Shown here piece by piece: positions 1 to 32,000 of a DNA stretch of 32,000 nt. Within the stretch, counting starts at the first letter, position 1. Each line of letters starts with the position of its first letter. The position numbers and the translations under genes were made by a program. Origin of the DNA: Candidatus Paracaedimonas acanthamoebae. GTDB taxonomy: Bacteria; Pseudomonadota; Alphaproteobacteria; Caedimonadales; Caedimonadaceae. Below the pieces are notes generated by a model, which was not told the DNA's origin, searched no databases, and saw only the letters and a list, made by a program, of their open reading frames with translations. The stretch is taken from assembly GCA_000743035.1 (NCBI GenBank), contig CP008939.1, positions 1 to 32,000 of the forward strand, read 5' to 3'.

Positions 1-40
1 AAAGATTGAAGATATCCTATTTTCTTATATTTTCTGCGGC

Positions 41-217
41 TTACAGATGCTCTTCTGCTTTCTTCTCAATGTCTTCTTTCAGCTTAAAAGCTCTATAATA
101 AACTGATCTAGTTTTACCTACCAGCTCGCACATCTTTTTAACAGAAAAGTTATCAGTCTTTATGAGAAAGTTTAAAGTTTTAAATTCTTCTAGCGTTGAT
201 GATATGGATACTGGCTT
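41..217 (-). pseudogene. IS3-family transposase fragment (HTH region); open frame bounded by stops, no usable start
   Basis: Minus-strand translation reads ...FSVKKMCELVGKTRSVYYRAFKLKEDIEKKAEEHL*. This resembles the HTH segment (LC..LG.SRS.YY) at the start of IS3 OrfB. Confidence 0.35.
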
Positions 218-266
218 TTAAGCGACTTAAGCTTAAAGTTTAGAAAGGAGCTATAACATCAACGCC

Positions 267-363
267 AGAAAAAGAAAGCCTCTGATCAGCGACTTGCTTT
301 TGCTGCCTAAAATATTAGATATCAACTATAAATTCATCTTACTTTAGTTAACTTGACGATGCC
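267..363. mobile_element. Deleted remnant of the end of the IS6-family element seen at 2151-2988
   Basis: aaaaagaaagcctctgatcagcgacttgcttttgctgcctaaaat ... ttaacttgacgatgcc matches 3117-3254, with an internal deletion and a degenerate terminal IR. Confidence 0.5.
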
Positions 364-442
364 CCTTAAAGAAGTAACACAGACAGAATATCAGCTTTAC
401 TCTTATCTGATAGTAAAGCTGATACTATTTGTGCTTAGGCTG

Positions 443-1063
443 CTAATCATCAATAGAATGCACAAAGCCGTATTTAAGCCCAGGCTTCGAAGCTTGCTTA
501 CTAAGGCCTTGTAAAGCTTTTGCATAGCGTCTTCCGTAGAATGTTACATTCTCAATACTAGGAAGTGCCTTAAGCAAATCAACTATGTGCGCTCGATTTC
601 TATCATTTATTTTTAAGCTGAGCACCTTTAAATTTGTTAAGTTATGAAGAATGGTAATATCATCAATATTAGCTTCTCTTAAACTTAGCTCTTGAATATT
701 TTGGCATTTCTCAAGAATCGTTCTTATCTGATCTTGCGTAGCTGAATTTGGAAAAATGAGCTTTCTTGGAGTTACTTCTTCAAGCAACGTCAGAAGCGAA
801 TTCATGCCTGTATTTAAGTTGTACTTTGAAAGATTAAAGGTTTTGTTCTTGAAGCCAAGTCGGCAGGGCTCGTCCATAGATTTGCAGGTTGCCTTTAAGC
901 TTCTTACATCAGAAGCAGGTAAGAACTCAGCAATAACCCCCCACACATCCTCAGGAAGTCTATGCCCTTGGCTTGATGATGCTAAGGTTGCAGTTGAAAA
1001 AGTAAGCGCCATAATTGATGCATTTAATGCAAACAGCTTCCTTAAATTTAAATGTTTACGCAT
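443..1063 (-). CDS. Secreted F-box / leucine-rich-repeat protein (eukaryote-like effector candidate)
   Basis: ATG start with gggaga RBS. N-terminal hydrophobic signal (LFALNASIMALTFSTATLASS). F-box motif LPEDVWGVIAEFLPASDVRSLKATCKSM. C-terminal LRR-like units (LHNLTNLKVLSLK..., IQELSLREANI). Confidence 0.8.
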   Translation of the reverse strand: MRKHLNLRKLFALNASIMALTFSTATLASSSQGHRLPEDVWGVIAEFLPASDVRSLKATCKSMDEPCRLGFKNKTFNLSKYNLNTGMNSLLTLLEEVTPRKLIFPNSATQDQIRTILEKCQNIQELSLREANIDDITILHNLTNLKVLSLKINDRNRAHIVDLLKALPSIENVTFYGRRYAKALQGLSKQASKPGLKYGFVHSIDD

Positions 1064-1194
1064 TATATTTCTCCCATATTTTCTTATTAGAACTGTAAGA
1101 TATCAATAATATATGAAAAATTTATTAAAAATAATTTACGAAAACTTACCCTAAAAATGATTTTGAAACTTTTCTAGAAGTAGACTTTAGAAAC

Positions 1195-1294
1195 TGAACA
1201 GGTTGATGAGGGCGTTCTGATGCTTATACGTTGGCAGGATCCTTGCATGCTGACCACTTGCAAAAAGGAAAATGGAAATATCTCTATAGGGTTG
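1195..1294 (+). pseudogene. Degenerate IS6-family transposase fragment
   Basis: Translates to ...LHADHLQKGKWKYLYR, compare SWHLDETYLRVKGKWKYLYR in the 7064-7789 transposase. Cut off by the IS110-like remnant at 1295. Confidence 0.4.
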
Positions 1295-1396
1295 TAATAC
1301 TGTGTTAAGAATCAAGGATTATTTTTAAGGATTTGAGGGTTAAAAGCTGTTTTATATTCCAGCACCTCAAAGCATACGTGAAGGAGCTTTCTCATA
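1295..1396. mobile_element. Diverged remnant (~100 bp) of the 3' end of the IS110-family element
   Basis: taatactgtgttaagaatcaaggattatttttaaggatttgagggttaaaagctg... aligns by eye with 8781-8885 and 23212-23316 with scattered mismatches. Confidence 0.5.
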
Positions 1397-1511
1397 TTTG
1401 ACTTTCAAGTCTACTCCCTTACCCCAAAGTGCAACAAAACCAGACAGAGTCCTTTAAGCTTTATTAACTTTTTCACCCTATTATTTAATCTGTAAACAAT
1501 AGGAGGTTATA

Positions 1512-1886
1512 ATGAAAATTAACAACAAACTTGTGTATGCTTCTCTTGTATTAGGTGCAGGATTTGGTAAAAATTGTTTTTCTTGTCCGCAAGAAATCCC
1601 GTTCACCGCTTTAACTGCTAATCCTGTACTAAACACAATGCACAATCAACATTACCTTTTTCAACCTATTACGGTAGGTGGCATACTATATAATAATACT
1701 GAAGTAAGGTTCACTGATAAAGATAAAACTAACAACGGACTTGGAAATGTCGTAACCAAGACTAGTGTTTTAACTATCCCTAAAGCTGAAGAAAATAATA
1801 AGGCATGTACGTATAAGAAAAATTGGGGTGATCAGCGTCACAATGATTATGATATAATGGTTATCCTTCATAAGGATTATGAATAG
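1512..1886 (+). CDS. Small hypothetical protein, possible signal peptide
   Basis: Strong RBS aggagg 6 nt upstream of the ATG. 124-aa ORF with no recognisable domain. Confidence 0.55.
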   Translation: MKINNKLVYASLVLGAGFGKNCFSCPQEIPFTALTANPVLNTMHNQHYLFQPITVGGILYNNTEVRFTDKDKTNNGLGNVVTKTSVLTIPKAEENNKACTYKKNWGDQRHNDYDIMVILHKDYE

Positions 1887-2063
1887 CTTTGTTTGAATTT
1901 GATAATCAACCTGTTGACATTTTTTAGTTTTATTAAAGGTAAAAGTTTTCTATAAAACTCAGATTTTGGATACAGGTTGAGTTTTAGAAAGTTAGTATTA
2001 AAATTAAAATATTTAATGATAAAATTACTGTTGCCTAGCCACGCCTACTTCCCTAGTATATTT

Positions 2064-2150
2064 GGTTCTATTGCAACTTTGAGCTAAAGGTAGAATTTAT
2101 CTAACGAAATAAAAGCCTTTTTAAATTTTAGACATAGTTGAAGTGTAGAT
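2064..2150. mobile_element. Solo right-end remnant of the 7000-7845 IS6-like element
   Basis: ttgcaactttgagctaaaggtagaatttatctaacgaaataaaagcctttttaaattttagacatagttgaagtgtagat resembles the reverse complement of 7760-7845. Truncated by the element at 2151. Confidence 0.55.
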
Positions 2151-2988
2151 GGCGCCGTCAAGTTAATTGGAAGGATTTATAAATAGGCAAGAGCTTAGTT
2201 TATTTTAGGCAGCAAGTATCTTAAGAGCCGCCTTGAGCCAAATGGCCTTGGGGGCAGCAAAAGCAAGTCGCTGGTCAGAGGCTTTCTTTTTGTATCGACC
2301 AACCCCTACTGAAAATAGATTTCTTACCTTTCCCATAAGTGACAATAATCTTTGAGCTCCTTGAGCTGATTTAAACTTTATCAAAATCTTCTCTTTCCGT
2401 CGTGTGGGCTGATGAGCATTCTTAGCTCTGTTATTTAATCTCTTATGCGTCCTATGATCAACCTTAGGGCACATAAAGCGTACAGGCTTAATATAACTTT
2501 TCAGCTTATCAGTAACGATTACTTGTGGCGTTGGATAAGATCTTAATAATCGACTGAGAAATCTAATAGCTGATTTCTTATTCCGATGTTTTTGAAGAAA
2601 AACATCTAGCTCTAGTCCTTCTCGATCAACAGCTCTCCAAAGAACAAACCATTGCCCATTAATCTTAATGTTCATTTCATCTAAATGCCATTTATCATAA
2701 GGATTTCTCTCCCGCTTCTTGATAACATTTAAGAAGTGATGAGCAAATTTATGGCACCATTCTCGGATTGTTTCATGACTGAGGATAATTCCTCGAAAAG
2801 CCATTTGTTCTTGGATATCTCCATAGCTATTATTAAACCGATGATAATGCCATATGGCTTGATTAATAATAGATAAAGGAAAGCGGTGACGCTTAGGCGC
2901 TTTAGTGAGAGACATTAAATAACTCATTTTTATTGCAACTGTAAAAAAAACTATCAGAAAAATTTACAAAAGTTAAGTTGACGGCGCC
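2151..2988 (-). mobile_element. IS6-family insertion sequence (type 3 in this window)
   Basis: Terminal IRs ggcgccgtcaagttaattgg (2151-2170) and aagttaagttgacggcgcc (2970-2988) flank a single 240-aa DDE transposase ORF. Confidence 0.75.
2205..2927 (-). CDS. IS6-family DDE transposase
   Basis: HRFPLSIINQAIWHYHRF..., WHLDEMNIKINGQWFVLWRAVD, VTDKLKSY, NNRAKNAHQPTRRKEK. These match the IS6/IS240-type motifs as I recall them. Confidence 0.8.
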   Translation of the reverse strand: MSYLMSLTKAPKRHRFPLSIINQAIWHYHRFNNSYGDIQEQMAFRGIILSHETIREWCHKFAHHFLNVIKKRERNPYDKWHLDEMNIKINGQWFVLWRAVDREGLELDVFLQKHRNKKSAIRFLSRLLRSYPTPQVIVTDKLKSYIKPVRFMCPKVDHRTHKRLNNRAKNAHQPTRRKEKILIKFKSAQGAQRLLSLMGKVRNLFSVGVGRYKKKASDQRLAFAAPKAIWLKAALKILAA

Positions 2989-2989
2989 A

Positions 2990-3254
2990 TCATCAGCCCA
3001 CACGACGGAAAGAGAAGATTTTGATAAAGTTTAAATCAGCTCAAGGAGCTCAAAGATTATTGTCACTTATGGGAAAGGTAAGAAATCTATTTTCAGTAGG
3101 GGTTGGTCGATACAAAAAGAAAGCCTCTGACCAGCGACTTGCTTTTGCTGCCCCCAAGGCCATTTGGCTCAAGGCGGCTCTTAAGATACTTGCTGCCTAA
3201 AATAAACTAAGCTCTTGCCTATTTATAAATCCTTCCAATTAACTTGACGGCGCC
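2990..3254 (+). mobile_element. Partial second copy (3' 265 bp) of the 2151-2988 element, in inverted orientation
   Basis: 2990-3254 is the reverse complement of 2151-2415. It looks identical in the stretches I compared by eye, and the junction was checked base by base at 2989-2995. Confidence 0.75.
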
Positions 3255-3298
3255 TAATAAAATTATCGTCTAAAAATTTGTAGAGACATGAAATAGAT

Positions 3299-4265
3299 TA
3301 ACCCAAGTTGCGTTTAAGTGATGAGTGTTGTGATGCTGTGCAGAGATGGTTTGTCACCTCTGATTTGATAATTGATGAGGCCTGCTAAGAGGTGAGCAAA
3401 AGTGTTGATAGGATTACGATGCCTGTGATGGATTAAGGTATTTAGGGATTTTAGAGAAGAGAATATAGTTTCAATAAAGGACCGTTTCATCAACATCAAT
3501 TTATCTGCAGTATCCATCAGGATATTCTTCATGTTTCTCTTAATTTTGGTGATAAGAGTTACACCACCTTCAAACAGTTGTTGGAAGAGCTCCTGAGAGA
3601 GATACCCTTTATCCCCGATGAGCTTTGCTGTTATGCCTTTGACCATCTCTGCAACAGGGGTTTTGTCATTAACATTTCCAGGCGTGATGGCAAGGCGAAC
3701 AATTTCTCCATGAGTATTAAAGATCAAATGAATCTTCATCCCAAAGAACCACCCAGTTGAAGTTCTTCCTTTCGCAGCCAATTCCTTAAAAACTTTATGT
3801 TTCCTTTCTCGTAAATTATGACAAACAGCTATGGGAGTGGAATCAATAAACAAGTACTCTGTAATTTCTCCTGTTAAGCTCTTGAGTAAACAAATAAGAG
3901 CCGGAAAAGCTTGCTTAATGAGTTTGATAAAACGTGCATAATGCACAAGCTTTGGAAACAGATGACGATAATGATAATATAAATTCAGGAAAAGTATTTA
4001 AAACAAGCCATCCCAGATTGATGATAAGCAATTAAGATTGTTAAAACTTCGGATAATGTTAGATGGCCTTCTCTGCGGCGACTGATCATATGACCAGATA
4101 TCAACTGTTTCTTATACCAAGGCTCAAAGCCTTTACAAAAATCGTCGACAAACCAAAATAAAGTATCATAATCTATTCCCATGAGGTAGCTCCCTATCGT
4201 TTCAAATAGAGAATACCTCATACCACTCCTATCTCAAACACTTTCCTTAAACGCAACTCAGGTTA
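3299..4265 (-). mobile_element. IS982-family insertion sequence
   Basis: Imperfect IRs taacccaagttgcgtttaag (3299-) and cttaaacgcaactcaggtta (-4265) flank IS982-like transposase ORFs. Confidence 0.65.
3314..4221 (-). pseudogene. IS982-family transposase split into two ORFs (3985-4221 and 3314-3946)
   Basis: The N-terminal part (DYDTLFWFVDDFCKGFEPWYKKQL...) and the C-terminal part (FIDSTPIAVCHNLRERKHKVF..., GWFFGMKIHL, GDKGYLS) are in different frames. This is either a frameshift or a programmed shift. Confidence 0.6.
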
Positions 4266-4358
4266 GATTAATTAAAAATTAACTTTTTTTCTTTTTAATA
4301 AACACTAAGCATAAATGCTTTTACGAAAAAATATTTTATATTATTGAGTGGTAAAATT

Positions 4359-4853
4359 ATGAAAAAATATATATTGCAGCACATCGCCGTTACTTTGTTA
4401 TCCGGTTCTTTGAGTTTATCTATAGTGAACGCTAGTGATTTGGATAAAGATCATTGTCCTTATGTTGAGCATACGTTTCAATATGGCCTCGTAAGCTCAA
4501 ATCAAGTTACTCCTCTAAGCCTTTCTATAATGGATGGCGAATTTTTGCGTCAAACTGGTGGAGGAAATGAATTAGAAAAGATTCAAAGGTCTGTTGGTTC
4601 TGTAGAATTGCTTTTGCTAGTTAGAGGGGCTCTGCAGGGAACCAATATTAATGCCATGCATGATATTGCAAAGAAACAGTATGCACAACAACAGATGGAG
4701 ATTGAGTTAGGTAAGATAGGTAAAAGTGACCTTAAAGAACAATATCATAGCCATGGAATTATTCCTATAAACGACTTGGAAAAAATACTTGAAAATGTCA
4801 AAAAAGATATTAAGGGTCATAAGCCTGAAAATAAAAAATGTAGTATACAATGA
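4359..4853 (+). CDS. Hypothetical secreted protein
   Basis: Start placed at the internal ATG (MKKYILQHIAVTLLSGSLSLSIVNASD), which gives a signal peptide. The track ORF begins at an upstream TTG (4344). No recognisable domain. Confidence 0.5.
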   Translation: MKKYILQHIAVTLLSGSLSLSIVNASDLDKDHCPYVEHTFQYGLVSSNQVTPLSLSIMDGEFLRQTGGGNELEKIQRSVGSVELLLLVRGALQGTNINAMHDIAKKQYAQQQMEIELGKIGKSDLKEQYHSHGIIPINDLEKILENVKKDIKGHKPENKKCSIQ

Positions 4854-4964
4854 TTAAGAAATTAAAATATTCTCATATTTTTATATTGAATAAGAAATAT
4901 GAGAATATCTTTTATCTGTATTAAATTATTTTCCTGTTACATAGGAAGTGTTTCGAGAATTAAA

Positions 4965-5747
4965 ATGAAATTATCAAATATTCTTGTTATAATCTCAACA
5001 TTGAGCTTTTTACTAATCTCTTCTCTTAAAGCAAGTGATCTTCGAGAAGAGGCCACTAATAATAAAAGCCCCTCTTCTATAACTTTAACTCACCTTCCAG
5101 ATGAGATAATAACTTATATCTTTAGCTATTTGGATTCAAAAACTCTCTTTGCTTGCGAAGCAGTGTCCCAAAAATTTACTGAAATAGTTCAGCACATATG
5201 GGAGAGAGAAGATAAAGAGATAGTTATAAAAAATCCTACTCCTGAAAAAATAGTAAATTTTATAAAAGATGGGCGACCTTTCAGGTCTCTTGACATCTCT
5301 AAAATTAAAGCAGAAAAATCTCCACTTACTTTAAAAGACTTGAGCCTGAAAGCATCCTTAAGAAGTCTGAATATTTCCGGGCATCTCTTATATCCTTTAC
5401 AGCTTGAGTTGTTATCAAACTTTACAACTCTTACAAGCCTTAAGATGAACAGAGTGATTATATTTGATACAGGAGATACTTTAAAAGGGCTATCTAATTT
5501 AACTAATCTTATTGTTTTAGAAGCAAACACCAATCATTTGGCTCCAAAGGCTTTACACACCATAACAACATTATCTTCGCTTAAGAGCCTAGATATTTCT
5601 AATAATTTAGCATTAGATCATGAATCGCTTGATCCTTTAAAATCCTTAAAGAGTCTTCAGCAGCTTAATTTAAAAAATACGAATATAAAACAAGATACTA
5701 TTCAAGAGCTGCGTCTCCATAATGCGACACTAACTATACAACAATAA
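4965..5747 (+). CDS. Secreted F-box / leucine-rich-repeat protein
   Basis: Start placed at MKLSNILVIISTLSFLLISSLKA (signal peptide). F-box LPDEIITYIFSYLDSKTLFACEAVSQKFTEIV. Several LRR units (LRSLNISGH, LTSLKMN, LTNLIVLEAN, LKSLDISNN, LQQLNLKNT). Confidence 0.8.
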   Translation: MKLSNILVIISTLSFLLISSLKASDLREEATNNKSPSSITLTHLPDEIITYIFSYLDSKTLFACEAVSQKFTEIVQHIWEREDKEIVIKNPTPEKIVNFIKDGRPFRSLDISKIKAEKSPLTLKDLSLKASLRSLNISGHLLYPLQLELLSNFTTLTSLKMNRVIIFDTGDTLKGLSNLTNLIVLEANTNHLAPKALHTITTLSSLKSLDISNNLALDHESLDPLKSLKSLQQLNLKNTNIKQDTIQELRLHNATLTIQQ

Positions 5748-5756
5748 GCCCTGCTA

Positions 5757-6654
5757 TTGACCTTGCCCCGTATAATTCCTCCAGTTTTTAGTTAGTATAA
5801 GAGATCAACTGGAGGATGCTATTATGAAGAAGAGCTATGGAGCGGAGCAGATAATCGGGTTGTTACGTCAGAGTGATGTCTTGTTGTCCGAAGGCAAGAG
5901 TATTGCTGAGATTTTTCGTCACTTAGGGATCTCGGATGCGACTTATTACAAATGGCGTAAGGTTTATGGGGGCTTGAAGGTTGATCAAGCAAGAAGGCTT
6001 AAGGAGCTTGAGCGGGAGAATGCAAGTCTCAAGAGAGCTGTTGCTGATCTAACATTAGATAAGTTGATATTGAAAGAAGCTGCAGAGGGAAAATTTTAAG
6101 CACCGAACGACAACGGCAATGTGCTATTAAGATCCAGCAAAAGTTAAGGATCTCCCAAAGGCGTGTTTGTGAGGTTTTAAGCATTCACCGTTCGGTGCTG
6201 AGATATTGCTTTAGACAAGAAGATAATGAGGAAGCGTTAAGAACAGCTATTATTAGGTTAGCACCTCGCTATGGAAGGTATGGCTATCGTCGGATTCATG
6301 CTTTGCTTAAAATAGAAGGCTGGCATGTAAACCATAAAAGAGTTGAACGTTTATGGCGAGAAGAAGGCCTTAAGGTACCCCAGAGACAGCCTAAGAGGGG
6401 AAGACTCTATTTTAATGATGGTTCTTGTTTAAGGTTAAGGCCGTGCTGGCCAAATCATGTTTGGAGTTATGATTTTGTAGCTGATCGTCTTGCTAATGGC
6501 AAGAAGATCCGCCTTCTCACAGTTATAGATGAATATACAAGAAAATGTTTATCCATCAAGGTTGGGTATCACTTAACATCAAATGATATTATAGACACAT
6601 TAAGTGATTTATTTATTCAAGGAGGCATCCCTGAGTATATTCGTTCGGACAACG
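5757..6654 (+). mobile_element. IS3-family element, 3'-truncated
   Basis: Putative left end starts tgaccttgcc. orfA, then orfB in the -1 frame. orfB breaks right after the ...IRSDN motif of the DDE domain. Confidence 0.6.
5824..6099 (+). CDS. IS3-family transposase OrfA (HTH + leucine zipper)
   Basis: GISDATYYKWRKVYGGLKVDQARRLKELERENASLKRAVADLTLDKLILKEA is the typical IS3 OrfA pattern. Confidence 0.75.
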   Translation: MKKSYGAEQIIGLLRQSDVLLSEGKSIAEIFRHLGISDATYYKWRKVYGGLKVDQARRLKELERENASLKRAVADLTLDKLILKEAAEGKF

Positions 6655-6665
6655 TCCTATATTAG
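6093..6665 (+). pseudogene. IS3-family transposase OrfB, truncated within the DDE domain
   Basis: The -1 frame relative to orfA reads ILSTERQRQCAIKIQQKLRISQRRVCEVLSIHRSVLRY..., then YGYRRIHALLK, WSYDF, IRSDN, followed by unrelated sequence and a stop. Confidence 0.65.
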
Positions 6666-6885
6666 GAAGATATTGGGTTAATAGGCAGAAACCTCATATC
6701 ATGAGTATGCCCTCATGAGTTTAAATAAGTCAAGCAGGCGGACTCTACTTTGCGGAAGAAGTTCTCATCCATAGTAAACACAGGGTCAGAAGATTCTCAG
6801 CCCTCACCATCCTTAATAAGAGATACAATTCCAAGCAGAAAGCCCAAACATTATCTACAGGGTCTCCTAAGCGCCCTTACGGCTC

Positions 6886-6999
6886 TTACAGAGAGGGGTC
6901 TTTCCGCCTGGTATCGCTCCCTTGAATATAGAAGGGGCGATAATCTGTTTTATTCTTTATAATGGCATGAACAGTTCTTGCCATTTTAGCAGTTACAGC
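6886..6999 (-). pseudogene. C-terminal fragment of a second, different IS110-family transposase
   Basis: Minus-strand frame reads AVTAKMARTVHAIIKNKTDYRPF...*. Compare IGAIMRKLLHICFGVLKYKTVFNP at the C-terminus of the intact IS110 transposase here. Confidence 0.3.
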
Positions 7000-7845
7000 G
7001 GCTGTGTTGCAACTTTGAGCTAAGGGAGTAAACTTAAAGGTCAAATAACTTTGGGTGCTACCTATGAAACATCAAGATTTCCGTTATCGACAATTCTTAC
7101 CTACCATTATCCTACAATGCATGCGCTGGTATTTAAGGTACCCCTTAAGCTACCGTAACCTGGAAGAGATGATGGAAGAAAGAGGCGTGGAGGTTGACCA
7201 TACAACTCTTTATCGCTGGGTGCAAAAGTATGCCCCTGAACTTGAGAAAAGAATCAGATGGCATGCGCGTACCTTCTGCAGATCTTGGCATCTTGATGAG
7301 ACCTACCTGAGGGTAAAAGGGAAATGGAAGTATCTTTATCGGGCTATTGATAAGAATGGAGGGACTATAGACTTCATGCTCTCAAGCAAACGTAATTATC
7401 AAGCAGCATATAACTTTCTTAAGAATGCTCTGAAGAAAACAAGAGTTAATGAGAGGCCTTTAAAGATTACAACAGACAAACACCCTTGTTATGCTCCAGC
7501 CATTCAAGCCTTAAAGAAAGAAAAGCTTCTTAAACCTCATGTTGAGCACCGTCAGACGAGGTATCTCAACAATGTTATAGAATCAGATCACAGAAGAATA
7601 AAAAGAAGGACAAGACCTATGATGGAATTTAAGAGTTTAGTCTCTGCTAAGAGAGTCATAAAAGGCATAGAAGCAATGAATATGATCGTTAAAAAGCAAT
7701 CATGTTTCTTTGCAGGCAGCATCCATGATCAGATCTATTTTATTCATCGCATCTTTAATATCTACACCCGAACTATGTCCAAAATTTGAAAAAGCTTTTA
7801 TTTCCTAGCTTAATTGTAACCTTAGCTCAAAGTTGCAACACAGCC
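7000..7845 (+). mobile_element. IS6-family insertion sequence (type 2)
   Basis: 26-bp perfect IRs ggctgtgttgcaactttgagctaagg at 7000-7025 and, inverted, at 7820-7845. Single transposase ORF. The flanking 8-mers gttacagc and gataaaag differ, so there is no target-site duplication. Confidence 0.8.
7064..7789 (+). CDS. IS6-family (IS26-like) DDE transposase
   Basis: MKHQDFRYRQFLPTIILQCMRWYLRYPLSYRNLEEMMEERGVEVDHTTLYRWVQKYAPE, WHLDETYLRVKGKWKYLYRAID, TDKHPCY, NNVIESDHRRIKRR. The track ORF starts at an upstream GTG (7055). Confidence 0.85.
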   Translation: MKHQDFRYRQFLPTIILQCMRWYLRYPLSYRNLEEMMEERGVEVDHTTLYRWVQKYAPELEKRIRWHARTFCRSWHLDETYLRVKGKWKYLYRAIDKNGGTIDFMLSSKRNYQAAYNFLKNALKKTRVNERPLKITTDKHPCYAPAIQALKKEKLLKPHVEHRQTRYLNNVIESDHRRIKRRTRPMMEFKSLVSAKRVIKGIEAMNMIVKKQSCFFAGSIHDQIYFIHRIFNIYTRTMSKI

Positions 7846-8525
7846 GATAAAAGGCCTTTCTCTGTGAGCACCTTTTCAACAGATTCCATGCCCTTCTCAG
7901 CCGTCCAGCGAAAAGCTCTCTGTTGATCCTGAGCTGCCCCATCTCTTGACTCGCCAACAATCACTAAACCCTTAGCGCTTATCCCGTAAGACCAACTCTT
8001 GCGTCCGCCATTTAAGGTGCCTAAGGATTCCATGCCCTTCTCAACCGTCCAGCGAAAGGCTCGCCGTTGATGCTGCGTTGCCCCATCCTTTGCTTCGCCA
8101 ACAATCACTGAACCATCAGAACTTACCCCCAAAGCAATGCTCTCACTTCCTCCATTTAAGAAGCCAAGGTCTGTAAAAGAGAAAGTACAATGCTCCCTCA
8201 CAAGGGCCTTATAATTTCTTTCTTGAGCAGAATTTTCTTTTAAAATGATTTGCGCTCTCTTGGCATATTCCCTCCAAAGTTGGTTATCGTCCATTAACCT
8301 TTGCCATCTTAAACTTGTGCTTGTGACAGAAGGGATATCTTTTTGGTTGAGAAACGAAAAGATGACCACGTAGAGTTCATCAGGTAGATCTTCTATGTGC
8401 TGGGCGCTATGAATGGGTGGGGAATCTTCATTCTCTGTACCAGACGGAAAGGCTAAAAGGCTTGTGGTCAACACAGTTAAAAGAAATATAAATCTTAAAG
8501 ATTTCTTAAAGCAAAATTTCAACAT
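7827..8525 (-). CDS. Secreted F-box / HAF-repeat protein, 3' end replaced by the IS6 inverted repeat
   Basis: Signal peptide. F-box LPDELYVVIFSFLNQKDIPSVTSTSLRWQRL. Two HAF-type repeats (GSVIVGEAKDGATQHQRRAFRWTVEKGMESLGTLNGG; GLVIVGESRDGAAQDQQRAFRWTAEKGMES). The last codons and the stop lie inside the IR at 7820-7845. Confidence 0.7.
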   Translation of the reverse strand: MLKFCFKKSLRFIFLLTVLTTSLLAFPSGTENEDSPPIHSAQHIEDLPDELYVVIFSFLNQKDIPSVTSTSLRWQRLMDDNQLWREYAKRAQIILKENSAQERNYKALVREHCTFSFTDLGFLNGGSESIALGVSSDGSVIVGEAKDGATQHQRRAFRWTVEKGMESLGTLNGGRKSWSYGISAKGLVIVGESRDGAAQDQQRAFRWTAEKGMESVEKVLTEKGLLSAVLQL

Positions 8526-8548
8526 GGTATCTTCCTATTGATAATATG

Positions 8549-8600
8549 GGTTTTATTGCAACTTTGAGCTAAAATTACAATTAAGCTAAGGAAATATGGA
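8549..8600. mobile_element. Solo end remnant of the type-2 IS6-like element
   Basis: ttattgcaactttgagctaaaattacaattaagctaaggaaata resembles the terminal ~45 bp of 7000-7845 (right end, inverted). Confidence 0.5.
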
Positions 8601-8797
8601 GCCAATTAAAACTAAATAATAGTAATATCCAGCATGATCCGGGAAAGAACACTCTCAAGTTCGACTTAAGAAGAGAAGAAAGCCTAATAATCCTGACTTT
8701 CCAAAAGCCTTAGCGGCTAAGTAACTTTATCAAGAAAAGAACTTCCCTATTTAAGAAATCTGTCAAAGATTAGACGGCCCTGATACTGTGTTAAGGA

Positions 8798-9775
8798 TCA
8801 AGGATTAATTTTAAGAATTTCAGGGTTAAAAACTGTTTTATATTTCAGCACCCCGAAGCATATATGGAGAAGCTTTCTCATAATAGCGCCTATAATCACC
8901 ATAGTATGTTTACCTTTTTTCTCTAATTTTTGGACAAAGGGTTGAAGAAGCGGATTATGATTTTTAGCTGCGATAGCTGGAAAATAAAGAGCTTTCCTTA
9001 AAGAAGAAGAACCTATTTTAGAAAGACAAGATCTTCCTTTAACAGAAGTCCCTGATGTTCTATGAGATGGCGTAAGACCAGCATATGCAGCTAATTGCCT
9101 GGCACTTTCTAAAGAAGAAAGTTCAGGGATTTCTGCAAGAATAGCTATGGCTGTTATTTTGCCAATGCCTGGAATGCTTTGAAGGTTCCTACAATCCTGG
9201 TTTAAGCTCTCTTTTGAAGAGACCACTTGGTCTATAGCAACATTAACGACGTTAATTTGCTTCTCTATATGCTTGATGAGGTTTTGATAAACTTTCTCAA
9301 CACTTTTTGGAAGGCAGTCTTTGGTTTCTAAGAAGTTTCCAACTTGAGTATGTTGTTCCTTCAAGTTTTGCAAGCATCGATAAAGAGATCTTAATTCTTT
9401 TAACATGGGCTCTTTAGGCTTATAGGCTCTTAACTCATTCTTGCTCGCATACTCTGCAATCAGGTGAGCATCAACCTCATCTGTTTTATGGCGACTAAGC
9501 TTGCTTCTGGCAAAGGCTTTAATACAAGCAGGATTAACAATATGAACTTGATGTCCTTGTTCATAGAGATAATCTGCAAGCTTCTCTCCATAGCTTCCTG
9601 TGGCTTCCATACAGGCCTTAACTTGTTCAATACCTTGTGCTTGCAGCCACTTTGTTAGACCTATGAAGCCTTTAATGTTATTAGAGACCTTGTATTTTTT
9701 ATAAGACGTATGGAGGAGAAGAGCGATAGAAAGGTCTTTCTTAGAAACATCTATCCCTAATATAGCCTCATTCAT
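8798..9775 (-). CDS. IS110-family DEDD transposase/recombinase
   Basis: GIDVSKK..., MEATGSY, HKTDEVDA (RuvC-like DEDD). C-terminal LQSIPGIGKITAIAILAEI... YAGLTPSHRTSGTS domain. Confidence 0.9.
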   Translation of the reverse strand: MNEAILGIDVSKKDLSIALLLHTSYKKYKVSNNIKGFIGLTKWLQAQGIEQVKACMEATGSYGEKLADYLYEQGHQVHIVNPACIKAFARSKLSRHKTDEVDAHLIAEYASKNELRAYKPKEPMLKELRSLYRCLQNLKEQHTQVGNFLETKDCLPKSVEKVYQNLIKHIEKQINVVNVAIDQVVSSKESLNQDCRNLQSIPGIGKITAIAILAEIPELSSLESARQLAAYAGLTPSHRTSGTSVKGRSCLSKIGSSSLRKALYFPAIAAKNHNPLLQPFVQKLEKKGKHTMVIIGAIMRKLLHICFGVLKYKTVFNPEILKINP

Positions 9776-10000
9776 CTTTTTTTTCCTTCCCTCTACTGAT
9801 ATGATTATTTGAGTCTTTAGCTTGTCATGTGAATTCAGAATAAGGTAGAACCTTTTCTTAAGATACTGTTCAGCTCTAGACCAATTGGAAGAGGGCTCTT
9901 ATCAGAACCTCAGATTTGGTGTCTTGTTGCAAATACAGAGTCACCTCTTCCAGCCTACAAGGCTTAGCTACTCTCTCATAGGCTCCTCAGCAACATACAT
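9776..10000 (-). ncRNA. Candidate bridge-RNA-type non-coding RNA in the IS110 5' end (copy A)
   Basis: ~225-nt non-coding leader upstream of the recombinase. An 8-bp stem ggaagagg/cctcttcc encloses a region containing tttgcaacaag, which resembles the insertion target TTGCAAC. Assignment rests on analogy with IS110/IS621 biology. Confidence 0.3.
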
Positions 10001-10001
10001 G

Positions 10002-10095
10002 TTGCAAGTTTGTAGATAAAGTTACAATTTAGTCTAAGGAAATACAGATCTTTTTAAATTATGGAGATAGTTGGGATGTAGATATTAAAAATAAC
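10002..10095. mobile_element. Degenerate right-end remnant of a type-2-like IS6 element, between IS110 copy A and the IS26-like element
   Basis: ttgcaagtttgtagataaagttacaatttagtctaaggaaatacagatctttttaaattatggagatagttgggatgtagatattaaa parallels the reverse complement of 7750-7838. Confidence 0.5.
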
Positions 10096-10924
10096 GGCCC
10101 TGTTGCAAAAATATTATTTGAGCAGATTTAGGTCTTTTTGCAGTTTTCAATTAAACAGTATAGACACTGAATTGTCGGTTAACGAGACGGATTTCTCCCT
10201 TGAGTCCTTGGCGATATTTCCAAAGATCCATCTGTCCCTTTTTAAACATCCTCATCACTTCAAACCCTTTAATCGTTGCATAAGCTGTTTTCAAAGATTT
10301 AAACCCTAGAGTTGGTTTAATCAGTCGTTTGAGTTTACCATGATCAGCTTCAATAAGGTTATTGAGATACTTAATCTGTCGATGCTCAAGGTCTTGAGGA
10401 CAAAGTCCTTCCTTCTTTAATTCTTTGATCGCTACAGCATAAGTAGGTGCCTTATCTGTATTAATTTTACTTGGTTTTTCCCATTCCTTAAACTTTCTTA
10501 AAGCCTTTGAAAGAAACCGTTTGGCAGCACTGATATTTCTTGTCGATGAAAGATAAAAGTCTATAGTACGCCCTCGCTTATCAAGAGCTCGATAAAGGTA
10601 AGCCCATTTACCCTTAACTTTTACATAAGTTTCATCAACTCTCCAGCTATAGCCAAGCCCTGGTTTCCAATACCACCTGAGCCTTTTCTCAATCTCTGGA
10701 GCATAAGTGATTACCCATCTATTAAGAGTTGTATGATCAACCGTAATGCCTCTTTCTTCCATCATTTCTTCAAGGTCCCGATAGCTGATCCCGTATTTAC
10801 AATACCACCTTACGCATCCAAGAATAATATCCCCTTGAAAATGACGCCACTTAAAATCATTCATCCAATAGTCCTCTAATTTTTAGAAACTCTGAACGAA
10901 GACAAAACTTTTTGCAACAGGGCC
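10096..10924 (-). mobile_element. IS6-family insertion sequence (type 1, IS26-like IRs)
   Basis: IRs ggccctgttgcaaaaa (10096-) and tttttgcaacagggcc (-10924), compare the IS26 IR GGCACTGTTGCAAA. The flanking 8-mers aaaataac and aaagtatt differ, so there is no target-site duplication. Confidence 0.85.
10151..10864 (-). CDS. IS6-family (IS26-like) DDE transposase
   Basis: MNDFKWRHFQGDIILGCVRWYCKYGISYRDLEEMMEERGITVDHTTLNRWV..., WRVDETYVKVKGKWAYLYRALD, TDKAPTY, NNLIEADHGKLKR. Confidence 0.9.
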   Translation of the reverse strand: MNDFKWRHFQGDIILGCVRWYCKYGISYRDLEEMMEERGITVDHTTLNRWVITYAPEIEKRLRWYWKPGLGYSWRVDETYVKVKGKWAYLYRALDKRGRTIDFYLSSTRNISAAKRFLSKALRKFKEWEKPSKINTDKAPTYAVAIKELKKEGLCPQDLEHRQIKYLNNLIEADHGKLKRLIKPTLGFKSLKTAYATIKGFEVMRMFKKGQMDLWKYRQGLKGEIRLVNRQFSVYTV

Positions 10925-13900
10925 AAAGTATTTACCTTGTGTTTACGAACGGTCTTTTAGAACCCGGTGTGTCTCGCTTTATCATTAAGAATTATGCTTT
11001 AACTCAGTCTCTTCTTTCTCCTGAAAAGATTCTTACACCTTTTTCACCCCAAAAGGTTGAACGCACAGATCAAGGAATTGAGGTGACCACCAATCCTTGT
11101 AAATGGGATTATCAGTTGATCAGCAAGCCCATCCCCTTGACGTTAGCATCTGCTCTTGAGCTAAGCTTTGAAGCAGACCTCAAAGAAGGAGGGTTTGCTG
11201 TAAAGTTTCTCTCGCAAGATAAGAAGAAATTCCTAGGCGCTAAGTACTATCAAAAACCTGGTCTTGTTAAAGATACGCTCAAACTTCCTTTTGGGGTTTC
11301 TGATAAAAGTATTTACCTTGTGTTGACAAACAGCCTCCTAGAACCCGGTGTGTCTCGCTTTATCATTAAGAATTATGCTTTAACTCAGTCGCCTCTTTCT
11401 CCTGAAAAGATCCTCACACCTTTTTCTCCTCAAAAGGTTGAGCGCACAGACAAGGGAATTGAGGTTATTACCAATCCTGGCAAATTGGATTATCAGTTGA
11501 TCACCAAGCCGATTCCCCTGACGCTGGCCTCTGCTCTTGAGGTGGCTTTTGAAGTCGATCTTAAGGAAGGAGGCTTTGCTGTAAGGTTTCTCTCCCATGA
11601 TAAGAAGAAATTTTTAGCCTCTAAGTACTATCAAAAACCCGCCCTTGTTAAGGATACGCTCAAGCTTCCCTTTGGAACTGATGATGAAAGTATCTACCTT
11701 GTGTTTACAAATAATTTGCTAGAGCCAGGGGTGTCTCGCTTTATCATTAAAGATTATACTTTAATTCAACCAAGTGCTCCACAATCTTCACTTCAAAGTG
11801 AGTCACCATCGCCCTCTTTACCTTTACAAAGGAGAGTGAGAAAGGAACTTCCTTCTCAGCCCGGTTTTATCTATAAGTTTCCACCACAACCTCTTTATAA
11901 TCCTTGGCCTGGTGCTTCTCAAGCAGATGTCACCTTTGAAGTCGAAAAGCTTGAGGATAAGAGTCTTTATTTTATTGGACGTGAAAACAACAACATTATC
12001 TTAGATCATACCAGTCTGCCAGACCAGCTTCAGACTGTGCGCAAAGGTCCCTTCCAGTTAGAACGACACAATGATCTTATTTTTTGGTCTTACCTTGGGC
12101 TTGATCATTCTAGAATGGCTTTTGCCGTGAAAGAAAATGGCGATATCATATTTATGCCTCTGAGAACAGAGACCGGGTACCAAGCGCATAAAGTTTGGAG
12201 CTTTAGAACGACAGGAACCCTTATTAACCAAGCAGATTCTTGCTTTTATTTTTCTTACTTCCAGGCTTCACAAATTCATAATTTTCGTTTGCTGAAGTGT
12301 TTTGGCATGGAGTCGCAGCAATCTTACTTTTTCAATAAGGGAGTCCTGCATTTAGGGGATGACACGGGGATAGCGTCTCTAAGCGTGTATCAAGAATATT
12401 TGCCACTCATTGATGAAAAGGCTGAACCTCATTACCAAAAAGATGTGATTGATGATCATGGGGTTACACTTGCTGAGAAAGGCCTTAAGATTGGACACAT
12501 GACCCATCGTGTTCATCGCTTTACTGAGGCCCAAAAGCTAGAGCTTGATGAAGCGCCTCTTGAGGTTTATCAACAACTCAATGTTGAAGGCCCGATTACC
12601 GGTACCACGCCTTCCATGATCAATCATGGCAGCATGAGTGCGCGTGCGATGACATCAAGCCTGAGTGTTCAAGATTGGATCAACAAGGGTGAAGTTCGCC
12701 TGTCACTACCCTCTGAGATTCGAGCTCAAAATGAGATGGACAACAGCGGTGTTATCCGCAGTATAAGTAGCATCACACTGAGCTCCCGCAAGAAGCCTAA
12801 ATCTTTGGGCATGGTGATTTCCGATGATCAAATTAAAGCGATGATCGACGATATTCTCACGCTTGAGGAGCAAGAGCTTGTCTTTGGAAATGCCCGCTTT
12901 TTGTCGAAAAAGCGCAGGCTTGTTGTAGATATGGTCCATCATACAGACCACTATTTAAACACGATCACCCATCATTATGTCCAAGATAGAGGGTTGCAAC
13001 GATTAATAAGGAAAACCGAGACAGGCTATGTCTTTCAGAAGCGGACTTCTGAAAGGTCTCAAAAAGTCATTGAAAAAGGCGTTATAGACATCCCTGAAGA
13101 GATCGAGGGCTTGGATCGAGCCTTTCATGATCGCCAGCGCCTTTTATCAAAATTGAGAGAAGGGATCAAAGATCGCATACGTGAGCTGATGCGTTTTTAT
13201 AGCGGCATTCAAGACCTCAGCCGAATGTTATCCTCTGTGCTTTCTGGCATGGGGCTGGATAGCGAGGAAGTGAGCGACATTACGAATGACCCTAGCCTCC
13301 AATCTCTTCTGTTAGCTTTGGGCTTGCCAGAGAAGGATGCTTTTGGGCTGGTTGAAACTCTAGATGATCCTCAACGGCTACTTTATCATTCACTTACGGC
13401 CATGGCTCAAGGATTCCAGACCACGGCAGTTCAGTGGATCATGAAGAATCCTGATGCTTTCCTTAATATTGTTTGTGGAGGGGTATCCATTGTAAATTTT
13501 TTGGATAAAATAATACCCTATTCTCCAACAAAGTATCCTTTAGCACAACTTGGATTGCAAGGCGCCAATGCCTTTTGTGGAATAAGAGGAGCACAAAAAA
13601 GCCTCCCTAAGATCCAAGCATATTTCAGCAAACAGCATGATAGTAAGACTGGTGGGATAAGCTCTTCAAGCAGTAGTACTAAGGAAGCACTCCATGGATC
13701 TTCTCAAACACCAAAAAATGTTGCTTTGCATGAAAAACAGAAAGTAGAATTGAGGAAAGAAATGCAAGCGCCGCATGTTGAGGATGCAAGTTTAAAAAAG
13801 CTTATAGAGTGGAATTATAAGACAACTGCGGATGTAGGAAGCGGAAGCACTGCTGATGCAGTTAGATACGAAATAAAAACGGGTTTACCAGTTAAAGGCA

Positions 13901-14037
13901 AGTTTCATACTCAAAAAGCTCAAGAGACAGTGAGCAAGCTTGAAAAATGGATTAGCCAAAACCCAAATGCACATACTAAAGATAAGGCCGCTGCTGAAAA
14001 TGTGTTGAGAGATCTTAGAGATGCTTTAGGAGAATAA
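10925..14037 (+). CDS. Large polymorphic-toxin-like protein, 5'-truncated by the IS at 10096-10924
   Basis: The open frame runs out of the IS IR, and the track start (TTG at 10912) lies inside the IR. Architecture: about 2.2 x 127-aa repeats, a ~470-aa unique region, and a conserved handle (13120-13640) that recurs at 14462 and 15687. A unique ~130-aa C-terminus follows the sequence ...LPKIQAYFSKQH. Confidence 0.7.
10927..11775 (+). repeat. In-frame tandem repeat, 381-bp period (127 aa), about 2.2 copies
   Basis: agtatttaccttgtg...gaacccggtgtgtctcgctttatcattaa recurs at 10927, 11308 and 11689. The protein unit is SIYLV(F/L)TN.LLEPGVSRFIIK.Y.L.Q... Confidence 0.9.
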
Positions 14038-14041
14038 ATGG

Positions 14042-14464
14042 ATGAAATTTAGTGAGCAAAATTATAAAGATTATATACTAAGTGAACTCCCTAATTTTAG
14101 ATCTAGGATAGAAAATTATCATAGTAATTTTAAAGATCAACCGTGGAGAAATCCGACTCTATGTGGAGAGTTAATGGAGCTTGTAGACTTTTATGAAGAT
14201 TTAAAAGAAAACGAGAGAGAAAATATAGAAGAAATTAAAAAAGTTTTCATAATAGCTGAAGAATTAGCTTATCAAGGTAATGAGGAAATAAGAGGCGCTT
14301 TGGAAGTTTGCTTTTTTGAAAGTATTATTAACAGTTTAGGAACGGATGAAAAAGCATTAAGTGAATTTTTTAAGCTGCTTGGTCCTGCGTCAATTGAACT
14401 TTGTAAAAAGAATGATGCCTTTTGGGGGACAAGAACCCCAGGTTTGTATGGGAGTGATCACTGA
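14042..14464 (+). CDS. Candidate immunity protein for the toxin C-terminus
   Basis: 140-aa acidic helical ORF starting 4 nt after the toxin stop. The call rests on position and architecture. The NEEIRGALEVCFFESIINSL segment is reminiscent of helical immunity families (from memory only). Confidence 0.55.
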   Translation: MKFSEQNYKDYILSELPNFRSRIENYHSNFKDQPWRNPTLCGELMELVDFYEDLKENERENIEEIKKVFIIAEELAYQGNEEIRGALEVCFFESIINSLGTDEKALSEFFKLLGPASIELCKKNDAFWGTRTPGLYGSDH

Positions 14465-15288
14465 GCAACATTACCACTGACCCTAGTCTTCAATCTCTCC
14501 TATTAGCTTTAGGCTTGCCAGAGAAGGATGCGCTTGGGTTGGTTGAAACTCTGGATGATCCTCAAAAGCTGCTCTATCATTCTCTTACGGCCATGGCTCA
14601 AGGATTCCAGACCACGGCAGTTTAATGGATCATAAAGAATCCTGATACTTTCCTTAATATTGTTTGTGGAGGAGTATCCGTTGTAAATTTTTTGGATAAA
14701 ATAATACCCTTTTCTCCAACAAAGCATCCTTACGCACAACTTGGATTGCAAGGGGCCAATGCGCTTTGTGGGATAAGAGGAGCGCAGAAAAGCCTTCCTA
14801 AGATCCAAGCTTATTTTAGTAAACAACATACTGGAAAGCCTACAGTAGCAAGTTCAGTTGTAGAACCAGGACCTTCAAGTTCAACGTCTTCAGCACCTAA
14901 AGGCCAAACCTTTTATGTACCTCCCCGATCTCAATCAAGAATCAATATTGTAGAAGGGATAGGTAAACCCAATAAACGTGTAGAAGGAGAGACTAAACCC
15001 GGGGTTGAGAGTATATGGGGAAAACATATGAATCCTGAGCGCACTAATAAGTCTCAGTTTACAATTTCTAACGAAAGAGTAAGATCTATTTTAAGCGATA
15101 AAAAGACTATTGAGACGCCTATTACTAAAATGGGTCATGATAAAACATATGTTAGAGAAGTGGATGTCGGTAATATAATTGGTAAACTACCTGCAAAAGA
15201 TGGAAGTAAACCCACTTCTATTGTGACAATATTAACCGATGCAGAAGGAAATCTAGTTAATGTTTTTCCAGGACCATTAACATATTAG
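14462..15288 (+). pseudogene. Orphan toxin cassette 1: handle fragment plus an unrelated C-terminal domain, with an in-frame stop
   Basis: 14462-14830 is homologous to 13271-13640 (SNITTDPSLQSLLLALGLPEKDALGLVETLDDPQKLLYHSLTAMAQGFQTTAV*WIIKNPD...). TAA at 14623-14625 replaces CAG. After ...IQAYFSKQH the sequence is unrelated to the first C-terminus. The longest ORF is 14692-15288 from a TTG. Confidence 0.7.
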
Positions 15289-15291
15289 AGA

Positions 15292-15642
15292 ATGAATATG
15301 CATATTGATATAAAATTGCGGTACCGAAATGATATTATTATACCTGAAGAGCATAAATTAATAGAGCATATAACGCGAGAGAATAATGCATCTTATCTTG
15401 TCAAAGGCTATGATAATCCAGAGTTTCCTTATCTAGGAGAAGTCGAATATAATGACCCAAGCGTATTCGATGCTAACGATATGGATGCCATTATTGAAGA
15501 ATTATTGTGTATACGTAAGGAAGTTATAAATCCTGGTGATCAAGCGCATATTGATGATATTATACGGTTAGCCAAGAAATGTAAAGAAATCCCTGATACG
15601 GTGCTTACTTTTTCTGGGCATTATGAATCTATTGTTAAATAG
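15292..15642 (+). CDS. Candidate immunity protein for orphan cassette 1
   Basis: 116-aa acidic ORF starting 3 nt after the orphan C-terminus stop. The call is positional. Confidence 0.5.
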   Translation: MNMHIDIKLRYRNDIIIPEEHKLIEHITRENNASYLVKGYDNPEFPYLGEVEYNDPSVFDANDMDAIIEELLCIRKEVINPGDQAHIDDIIRLAKKCKEIPDTVLTFSGHYESIVK

Positions 15643-15686
15643 TCTACTTAAGATAAGAATTTCTTTATAGTTAAGGTTTAGATTGG

Positions 15687-16172
15687 GCATTTAATGATCG
15701 TCAGCGCCTTTTATCAAAACTGAGAGAAGGGATTTAAGATCGCATTCGGGCGTTGATGCGGTTTTATGAGGCTGCTGGCGGTGTTCAAGACCTCAGTAGG
15801 ATGTTGGTGTCTGTGCTTTCTGGCATGGCACTAGATCATGAGGAAGTGAAAGATATTACCACGGATCCTAGTCTTCAATCTCTCTTATTAGCTTTAGGCT
15901 TGACGGAGAAGGATGAACTTAGGTTGGTTGATTCAGACGACTTTCAATTAAAGCCTCTTTATAGTGCAATACTAGCTCATTCACAAAGGCTAGGACTCTC
16001 TGCTCTTGATTGGGTTAAAAATCATCCTATGGAGTTTTTTGATGGCTTTTGTACTCTTGCAAATATAGCAAGTTTTGTCCCTGTTCCAGCCATAGCCATA
16101 CCAGGAAATATTGGCAACCGTATTTGTTTAGTTGGCAAGGCTGCAATATATCTCCCTAAGTTCCAACAATAG
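15687..16172 (+). pseudogene. Orphan cassette 2: diverged handle copy with an in-frame stop and no distinct toxin domain
   Basis: AFNDRQRLLSKLREGI*DRIRALMRFYEAAGGVQDLSRMLVSVLSGMALDHEEVKDITTDPSLQSLLLALGL... parallels 13120 onward. TAA at 15735-15737 replaces AAA. It ends ...AAIYLPKFQQ*, at the position equivalent to ...SLPKIQAYF. Confidence 0.65.
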
Positions 16173-16195
16173 AGGGGAAAAGAGCCCCTCTATTG
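16167..16195. terminator. Bidirectional hairpin terminator between convergent genes
   Basis: caatagagggg aaaagag cccctctattg gives an 11-bp perfect stem with a 7-nt loop, between the orphan cassette (+) and the kinase gene (-). Confidence 0.6.
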
Positions 16196-16218
16196 CAGAG
16201 TGAAATTCATAAGCTCCT

Positions 16219-19200
16219 TTATGGCTTAAACTTCGGCGTAAAATACATAGAACGACTATCATCACGGGTATTTAAGTCTGGCTCCTCATAGGTCGCTGAC
16301 GGATGATTATCATTATCATAAGGCTTTAAGTTCGGCACAGTATACCTTGTATCCTCTGTATTATCGTTATAAGCCTTAACATAAGGGGCTTCAACACTCT
16401 CATTACTAGAGCTTAGCTCACTATCACTGTCTTCATACTCCTTCTGTAAGTCGTTATAAAGGGAAGGAAACTCTTCTCCATATCTTGATGGTGAAGGGAG
16501 CTTATCCACATACTCTGAAGGGACCTCTTGTTTATAAGCTTGCTGCGAGGGGAGTTTGTCCTCATAAGCATATGAAGTCGTTGCAGAGCTGCTGGCAGGA
16601 GCAATATTGGTATTGACGGCTTCCTTTTTAGCGGGTTGTGTTTCCTTTTCTGACAGTGCCTTCATGAAATCTACGAATAGCTCTTTAGGGGAAGACTTTG
16701 GCTTCAATTTGAGAAGCTCTTCTTGAGCTTTGACTGTTGTCCATCTCTTCCTTGGTTTAGATTCAAGCAACCCTTTGAGGACAGGAAGGATCGTTAGACT
16801 TTTAAAATTCTTTTCAACCTTCTCGTAAGCGTCCTCAAAATATTCTTCATAATAATCTGAATCACGCTTGTTCAGCATCTCTATGACATTCTTCTCAAAA
16901 CCAAAGGGATATTCATTATTGGTAATCTCTAACAAAGTGATCCCTGCCGCAAAAGCATCAGCGGCTTTTCCAGAGAAATAGGGAGCCATTTCTGTGGCTT
17001 CAAATTGGTGGCCTTTACGATCCATTGCATAACGGCAATGGGCCATACGATCAGGGGAGAAGTAGGCAAAATCACCAAGCCCACCTTTGAGGTTGTCTTT
17101 TTGTAAAGCACAGCCAAAATCACTGACATAAACTGATCCATCGGTATGCACAAGAACATTGGTTGGTTTGACGTCAAGGTGAGAGATGCCATCATCATGC
17201 ATGTTTTTAAGCCCTGTTAAGAGAGAAAGAGCAAAGTGTGTTAACAGATGATCTTTGAGTTTATTATTGGGCAGAAGCGCAAGCTTATCTTGGAAGGCCT
17301 GTCCATTGCCGAGAGCCGCTAAGGGGGTGACTTGCAATAAGAGTTCTTGCTTTGTCATATCTTGACCACGAATGGTGGTTGATCCAAAAGTTGCATTCAA
17401 AAGTTGTTTTATGTCTCTTCTATTGTCAGAGGTTGGCTTGAAATGTAAGTATTCTAACAAAGGTAAAACACCTTCTTTTTGACCTAAGCTTTCTTGTAGT
17501 TTTCCTTCACGACGAGAAGCTTTTACATTTTCTGTTCCGACAACCACTTTCATCGCATCATATTGTCTTGTCCCTCTTAGCCTTGCAGGGAAGACGCGTC
17601 CAAAATTTCCTGCCCCTAAAGTTACTTTCTTTTCATCTTCCTCATCATCTTCAAAATCAATGTTAAGGCCGGCGAGAACTTTAAGTTCTTTTGCTTCACG
17701 CCTGTCTACGTCAGGAAGAAGCACATATTCATGGCCATGCATTGCCCCTTTGATAATGATCCTTCCAGCCTCAACGCCTTCTCCCTTGGCTGTGAAAGCA
17801 TCAGCAGCCACAGCGGGAGTAGTTGGGGGAAGTTCACCCAACTCTATATCCTCATTGCCGAAAGCTCTTTTCTTGTTGTTATGACGATATTTAAGGCCAA
17901 GAATAACGGCCAAGGTCGTGCCACCTGCAAGTAATACAGTTCCACCAACAGCTCCCCCAACTGCAGCTCCTATGACTGTAGAATCGTTTGAAGATGAAGA
18001 AGGTGAGCCACTATTTCCCCCTGGTGTCGGAGAAGAAGTGGGAGCTGCTGCTGCGATAATTTCTGGTCCTAAAATGGCATAATAATTGACCGGACTCCCA
18101 CTGGAACTTTGAGAGACACGCAAAACAATAGCTGCTGTTGAGTTAGGAAGGTAAAGTTCTGCAAATTTCTCAACTGTACCTTCGGTTAAATTACTACGAA
18201 GTGAGGTAATTGAATTAAGAGTAACTTTATGTGTTGTATTAGGTTCTTGGAGAGTCGGGTTCCATTGATAAGAGTGCGTAAGTTGTTGTATGGTTGTTGA
18301 GTTTAATTGATGATTAATAATTTTTTCGACCATAGGACCATCAATAACATTAGTTGTAACCGTATATAATCCTGCATACTTCTCCACAAAATAATATGTA
18401 AGGCGAGCATAACTTGCTGATGGCAGATAGCTGGAGCATGCAAGCGGGTCGAGTCCAAGTCTTTGGAGACAGTTGATCATATTACTTGGAATCAGGTTAT
18501 TATCTTCAGCAAATTGTTGTATTGATCTGCTATTTTGTCCACTTGGATTATCGACATAGCCTGAATAAAAGGAGCTTAAAAAATTAGCAAACGATCTATT
18601 ATCTCTTTCAGACGCTGTTGAGGGTTTAATTGTATTTAATGGTGTTGCAGAGATTTTGCTGGAATTAACTCTATTAGCAACTGTTTGATTTGTAATAAGG
18701 CGTTGCCATAAAAGAGAAGAAGGACCATTTGAAGGTCTTAAAACAGCATTTCCTATACCGAAAGTATTATCATTATTCATCACTATGAGAAGTAAAAATT
18801 CGCTATTTGGCAATTGATCTAAATAAGAAAAACTTAAAGATCCTTGTTGGGCAGATGTATCAATTATGCTTATATTGGGTTGTATATTTCTTACATCATA
18901 GATGTGATAAGAAGTATCTTGATAAGATGTTCCATTAATTTGAGTTCTATTATGGCCAATGCCTGGGCCGTAAAGATTATAAAACTCTAAGGATAGATCA
19001 CTTAAAGGCAGTGTACCTATTCTAAAACTGTTAATCTCAGAGTAATACCCCGCAGAGTTTAAGTTAGGCATTAAACCTTGCAATGGATCACCTAATGCAA
19101 AACGTCTTATAGGATTTGTTAATGCAAACTGTAAATATCCATCAAAATTATTAAAGTTTAAAATGGAATCAATTCCATCTTCATAACCGCAGCAATTTAA

Positions 19201-20160
19201 AAGAGCAAAGGCACTCTCGCACTCTTTATAAGATCCATTGCATGCATCCTCTAATAATTGAGGACGTTGTGCTGCAACAGGCGTAAGGATATTCGCGCTA
19301 CCCAGAAGAAGCAAAAAAGTAATTCCTGTAGCTGCTCGGGACCAATTTATATTTCTTGGTAAATCAATATTAACCCCTAGCCTTCTGAGTACTTTTATAG
19401 AATCTTCCTGAAGGCGTCCCCCATCCAATTTTCTGTAAAGGCGTTTAACAGCCATATTTAAAAGCGGTAAATTTTCCTGGCGACATTCATAAGAGGACAT
19501 TTCTTTTAAGCATTTAGATAAAAGAAGACCTTGCCGAAATAAATTAGGCTCCTCAAATTGGCTTTCTTCATCAGAAAAGTATTGAGAAGAAGCACAATCT
19601 TTTTTAATTAAAGATGGTAGAGTTCCTTTATTAAGCGTCGAATAGAATTCAATATATGATTCAATAAATTGAGGAAGGTTTTTATCGTTAACTTCAATTT
19701 CCTGTATTTTTTTGAAATTTGATAAAATAAGTTCATGATGCGAGTTGAGGTGCTTCTTGAATTCATCAGCAGTTAAAGGATTTGAGAGTTTTGTATTAAG
19801 ATACAAAAAAAAGTCATTGAGGTTATCATAGCTAAGCTCAGCCACATGATAAAGCACTTTACTTCCTTGTTGTTGCCATCCTGGAGAGTTATGACTTTTC
19901 ATAATGGTATGCCAAGATATATTGCTTGGTTCTTGTATTTTCGTCGATGACAAATGGGTCTTTGATAAGAGAGAGGAGAAGGCCGTTGCTAATTTATTCC
20001 AAACGCTACTGATTAATGAGGGGGGTGAATCTGCTTCTTGCCGAATTGCTGAATTATTTGAGCGTGATTTATATGAATCTTCTTGAATCTCAGTCGCACC
20101 AAGCTGATGAGAAAATATATTTATAATAAATAGTATACTTAATGTTTTGAAACTAAGCAT
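16219..20160 (-). CDS. Receptor-like membrane protein with a eukaryote-type Ser/Thr kinase domain
   Basis: Signal peptide MLSFKTLSILFIINIFSHQLGA. ~700-aa ectodomain. Ser/Pro linker, then a Gly/Ala-rich TM (VIGAAVGGAVGGTVLLAGGTTLAVILGL, about 17893-17975) followed by KYRHNNKKR. Kinase motifs: GAGNFGRV, AMKV (Lys about aa 871), HLDVKPTNVLV (Asp aa 996), DFG (aa 1014), DAFAAGITLLE. Tyr-rich acidic tail. Confidence 0.85.
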   Translation of the reverse strand: MLSFKTLSILFIINIFSHQLGATEIQEDSYKSRSNNSAIRQEADSPPSLISSVWNKLATAFSSLLSKTHLSSTKIQEPSNISWHTIMKSHNSPGWQQQGSKVLYHVAELSYDNLNDFFLYLNTKLSNPLTADEFKKHLNSHHELILSNFKKIQEIEVNDKNLPQFIESYIEFYSTLNKGTLPSLIKKDCASSQYFSDEESQFEEPNLFRQGLLLSKCLKEMSSYECRQENLPLLNMAVKRLYRKLDGGRLQEDSIKVLRRLGVNIDLPRNINWSRAATGITFLLLLGSANILTPVAAQRPQLLEDACNGSYKECESAFALLNCCGYEDGIDSILNFNNFDGYLQFALTNPIRRFALGDPLQGLMPNLNSAGYYSEINSFRIGTLPLSDLSLEFYNLYGPGIGHNRTQINGTSYQDTSYHIYDVRNIQPNISIIDTSAQQGSLSFSYLDQLPNSEFLLLIVMNNDNTFGIGNAVLRPSNGPSSLLWQRLITNQTVANRVNSSKISATPLNTIKPSTASERDNRSFANFLSSFYSGYVDNPSGQNSRSIQQFAEDNNLIPSNMINCLQRLGLDPLACSSYLPSASYARLTYYFVEKYAGLYTVTTNVIDGPMVEKIINHQLNSTTIQQLTHSYQWNPTLQEPNTTHKVTLNSITSLRSNLTEGTVEKFAELYLPNSTAAIVLRVSQSSSGSPVNYYAILGPEIIAAAAPTSSPTPGGNSGSPSSSSNDSTVIGAAVGGAVGGTVLLAGGTTLAVILGLKYRHNNKKRAFGNEDIELGELPPTTPAVAADAFTAKGEGVEAGRIIIKGAMHGHEYVLLPDVDRREAKELKVLAGLNIDFEDDEEDEKKVTLGAGNFGRVFPARLRGTRQYDAMKVVVGTENVKASRREGKLQESLGQKEGVLPLLEYLHFKPTSDNRRDIKQLLNATFGSTTIRGQDMTKQELLLQVTPLAALGNGQAFQDKLALLPNNKLKDHLLTHFALSLLTGLKNMHDDGISHLDVKPTNVLVHTDGSVYVSDFGCALQKDNLKGGLGDFAYFSPDRMAHCRYAMDRKGHQFEATEMAPYFSGKAADAFAAGITLLEITNNEYPFGFEKNVIEMLNKRDSDYYEEYFEDAYEKVEKNFKSLTILPVLKGLLESKPRKRWTTVKAQEELLKLKPKSSPKELFVDFMKALSEKETQPAKKEAVNTNIAPASSSATTSYAYEDKLPSQQAYKQEVPSEYVDKLPSPSRYGEEFPSLYNDLQKEYEDSDSELSSSNESVEAPYVKAYNDNTEDTRYTVPNLKPYDNDNHPSATYEEPDLNTRDDSRSMYFTPKFKP

Positions 20161-20363
20161 GGTAAAATCTCCCCTATAGCACTCTGCACAAAGGCAACAG
20201 TATCATATACGATTATTGACGCCAATACTTATTTGTAATATGGGATAAATATAAAATTTTATATAAAGTTATTATTAATCAATGACTTAATTACCAATGA
20301 AAAATTCTTAATTATAATATAAGCTTTAATTCTTTGGTATAACTTTATTTATTTCTAAGTATT

Positions 20364-21062
20364 TCAAAAGGTGTGTTTAATATAAACCGTAGCTTTATTA
20401 ACATGTGATAGAGATTTTATAGCCACACTTCCAATATTATTCTTATCCATTATATTATATGATAGTTTTTTATATCTAGCTTGAGAGAATTCCCCCCCTA
20501 CTGATATGTTTTTGTTAACAGGGGTTTCAACTCCAAATCCAAAACTACCACCATTTAAATACTTAGATGTGCTTCCTTTCCCCAATAAAGGCAATATTTC
20601 TGTTTCAGATTTCCACTTTGATCTTAAAATTCCAAGCTTTATATAAGGGAGCCATTCTTTAAAGAGGTATCCTAAACGTAAAGAGGCACCATAGCTATGA
20701 GTTGTTTTAAAAGTAGATCCTACTGGTTCTCCATAATTTATTGCTGTCCAAGCTTTTCCTTTTGCACGATCAAAAGAGCCTTCTAGCTCTATTCCACTAT
20801 AAAGCTTATTATCAAAAAGATGCGCATATAAAATGCCAGCACCAATAGCGCCACCCTTGATAGAAATATTCGAGGAGTCTTTTATGCTGTTTAAAGCTGC
20901 TATTCTAGAAATGATAGCACGATTTGTTTTAGCTTCCCCACTCATATACCCTCCTCGCACTAAAACAGAAAAGCTATTTGAAGAACTTTTAATCCCCCCA
21001 GCTTTAGCATAAAATGGAAAAGTCAATACTATAAGACTTAGCAATTTAGATGTTTTAATCAT
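20364..21062 (-). CDS. Outer-membrane beta-barrel protein (OmpA-beta-barrel / Omp25-like class)
   Basis: Start placed at the ATG with an aaggaa RBS (the track start at 21077 is a TTG). Signal peptide MIKTSKLLSLIVLTFPFYAKA. Alternating amphipathic strands, Gly/aromatic-rich, C-terminal ...YIKHTF. Confidence 0.65.
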   Translation of the reverse strand: MIKTSKLLSLIVLTFPFYAKAGGIKSSSNSFSVLVRGGYMSGEAKTNRAIISRIAALNSIKDSSNISIKGGAIGAGILYAHLFDNKLYSGIELEGSFDRAKGKAWTAINYGEPVGSTFKTTHSYGASLRLGYLFKEWLPYIKLGILRSKWKSETEILPLLGKGSTSKYLNGGSFGFGVETPVNKNISVGGEFSQARYKKLSYNIMDKNNIGSVAIKSLSHVNKATVYIKHTF

Positions 21063-21087
21063 GTTCAGTTCCTTCAAAATTTACTTC

Positions 21088-22374
21088 TTATGAGTTAATA
21101 TTATTAATGTAAGTTGCTATATCGTTTAAATTATTTAATCCAGTTGGAGGTATATGTGGAAAGGCCCCCTGGGTACGAAATGCTCCTGCTATATTATTAG
21201 TAATTATATTTATCAGATTTTGGACCCCTTGCTGCATAGTTTGTAAATCATTTTGAGCTTGATTACGTTCTGCTATGATTTGCTCGGCCGTGAGAAGAAT
21301 ATTAGAGCCTACTGCAGGATTAACAACTGTCCTTAATTGCGTCATCGCCTCAGGCAAGGAAGCTGCTCCATTATTGATCTCTGTCTTTGCTTGAGTGATA
21401 ACATCTTGCGCCTGTTGTAAATCATTTTGAGCTTGATTACGTTCTGCTATGATTTGCTCGGTAGTGAGAAGAATATTAGAGCCTACTGCAGGATTAACAA
21501 CTGTCCTTAATTGTGTTATTGCTGCAGGCAAGGAAGCTGCTCCATTATTGATCTCTGTCTTTGCTTGAGTGATAACATCTTGCGCCTGTTGTAAATCATT
21601 TTGAGCTTGTTGTAGATCATTCTGAGCTTGATCACGGTCTGCTACAATTTGTTGAGTGGCCAGAAGAATATTAGAGCCTACTGCAGGATTAACAACTGTC
21701 CTTAATTGCGTCATCGCCTCAGGCAAGGAAGCTGCTCCATTATTAATCTCTGTCTTAGCTTGGGTAATAACATCTTGCGCCTGTTGTAAGTGTTGTCTGG
21801 CTTGGTTGCGATCTGCTACCATTAGCTGGGCACCATCCCTTAAATTAATACCAGGAATAATATTCTGGACTACTTGAATAGCTGGAATTAAATCAGGAGC
21901 GTTATTGCCATAAACTTCTATTCTTGCCTGATTAATAATATTTAGTAATGTTTGTAATCTTTGTTGTAAAGCCTGAGCACGCGTATGTAAATCGCCGTTT
22001 CCACCAAGATCTGCTTCAACAGTAGCCAATCCTAACGCAATGGTAAGAGAATTCGAATTAATAGTATTTTTAATACTTGTGCCTTTTGTCGTGAGAGTTG
22101 CTCCAGTGATATTTCCCATAACAACCAAAAGGCCATTTACATCCTGTCGCAGCTTCACATCTTCCCCATTGAGATCAATATCTTCTATTAATTTTAGAAG
22201 TTCATCTATAGGACAATTATATTTAATGGCAAGATTAGCTAATCTTGTTTTCCCAGATGAAGAAAATGCAAGTAACTTTTCCCGTTGCTCTTCATTTAGA
22301 GAAGCTTTTAAAGGATAGGATAAAGACATTATCCCTACTAATGATATGAGTAGTTTTATAGATAATTTAAACAT
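21088..22374 (-). CDS. Secreted coiled-coil protein with 58/65-aa tandem repeats
   Basis: Start placed at MFKLSIKLLISLVGIMSLSYPLKA. Three repeats of QAQDVITQAKTEINNGAASLP.A(M/I)TQLRTVVNPAVGSNILL...Q.I.A.R.QAQNDLQ. Confidence 0.7.
   Translation of the reverse strand: MFKLSIKLLISLVGIMSLSYPLKASLNEEQREKLLAFSSSGKTRLANLAIKYNCPIDELLKLIEDIDLNGEDVKLRQDVNGLLVVMGNITGATLTTKGTSIKNTINSNSLTIALGLATVEADLGGNGDLHTRAQALQQRLQTLLNIINQARIEVYGNNAPDLIPAIQVVQNIIPGINLRDGAQLMVADRNQARQHLQQAQDVITQAKTEINNGAASLPEAMTQLRTVVNPAVGSNILLATQQIVADRDQAQNDLQQAQNDLQQAQDVITQAKTEINNGAASLPAAITQLRTVVNPAVGSNILLTTEQIIAERNQAQNDLQQAQDVITQAKTEINNGAASLPEAMTQLRTVVNPAVGSNILLTAEQIIAERNQAQNDLQTMQQGVQNLINIITNNIAGAFRTQGAFPHIPPTGLNNLNDIATYINNINS
21241..21830 (-). 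repeat. In-frame tandem repeat, 174-bp period (one unit 195 bp)
   Basis: attagagcctactgcaggattaacaactgtccttaattg recurs at 21301, 21475 and 21670. The extra 21 bp duplicates QNDLQQA. Confidence 0.85.
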
Positions 22375-22720
22375 ATGATGCCCCCATGCCCCGAATGTTA
22401 AAAGCAAAAGTTAGCAGCATTCATTATAGAACGCATTAAATTTTTTTCGATTGTCTCTGTCAGCAATAAGTTGCTTATTCTTTTTAGCTAAAGTGAAATA
22501 TTTCTTTTTTTACAACTCATAGCTAACATCAAGAAAAAATGTGCATTATAAAATTCATTTTTATGCTTTGTAACAAATACAATCAAACAGGGTGAAATTT
22601 ATAGATTCTAATAAATAGGCAGTAATTTATGCCCTATTCAAGAACCATCATAAAACTAAATTTTCCCTGATCTTTTCATTAATATACTCGCCTGATAGCA
22701 TTTAAGACATCCTACCTCCC

Positions 22721-22940
22721 TTAATGCTCGGTATACTTTGAGATCATCTCTTCATTACCATGATTTCCAATAGTACTTGCAAAATAACCATCTGACCATA
22801 GCTCTCCACTCTATAATTGTTTCTTCGCTTGTGGACAAAACCGAAAATCTCTTAGAAGCTGCTTAACTTTATATGATCATAACTATTTTTCTTACATCGC
22901 AACTAGGAACAACCTGAACAAGAAAATGAACATAATCATT
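22721..22940 (-). pseudogene. Degraded IS200/IS605-family tnpA (Y1 transposase) remnant
   Basis: Minus-strand fragments DYVHFLVQVVPS... and ...GELWSDGYFASTIGNHGNEEMISKY match IS200 TnpA motifs, but stops and frameshifts interrupt them. Confidence 0.5.
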
Positions 22941-23045
22941 TTATAATACATCAGCTATATTGTTTGGCGGCACTCCCCTGCTCTTCCCTATTCTACTAAA
23001 TTCTAATTCATGATAAGGTTTGTTAATTTAATGAAAGGATATAAG

Positions 23046-23211
23046 ATGAATAAATCTGAGCTTATTAGTGAAATTGCAAAAGTAGTTGCCTCAAAACAAG
23101 AAGCTGAGCAAGCTTTCAATGCTATCTTTGAGTCCATTAAACAGGCGCTTGCAAAAGGTGAGGAAGTCCGTTTAACAGGTTTTGGAAGCTTCAAAGTAAA
23201 CGGAAGGGTTG
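23046..23211 (+). pseudogene. hup: HU/IHF-family DNA-binding protein gene truncated after ~55 codons
   Basis: MNKSELISEIAKVVASKQEAEQAFNAIFESIKQALAKGEEVRLTGFGSFKVNGR is a typical HU N-terminus with an aaagga RBS. The beta-arm and C-terminus are missing, and the frame runs into IS110 copy B at 23212. Confidence 0.7.
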
Positions 23212-23228
23212 TGATACTGTGTTAAGGA

Positions 23229-24206
23229 TCAAGGATTAATTTTAAGAATTTCAGGGTTAAAAACTGTTTTATATTTCAGCACCCCGAAGCATATATGGAG
23301 AAGCTTTCTCATAATAGCGCCTATAATCACCATAGTATGTTTACCTTTTTTCTCTAATTTTTGGACAAAGGGTTGAAGAAGCGGATTATGATTTTTAGCT
23401 GCGATAGCTGGAAAATAAAGAGCTTTCCTTAAAGAAGAAGAACCTATTTTAGAAAGACAAGATCTTCCTTTAACAGAAGTCCCTGATGTTCTATGAGATG
23501 GCGTAAGACCAGCATATGCAGCTAATTGCCTGGCACTTTCTAAAGAAGAAAGTTCAGGGATTTCTGCAAGAATAGCTATGGCTGTTATTTTGCCAATGCC
23601 TGGAATGCTTTGAAGGTTCCTACAATCCTGGTTTAAGCTCTCTTTTGAAGAGACCACTTGGTCTATAGCAACATTAACGACGTTAATTTGCTTCTCTATA
23701 TGCTTGATGAGGTTTTGATAAACTTTCTCAACACTTTTTGGAAGGCAGTCTTTGGTTTCTAAGAAGTTTCCAACTTGAGTATGTTGTTCCTTCAAGTTTT
23801 GCAAGCATCGATAAAGAGATCTTAATTCTTTTAACATGGGCTCTTTAGGCTTATAGGCTCTTAACTCATTCTTGCTCGCATACTCTGCAATCAGGTGAGC
23901 ATCAACCTCATCTGTTTTATGGCGACTAAGCTTGCTTCTGGCAAAGGCTTTAATACAAGCAGGATTAACAATATGAACTTGATGTCCTTGTTCATAGAGA
24001 TAATCTGCAAGCTTCTCTCCATAGCTTCCTGTGGCTTCCATACAGGCCTTAACTTGTTCAATACCTTGTGCTTGCAGCCACTTTGTTAGACCTATGAAGC
24101 CTTTAATGTTATTAGAGACCTTGTATTTTTTATAAGACGTATGGAGGAGAAGAGCGATAGAAAGGTCTTTCTTAGAAACATCTATCCCTAATATAGCCTC
24201 ATTCAT
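23229..24206 (-). CDS. IS110-family DEDD transposase/recombinase (protein identical to 8798-9775)
   Basis: The 325-aa translation is identical to copy A in the ORF track. Confidence 0.9.
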   Translation of the reverse strand: MNEAILGIDVSKKDLSIALLLHTSYKKYKVSNNIKGFIGLTKWLQAQGIEQVKACMEATGSYGEKLADYLYEQGHQVHIVNPACIKAFARSKLSRHKTDEVDAHLIAEYASKNELRAYKPKEPMLKELRSLYRCLQNLKEQHTQVGNFLETKDCLPKSVEKVYQNLIKHIEKQINVVNVAIDQVVSSKESLNQDCRNLQSIPGIGKITAIAILAEIPELSSLESARQLAAYAGLTPSHRTSGTSVKGRSCLSKIGSSSLRKALYFPAIAAKNHNPLLQPFVQKLEKKGKHTMVIIGAIMRKLLHICFGVLKYKTVFNPEILKINP

Positions 24207-24431
24207 CTTTTTTTTCCTTCCCTCTACTGATATGATTATTTGAGTCTTTAGCTTGTCATGTGAATTCAGAATAAGGTAGAACCTTTTCTTAAGATACTGT
24301 TCAGCTCTAGACCAATTGGAAGAGGGCTCTTATCAGAACCTCAGATTTGGTGTCTTGTTGCAAATACAGAGTCACCTCTTCCAGCCTACAAGGCTTAGCT
24401 ACTCTCTCATAGGCTCCTCAGCAACATACAT
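24207..24431 (-). ncRNA. Candidate bridge-RNA-type non-coding RNA in the IS110 5' end (copy B)
   Basis: Same sequence as 9776-10000. Confidence 0.3.
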
Positions 24432-24432
24432 G

Positions 24433-24510
24433 TTGCAACTTTGAACAAAAGGATGATTTTATCTAAGGAAATATAGATCCTTTTAAATTTTGGATATAGT
24501 TGGAGCCTAG
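24433..24510. mobile_element. Degenerate right-end remnant of a type-2 IS6-like element abutting IS110 copy B
   Basis: ttgcaactttgaacaaaaggatgattttatctaaggaaatatagatccttttaaattttggatatagttggag parallels the reverse complement of 7760-7838. Confidence 0.5.
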
Positions 24511-24602
24511 TTATTTGAAATTAAATTTTCAAATCTATAGGTTATGCTTCCTTAAGATGCATTCCATGACAGCAACTAATTATGCCTACCATTGTACAGA
24601 CC

Positions 24603-25226
24603 TTAAAATAAATTACCTCTTGGGATAATTGCTCGCCATGCTCGCACCTGCCCTTCATACTCTCCTTGTCCGACAAGCACAACCCCACTGGGTGTTATCG
24701 CAGTAACCTCATCTAATATCCATCTAGGCGGCAAAAGTGTTTCCTGATTCATGCCCCATAGCATTATTTTCAACCGATTTAGAAAAGCATTCTTGTATTG
24801 AGTCAGGATATTTCCAGAGCTATATTCATCTATATAAGTGCAATCGATCCTAGGCCTAACTAGCAAATTCTCAATAAGTTCTATCACTCTTTCAGCAGTC
24901 CACCTGAAAGCTCTCTTATGATTTGTTTCATATCCTCCTGGAATAAACTTATTAATATTAAAGTTATCGACAAACCCAACAATAACTGAACCATCATAGT
25001 TTACTGCTTGAGCACAACTACAATTCTTGCCTTTCACGACTCCTAAAGATTCCATCCCCTTTTCAGCAGTCCATTTAAAGGCTCTTGATTGATATTGCTC
25101 ACTCCCATCATAGGCAGCCCCAACAATGACTAAGCCATTATGGCTAATACCAAAAGCATGGCTATCAGCTGATGGATCTTTATTGCTCTTTCCATTTAAA
25201 GTTCCTAAGGAATGAGCCCCTTGAAT
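24603..25226 (-). pseudogene. HAF-repeat protein fragment lacking its N-terminus (no F-box, no start)
   Basis: The frame is open upstream of the track ORF back to a TAG near 25227. It reads ...GAHSLGTLNGKSNKDPSADSHAFGISHNGLVIVGAAYDGSEQYQSRAFKWTAEKGMESLGVVKG...KRAFRWTAE..., i.e. HAF-type repeats. Confidence 0.6.
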
Positions 25227-25364
25227 TTTCTATTAAGAAGCTAGAAGATTGCCAAGTTGGACTCGGTACCTTAATTGTGTTGGAGCTAATTAAAGAAGGA
25301 AATTCTTTAATCAATTGAGCTATATTAATAACAGTCAGTTTTTGTTTGGGATCTTTGGTTTCAG

Positions 25365-25552
25365 CAATGTTGATTGTATGGTTTGTGGTTCAAAGGCCAA
25401 TTCCTGCTGTAACGTCTGGTATCGTAAAGACTTAGATGACCATCTGGATATTCATGGAGCATGATCTTCTTGCGACGTAAGGATCTATTAACAAGAGTAT
25501 CTTCTATCAAATAGAGGATTCGGTCATGATGAATGGTAAGGCTGTTTGATGC
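25365..25552 (-). pseudogene. Degenerate transposase C-terminal fragment (family uncertain)
   Basis: The minus frame reads ...LTIHHDRILYLIEDTLVNRSLRRKKIMLHEYPDGHLSLYD... This resembles the C-terminal beta-barrel of Mu/IS481-like integrase-type transposases. Weak call. Confidence 0.25.
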
Positions 25553-25681
25553 TGTTCTTTTTTGCTTAAAGCAGAGAATTTCATCAGGAAAGAATGATGA
25601 ATGGTCTGTATCTAGAGTTAGTTGCTACTTCACATTTAATCCTTACCAGTAAACTGGAAATGAAAATAAGGTTTTGCTTCT

Positions 25682-25786
25682 ATGCCTAAAGAAAAGGTGC
25701 AAGAAATTGCATCTAAGGGTGGCCATGCAAGTGTTAAAAAGGCAGGTCAGGAGGAAACAAAATTCCTTACAGTCCTAACCTTTTAA
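25682..25786 (+). CDS. Short ORF with a KGG-type stress-protein motif (possibly a fragment)
   Basis: MPKEKVQEIASKGGHASVKKAGQ... resembles the KGG repeat (EIASKGG). Only 34 codons. Confidence 0.2.
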   Translation: MPKEKVQEIASKGGHASVKKAGQEETKFLTVLTF

Positions 25787-25805
25787 AAACCTTAAATCTT
25801 ATCCC

Positions 25806-26852
25806 TTATCCCTCATCCCTCATGGAAATAACAGCCTCTAACGCAACATTCTTTTGAGCAACGTTTATAAAATTTACCCTAGGAGCATAGGCTACATTTT
25901 CTTGAATGATTCTAACAAAATCCTGAGCATTCTCATTTTTAAAAATTCCTCCTATCAAATAGACAGGAAAGTCAGGACAAGTAGTTTCTTTCACAGCTCG
26001 CATGACAAGGGCTGCCAAGGCTTTCGCATTTGTATCAATAATATCGTGACAACGTTTATCTTGTTGAGCATATGCAGCCTTAAAAACCAAAGGCGCAATT
26101 TTTGCAATATCTGAAGCATTTATTTTCCCAGTATAAAAAGGTTTGATGATTTGGTCTGCAGAAGTAACATCAAACTGAGAACAAATTTCTTTTGTAATGG
26201 CAAAAGGTTCATGCTCAAATTCATCATGAAAAGCTGCTTGAAGAGCTAATTTTCCAATATAAAAACCACTCCCTTCATCCCCAAGAGCATACCCATATCC
26301 TCCAATACGTTTTTCACCTTTGGATGACTTTGCAAAACAAATGGATCCTGTCCCAGAAATTAGAATAGCACCTTCATCTCTTATCAAGTGCTTAGCTAGA
26401 ATAACATCTGAGAAAAGAGCTATACGAGATGCTGAAAAACCAAAAGAAGTAAAAAGTGCTCGAATTGTAGACTCTAAATCTGCATTACTGGCAAGACCTG
26501 CTATCCCACAGACAATAGCTGACCTATTGACAACCTCTGACAGTTCTTTTTTCTCAAGACCAATTTTTATCTCTTCAAAAAGCTCTATTAAATTCTTTTT
26601 TACATTTTCTAACCCGACAACATTAATGTTTGTAGGCCCAGATAAAATAGAGGGTGTATTCTGTTTTTTATATTCAAGGTCGAGAACCTCTGTTTTAGTA
26701 TTAACAACTTGAAGTATGGTCTTAGACCCTCCACCATCAATTAAAAACAGATAATCTGTATCTTGTATAGCTTCCTTTAAAGAAGGGGAAGCCGCTGAAG
26801 TTAAGGGACTTATGCAAGCAAGAAAGAAGAGAAAGGCGAATATTTTGTACAT
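25806..26852 (-). CDS. BadF/BadG/BcrA/BcrD-type ATPase (N-acetylglucosamine-kinase-like) with an N-terminal signal-like segment
   Basis: LFLIDGGGSKT, ILISGTGSICF and GGYGYALGDEGSGFYIGKLAL are ASKHA-fold sugar-kinase motifs. The N-terminus MYKIFAFLFFLACISPLTSAASP is hydrophobic. Confidence 0.7.
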   Translation of the reverse strand: MYKIFAFLFFLACISPLTSAASPSLKEAIQDTDYLFLIDGGGSKTILQVVNTKTEVLDLEYKKQNTPSILSGPTNINVVGLENVKKNLIELFEEIKIGLEKKELSEVVNRSAIVCGIAGLASNADLESTIRALFTSFGFSASRIALFSDVILAKHLIRDEGAILISGTGSICFAKSSKGEKRIGGYGYALGDEGSGFYIGKLALQAAFHDEFEHEPFAITKEICSQFDVTSADQIIKPFYTGKINASDIAKIAPLVFKAAYAQQDKRCHDIIDTNAKALAALVMRAVKETTCPDFPVYLIGGIFKNENAQDFVRIIQENVAYAPRVNFINVAQKNVALEAVISMRDEG

Positions 26853-27160
26853 CCGCTGATAAAATTTTCCTGAAACTAATAGTTGATCATCAAGTCCTAG
26901 TATTACCTTTTTAGATATTAATTTTATACTTTAGCCCCCTACATATTTATTGATTAACTATGTCTTCTTGATAGGCTACAGAATTATAAGAAGAAAAACA
27001 AATATTAAATCTCACCTCAAATCATTTCCCTCGAAGTATCTAAATAGCAAAAATACGACATTATTATTTAGCACTAACATTCTCCAGTGTCATAAAATCT
27101 TAATTATGGAAAATGTTATAAGGTAAGTATCTAAAAATATTAATAAAAATTGATAAATAA

Positions 27161-27191
27161 TTTTTATGCTTAAAAATCTTAAGCATAAAAA
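27161..27191. terminator. AT-rich perfect hairpin, possible terminator of the 28123-27413 gene pair
   Basis: tttttatgcttaa aaatc ttaagcataaaaa gives a 13-bp stem with a 5-nt loop. It lies ~220 nt downstream of the minus-strand pair, inside a 560-bp AT-rich spacer. Confidence 0.3.
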
Positions 27192-27412
27192 AGATAGTCT
27201 TTAATCCTTTCTTTAAAAAATGAAGATTAGTTTTAATTGTTTGTTTGTAATAATCTTAGAGAATTTTATAATTTTTAATATATGCATGCATTGTAGGTTG
27301 GAGGCTTAAATTAAGGTTCATAATGACAGAATCACAAAGACCCCGTCACTTATCAAATCTTAATTAGGATAAAAACTAGAAAAAAATGACTTATTAATGA
27401 AGCATCAAAATC

Positions 27413-27595
27413 TCAAAGGCTCTTTAAAAACTTTCTTACATTTGCATTATTCTTTTCTTTTTTATCTTTAATATAATAAAGATCAATTTTTCCTTTTTTA
27501 TTTAAAAAAGTCATAGTCCTAAGGATGTCTCCTTTATGGAAATCTTGCTCTAACTGTTCAAGATCTACATGCTTACATTGAGGAGATTTTGTCAT
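27413..27595 (-). CDS. Small ORF tightly following the secreted nuclease-like gene (candidate inhibitor/immunity)
   Basis: 60-aa ORF whose start lies 6 nt after the upstream stop, on the same strand. No recognisable motif. The call is positional only. Confidence 0.35.
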   Translation of the reverse strand: MTKSPQCKHVDLEQLEQDFHKGDILRTMTFLNKKGKIDLYYIKDKKEKNNANVRKFLKSL

Positions 27596-27601
27596 TGAAT
27601 T

Positions 27602-28123
27602 CTATCTCAAATGGCTAAAATGATAACTATACCATTGGATGCTTGCTTCTTGACCATAACTAGTGCATGGGAGATCGCTACTTTTACACCCATTGCTCCG
27701 AAATTTAGCTTCATTAAAAATGGGTAAATATTGACCTTGAAGGAATATACCATCAATTCCTTCTCCCTTAGCTGATACTTTCGTTGTGATGGTACAGCCA
27801 ATAACTCTATGAGCTTCATTCTCAATAATGTGGTACCCAGTTGTTTCAAAAAGCTTTTGCACAACAATTTCTCCCAATATTCCTTTTGCCTTAGCAGTAT
27901 TGTTATCGCCTATTTCCTCTTTTTGCATAATCAAATTTATCCATTGCTCGATAGTCTTTTCACCTGCCCCATTTATTTTTATCGTTTTAACATGTATTAG
28001 ATCAGCTATTCCATCAGCTTCACATACATACTTTGTATGAGAGGCAAAGACAGTAGAGTCAATTGATAATGTAGAAATAAAAAATAACAGTATACTGAAA
28101 ATCATCTTTCTATAACGATTCAT
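27602..28123 (-). CDS. Secreted protein with a PD-(D/E)xK (restriction-endonuclease-fold)-like motif set
   Basis: Signal peptide MIFSILLFFISTLSIDSTVFA. Then GILGEIVVQKLFETTGY (E85), GEGIDGIF (D124) and IFNEAKF (E138-x-K140), in the order and spacing of Mrr/REase-fold catalytic cores. Confidence 0.5.
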   Translation of the reverse strand: MNRYRKMIFSILLFFISTLSIDSTVFASHTKYVCEADGIADLIHVKTIKINGAGEKTIEQWINLIMQKEEIGDNNTAKAKGILGEIVVQKLFETTGYHIIENEAHRVIGCTITTKVSAKGEGIDGIFLQGQYLPIFNEAKFRSNGCKSSDLPCTSYGQEASIQWYSYHFSHLR

Positions 28124-28245
28124 AATAGTTCCTCCAACTAATGTTTTTTCGACTAGTGACCTATTTCCTAAGCCACAGATAAGCTAGCAAGAAAGCAGAC
28201 TACATATCTATGAGTAACTTCTACTTGGGTATAAATATCCACTTC

Positions 28246-28274
28246 TTGACATTTTATTATGTTTAACCTACTAT
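28246..28274 (+). promoter_or_regulatory. Sigma70-like promoter upstream of higA
   Basis: TTGACA (28246-28251), 17-nt spacer, TACTAT (28269-28274), about 35 nt upstream of the higA ATG. Confidence 0.45.
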
Positions 28275-28308
28275 TGGGTGATAGCAAATGGCAAACTGTA
28301 AATAATAC

Positions 28309-28617
28309 ATGAATACACAACCTAACATTTCTCCTGAATCACCAGGTTCTTACCTAGAACGTAAATTTATGATCCCTAATGGTTTGAGCCAAAATAAGTT
28401 GGCTAGAGATCTTGATGTAACAGCGGATAGGATTAATTATATTCTGAACGGTCGCCGTTCGATTACAGCAGACACAGCCCTTAGGCTTGCAAGATACTTT
28501 GGGACAACTCCCCGCTTCTGGCTAGAATTACAATTAGAATATGATCTCTACAAGGTAAAACAAAAAAGCGAAGCTGCTATTAAAATGACGGTGCGGAAGA
28601 ACCCTCTTATTATTTGA
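28309..28617 (+). CDS. higA: HigA-family (XRE HTH) antitoxin, no adjacent toxin gene
   Basis: MIPNGLSQNKLARDLDVTADRINYILNGRRSITADTALRLARYFGTTPRFWLELQLEYDL is the typical HigA/VapI antidote HTH. Confidence 0.75.
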   Translation: MNTQPNISPESPGSYLERKFMIPNGLSQNKLARDLDVTADRINYILNGRRSITADTALRLARYFGTTPRFWLELQLEYDLYKVKQKSEAAIKMTVRKNPLII

Positions 28618-28649
28618 TTTTCTTTCCGAACAGCCATTTAAGGACCTTG

Positions 28650-29675
28650 CTATTCATCAAAACTTTCTGACGCTGATATAGCCAAAGATTGTGTTAAATC
28701 GTGTACTTTTTGTCGTAATAGCTCTTTATTGATAAGCTTAGTTTCATATTCAGCAATCATGGTTGGTGATAAATGCCGATTGAGGGCGTATTCAACAACT
28801 TCTTCATCTTTGGTCTTACATATCAGAATCCCAATACTTGGATTTTCATGAGGTTTTTTAGTTTGTCTATCCAAGGCTTCAAGATAAAATTGTAATTTTC
28901 CTAAGTGCTCTGGCTTGAAATCTGTAATCTTGAGTTCAATCGCGACCAAACAATTAAGAGCTCGGTGATGCATTAAAAGATCAACCCGAAAATCTTTCAT
29001 TCCAACCTGCAAAACATACTCTTCTCCTATTAAAGAGAAATCAGGTCCTAATTCTAGTAAAAACTTCCTAAAGTTTCGAAGGAGCGCTTTACGTAAATCA
29101 TGTTCTCTTGAATGTTCCTGGATTTCTAGAAATTCAAAGATATAACTATCTTTAAAAATTCCCTTCGTATTTATAGGAAATTCTGTCAGCGCTGCTGACA
29201 GTTTTTTATCCGCCAAACGCGTACGTTCATACGTGCCACTATCAATAAGACGAGCAAAATCTCGCTCAGAGTAATAATGTTGGGAAGCAAAAGTTAAATA
29301 AAATTCTTTCTCTTCTATGGTTTTTGTCTTGGAAAGTATATGTAAATGATTAGACCATGAAATTTCTGTCAGCGCTGCTGACAGTTTTTCAATTCCTTGA
29401 TAAGTCTCATAAAATTGTTTCATACGCCAAATATTACGAGGAGAAAATCCTTTTATAGAAGGATCTTGCGCAAGAATAAACTCAGCCATTTCTTGAACAG
29501 TGTTTTTACCCCAACCATTTTCGATTGTCATTTGGCTTACGTATCGTCCTATATCCCAATAAAGCTCAATAAGTACTTTATTAGCCTGTTTCCATACTTT
29601 TTCTTTAGCCTCAGTTATAAGTTGTAATACATCTTGAAATTGTTGAGGTTGAGATGATTGTACTATCTTATTCAT
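28650..29675 (-). CDS. DUF1016 / YhcG-like PD-(D/E)xK nuclease-domain protein
   Basis: N-terminal ELYWDIGRYV...WGKNTVQEMAEFI...FSPRNIWRMKQFYETY...ISWSNHLHIL...EEKEFY. C-terminal FEFLE...FSLIGEEY...VDLLMHH..LNCLVAIELK core. Confidence 0.7.
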   Translation of the reverse strand: MNKIVQSSQPQQFQDVLQLITEAKEKVWKQANKVLIELYWDIGRYVSQMTIENGWGKNTVQEMAEFILAQDPSIKGFSPRNIWRMKQFYETYQGIEKLSAALTEISWSNHLHILSKTKTIEEKEFYLTFASQHYYSERDFARLIDSGTYERTRLADKKLSAALTEFPINTKGIFKDSYIFEFLEIQEHSREHDLRKALLRNFRKFLLELGPDFSLIGEEYVLQVGMKDFRVDLLMHHRALNCLVAIELKITDFKPEHLGKLQFYLEALDRQTKKPHENPSIGILICKTKDEEVVEYALNRHLSPTMIAEYETKLINKELLRQKVHDLTQSLAISASESFDE

Positions 29676-29862
29676 TTAATACTGCTTGTAAGTTAAATAT
29701 AAAAACTCTCTTATTTGTAAAACTTTAAAACTCAGATATCATACTTTAAATGCAAGATATATAACGGAAGATTCTTAAGTTTTAATTTAAAATAATTGAG
29801 TGCTTGTAATTCCTCCATAGCATCCTTATATAAAAGTAAATATTATCAAATAGGAAAATGCT

Positions 29863-31734
29863 ATGCGTATGATTAGTTCTGTGTACTTTCTACTGTTATT
29901 ATTCATAAATTCTTTTGCTTCTTCTTCTGTAATAGAAGAGCAAGTAAAGACCTATATTAAAGCTACTGCCCATAATATAGGGCAAGGAAGTTGTATGACA
30001 GCTGAGTTATATAGTCCTGAATATGGAGAGCCTATGTATCTCTTAATGGATGCTGGTTCATCTGCTTATAAAAAAGAGCTTTTCTGCCAAGAATATTTTA
30101 TGAGTAAAGCAGAAAAAATGATTTTAGAAGAAGGTGAGAAGGAAGCTACACTTAGTTCACCCCTACCCAGCTCTTCTTCCTCTTCTACCATTCCGCAAAG
30201 TGTCCTCCGCCATCTTTCTCCAGGAGAATCACAAGCTTTAGGGAAAAAGCAAGTACAACAATATAAAAGTATCAAAGCCAGAATGATACAAAGCATAAGA
30301 GATTCTCTAGGGGCTAGAAGAGATACAGCACCTATTAAGGTTATGACATTTTTTATCTCTCACCCTGACTCAGATCACTATAACCTAGCAGAAGATATTT
30401 TTGAAAATGATGAAGATAAAATACATAATATTGTCTTAGGAGGGCTACCAGGAAAATATAGTTCATCATTCAGAGGTTGGCTCCAAAAACAGATTTCTAA
30501 GAAAGAAGCAAGAGTCTATTTTCCCGCTCTTTTAACTCAACAACCTGTAGTGTTAATTGAAGATCTAGTTTCTGAGTCTCTTGCTGATATGAGCACACGC
30601 ACTTATGCGCCTCAAATGTTCTCAGATCCTGAAGAAGGGTGGAAGCCTAAAGAGCATTTAAAAGAATTTGAGCAAGCCTTACCATTTGGCCCGCATATTA
30701 AAACCTACCTTCTCTCTGTCAATCCAACCCATTGGCAAGAAGTTGGAAAAGAGAGGGTTCAGCGGTCTTGTCTTGAAGATGATGACAACAGTGACAGCTT
30801 AGTTTTAAAGCTGCAAATTGGTGAGCACGCCATTATTATAACCGGTGATGCAACAAATATAACGACGGATCGTATTCTTGGAAACTATGAAGACAATCTT
30901 GATTTTTTGAAGTGTACGATCCTCACAGCGGATCATCATGGCGCTAAAACGCATGGGAGTAATAATTTAAGATGGATAAAATCAGCGGCGCCTCAGCATG
31001 TTATTTTTAGTTGTGGCACAATGCATGGTCATCCCTCATTACAAGCTTATAACAATTTTAAGAAATCGTCTGCCCTTGCGGAGACTGAACCTCATGATAT
31101 TTGGGTATGGCAAGTCTCAGATAAAAAAGAAGAGGATGCCTTAAAATCACAGTCTAAGGGCCGAAAAGCCATTGTACATAAAACATACCACTCTCTCTTT
31201 TCTACATTTAATAGTGGGACGTTAAGCTTTACCCTCCCCATGCCAGGCGAGGTTAAGCTTGAAAGTCAACTTCTAAATTTAAAGTCAAAAGAATTAAGCC
31301 CTAAGAGAAAGTATACCTTATCTAAGGGAAAAGGAAAAAAACCAGGGTCTCTAGAAGAAGAGGTTGCAGAAATAATACTTGAGGAAGAAGAAATAGAAAA
31401 CCTTGAGCAATCTTTTAGCCTTGAAAGCCTCCAGCAGGCAACAGCATTCCAACCATCAACTTTATCTCCTTATCAAGCACCTCGTCATAGAGCTAAAAGT
31501 CACAAGAGGCTTGAGAAAGTTAAAGGAACAAAGAGAGAGTTTGAGCAAGCTCGTGACAGTATTAGCACTTTAAGTACTGAACGAAAGGGAAAAGATGCTT
31601 TAAAAGCCACAAGAGTTTCAAAAAAACGTCGTCTTGGAAAAGAGAAGATAGGAGAAGAGCCCGAAAAAGCCTCTGAAAAGAAACCCGCAAGAAAAAAAGG
31701 GCGTGTAAGAGGGAAAAAGGATAAGAATGATTAA
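29863..31734 (+). CDS. Secreted metallo-beta-lactamase-fold (ComEC C-terminal-like) protein with a Lys/Arg/Glu-rich tail
   Basis: Signal peptide MRMISSVYFLLLLFINSFASS. HNIGQGSC...MDAGS, FISHPDSDHYN (HxDxDH-type metal motif), ITGDAT, LTADHHGA. The last ~130 aa are highly charged (KKRRLGKEK...KKPARKKGRVRGKKDK). Confidence 0.7.
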   Translation: MRMISSVYFLLLLFINSFASSSVIEEQVKTYIKATAHNIGQGSCMTAELYSPEYGEPMYLLMDAGSSAYKKELFCQEYFMSKAEKMILEEGEKEATLSSPLPSSSSSSTIPQSVLRHLSPGESQALGKKQVQQYKSIKARMIQSIRDSLGARRDTAPIKVMTFFISHPDSDHYNLAEDIFENDEDKIHNIVLGGLPGKYSSSFRGWLQKQISKKEARVYFPALLTQQPVVLIEDLVSESLADMSTRTYAPQMFSDPEEGWKPKEHLKEFEQALPFGPHIKTYLLSVNPTHWQEVGKERVQRSCLEDDDNSDSLVLKLQIGEHAIIITGDATNITTDRILGNYEDNLDFLKCTILTADHHGAKTHGSNNLRWIKSAAPQHVIFSCGTMHGHPSLQAYNNFKKSSALAETEPHDIWVWQVSDKKEEDALKSQSKGRKAIVHKTYHSLFSTFNSGTLSFTLPMPGEVKLESQLLNLKSKELSPKRKYTLSKGKGKKPGSLEEEVAEIILEEEEIENLEQSFSLESLQQATAFQPSTLSPYQAPRHRAKSHKRLEKVKGTKREFEQARDSISTLSTERKGKDALKATRVSKKRRLGKEKIGEEPEKASEKKPARKKGRVRGKKDKND

Positions 31735-31749
31735 GAAAGGATTTAATTT

Positions 31750-31792
31750 GCAAGAAGTGCTCAACTTTAAGGTTGAATAAAGCACTTCTTGC
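31750..31792. terminator. Bidirectional hairpin terminator between convergent genes
   Basis: gcaagaagtgct ... agcacttcttgc gives a 12-bp perfect stem with a 19-nt loop. Confidence 0.55.
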
Positions 31793-31827
31793 GAAACTTC
31801 TAATGTCTATTGATTTTAAAGAAACCT

Positions 31828-32000
31828 TTAATTTTTCTGATTTGGTAATTCACTCCCAATTTCTTTATTGAGGAAGGCTTCAACGGAAGCAGGTAATTCA
31901 CTAGGAGGAGCACCATATACTTTGAGGGCGTCTATATATTTTTCATCTGATAGGAGCGTTGCTAGGCTACAGTAAGACATTTCCCACCCTAAAGCACACC
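31828..32000 (-). CDS. 3' end of a gene whose start lies beyond the window (hypothetical)
   Basis: The minus frame is open from the window edge to a TAA at 31828-31830 (...LGWEMSYCSLATLLSDEKYIDALKVYGAPPSELPASVEAFLNKEIGSELPNQKN*). Confidence 0.35.
   Translation of the reverse strand, partial: CALGWEMSYCSLATLLSDEKYIDALKVYGAPPSELPASVEAFLNKEIGSELPNQKN

What the first reader, a model, noticed from the sequence alone, without database searches (positions are those of the whole stretch)
8781..10095. Both identical IS110 copies sit at the same position inside the terminal IR of IS6-like elements
Removing copy A in silico joins GGCCCTG (8776-8782) to TTGCAAGTTT (10002-). This recreates an IS6-type IR (compare GGCCCTGTTGCAAAAA at 10096). 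Removing copy B (23212-24438) joins GGTTGTG to TTGCAACTTTGA (compare GGCTGTGTTGCAACTTTGAGC at 7000). In both cases the IS6-like sequence beyond the IR continues as a degenerate right-end remnant. The IS110 element therefore appears to target the IR of another IS family. IS4321/IS5075 are known to do this for Tn21-family IRs, and it fits the RNA-guided target choice of IS110 recombinases. The matching ORF translations, and blocks that look identical by eye, imply recent activity.
Basis: partly seen in the sequence, partly recalled or inferred. Interest (0 to 1): 0.7.

Follow-up and report, generated by a model that had tools for sequence, protein, structure and literature searches.

The report
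RNA-guided IS110 element targeting IS6 ends
Two identical copies of a small IS110-family mobile element each sit 7 bp inside the terminal inverted repeat of an IS6-family element, and the element's own predicted bridge RNA spells out that repeat; this is a clear new example of a known RNA-guided insertion mechanism, not a new kind of system.

Summary
The two blocks (8781-10007 and 23212-24438) are 100% identical over 1227 bp. The mobile unit is 1219 bp: a 1217-bp body plus one copy of a 2-bp core (TG on the + strand, CA in transposase orientation). The TTGCAA belongs to the target, not the element.

Removing each copy restores a continuous IS6-type end, GGnnnTG|TTGCAA, followed by about 90 bp that align with the right end of the intact IS6 element at 7000-7845. 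A third, degenerate copy lies at 1297-1396, next to GGTTGTA.

Across public data, all 7 informative left junctions and all 12 right junctions of this element fall at the same position in such repeats.

The mechanism is readable from the sequence. The 224-nt leader upstream of the DEDD recombinase gene folds like the IS621 bridge RNA. Its target loop carries UUUGCAAC(A) and GGUUCUG, which together specify GGTTCTG|TTGCAA. Its donor loop carries ACAGUAUC and AU..ACAUG, which match the element's own ends.

In relatives with 53-91% protein identity, these guides change together with the flanks. Several retuned relatives still sit next to IS6 transposase genes.

This is a new member of a known kind, of moderate interest.

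The parts
8776..8782 (+). Site A: outer 7 bp of the split IS6-type inverted repeat (GGCCCTG). The last two bases, TG (8781-8782), are the core copy at the right-end junction of the IS110 element.
   Evidence: Same 7-mer as the intact end at 10096.
8783..9999 (-). IS110-family element, copy A, body (1217 bp; 1219 bp with one core). The right end is ...ACACAGTAT at 8783-8791 (complement). The left end starts TGTATGTTG at 9999 going down.
8798..9775 (-). Recombinase gene, 325 aa. DEDD RuvC-like domain plus Tnp domain. D9, E57, D99, D102 and S241 align with the IS621 catalytic residues.
   Evidence: Pfam. PDB 8WT6 (IS621 transposase), E 2.5e-54 over residues 6-317.
9809..9984 (-). Predicted bridge RNA: 5' stem-loop 9952-9984, target-binding loop module 9887-9951, donor-binding loop module 9809-9884.
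   Evidence: Fold. Covariation on 12 relatives: 90% of cells paired, 23 pairs with compensatory changes, 0/500 shuffles. Covariance model hits.
9925..9935 (-). Left target guide, UAUUUGCAACA. It has the same sequence as the target strand TTGCAA plus core.
9903..9909 (-). Right target guide, GGUUCUG, the reverse complement of CA+GAACC. It is followed by AU (9901-9902), which is complementary to donor positions AT, like the IS621 handshake guide.
   Evidence: IS621 numbering from PMC11208158.
9862..9869 (-). Left donor guide, ACAGUAUC. It equals the element's right-end tip ACAGTAT plus the first core base, and is identical to IS621 LDG 123-130.
9826..9834 (-). Right donor guide, split as in IS621: AU (9833-9834), two bases skipped, then ACAUG (9826-9830). 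It is complementary to core plus left-end tip, CATGTAT.
10000..10095 (+). Site A: core copy TG (10000-10001) and the inner part of the IS6 repeat plus a right-end remnant (TTGCAAGTTTG...). It is cut at 10095 by the next IS6 element.
23207..23213 (+). Site B: outer 7 bp of the split repeat (GGTTGTG, core TG 23212-23213). The repeat itself truncates an HU-like gene (23046-23210).
23214..24430 (-). IS110-family element, copy B, identical to copy A. Gene 23229-24206; bridge RNA 24240-24415.
24431..24520 (+). Site B: core copy TG and an IS6 right-end remnant (TTGCAACTTTGAAC...).
1290..1441 (-). Third, degenerate copy. GGTTGTA (1290-1296, core TA) is followed by the last 100 nt of an IS110 variant (1297-1396, 86% identical). 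This is joined by a deletion to the inner side of a 45-nt IS6 left end (1397-1441).
7000..7845 (+). Intact IS6-family element 'ISa' (846 bp, 26-bp perfect terminal repeats GGCTGTGTTGCAACTTTGAGCTAAGG, transposase 7055-7789). Both ends are unoccupied potential targets.
10096..10924 (-). Intact IS6-family element 'ISb' (829 bp, ends GGCCCTGTTGCAAAAA, transposase 10151-10864, 66% identical to the IS26 transposase). Both ends are unoccupied.

Best explanation
The window holds an unnamed 1219-bp insertion sequence of the IS110 group, on the IS621-like short-recombinase branch. Its natural target is the tip of the terminal inverted repeat of IS6-family elements. It inserts between position 7 and position 8 of GGTTCTG|TTGCAA, with the TG (CA in element orientation) acting as the shared 2-bp core.

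Target choice is most likely made by a bridge RNA transcribed from the 224-nt left end.
[quoted passage not shown] - A second loop carries ACAGUAUC and AU..ACAUG, which pair with the joined ends of the excised element (ACAGTAT-CA-TGTAT).
- The DEDD/Ser recombinase then exchanges strands at the core.

A promoter is predicted to form only when the ends are joined: TTGATC in the right end, 17 bp, then TATGTT in the left end.

What is shown: element boundaries, split repeats, independent insertions, guide-to-target and guide-to-donor complementarity, conserved RNA structure, covariation of guides with flanks, and homology of protein and RNA architecture to IS621.

What is inferred: that the RNA is made, that the circle forms, and that recombination follows the IS621 pathway.

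Both window copies match the left guide fully (TTGCAAC) but the right guide imperfectly (GGGCC and CAACC against the specified GAACC). Some mismatch on the right side is therefore tolerated.
For: Identity and boundaries. Restored IS6 ends. IS6 identity of the target: PF13610 transposases; the IS6 repeat ggttctgttgcaaag quoted in PMC2920175; the IS26 end ...TATTTGCAACAGTGCC next to an annotated IS26 transposase.

Independent insertion: flanks 75% identical against 100% for the element.

Census: 7 informative left junctions and 12 distinct right junctions, all in such repeats.

Guides: all four guide words are present in the leader in the IS621 order. In 20,000 dinucleotide shuffles they occur singly 0.3%, 1.5%, 0.3% and 14% of the time, and jointly 0 times.

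Structure: 46 pairs, 90.3% paired, 23 with compensatory changes, 0/500 shuffles; slid controls reach 35-54%.

Guide-flank covariation across 11 lineages: left side 76/88 matches against a permuted mean of 54 (0/100,000 permutations reach it); right side 49/55 against 32 (2/100,000) (data). The donor guides covary too: ACGGUAU with ACGGTAT in L090, AUAUG with CCTAT in L084, ACAAG with CTTGT in L096.

The covariance model finds full-length matches upstream of the recombinase gene in relatives not used to build it (117-147 bits). It aligns collinearly to the validated IS621 bridge RNA, with the guides at the same model positions.

Protein: IS621 transposase 8WT6, E 2.5e-54, catalytic residues aligned. 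Mechanistic frame: PMC11208160 and PMC11208158.
Against: - No expression, circle-junction or transposition data exist for this element.
- Rfam has no matching family.
- The match of my model to IS621 is weak: 18 bits, E 0.058 with default filters over 100 kb, and 1.9e-4 only in a 401-nt search.
- The right guide mismatches its own flank at both window sites (5/7 and 6/7).
- Five intact IS6 ends with a CA core in the same window are empty.
- The donor-loop handshake bases (AC) do not match target positions 6-7 (AA).
- The base after the left guide varies among relatives, so the second core base seems not to be read by that guide, unlike in IS621.
Confidence: 0.88

Rival explanations
1. The two copies are one insertion that was later duplicated together with its IS6 flank, by segmental duplication or by being carried along with IS6 movement. 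Under this reading, 'same position' says nothing about targeting.
For: Both copies lie in right-end remnants of related IS6 elements and in the same orientation.
Against: The elements are 100% identical over 1227 bp. The adjoining 94 nt are only 75% identical, the outer 7-mers differ (GGCCCTG vs GGTTGTG), and the sequences beyond are unrelated. Five further complete copies from other samples have different flanks at the same repeat position.
Confidence: 0.03
2. TTGCAA (and TG) are the element's own terminal bases. The resemblance to IS6 ends would then be coincidental or reflect a shared end motif, with no targeting of a repeat.
For: The identical blocks run through ...catgttgcaa. A TGTTGCAA word also occurs inside the element at 9925-9932.
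Against: One copy is flanked by CTGCAA. Relatives keep CATGTAT but have other flanks. The similarity to IS6 ends continues for about 90 nt past TTGCAA. The outer GGnnnTG lies on the other side of the element. The internal TGTTGCAA is the left target guide, in the structural position of IS621 LTG.
Confidence: 0.02
3. The element does target IS6 ends, but recognition is by the protein or by DNA structure of the repeat. The complementary words in the leader would be relics or regulatory copies of the target, not guides.
For: No RNA or biochemical data exist for this element. Right-side mismatches are tolerated. A 2026 preprint on ISPpu10 reports a structural layer of target recognition in addition to base pairing (abstract only, listed).
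Against: The guide words sit in unpaired loops of a structure kept by compensatory changes. They change in step with the flanks in 11 lineages. The layout is collinear with the experimentally solved IS621 RNA.
Confidence: 0.06

Closest known systems
IS621 (E. coli) and the IS110-group bridge-RNA recombinases (Durrant et al. 2024, PMC11208160; Hiraizumi et al. 2024, PMC11208158)
   Same: - Recombinase of the same length (325 vs 326 aa), aligned end to end with DEDD and Ser conserved.
- Long left end upstream of the gene, very short right end, no terminal inverted repeats, and a 2-bp core at both junctions.
- RNA with a 5' stem-loop plus two stem / guide / hairpin / guide modules.
- Left donor guide ACAGUAUC identical, and donor ends ACAGTAT-core-TGTAT identical.
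- Split right donor guide, and AU handshake bases after the right target guide.
   Different: - The core is CA, not CT.
- The target is the tip of an IS6-family inverted repeat, not a REP sequence.
- The right target guide can pair over 7 nt (4 in wild-type IS621).
- The left target guide appears to read only the first core base.
- The donor-loop handshake bases do not match the target.
- RNA sequence similarity is low (18 bits to my model).
IS4321 / IS5075 (IS1111 group), which insert into the 38-bp terminal repeats of Tn21-family transposons (Partridge and Hall 2003, cited)
   Same: A DEDD-recombinase element that uses the terminal inverted repeat of another mobile element as its specific, orientation-fixed target.
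   Different: They belong to a different group. IS1111 members have sub-terminal inverted repeats of 7-17 bp and carry the guide RNA downstream of the gene. This element has the RNA upstream and only 15 nt after the stop codon. The targeted family is IS6, not Tn3/Tn21.
ISPpu9 / ISPpu10 / ISPa11, which insert into REP sequences
   Same: Multi-copy, non-essential repeated DNA serves as a safe landing site. The family is the same.
   Different: Their target is a host repeat, not the functional end of another transposable element.

Membership tests
IS110 family, IS110 group (bridge-RNA recombinase elements) | Recombinase with an N-terminal DEDD RuvC-like domain and a C-terminal Tnp domain with catalytic serine | tested here: met
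   PF01548 (E 1e-26) and PF02371 (E 5e-26). Aligned to IS621 transposase 8WT6 with D9/E57/D99/D102/S241 in register.
IS110 family, IS110 group (bridge-RNA recombinase elements) | Long non-coding left end upstream of the gene, short right end, no terminal inverted repeats | tested here: met
   224 nt from the left end to the ATG. 15 nt from the stop codon to the right end. The ends TGTATG... and ...CAGTAT are not inverted repeats.
IS110 family, IS110 group (bridge-RNA recombinase elements) | The same 2-bp core at both junctions and in the uninterrupted target | tested here: met
   CA at both junctions of 7 complete copies. Intact repeats have ...TG|TT... at that place. Two degenerate copies have TA on the right side.
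IS110 family, IS110 group (bridge-RNA recombinase elements) | Leader RNA with two internal loops kept by covariation | tested here: met
   46 pairs, 90.3% paired, 23 pairs with changes on both sides, 0/500 shuffles. The model finds relatives not used to build it at 117-147 bits.
IS110 family, IS110 group (bridge-RNA recombinase elements) | Loop 1 complementary to both strands of the target, and loop 2 to the joined donor ends, each including the core | tested here: met
   UUUGCAAC(A) and GGUUCUG against TTGCAA-CA-GAACC. ACAGUAUC and AU..ACAUG against ACAGTAT-CA-TGTAT. No joint occurrence in 20,000 shuffles. Covariation with flanks.
IS110 family, IS110 group (bridge-RNA recombinase elements) | Homology of the RNA to the validated IS621 bridge RNA | tested here: inconclusive
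   Collinear full-length alignment with guides at matching positions, but only 18 bits. E is 0.058 over 100 kb with default filters and 1.9e-4 in a 401-nt search. No Rfam family matches.
IS110 family, IS110 group (bridge-RNA recombinase elements) | Circular intermediate with a junction promoter; RNA-dependent recombination | not testable with these tools
   Only a sequence-level prediction: TTGATC-17 bp-TATGTT across the joined ends. Relatives have TTGAC(n)-17-TATCTT (read).
IS1111 group (IS4321/IS5075-like) | Sub-terminal inverted repeats of 7-17 bp, and the guide RNA in a long right end downstream of the gene | tested here: not met
   The right end is 15 nt and the RNA lies upstream. No sub-terminal repeat is apparent in the end sequences. 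Definition from PMC11208160.
IS6 family (the targeted elements) | About 0.8-kb element with a single DDE transposase of the IS240/IS26 type | tested here: met
   846 bp and 829 bp. PF13610 with E 9e-51 and 2e-53. ISb is 66% and ISa 47% identical to the IS26 transposase.
IS6 family (the targeted elements) | Terminal inverted repeats beginning GG and containing CTGTTGCAA | tested here: met
   GGCTGTGTTGCAAC and GGCCCTGTTGCAAA in the window. Compare the IS6 repeat ggttctgttgcaaag (PMC2920175) and the IS26 end GGCACTGTTGCAAATAG.
IS6 family (the targeted elements) | 8-bp target duplications | tested here: not met
   The 8 bp on either side of ISa and ISb differ (read). From my own knowledge, this is common for IS6 members that have moved by cointegrate formation or recombination, so it is weak evidence against membership.

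The most novel reading that the evidence does not exclude
This may not be a single element with a chance preference. It may be a whole lineage of IS621-like elements, found mainly in intracellular alphaproteobacteria (Paracaedibacter, Caedibacter, other Holosporales, a Rickettsia plasmid), that lives as a specialised parasite of IS6-family elements. Its bridge-RNA target loop would be retuned as the local IS6 repeat changes: TTGCAAC, TCGCATC and GTGCAC variants, all after GGnnnTG.

Because the IS6 tip is conserved across phyla, the natural left guide of the window element already matches one IS26 end at 11 of 11 positions. Such elements could disable or ride on IS6/IS26 copies.
Probability: 0.5. 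Interest if true: 0.55.

Novelty: new member of a known kind. Interest (0 to 1): 0.42.

Why it matters
- It gives a natural case in which the whole logic of a bridge-RNA element can be read from sequence alone: target, donor, core and guides. The case is backed by many independent insertions and by covariation in relatives.
- It extends 'insertion into another element's terminal repeat', known for IS1111-group elements and Tn21-family transposons, to the IS110 group and the IS6 family.
- IS6/IS26 elements are the main assemblers of resistance regions. A natural guide that already reads the conserved IS6 tip could be a starting point for tools that mark or disrupt IS26-type ends.
- For genome annotation of IS-rich endosymbionts, it explains a recurrent nested pattern and gives exact boundaries.

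Tried and rejected
- Rfam at gathering and at permissive thresholds: nothing relevant.
- Exact-protein look-ups. The recombinase is on record only on one 1.3-kb Logan contig. A window housekeeping-size protein is not on record, so the source genome could not be fetched. A genome-wide map of copies was therefore impossible, and I used other assemblies and metagenomes instead.
- All 18 contigs of protein P0025 turned out to be one and the same place.
- I first read the degenerate copy at 1297-1396 and locus L003/L161 as IS6 insertions into the IS110 element. Rereading showed that the inner side of the IS6 left end abuts the IS110 interior. These are deletion junctions of an IS110 copy sitting in an IS6 repeat, so the claim of mutual nesting was dropped.
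- Single-sequence folding of the leader is not better than shuffles (z = -1.2). Structure support comes only from covariation.
- RNAalifold paired the first 5 nt of the left end with the right donor guide. I read this as the guide-donor complementarity, not as an RNA helix.
- Literature searches found no description of an IS110-family element in IS6 repeats. The library is incomplete, so this is absence of evidence only.
- Distant relatives (48% protein identity or less: Wolbachia, Acidobacteriota, cyanobacteria) were not analysed for targets. In the tblastn scan only one of them had an IS6 gene in its fetched flanks, about 1 kb from the element (L066).
Full report
**1. What is in the window**

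The window is AT-rich (37% GC) and full of mobile DNA. The two blocks named in the finding, 8781-10007 and 23212-24438, are identical at all 1227 positions. Each carries, on the minus strand, a 325-codon gene whose product has the two Pfam domains of IS110-family recombinases (PF01548 and PF02371). The product aligns end to end with the solved IS621 transposase (8WT6, E 2.5e-54). The DEDD residues and the catalytic serine are in register: D9, E57, D99, D102 and S241.

The window also holds two intact IS6-family elements:
- ISa, 7000-7845, with 26-bp perfect ends GGCTGTGTTGCAACTTTGAGCTAAGG.
- ISb, 10096-10924, with ends GGCCCTGTTGCAAAAA.

Both have DDE_Tnp_IS240 transposases. ISb is 66% identical to the IS26 transposase. 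Several solo IS6 ends are present as well, at 2064, 8549 and 1441.

**2. Boundaries and the split repeat**

In transposase orientation both copies read ...TTGCAA-CA-TGTATGTTG...[element]...ACACAGTAT-CA-flank. The 2-bp CA (TG on the + strand) is present at both junctions. The element is therefore the 1217-bp body (8783-9999; 23214-24430) plus one core copy, giving 1219 bp.

Removing it joins GGCCCTG to TTGCAAGTTTG at site A and GGTTGTG to TTGCAACTTTG at site B. The restored sequences align over about 95 nt with the right end of ISa and with the solo ends. Site A's remnant is cut at 10095 by ISb. Site B's repeat truncates an HU-like gene after about 55 codons.

The flanks past TTGCAA are 75% identical to each other, and the sequences outside the GG are unrelated. 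The elements themselves are 100% identical. These are two separate, recent insertions into old, diverged IS6 remnants.

The last 100 nt of a variant (86% identical) lie at 1297-1396, next to GGTTGTA. That fragment is joined by a deletion to 45 nt of an IS6 left end.

**3. Other copies**

The recombinase is 100% identical in Candidatus Paracaedibacter symbiosus PRA9. The whole element is 1217/1217 identical on a Logan contig and 1216/1217 identical in PRA9. The source is therefore this amoeba symbiont or a close relative.

I pooled the window, PRA9, a Caedibacter MAG and metagenome contigs carrying variants of 89-100% nucleotide identity (the degenerate fragments are about 86%). This gave 7 informative left-end junctions, all [T/C]TGCAA|CA. 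It also gave 12 distinct right-end junctions: CA|GAACC six times, CA|CAACC three times, CA|GAACT, CA|GGGCC, and two degenerate copies with TA|CAACC and TA|GAACC.

Seven copies have both junctions. Each restores GGnnnTG|TTGCA(A/G). One copy has CTGCAA rather than TTGCAA.

GGTTCTGTTGCAAAG is quoted as the IS6-family repeat in the enterococcal literature (PMC2920175). The IS26 end reads GGCACTGTTGCAAATAG. The insertion point therefore lies in the most conserved part of IS6-family ends.

**4. The guide RNA**

The frame comes from IS621. There, an RNA from the left end has a target-binding loop and a donor-binding loop.
- The donor loop is built the same way and pairs with the joined element ends (PMC11208160; residue numbers in PMC11208158).

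I checked my copy of the IS621 RNA against E. coli genomes. It is 100% identical and lies next to annotated IS621 transposase genes.

The 224-nt leader of the window element contains, in the same order:
- UAUUUGCAACA, which is TTGCAA+CA.
- A short hairpin.
- GGUUCUG followed by AU. GGUUCUG is the reverse complement of CA+GAACC. AU is complementary to donor positions AT, like the IS621 handshake bases.
- ACAGUAUC, which is the right-end tip plus the first core base and is identical to IS621 LDG 123-130.
- A hairpin.
- AU-UC-ACAUG, complementary to CATGTAT with two bases skipped, exactly as in IS621 RDG 157-158/162-165.

The donor ends are the same as in IS621 apart from the second core base: ACAGTAT-CA-TGTAT against ACAGTAT-CT-TGTAT.

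In 20,000 dinucleotide shuffles of the leader, the four words occur in 0.3%, 1.5%, 0.3% and 14% of trials. They never occur together.

**5. Comparative support**

Twelve leaders from relatives of 53-91% protein identity align well. The structure I derived has a 5' stem-loop and two modules. It is 90.3% paired, and 23 of its 46 pairs show changes on both sides. No shuffle out of 500 reaches this, and slid controls fall to 35-54% paired.

The guides change with the flanks. The table lists each guide with the flank it matches:

| Guide | Guide sequence | Matching flank | Locus |
|---|---|---|---|
| Right target guide | GGGUCUG | CA\|GACCC | L009 |
| Right target guide | GAUUCUG | CA\|GAATC | L007 |
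| Right target guide | GGUUUUG | CA\|AAACC | L088 |
| Right target guide | GGCUUUG | CA\|AAGCC | L089 |
| Right target guide | UAACUUG | CA\|AGTTA | L090 |
| Right target guide | GGGCUGUG | CA\|CAGCCC | L175 |
| Right target guide | AAAAAAUG | CA\|TTTTTA | L173 |
| Left target guide | AGAUGCGAC | AGATGCGA\|C | L008, L084, L172 |
| Left target guide | AGUGCACC | AGTGCAC\|C | L175 |
| Left target guide | UUAAGCAAC | TTAAGCAA\|C | L173 |
| Left target guide | AACCGUACCU | AACCGTAC\|CT | L096 |

Over 11 lineages, own-pair matches are 76/88 on the left and 49/55 on the right. Permuted pairings average 54 and 32, and 0 and 2 of 100,000 permutations reach the observed values.

The donor guides covary as well (L090, L084, L096).

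A covariance model of the two modules finds both window copies at 168 bits. It finds relatives not used to build it at 117-147 bits, and a Wolbachia element at 88 bits. In every case the match lies just upstream of the recombinase gene. On the IS621 locus the model gives a collinear full-length alignment with all four guides at the corresponding model positions. The score is low, 18 bits, so I call direct RNA homology plausible, not proven.

**6. Departures from IS621**

- The core is CA.
- The base after the left guide varies (A, G or U) among relatives that all have a CA core. The left guide therefore seems to read only the first core base, as the IS621 left donor guide does. The right guides end in UG and read both core bases.
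- Both window copies match their own right guide imperfectly: GGGCC and CAACC against the specified GAACC. Variants with GGUUGUG exist (L080, L171) and would match CAACC exactly. A 2026 preprint reports that IS621 can insert at sites matching only half of the RNA (10.64898/2026.08.31.748434). That would accommodate these sites.
- Two degenerate copies carry TA at the right junction. This fits insertion into the TA-type repeats (GGTTCTA, GGTTTTA) also present in the window, because the first core position is the more tolerant one in IS621.
- Reading the joined ends gives a candidate promoter, TTGATC-17 bp-TATGTT. It is kept as TTGAC(n)-17-TATCTT in relatives (sequences). This is an inference.

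**7. A lineage habit?**

Relatives whose left guide is retuned to GATGCGAC still sit next to IS6 transposase sequence. They lie 50-120 nt upstream of an IS6 transposase start (L084, L092), beside an IS240-type fragment (L181-183), or next to a weak IS6 match on a Rickettsia plasmid (L172). Their target GGTTCTG|TCGCATC thus looks like another IS6 end. The targets of L175 (GGGCTGTG|GTGCAC) and L089 (GGCTTTG|TTGCATG) also resemble IS6 tips.

Other relatives do not fit. A Bandiella plasmid copy lies in an IS3-family gene. L088 and L090 have unrelated left targets. I rate the lineage-level reading at about even odds.

**8. Verdict**

The thing is an ordinary member, mechanistically, of the bridge-RNA IS110 group. 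It has a target class that I could not find described: the tip of IS6-family inverted repeats.

It is a new member of a known kind and of moderate interest. It serves mainly as a very clean natural example, and because the IS6/IS26 tip is a target of practical relevance.

Noticed in passing
window 2142-3263: An IS6-like transposase gene (2205-2927, minus strand) lies within a unit bounded by about 265-nt perfect inverted arms (2151-2415 and 2990-3254). The left arm contains the 3' end of the gene. A 9-mer, GACGGCGCC/GGCGCCGTC, marks the arm boundaries. This could be an inverted duplication or an invertible segment.
   Followed up: no
window 7801-8600: An F-box-domain gene (7827-8525, minus strand) is bracketed by the right end of ISa and an inverted solo IS6 end at 8549, forming a pseudo-composite arrangement. 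A second weak F-box/LRR ORF lies at 443-1063.
   Followed up: partly
window 23046-23210: An HU-type DNA-binding protein gene (PF00216, profile positions 1-54 of 90) is cut off by the IS6 repeat at site B. The rest of the gene is not downstream.
   Followed up: partly
window 1295-1296; L005 about 450-460: Two degenerate IS110 copies have TA instead of CA at the right-end junction. This matches the TA-type IS6 ends GGTTCTA (2064) and GGTTTTA (8549), and suggests insertion into targets mismatched at the first core base.
   Followed up: partly
L001 1231-1262: On the Logan contig, 12 nt past the right flank, there is a 12-nt inverted copy of the element's right tip plus core (CTGATACTGTGT). It could be an assembly artefact or a donor half-site.
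   Followed up: no
L173 (NZ_CP104165.1, Ca. Bandiella numerosa plasmid): A 53% identical relative has its target loop retuned to TTAAGCAA|CA|TTTTT and sits inside an IS3-family transposase gene. There are four places on that plasmid. This is another case of an IS110 element living inside another IS.
   Followed up: partly
L003 / L161 (Caedibacter sp. 38-128) and window 1397: In two independent cases an IS110 copy in an IS6 repeat has lost its left end through a deletion that joins the IS110 interior to the interior of the IS6 left end. The cause is unknown.
   Followed up: partly
window 9925-9935 vs IS26 end (L174 about 938-954): The natural left target guide UAUUUGCAACA matches one IS26 end (TATTTGCAACA|GTGCC) at 11 of 11 positions. 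The right side would match 3 of 5.
   Followed up: partly
window 10912-14037 and 21088-22407: Large ORFs are built of long tandem units (381 nt, and 174-195 nt). They have no convincing Pfam family.
   Followed up: no

Follow-up and report, generated by a model that had tools for sequence, protein, structure and literature searches.

A probable polymorphic toxin locus with C-terminal displacement, largely inactivated, on an unannotated scaffold family

The window, that is, the whole 32,000-nt stretch of DNA analysed here, contains an open reading frame (ORF) of 1041 codons (10912-14037, stop codon 14035-14037), followed by short ORFs and repeated segments that extend to 16172. The parts of the locus lie on the forward strand, except an IS6-family insertion sequence on the reverse strand (10096..10923), whose transposase (10151-10864) matches Pfam DDE_Tnp_IS240 with an E-value of 2e-53. 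The element is bounded by 16-nt terminal inverted repeats, GGCCCTGTTGCAAAAA at 10096 and, inverted, ending at 10923, and the 8-bp target duplication that was looked for there is absent. Its right inverted repeat abuts the toxin gene and truncates it. Since the first four codons of the ORF belong to this inverted repeat, the gene is truncated at its 5' end at 10924 and has neither a signal peptide nor its native start. The initial annotation was right about an ORF of more than 1000 codons, but the toxin is not full-length as it had assumed, because the IS6 element took away the 5' end. At least seven IS copies or fragments are found in the 32 kb.

The remaining N-terminal part of the gene, with the signal peptide and the upstream part gone, is a tandem repeat domain (10924..11768, residues 5-286) with 2.3 copies of a 381-nt (127-aa) unit, detected as direct repeats of 82-93%. 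These repeats are 68-72% identical to the repeats of P0001 and P0002 (Ca. Paracaedimonas acanthamoebae IM40_01065), two proteins which have other C-termini than the window protein; the tandem repeat is a borrowed extra module, fused here upstream of the scaffold. A Pro/Ser-rich linker, visible in the translation (11769..11919), connects it with the conserved scaffold, whose alignment begins with “ADVTFEV” at residue 337.

The scaffold is composed of a beta-rich part (11920..13107), with homologues P0003-P0022 (E-values from 1e-114 to 1e-28), and a helical C-terminal conserved region (13108..13638), delimited by the repeats, the boundary and the family alignment. The beta-rich part includes the motifs W.F+T.G, HN.G, Y.FN.G, DD.G, HHTDHYLNTIT.HY and TETGYvFQ+RT. 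In the AlphaFold model, which was built on 7 sequences only and is of low confidence in the helical part, residues 1-385 have pLDDT >80 and fold entirely into beta structure, in which short strands recur and two hairpins are long. The helical region ends at the junction motif KIQAYFSKQH and is the segment repeated in the downstream orphans (the “handle”); it also contains residues 850-868, where the hydropathy of the protein peaks. Nothing in Pfam, NCBIfam or PDB, by sequence or by fold, matched the scaffold (~570 aa). Searches with Pfam/NCBIfam profiles and motifs bear out the earlier statement that YD/Rhs, FHA/TPS, LXG, PAAR and VENN sequences are lacking.

Past the junction, the gene ends in a basic domain, CT1 (13639..14037, pI 9.1), with a conserved region of ~105 aa predicted as a five-helix domain (model pLDDT 91) with invariant R, T, H, K and D residues. 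The profile search and modelling that had been recommended for it returned a helical fold with no match in PDB or Pfam, and homologues that are themselves toxin C-termini: at ~50% identity, CT1 matches the very ends of >120 cluster representatives (hundreds of proteins), with Rhs/YD and TcdB/SpvB proteins among them. The acidic 140-aa ORF (pI 4.66) reported 4 nt after the main stop does start there, with an ATG at 14042 (14042..14464). This ORF, Imm1, is a DUF7674 protein (Pfam PF24722, E = 1.9e-16; 60.5 bits, above the gathering threshold of 27; profile positions 2-111 of 111). At two unrelated loci (L007 and L008), DUF7674 genes directly follow Rhs toxins of the CT1 type, and Imm1 is predicted to be the cognate immunity protein of CT1.

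Repeat and ORF analysis recovered the three linked elements of the initial annotation almost to the base. The handle homology, claimed for 13271-13640 with a restart at 14462, is an ungapped repeat of 13271-13638 at 14462..14829 (368 nt, 122 codons, 89.7% nucleotide identity), which opens on the TGA of the Imm1 ORF; on both sides, the identity drops within 30 nt to background (6-11 matches per 30 nt). Relative to the main copy, this orphan handle has a dN/dS of 0.13 (dS 0.35) and is interrupted by an in-frame TAA (14623-14625) in place of the CAG of copy 1. After the same boundary there follows, as described before, an entirely different C-terminus, CT2 (14830..15288; 152 aa, pI 9.6), whose matches (36-41% identity) are C-termini too, from an LXG protein of Listeria, a PT-TG protein, a “filamentous hemagglutinin” and, in Burkholderia multivorans, an orphan CdiA-CT adjoining CdiB. 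The acidic ORF of 116 aa expected 3 nt past the CT2 stop is also present (Imm2, 15292..15642; pI 4.81). No homologues of Imm2 were detected, and it is dissimilar from the genes 3' of CT2 homologues; from its position and pI, it is predicted to be the immunity protein for CT2.

The third copy of the handle is a diverged fragment at 15675..16172, equivalent to 13108-13620 (positions 422-540 of the scaffold HMM, E = 1.5e-21). Its presence and divergence had been recognised before, while its start had been placed 12 nt too far downstream, at 15687 (equivalent to 13120) instead of 15675 (13108). Its segment 15675-15931 is 77% identical to 13108-13355 over 257 nt, and protein homology continues up to 16172; the similarity of the handle repeats is far above chance. 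Against copy 1, dN/dS is 0.10-0.27, and an in-frame TAA (15735-15737) replaces AAA. Since it ends at 16172, exactly at the scaffold/toxin junction of the family, this copy has no toxin or immunity module, so that of the two orphan CT/immunity cassettes reported previously there is only one (14462-15642).

Elsewhere, the scaffold is shared by proteins of ~700 aa, a family of roughly 30 clusters at 50% identity that comes from MAGs of Alphaproteobacteria/Holosporaceae and from metagenomes. Generally, its members consist of a signal-peptide-like N-terminus, a ~390-aa beta-rich region, a ~190-aa helical region, the junction FFSK(K/R)H and a toxin of ~100-150 aa. Whether C-termini swap after the handle in homologous loci had been set as a check, and it turned out that they do, past this junction and independently of scaffold relatedness. 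For instance, P0004 and P0008 share 56% identity in the scaffold and have unrelated CTs, while P0005 and P0022 are 25% identical in the scaffold and 53% in the CT. The colicin-E3-like “Cytotoxic” domain PF09000 is found in the CTs of P0005, P0011 and P0022, among other scaffold homologues; neither CT1 nor CT2 of the window matches it. A small ORF lies directly 3' of the toxin gene at six loci (L001, L002, L004, L012, L013 and L015), and no secretion partner was seen near the family members at the loci inspected. Orphan handle fragments were found at none of the 15 other family loci examined, so serial displacement is documented in this window alone. When GTDB representative genomes were scanned with a degenerate pattern from the scaffold profile, three Alphaproteobacteria/Holosporaceae MAGs were the only ones to come up; as evidence that the toxin systems of the Bodo symbiont (see below) lack this scaffold, this is weak, since the scan used a single pattern and the collection may or may not include the Bodo symbiont genome.

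Among the known systems, the closest architectural parallel is with MafB of Neisseria, in which a Sec signal peptide and a lineage-specific MafB-N domain are followed by a variable CT, MafI immunity and orphan cassettes (Zhang et al. 2012, PMC3482391). As in MafB, the family has a signal-peptide-like start directly before a lineage-restricted domain, no T5/T6/T7 trafficking domain, a polymorphic C-terminus past a junction with the immunity gene next to it, and, downstream, orphan handle-CT-immunity modules. Unlike MafB, however, the scaffold has no similarity to MafB-N/DUF1020 (no Pfam match), is larger (~570 aa, beta-rich plus helical) and occurs in hosts of the Alphaproteobacteria/Holosporaceae type; the window copy also has an extra repeat module and is truncated by an IS. 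A MafA-like lipoprotein gene was upstream at none of the loci examined, where the upstream genes are unrelated. With neither DUF1020 nor mafA, membership in MafB was rejected, the resemblance being in architecture only. The earlier proposal of a new family stands as far as Pfam, NCBIfam and PDB matches are lacking, but not in full, as the scaffold has homologues elsewhere and falls into a known, MafB-like class of Sec-exported toxins whose N-terminal domains are lineage-specific.

The displacement logic with orphan CT/immunity arrays is also that of Rhs/YD and CdiA; Rhs shares the homology of CT1, and the CdiA-type and LXG systems share that of CT2. Assignment to Rhs/YD was rejected, as RHS_repeat, TEN_YD-shell, PAAR, YDxxG and DPxG[LW] are all missing and only CT1 is shared; to CdiA/T5bSS, as Pfam/NCBIfam and motif searches found no TPS (Haemagg_act), FHA repeats, VENN or NPNL; and to LXG/T7SS, as PF04740 is unmatched in the window protein, which has only CT2 in common with an LXG protein. 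No CdiB/TpsB or ShlB/POTRA gene was found in the window or at L002, L012, L013 and L015, and no T6SS genes near the window locus. Inter-bacterial toxins had been called unexpected in an intracellular bacterium; there are in fact precedents, namely the polymorphic toxins of the protist endosymbiont Odyssella (PMC3482391) and the three novel polymorphic toxin systems (PTS) with orphan modules of a Paracaedibacter-like Bodo symbiont (PMC8163844). In PTS I-III of the latter, “Ca. Bodocaedibacter vickermanii” from Bodo saltans (Midha et al. 2021, PMC8163844), as here, a protist endosymbiont has a main toxin unrelated to known delivery scaffolds, followed by immunity genes and orphan modules which share a homology region before the toxin domain, and the toxins come from the general polymorphic-toxin pool. 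Their CT types (AHH, HNH and metallopeptidase; compared by description) are different. APD1/APD2 of Amoebophilus asiaticus (Zhang et al. 2012) likewise combine, in an amoeba symbiont, a conserved domain after a signal peptide with variable C-terminal effectors. APD proteins, however, carry lipoboxes, come with neither immunity genes nor orphan cassettes and are believed to be turned on the host in parallel, unlike the window locus with its immunity genes and serial displacement.

Taken together, the repeat anatomy, the CT homologues and the C-terminal swapping support the original view of a polymorphic toxin locus in which a recombination handle goes with displaced CT/immunity modules, and we consider it very likely that the locus belongs to the C-terminal-displacement type, is built on a scaffold family without annotation and is now largely inactivated. 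Judged by the features of the class sensu Zhang et al. 2012 / Jamet & Nassif 2015, the toxin C-terminus varies past the conserved region (scaffold family alignment), an immunity gene is directly downstream (by position and family only), and orphans keep a homology segment to the main gene (14462-15642 complete, 15675-16172 handle-only). The N-terminal secretion/trafficking domain is absent in the window copy, whose 5' end is replaced by IS6 at 10924, and is represented in the family, since the homologues begin with signal-peptide-like sequences. Because of this 5' loss, the nonsense codons in both orphans and the lost toxin of the third copy, the main gene is most likely a non-secreted pseudogene. 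Still open are 1037 codons of the main gene as well as Imm1, CT1, CT2 and Imm2 (116-152 codons each). The locus is probably decaying, not armed, while the still intact Imm ORFs may be protecting against the toxins of neighbours.

How far the decay has gone is the matter of an alternative in which the locus is pure genomic debris with no present function, its CT/immunity ORFs merely not yet mutated in an IS-ridden, degrading symbiont genome. The IS6 truncation without target-site duplication, the nonsense codons in both orphan handles, the third copy without a cassette and the density of IS copies or fragments (at least seven within 32 kb) would all fit, and we regard it as a minority possibility that deserves some weight. 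However, the four small modules and the 1037 main-gene codons are still open, stops in orphan modules do not show loss of the system because such modules are normally silent, and selection can act on immunity genes alone; moreover, this alternative bears on the present state and not on the identity of the locus. A structural or adhesin protein with simple 3' segmental duplications and unrelated small ORFs was also considered, as the N-terminal part has tandem 127-aa repeats and the predicted beta-rich scaffold is weakly like beta-helix proteins and a putative adhesin. But the duplicated segments halt exactly at the junction with unrelated sequences beyond, those sequences are homologous to Rhs, LXG and CdiA toxin C-termini, DUF7674 co-occurs with CT1 at unrelated loci, and scaffold homologues have colicin-E3-like domains. 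The toxin homology of the CTs, the DUF7674 pairing and the decoupling of scaffold and CT refute this explanation for practical purposes and leave it a negligible probability.

The target of the toxins is a different question. The scaffold proteins might be host-directed effectors, secreted into the protist cytoplasm or vacuole, whose C-termini attack host RNA or proteins, which we consider improbable; that the small downstream ORFs merely avert self-intoxication before export is judged just as doubtful. The window is rich in eukaryote-interaction genes, such as F-box (4899-5747 and 7827-8525), LRR and a eukaryote-like kinase (16219-20160), a kinase whose long C-terminal extension is uncharacterised comes after the toxin/immunity pair at L002, an amoeba symbiont (Ca. 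Paracaedimonas) has the same 127-aa repeat module in its P0002, and host “addiction” has been proposed for comparable loci (Midha et al., PMC8163844). Host effectors of endosymbionts, however, are typically without immunity genes (Zhang et al., PMC3482391), whereas a small gene is directly 3' here and at six related loci; free-living bacteria have CT1 and CT2 in their Rhs, LXG and CdiA toxins, and arrays of orphans are typical of arms races within a species.

For the polymorphic toxin locus, the anatomy, divergence and composition suggest how the array could have arisen. The immunity gene immediately 3' of the toxin would imply that the toxin hits a conserved cellular target. Handle-CT-immunity cassettes would have been gained horizontally (their GC is 0.32-0.39, against 0.42-0.45 in the scaffold), and an incoming cassette would recombine within the handle at the 3' end of the gene, shoving the old C-terminus and its immunity gene downstream. 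The resulting order would be CT1/Imm1 as the current pair, CT2/Imm2 as an older one with a handle 10% diverged, and a third remnant 23% diverged. The handle copies diverged under purifying selection (dN/dS 0.1-0.3), which indicates that each was formerly part of a working gene.

Polymorphic toxin loci in protist-dwelling bacteria are already known; the carrier family of this one is unnamed in databases. We suggest, tentatively and as the less probable case, that the scaffold is a self-contained, undescribed toxin-delivery module, and that CT1 and DUF7674 pair a new toxin fold with a new immunity family and are common in Rhs systems. Such a module would consist of a beta-solenoid-like domain, with two conserved hairpins of ~25 residues per strand, and then a helical region, most hydrophobic immediately ahead of the toxin. 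If this is true, Sec-exported toxins would cross the outer membrane and/or enter targets without T5, T6 or T7 machinery, and the module would have spread among protist-associated Alphaproteobacteria, partly via conjugative elements.

The three linked elements that had led the initial annotation to suggest a polymorphic toxin locus were reproduced by the ORF list of the window and the repeat finder: an ORF with a unique C-terminus, an acidic ORF behind it, and two further copies of the conserved helical segment, here called the handle. The main ORF (10912-14037) has 1041 codons, and its handle (13108-13638) is followed by the C-terminus CT1 (13639-14037) and, starting 4 nt past the stop, by a 140-aa ORF (Imm1; 14042-14464). 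Handle copy 2 (14462-14829) corresponds to 13271-13638 over 368 nt with 89.7% identity in ungapped comparison, and outside it background identity (6-11 matches per 30 nt) is reached within one 30-nt window at both ends. Past this boundary comes an unrelated 152-aa C-terminus (CT2) ending at 15288, and a 116-aa ORF (Imm2; 15292-15642) starts 3 nt after it. Handle copy 3 begins at 15675, equivalent to 13108, with 77% nucleotide identity over 257 nt (repeat finder), and its homology at protein level extends to 16172, the exact position of the scaffold/toxin junction of the family described below. It therefore has neither toxin nor immunity gene, so that of two proposed orphan cassettes one (orphan 2) is complete and the other (orphan 3) is a handle fragment. 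Orphan 3 directly adjoins the 3' end of a eukaryote-like kinase gene (16219-20160) that is convergent with it.

Both orphans contain an in-frame TAA, at 14623-14625 in orphan 2 and at 15735-15737 in orphan 3. The small ORFs are acidic (pI 4.66 for Imm1 and 4.81 for Imm2) and the C-termini basic (pI 9.08 for CT1 and 9.62 for CT2). Differences between the handle copies are mainly synonymous, with a dN/dS of 0.13 (dS 0.35) for copy 1 against copy 2 and of 0.10-0.27 against copy 3, and the GC content of the CT/immunity cassettes (0.32-0.39) is below that of the scaffold (0.42-0.45).

To find relatives, residues 290-1041 were used as query in an exhaustive HMMER scan of 1.84 billion representatives, which gave 1200 hits. 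More than 120 of the top 150 align only to the last ~110 residues, that is to CT1, with ~45-55% identity, and nearly all of these matches end 0-5 residues from the C-terminus of the protein. The carriers include P0121 with RHS repeats, P0026 with a YD shell, and P0032 with a SpvB/TcdB_midN/FG-GAP/RHS architecture. Among scaffold, CT1, CT2, Imm1 and Imm2, the sole Pfam/NCBIfam match is that of Imm1 to DUF7674 (PF24722; E 1.9e-16). It turned out that a DUF7674 gene (L007, 5757-6125; L008, 9428-9799) directly follows the CT1-type toxin in both such loci retrieved. Since the same family follows CT1 in these two loci and in the window, CT1 and DUF7674 form a conserved gene pair of the toxin/immunity type. 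The three carriers are unrelated (the window scaffold, an Rhs protein and a TcdB/SpvB-Rhs protein), so DUF7674 can be annotated as a polymorphic-toxin immunity family; the literature searched contains no mention of it. CT1 itself belongs to no Pfam family and has no PDB sequence match. Its model, a five-helix domain, is confident (pLDDT 91) and has no Foldseek match in PDB (nothing below E 0.5). Within the motif GSGST..A.R.E..TG.PV.G..H.QK, R, T, H, K and D are among the invariant residues.

For CT2, matches with 36-41% identity lie in the last ~115 residues of an LXG protein of Listeria welshimeri, a PT-TG protein of Paenibacillus and a "filamentous hemagglutinin". A further match is a 217-aa ORF of Burkholderia multivorans with small genes on one side and a ShlB/POTRA (CdiB-type) gene on the other, the setting of an orphan CdiA-CT. 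Judged by these matches, both CT1 and CT2 are predicted toxin domains from the common polymorphic-toxin pool. CT2 has no Pfam or NCBIfam match. Imm2 likewise has no match in Pfam/NCBIfam and no detectable relatives, and shows no similarity to the genes following CT2 homologues; it is a putative immunity ORF for CT2 by position and charge only.

With the full protein as query, a word-indexed protein search returned only two proteins, whose similarity is confined to the 127-aa repeat of the N-terminal part, and with the scaffold profile it returned only P0153. A first scan of the GTDB representative genomes, with the single protein, gave no match. The family was revealed by the exhaustive HMMER scan, in which about 30 representatives (P0003-P0022 and others), clustered at 50% identity, align to residues ~336-960 with E-values as low as 1e-114. 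One further protein, P0045, with 30 matched stretches, was rejected as a low-complexity artefact. Full-length members have 680-810 aa and hydrophobic, signal-peptide-like N-termini (e.g. MTFLKWIFLCLLSLGSTYA/YE) directly followed by the scaffold. The family alignment contains the motifs FEV, W.F+T.G, HN.G, Y.FN.G, DD.G, HHTDHYLNTIT.HY and TETGYvFQ+RT, then a helical region and the junction "..KAq.FFSK+H", beyond which the sequences are unrelated. The scaffold has no Pfam or NCBIfam match, and in PDB neither single sequences nor the profiles A2 and A3 gave a significant sequence match. An alignment of 7 sequences yielded an AlphaFold model that is confident over residues 1-385 and of low confidence for the helical remainder. 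The confident part consists wholly of beta structure: successive 4-residue strands and two long hairpins, of which the second is formed by the most conserved motif. Foldseek found nothing below E 0.5 in PDB, with a weak, insignificant likeness to left-handed beta-helix acyltransferases. The hydrophobicity of the protein peaks at residues 850-868, within the handle; speculatively, this segment might be membrane-active.

The initial annotation had proposed variability past the handle among homologues as a check, and this is what we found. Colicin-E3-like C-termini (PF09000) occur in P0005, P0011, P0022 and several metagenome members, another C-terminus is common to P0004 and P0010, and P0021 and P0008 have others again. 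The relatedness of scaffold and C-terminus is decoupled: P0004 and P0008 share 56% scaffold identity and P0021 and P0022 39%, with unrelated C-termini in both pairs, while the scaffolds of P0004 and P0010 are 33% identical and those of P0005 and P0022 25%, with C-termini 44% and 53% identical respectively. A small ORF lies 0-11 nt after the toxin gene in L001, L002, L004, L012, L013 and L015. A scaffold HMM search found no orphan handle fragments in 15 related loci. In L004, two paralogous ~100-aa ORFs (1421-1720 and 1954-2259) lie downstream of a colicin-E3-like scaffold toxin, the first being a DUF6980 gene that overlaps the toxin stop, and an IS30-like transposase follows the two. DUF6980 may be an immunity family for this toxin type.

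The main toxin gene had been taken as full-length, which does not hold for its 5' end. An IS6-family transposase gene lies upstream on the minus strand (10151-10864; DDE_Tnp_IS240, E 2e-53), and the 16-nt terminal inverted repeats of the element (GGCCCTGTTGCAAAAA) are found at 10096 and, inverted, ending at 10923. The "TTG" start of the main ORF and its next three codons are IS sequence, and homology to related proteins runs from 10924 onward. Because the ORF starts inside the IS6 element, the gene has lost its 5' end, including the native start and any signal peptide. The 8-bp flanks of the element are unlike, so there is no target-site duplication, which speaks for a rearrangement mediated by the IS and against a simple insertion.

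Residues 5-286 consist of 2.3 copies of a 127-aa tandem repeat (period 381 nt; 10924-11768), 68-72% identical to the repeats of P0001 (L001, 3012-5912) and P0002, the latter from the amoeba symbiont Ca. Paracaedimonas acanthamoebae. The two proteins bear signal peptides, and their C-termini differ entirely from that of the window protein. The C-terminus of P0002 looked OTU-like by eye, which Pfam did not support, and no claim is made. The contig of P0001 carries proteobacterial housekeeping genes, with a HEAT/LRV-repeat ORF 11 nt downstream of P0001. Neither Pfam nor PDB has a match for the repeat module, which appears to be a second "carrier" domain subject to shuffling. In the other family members nothing separates the scaffold from the signal-peptide-like N-terminus, so the window protein is a fusion of repeat module and scaffold.

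Named carriers of the family are an Alphaproteobacteria MAG, "Alphaproteobacteria bacterium MS502-96" and a Holosporaceae MAG, and in L002 an alphaproteobacterial GapR gene lies near the family toxin. P0008 and P0004, from the same sequencing run, adjoin AbiE toxin-antitoxin genes and F-type conjugation genes (TraH, TraG_N and the TraD coupling protein) in L012 (1-7242) and L013 (3937-4251), an arrangement suggesting that the family travels on conjugative elements.

In the window, the gene convergent with the locus lies on the minus strand, and its 1313-aa product combines a eukaryote-like Ser/Thr kinase domain (Pkinase, E 1e-21) with a hydrophobic N-terminus and a Gly/Ala-rich hydrophobic stretch mid-protein; in L002, a kinase-containing protein of at least 779 aa likewise follows the toxin/immunity pair. 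Two F-box proteins, one with LRR-like repeats (4899-5747 and 7827-8525), and an LRR protein (443-1063) are typical eukaryote-mimicking effectors of amoeba symbionts. A 439-aa ORF on the minus strand (21088-22407) contains three tandem ~174-195-nt repeats (21241-21830; 86-89% identity) and adjoins an outer-membrane beta-barrel gene (20364-21077). At least seven IS copies or fragments indicate a recent IS expansion, among them two IS110-family copies (8781-9775 and 23212-24206; 100% identical over at least 300 nt, both transposases 325 aa), other IS6-like copies (2205-2927 and 7055-7789), an IS3 fragment (5824-6665) and a DDE_Tnp_1_3 gene (3314-3946). Together with the relatives named above, this gene content makes it likely that the bacterium carrying the locus is protist-associated and probably alphaproteobacterial. 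A perfectly complementary 265-nt inverted repeat (2151-2415/2990-3254, 574 nt apart) overlaps the IS6-like ORF at 2205-2927, the product of either a palindromic rearrangement of IS sequence or an error of assembly. The window has no match to plasmids and no tRNA or Rfam feature, and its promoter and terminator counts equal the shuffle expectation.

The window contains a real polymorphic toxin locus, which has the generic features of such systems except the N-terminal trafficking region, lost in this copy. A motif scan of the protein found no VENN, DPxGL, PAAR, YD or NPNL motif, in agreement with the initial annotation as to VENN, PAAR and YD, and the tests for CdiA, Rhs, LXG and MafB membership place it outside all four. 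The closest architecture is that of MafB-type toxins, with Sec signal, lineage-specific N-domain, polymorphic C-terminus, immunity gene and orphans (PMC3482391), and the "novel PTS" with orphan modules of a Paracaedibacter-like Bodo symbiont (PMC8163844) is also close. Following the Rhs/CdiA/MafB model, the cassettes would have entered by recombination within the handle and pushed older C-termini further downstream, which would make CT1 the youngest, followed by CT2 and remnant 3. For CT2 to become active again, a crossover would have to fall within the ~200 nt that separate the TAA at 14623 from the junction. Lacking its 5' end and a signal peptide, the main gene is most likely a pseudogene. 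In this genome the locus has probably been inactivated, and the immunity ORFs, which are intact, may be kept for protection. Inter-bacterial toxins had been thought unexpected in an intracellular bacterium, yet the amoeba symbiont Odyssella was already singled out as an intracellular bacterium with polymorphic toxins and immunity genes (Zhang et al., PMC3482391), so the ecological surprise is only modest.

In conclusion, sequence comparison and modelling point to an unannotated scaffold family, an uncharacterised CT1 fold, and DUF7674 as assignable to immunity. DUF7674 gains a functional assignment as predicted immunity partner of a widespread, structurally uncharacterised five-helix toxin domain on Rhs proteins. 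The window copy is probably dead, and its value is that of a pointer to the family rather than a working system; the family adds an unannotated carrier to the catalogue of polymorphic toxin systems, and another case of toxin/immunity arms-race genes in bacteria resembling protist symbionts.

Follow-up and report, generated by a model that had tools for sequence, protein, structure and literature searches.

How did a bacterium that lives inside amoebae come to encode a protein with the layout of a eukaryotic receptor kinase, and on which side of its membranes would such a kinase act? The question is raised by one open reading frame in the 32,000-nucleotide stretch of DNA analyzed here (the window), which belongs to a plasmid of Candidatus Paracaedimonas acanthamoebae, an intracellular bacterium and Acanthamoeba endosymbiont. 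The product is 100% identical to AIL13787.1 (IM40_10340), a plasmid-encoded protein recorded for this organism as "hypothetical protein". An initial annotation of the locus described a signal peptide, a 700-aa ectodomain, a single transmembrane (TM) helix, and a Ser/Thr kinase, and suggested either placement in a host-facing membrane or gene transfer from a protist host.

Organization of the Locus

The kinase gene, its parts, and its envelope neighbors are as follows.

16219..20160, minus strand: receptor-like Hanks-type Ser/Thr kinase gene, an ORF of 1313 aa with exact bounds
20095..20160, minus: N-terminal Sec-type signal peptide, aa 1-22 (heuristic call; K5, core LSILFIINIFS, end L-G-A before T)
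19336..20094, minus: N-domain, aa 23-275, mostly helical by prediction
19270..19326, minus: internal hydrophobic segment, aa 279-297, GITFLLLLGSANILTPVAA followed by QRPQ, resembling an internal signal peptide
18043..19269, minus: main extracytoplasmic domain, aa 298-706 (~410 aa), mixed alpha/beta with two beta-rich halves and 6 cysteines
17977..18042, minus: stalk rich in Pro, Ser, Thr, and Gly, aa 707-728
17893..17976, minus: Gly/Ala-rich TM helix, aa 729-756, with repeated small-xxx-small spacing (heuristic call)
17866..17892, minus: basic stop-transfer patch KYRHNNKKR, aa 757-765
17632..17865, minus: juxtamembrane or pre-kinase extension, aa 766-843
16723..17631, minus: protein kinase domain, aa 844-1146 (Pkinase, PF00069)
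16222..16722, minus: acidic, Tyr-rich C-terminal tail, aa 1147-1313
16435-16482, minus: conserved tail motif YGEEFPSLYNDLQKEY, aa 1227-1242
16167..16195, no strand: hairpin with a perfect 11-bp stem and a 7-nt loop, read from the sequence
20364..21077, minus: gene for a small outer-membrane beta-barrel protein (OMP) of 237 aa with a signal peptide (PF13505)
21088..22407, minus: gene for a secreted helical repeat protein of 439 aa with a signal peptide

A Shine-Dalgarno-like GGGGAG lies 8 nt 5' of the kinase gene's ATG. The hairpin sits between the ends of the kinase gene and ORF 15753-16172, which converge on it, and could possibly act as a bidirectional terminator, though no T-run follows it. 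The plasmid region around the kinase gene is rich in F-box and LRR genes, which are typical of host-directed proteins.

An Intact Hanks-Type Kinase

The kinase domain matches PF00069 with an E-value of 1.2e-21 and 77.8 bits against a cut-off of 31.7, close to the bounds first proposed for it (about 16771-17637). All of the Hanks motifs named in the initial annotation were recovered, that is, GAGNFGRV in the G-loop (aa 849-856), AMKV with K871, HLDVKPTNVLV (aa 994-1004), DFG (aa 1014-1016), and DAFAAGITLLE from aa 1068; E885 and an SPD motif are present as well. The four closest full-length homologs show no variation at K871, E885, D996, K998, N1001, D1014-G1016, or GAGNFG (849-854), and soluble relatives likewise keep H994, D996, K998, N1001, and DFG invariant. 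Alignment therefore gives no sign of the loss of catalytic residues for which the initial annotation had allowed. With all catalytic residues present the kinase is predicted to be catalytically complete, and these intact residues, together with a match above the curated threshold, place the protein by sequence in the Hanks-type (eukaryotic-like) superfamily.

The catalytic loop is non-RD (HLD), and HLDVKPTN is of the Ser/Thr type, not the Tyr type (HRDLAARN or HRDLRAAN), on which ground we rejected a receptor tyrosine kinase assignment. An insert of ~35 aa precedes the kinase hinge. The best kinase matches are remote, at 38.7 bits with the single sequence and 94.5 bits, to CaMKK2, with a family profile searched against the PDB; eukaryotic kinases fill the first 60 places among the PDB profile matches, the best of them of CAMK/STE type and not receptor kinases. 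Nor is there close likeness to PknB-like kinases, grouping with which was the other outcome for which the initial annotation had allowed: NF033483, the model of the PknB/Stk1 PASTA kinases, reaches 40.7 bits where 450 are required and aligns only with the catalytic loop (aa 967-1041). Tyr makes up 7.6% and Asp plus Glu 18.8% of the last 170 aa, and the tail motif has stayed together as a conserved block, YGxELPSLYxxLQxxY.

The Outer Region and Its Topology

The earlier statement that the N-terminal region holds no recognizable domain is borne out: no family in Pfam, NCBIfam, or PHROG matches the region N-terminal to the kinase, and aa 1-843 contain no Pfam match, PASTA included. In a PDB sequence search, aa 270-706 found no match and aa 23-275 only chance-level ones (E 0.35 and 1.3). 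The AlphaFold2 (AF2) model of the main outer domain is confident (pLDDT 84.2, pTM 0.84), and Foldseek found no match to it in two structure libraries (TM-score <=0.15); these searches yielded no sequence or structural relative of this domain outside the kinase family. In the N-domain pLDDT is only 50-70 across aa ~80-245.

Several features give the outer domain an extracytoplasmic signature. The heuristic signal-peptide pattern is common to all 13 relatives, with Ala or Ser at the position equivalent to A22. The outer-domain cysteine count is even in every member (4-10), and cysteines vary in pairs, residues 307/314 being jointly lost in P0021 and P0022 and 614/628 jointly gained in four members. 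This pairwise gain and loss indicates disulfides and thus an oxidizing compartment. The Gly/Ala-rich helix (V729-L756) and the positive patch behind it stand as first described, and among the 11 members that have a TM its outer flank is neutral or acidic in all and its C-flank net-positive in 10. On these heuristic signal and TM calls, the proposed receptor-kinase-like layout is retained: signal peptide, extracytoplasmic region, Pro/Ser/Thr stalk, TM, juxtamembrane segment, kinase, and tail.

Two elements of the initial annotation need revision. The ectodomain is not a featureless stretch of ~700 aa, as it is split by the hydrophobic segment at aa 279-297, which had been overlooked; and since this segment is kept in all 13 family members examined, a single TM is not established. 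It has a Kyte-Doolittle value of 1.70, against 1.87 for the TM, and carries the marks of a signal peptide: a net-positive or neutral N-flank (net-positive in 12/13 members), a hydrophobic core (13/13), and an AxA-like end that is small-x-small in most members (VAA before Q, AAA before L, SEA before Q). The AF2 model packs it against neither the N-domain nor the main outer domain. What the heuristics yield is thus a signal peptide, outer cysteines in pairs, and a TM whose inner flank is basic, plus a second conserved hydrophobic segment that fits no simple topology model. If the N-terminal signal peptide is functional, this segment must cross the membrane and not stop in it. On a crude additive scale the segment (+3.4 kcal/mol) and the TM (+1.2 kcal/mol) are both only marginally hydrophobic, so that full export of the protein may be possible.

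A Bacterial Family with Envelope Partners and Mosaic Paralogs

A profile of the outer region found only 17 matches in 1.84 billion proteins, and every source or context looked up was bacterial. About 14 family members were found among these 1.84 billion representative proteins, all on bacterial contigs, and all full-length relatives have bacterial neighbors. The three named sources are of Holosporales type, namely the plasmid, a Caedibacter MAG, and a Nucleicultricaceae MAG, and some members are chromosomal, adjoining hisS-prfA-prmC-clpB. Judged from sequence, these proteins make up a small, bacterial, undescribed family of Holosporales receptor kinases, which we define here by a signal peptide, N-domain, internal hydrophobic segment, paired-Cys domain, TM, and kinase, all present in the window protein. 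The protein also carries the signature of the kinase subfamily (PLAxxGNG, HLDxKPxN, DFGCA, and GDxxYFSP[DE]R). Soluble relatives within this subfamily lack a signal peptide and could be effectors; the pre-kinase extension is also found in three soluble or short-TM relatives (P0005, P0008, and P0010). A 2025 review mentions no kinase (PMC11909080).

The position of the gene next to a secreted protein and an OMP gene, already remarked upon in the initial annotation, reflects a real association. The genes for the repeat protein, whose three tandem ~58-65-aa repeats are encoded at nt 21241-21830, the OMP (OMP_b-brl), and the kinase are adjacent in seven of eight distinct loci (the window, L001, L005-7, L008, L010-11, L013, and L014), in three gene arrangements and on both chromosomal and plasmid backgrounds. 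None of the loci examined encodes a PP2C phosphatase, an FHA protein, or another obvious bacterial substrate, and no secretion-system gene adjoins any family member. The neighboring AAA+ genes encode ClpB (1348 and 1279 bits against a cut-off of 1232) and fall below the ClpV cut-off.

Paralogs within one genome are mosaic: their TM-kinase-tail modules are 90-99% identical, and their outer domains only 23-38%. Between the window protein and its paralog AIL13725.1 the outer domains share 25-27% identity, against 82-91% for the TM, juxtamembrane segment, and kinase. At the DNA level, P0002 and P0020 are about 50% identical up to codon ~738 and then 87-98% identical to near the stop codon; between these two modules the OMPs share 36% identity, and the repeat proteins can hardly be aligned. 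The switch from divergent to homogenized sequence falls at the stalk (aa 707-728). Sensor sets, comprising outer domain, OMP, and repeat protein, thus appear to diverge together while the kinase output stays alike, and the family illustrates cleanly how recombination at a domain boundary can occur naturally in a receptor.

Comparison with Known Kinases

In known bacterial transmembrane Hanks kinases the kinase comes first and the sensor last. The PASTA kinases PknB, Stk1, and PrkC resemble the window protein in being membrane-spanning Hanks Ser/Thr kinases that join a single sensor region outside the cytoplasm to a catalytic domain within it, and activation by dimerization is plausible in both. 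Their polarity is opposite, however, in that they lack a signal peptide, start with the kinase in the cytoplasm, and end with the sensor, whereas the window protein has its kinase at the C-terminus, lacks PASTA, is non-RD, and has an outer domain of no known family. PpkA, which with TagQRST forms the threonine phosphorylation pathway of the Pseudomonas aeruginosa H1-T6SS, likewise joins a Hanks kinase bearing a periplasmic domain to outer-membrane and periplasmic accessories for envelope sensing, but it has the opposite polarity and a vWA periplasmic domain. T6SSs are reported to be widely conserved in Holosporineae (PMC11909080). We rejected a PpkA/TagQRST pathway here, as neither the window nor loci L001-L014 contain T6SS genes, Fha, or PppA and the AAA+ neighbors are not ClpV.

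Legionella LegK1-4, Coxiella CstK, and Yersinia YpkA are also eukaryote-like Ser/Thr kinases of amoeba- or host-associated bacteria, encoded among F-box/LRR-type genes; they differ in being soluble T4SS or T3SS substrates that lack a signal peptide and an ectodomain-plus-TM layout. The Dot/Icm effector kinase LegK1 model (NF043056) gives 22.4 bits against a cut-off of 550 and was discarded. In eukaryotic receptor kinases (plant RLKs, animal RTKs and RSKs, and amoebozoan receptor-like kinases) a signal peptide leads into a cysteine-bearing ectodomain and a stalk, one TM with a basic flank on the inside, and then a juxtamembrane segment, kinase, and Tyr-rich tail, an order that the window protein would share on the heuristic calls. 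They too carry variable ectodomains on a conserved kinase, and the non-RD catalytic loop is like that of plant pattern-recognition receptors. Against this, no ectodomain homology was found, the kinase similarity is remote, the window protein has an extra internal hydrophobic segment, and its gene lies in a bacterial operon-like cluster with an outer-membrane barrel. Homology to a eukaryotic receptor-kinase family was rejected, given that the outer-profile relatives looked up are all bacterial and the kinase matches remote CAMK/STE ones.

Function and Origin

We favor the hypothesis, to which we give an even chance of being right, that the protein is a bacterial type-I (N-out, C-in) receptor Ser/Thr kinase within a conserved three-gene envelope module. 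The Sec signal peptide would export the N-terminal part, placing the disulfide-stabilized ~410-aa domain and the Pro/Ser/Thr stalk in the periplasm; the Gly/Ala-rich helix would span the inner membrane; and everything C-terminal to it, from the juxtamembrane segment through the non-RD kinase to the acidic Tyr-rich tail, would remain in the bacterial cytoplasm. The outer domain may detect a cue from the envelope or the host cytosol, probably with the co-encoded barrel and repeat protein, and ligand-driven dimerization mediated by the helix would switch on the kinase to phosphorylate itself and bacterial cytoplasmic targets. One genome carries at least two modules, whose anciently diverged sensor sets would feed the same recombination-homogenized output. 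Counting against this hypothesis are the conserved internal segment, the marginal hydrophobicity of both membrane segments, the F-box and LRR surroundings, the soluble relatives that have no signal peptide, and the lack of a gene for an obvious bacterial substrate in the loci examined.

The protein, or its kinase half, might instead end up on the surface of the bacterium, in a host membrane, or in the host cytosol and use host ATP to phosphorylate host proteins, with the tail as a docking or phospho-acceptor region. Life as an amoeba endosymbiont, the F-box and LRR genes of the plasmid region, the best profile matches to eukaryotic CAMK/STE-type kinases, the marginal hydrophobicity of both membrane segments, and the strong divergence of outer domains and envelope partners, as expected of host-exposed proteins, are consistent with this, as are signal-peptide-less relatives that share the pre-kinase extension and Tyr-rich tails. 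We nevertheless consider it unlikely, if well worth keeping in view, because proteins in which a Sec signal peptide precedes a TM with a strongly basic C-flank normally sit in the inner membrane with the C-terminus in the cytoplasm, no secretion-system gene adjoins the family, the neighboring ClpB-like proteins are not the T6SS ATPase ClpV, the catalytic loop is not of the Tyr type, and the block-conserved tail motif would fit host mimicry no better than a regulatory or intramolecular element. The host-facing membrane initially suggested loses ground, since the basic flank, the paired cysteines, and the conserved envelope partners point to an inner-membrane receptor. Quite unlikely in our estimate is a bacterial-invented receptor-kinase signaling system at the host interface, in which interchangeable cassettes of surface and periplasmic sensors, made up of outer domain, OMP, and repeat protein, read host cues, or kinase and tail are host-exposed and act on host proteins with host ATP.

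That the internal segment functions as a signal peptide or is a site of processing, releasing a ~275-aa N-terminal protein and a receptor starting near Q298, would account for its conserved charge, core, and small-x-small end and for its lack of packing in the model; it is decidedly unlikely, as there is no conserved internal start codon, the ORF is uninterrupted in all members, and signal peptidase requires an N-in/C-out orientation that conflicts with a functional N-terminal signal peptide. Recent acquisition from a protist host, the origin raised at the outset, is highly improbable despite the eukaryote-like layout, the eukaryotic nearest solved kinases, and the non-RD loop, which is typical of eukaryotic immune receptors. 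The few outer-region relatives and all full-length ones lie on bacterial contigs, some of them chromosomal, the similarity to any solved eukaryotic kinase is remote, and the gene's GC content (0.35-0.44) falls within the range of the whole window; the family is moreover old in these bacteria, with outer domains down to 23-30% identity and conserved operon partners.

The bacterial receptor kinase that we favor would have a sensor-first, eukaryote-like polarity that is not known to us, or from the literature searched, in any conserved bacterial family described so far, and the family combines three unusual features: a sensor domain unmatched in the sequence families and the two structure libraries searched, dedicated outer-membrane partners, and near-identical kinase output across divergent sensors within a genome. 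If the host-interface reading were true, the endosymbiont would possess an RTK-like system arisen by convergence, its ectodomain fold new and its double-signal-peptide topology without precedent. As Holosporales symbionts resist genetic manipulation and no account of their signaling is known to us, this kinase family offers a concrete, testable handle on how they sense or manipulate their amoeba host.

Predicted Topology of the Receptor-Like Kinase

The minus-strand ORF at 16219-20160 encodes 1313 amino acids that are 100% identical to GenBank AIL13787.1, a record on a 169-kb contig that bears the label "hypothetical protein IM40_10340 (plasmid)"; the organism is Candidatus Paracaedimonas acanthamoebae, previously named Ca. 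Caedibacter acanthamoebae. The initial annotation described this protein as carrying a signal peptide and a single transmembrane helix (TM). Both elements are predicted by heuristic criteria, but a third hydrophobic segment lies between them:

aa 7-25, N-terminal segment
aa 279-297, internal segment
aa 729-756, Gly/Ala-rich TM, preceded by a Pro/Ser/Thr-rich stalk

The N-terminal segment follows the Sec signal-peptide pattern in 13/13 family members, that is, a basic residue, a core of ~12 residues, and x-x-A before the predicted cleavage point. The TM is present in 11 members; all of them have a neutral or acidic flank on its outer side, and 10 have a net-positive one on its inner side.

It was also claimed that no domain can be recognized on the N-terminal side of the TM, and we agree: aa 298-706 is without a Pfam, NCBIfam, PHROG, or PDB-sequence match. 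Foldseek searches of this domain against PDB and BFVD likewise returned no match with a TM-score >0.15. An AlphaFold2 model of aa 270-706 based on a 13-sequence alignment is confident (pLDDT 84.2, pTM 0.84) and divides the aa 298-706 domain into two halves, each consisting of helix plus beta-sheet; a model of aa 1-775 built with 4 sequences was unusable (pLDDT 35). Internal duplication of the domain was rejected, as hhalign of the two halves gave a probability of 0.6%. The preceding region, aa 23-275, is predicted to be helical with low confidence. The number of cysteines in the aa 298-706 domain is even in 13/13 members and they are gained and lost pairwise, which suggests that they form disulfides and thus that this domain is extracytoplasmic. 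N-glycosylation-type sequons were not used as evidence: the outer domain has 11-12 N-x-S/T motifs versus 7-8 expected (p=0.06), and the family as a whole has 117 versus ~85 expected (69 for the reversed motif), a mild excess that we attribute largely to an Asn/Ser/Thr-rich composition and shared ancestry.

The internal segment, with a hydrophobic core of ~19 residues, is kept in 13/13 members. Its N-terminal flank is net-positive in 12/13 and most members have an AxA-like end, so that by sequence it resembles another signal peptide, 275 residues into the protein. The AlphaFold2 model leaves it unpacked. With a working N-terminal signal peptide, the internal segment cannot be a stop-transfer helix; such a helix would leave the kinase outside and the disulfide domain in the cytoplasm. 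This leaves three readings, namely that the segment crosses the translocon and resides in the periplasm or at the membrane surface, that the N-terminal signal is unused, or that the protein is processed.

Kinase Domain

The Hanks motifs quoted in the initial annotation are all found in the protein, and Pfam Pkinase covers aa 844-1146 (E=1.2e-21). A loss of catalytic residues, which had been considered as grounds for doubt, is not seen. The G-loop (GAGNFG), K871, E885, D996, K998, N1001, and DFG 1014-1016, as well as SPD 1035-1037, D1068, and R1139, are conserved in the four closest full-length homologs, and the core catalytic residues are also invariant in soluble relatives. The arginine of the HRD motif is replaced by leucine (HLD), making this a non-RD kinase, and the D-x-K-P-x-N loop is of the Ser/Thr type. 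An insert of ~35 aa ahead of the hinge is missing from some relatives.

The best curated NCBIfam models score 49 (MAD6), 44 (LanL), 41 (PknB_PASTA), and 22 (LegK1) bits, far below their cut-offs of 450-650 bits, and the protein falls outside PknB-PASTA, LegK1, and the T6SS phosphorylation pathway. With the single sequence as query, the best PDB match reaches 38.7 bits (fly MEK, LKB1, ASK1); with a profile of the kinase subfamily, CaMKK2 reaches 94.5 bits, followed by CDPK1, CIPK, TNIK, and MARK, and the top 60 matches are all eukaryotic. Among plasmids (PLSDB), tblastn retrieved only generic bacterial kinases (24-34% identity) and megablast left the region unmatched. Judged by these searches, characterized kinases are only remotely similar; the domain is "eukaryote-like" in its matches and probably a divergent lineage of its own.

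Family Members and Mosaic Paralogs

A profile of aa 1-775 retrieved only 17 proteins from 1.84 billion representative proteins, ~10 of which are receptor kinases at full length (1270-1351 aa). In three others (P0026, P0027, and P0029) the outer region is fused to another C-terminal domain, without TM or kinase. The named sources are Paracaedimonas plasmids and MAGs assigned to "Caedibacter sp.", Alphaproteobacteria, and Nucleicultricaceae. A third homology search with the 13-sequence alignment as query found no further relatives, and a metagenome scan added one locus, L014. The kinase subfamily also occurs stand-alone or behind a short N-out TM (P0005-P0010). The pre-kinase extension is common to P0005, P0008, and P0010, the stand-alone kinases have Tyr-rich tails, and the tail motif YG-x-[ED]-[LF]-x-S-[LY]-Y-x-x-[LM]-Q-x-x-Y is present in both receptor and soluble forms. 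DUF4379 (treble-clef zinc-finger) proteins repeatedly adjoin family kinase genes (loci L005-L007, L013, and L014), and in the relative P0006 DUF4379 is fused where the kinase N-lobe would be; in the window, DUF4379 genes were not observed.

In Paracaedimonas, a different plasmid of the same genome carries the gene for a further member, AIL13725.1 (IM40_09950), and identity between the two proteins switches at ~aa 705-720.

Identity between AIL13787.1 and AIL13725.1 by region

N-domain: 25%
Outer domain: 27%
Stalk and TM: 82%
Juxtamembrane: 91%
Kinase: 90%
Tail: 80%

The same pattern holds for two proteins of a different organism, P0002 and P0020 (23% and 38% vs 88-99%). At the DNA level (L005:10001-13855 vs L013:8001-11813), these two genes are ~50% identical up to codon ~738 (nt ~2200) and 87-98% identical past it, with another drop around the stop codon; the recombination boundary is sharp and lies immediately ahead of the stretch that encodes the TM. 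Between their two modules, the outer-membrane beta-barrels (OMPs) share 36% identity, and the repeat proteins can hardly be aligned. Orthologs from different species do not follow this pattern: their outer regions are 52-64% identical and their kinases 61%. Taken together, the paralog and ortholog patterns suggest ancient sensor classes, each with its own envelope partners, and a cytoplasmic module that is kept uniform within each genome by recombination.

Conserved Gene Neighborhood

The window encodes three genes in the following order on the minus strand:

22407-21088 (-), secreted helical repeat protein
21077-20364 (-), OMP_b-brl barrel
20160-16219 (-), kinase

Arrangement at loci carrying relatives

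L010/L011: window order; distant member, chromosomal, beside hisS-prfA-prmC-clpB
L013: window order
L001: OMP then kinase; OMP 42% identical; contig end just upstream, repeat gene unconfirmed
L005-7 and L008: kinase, repeat protein, OMP
L014: repeat/OMP pair divergent from kinase
L002: kinase gene frameshifted and flanked by transposase; OMP and repeat partners missing

The noted proximity of the kinase gene to genes for a secreted protein and an OMP thus extends beyond the window, as the trio is retained in three arrangements across loci, which argues for a functional module. The L002 gene (8886-12865, Caedibacter sp. 38-128 MAG) is split near codon 550 into two overlapping ORFs with a transposase downstream, and represents either a copy in decay or a misassembly. 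A T6SS link through ClpB-like neighbors at L009 and L010 was rejected, because both are ClpB and not ClpV.

Genomic Setting

Candidatus Paracaedimonas acanthamoebae is a Holosporales endosymbiont of Acanthamoeba with a 1.7 Mb genome, 38% GC, and five plasmids (PMC11909080). In keeping with this origin, the window has a GC content of ~0.37 and many IS6, IS110, and IS4/5 transposases, along with two F-box genes and an LRR gene. A promoter/terminator scan was uninformative, with counts no higher than shuffle expectation. Further features are as follows:

443-1063 (-), weak LRR protein
2151-2415 and 2990-3254, 265-nt inverted repeat, 100% complementary
2205-2927, IS6-like transposase ORF
4899-5747 (+), F-box protein
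7827-8525 (-), F-box protein
8781-10007 and 23212-24438, identical IS110-family copies, 1,227 bp, direct orientation
10912-16172 (+), polymorphic-toxin array look-alike
14042-14464, DUF7674 protein
28650-29675 (-), YhcG/DUF1016 PDDEXK nuclease
29863-31734 (+), 623-aa ORF without Pfam hit

Eukaryote-like genes of the F-box and LRR kinds are typical of amoeba symbionts, and F-box, LRR, Sel1, and TPR genes are also close to family kinases in L005 and L013. The 13.2-kb segment between the IS110 copies contains, besides an IS6 transposase, the toxin-like locus and the entire repeat-OMP-kinase module; recombination between the copies could mediate its loss or movement. The toxin-like array includes a 1041-aa ORF whose 5' end consists of three tandem repeats of 381 nt each, with the DUF7674 gene after it. 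Further on, the 3' part of this ORF is partially copied (13271-13570 vs 14462-14761, 91%; 13108-13355 vs 15675-15931, 77-84%), each copy being followed by a small ORF, resembling orphan toxin/immunity cassettes. The inverted repeat overlaps the ends of the IS6-like ORF that it flanks and is unusually long for IS6 ends; a palindromic rearrangement or faulty assembly could account for it. The 623-aa ORF has weak phage-tail PHROG matches at aa 304-400 (phrog_14556, E=2e-9; phrog_7043 "tail protein", E=4e-7). The nuclease gene lies ~8 kb from the kinase module and has a counterpart in L005/L006 (L005 7023-7829), where it is located ~2 kb upstream of the kinase gene; chance or a common mobile context may account for this. 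Within the kinase gene, GC is 0.41-0.44 in the kinase-coding half (16001-18000) versus 0.35-0.36 in the outer-domain-coding half (18001-20000), which is consistent with separate histories or with differing coding constraints.

A Proposed Receptor Kinase of the Bacterial Envelope

The reading that we favor, giving it an even chance, is that this protein is a type-I receptor kinase of the bacterium; its outer domain would act with the OMP and the repeat protein in the envelope, and it would signal into the bacterial cytoplasm. Five features speak for this: the N-terminal signal peptide, cysteines outside that carry a disulfide signature, a basic flank on the inner side of the TM, partners in the envelope, and an output module that stays uniform. 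A role directed at the host seems to us rather unlikely; in its favor are hydrophobic segments of only marginal strength, a plasmid region with many F-box and LRR genes, the soluble kinase relatives, and the resemblance of the kinase itself to eukaryotic kinases. The initial annotation had raised transfer of the gene from a protist host. A recent transfer of this kind is not supported, and we consider it highly improbable. Eukaryotic receptor kinases are the closest in appearance, but common ancestry with them was not detected.

For a receptor kinase of the bacterial envelope, the closest systems in mode of working are the PknB-/PpkA-type sensor kinases, relative to which the polarity is reversed. 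In full-text literature searches of incomplete coverage, neither this family nor bacterial Hanks receptors of reversed polarity came up in any paper, and the word "kinase" is absent from a recent review of the Holosporales (PMC11909080). What is known here is the Hanks kinase and its use as a membrane sensor; what is unusual is the polarity, the sensor domain without detectable relatives, the dedicated envelope module, and the mosaic evolution of the family.
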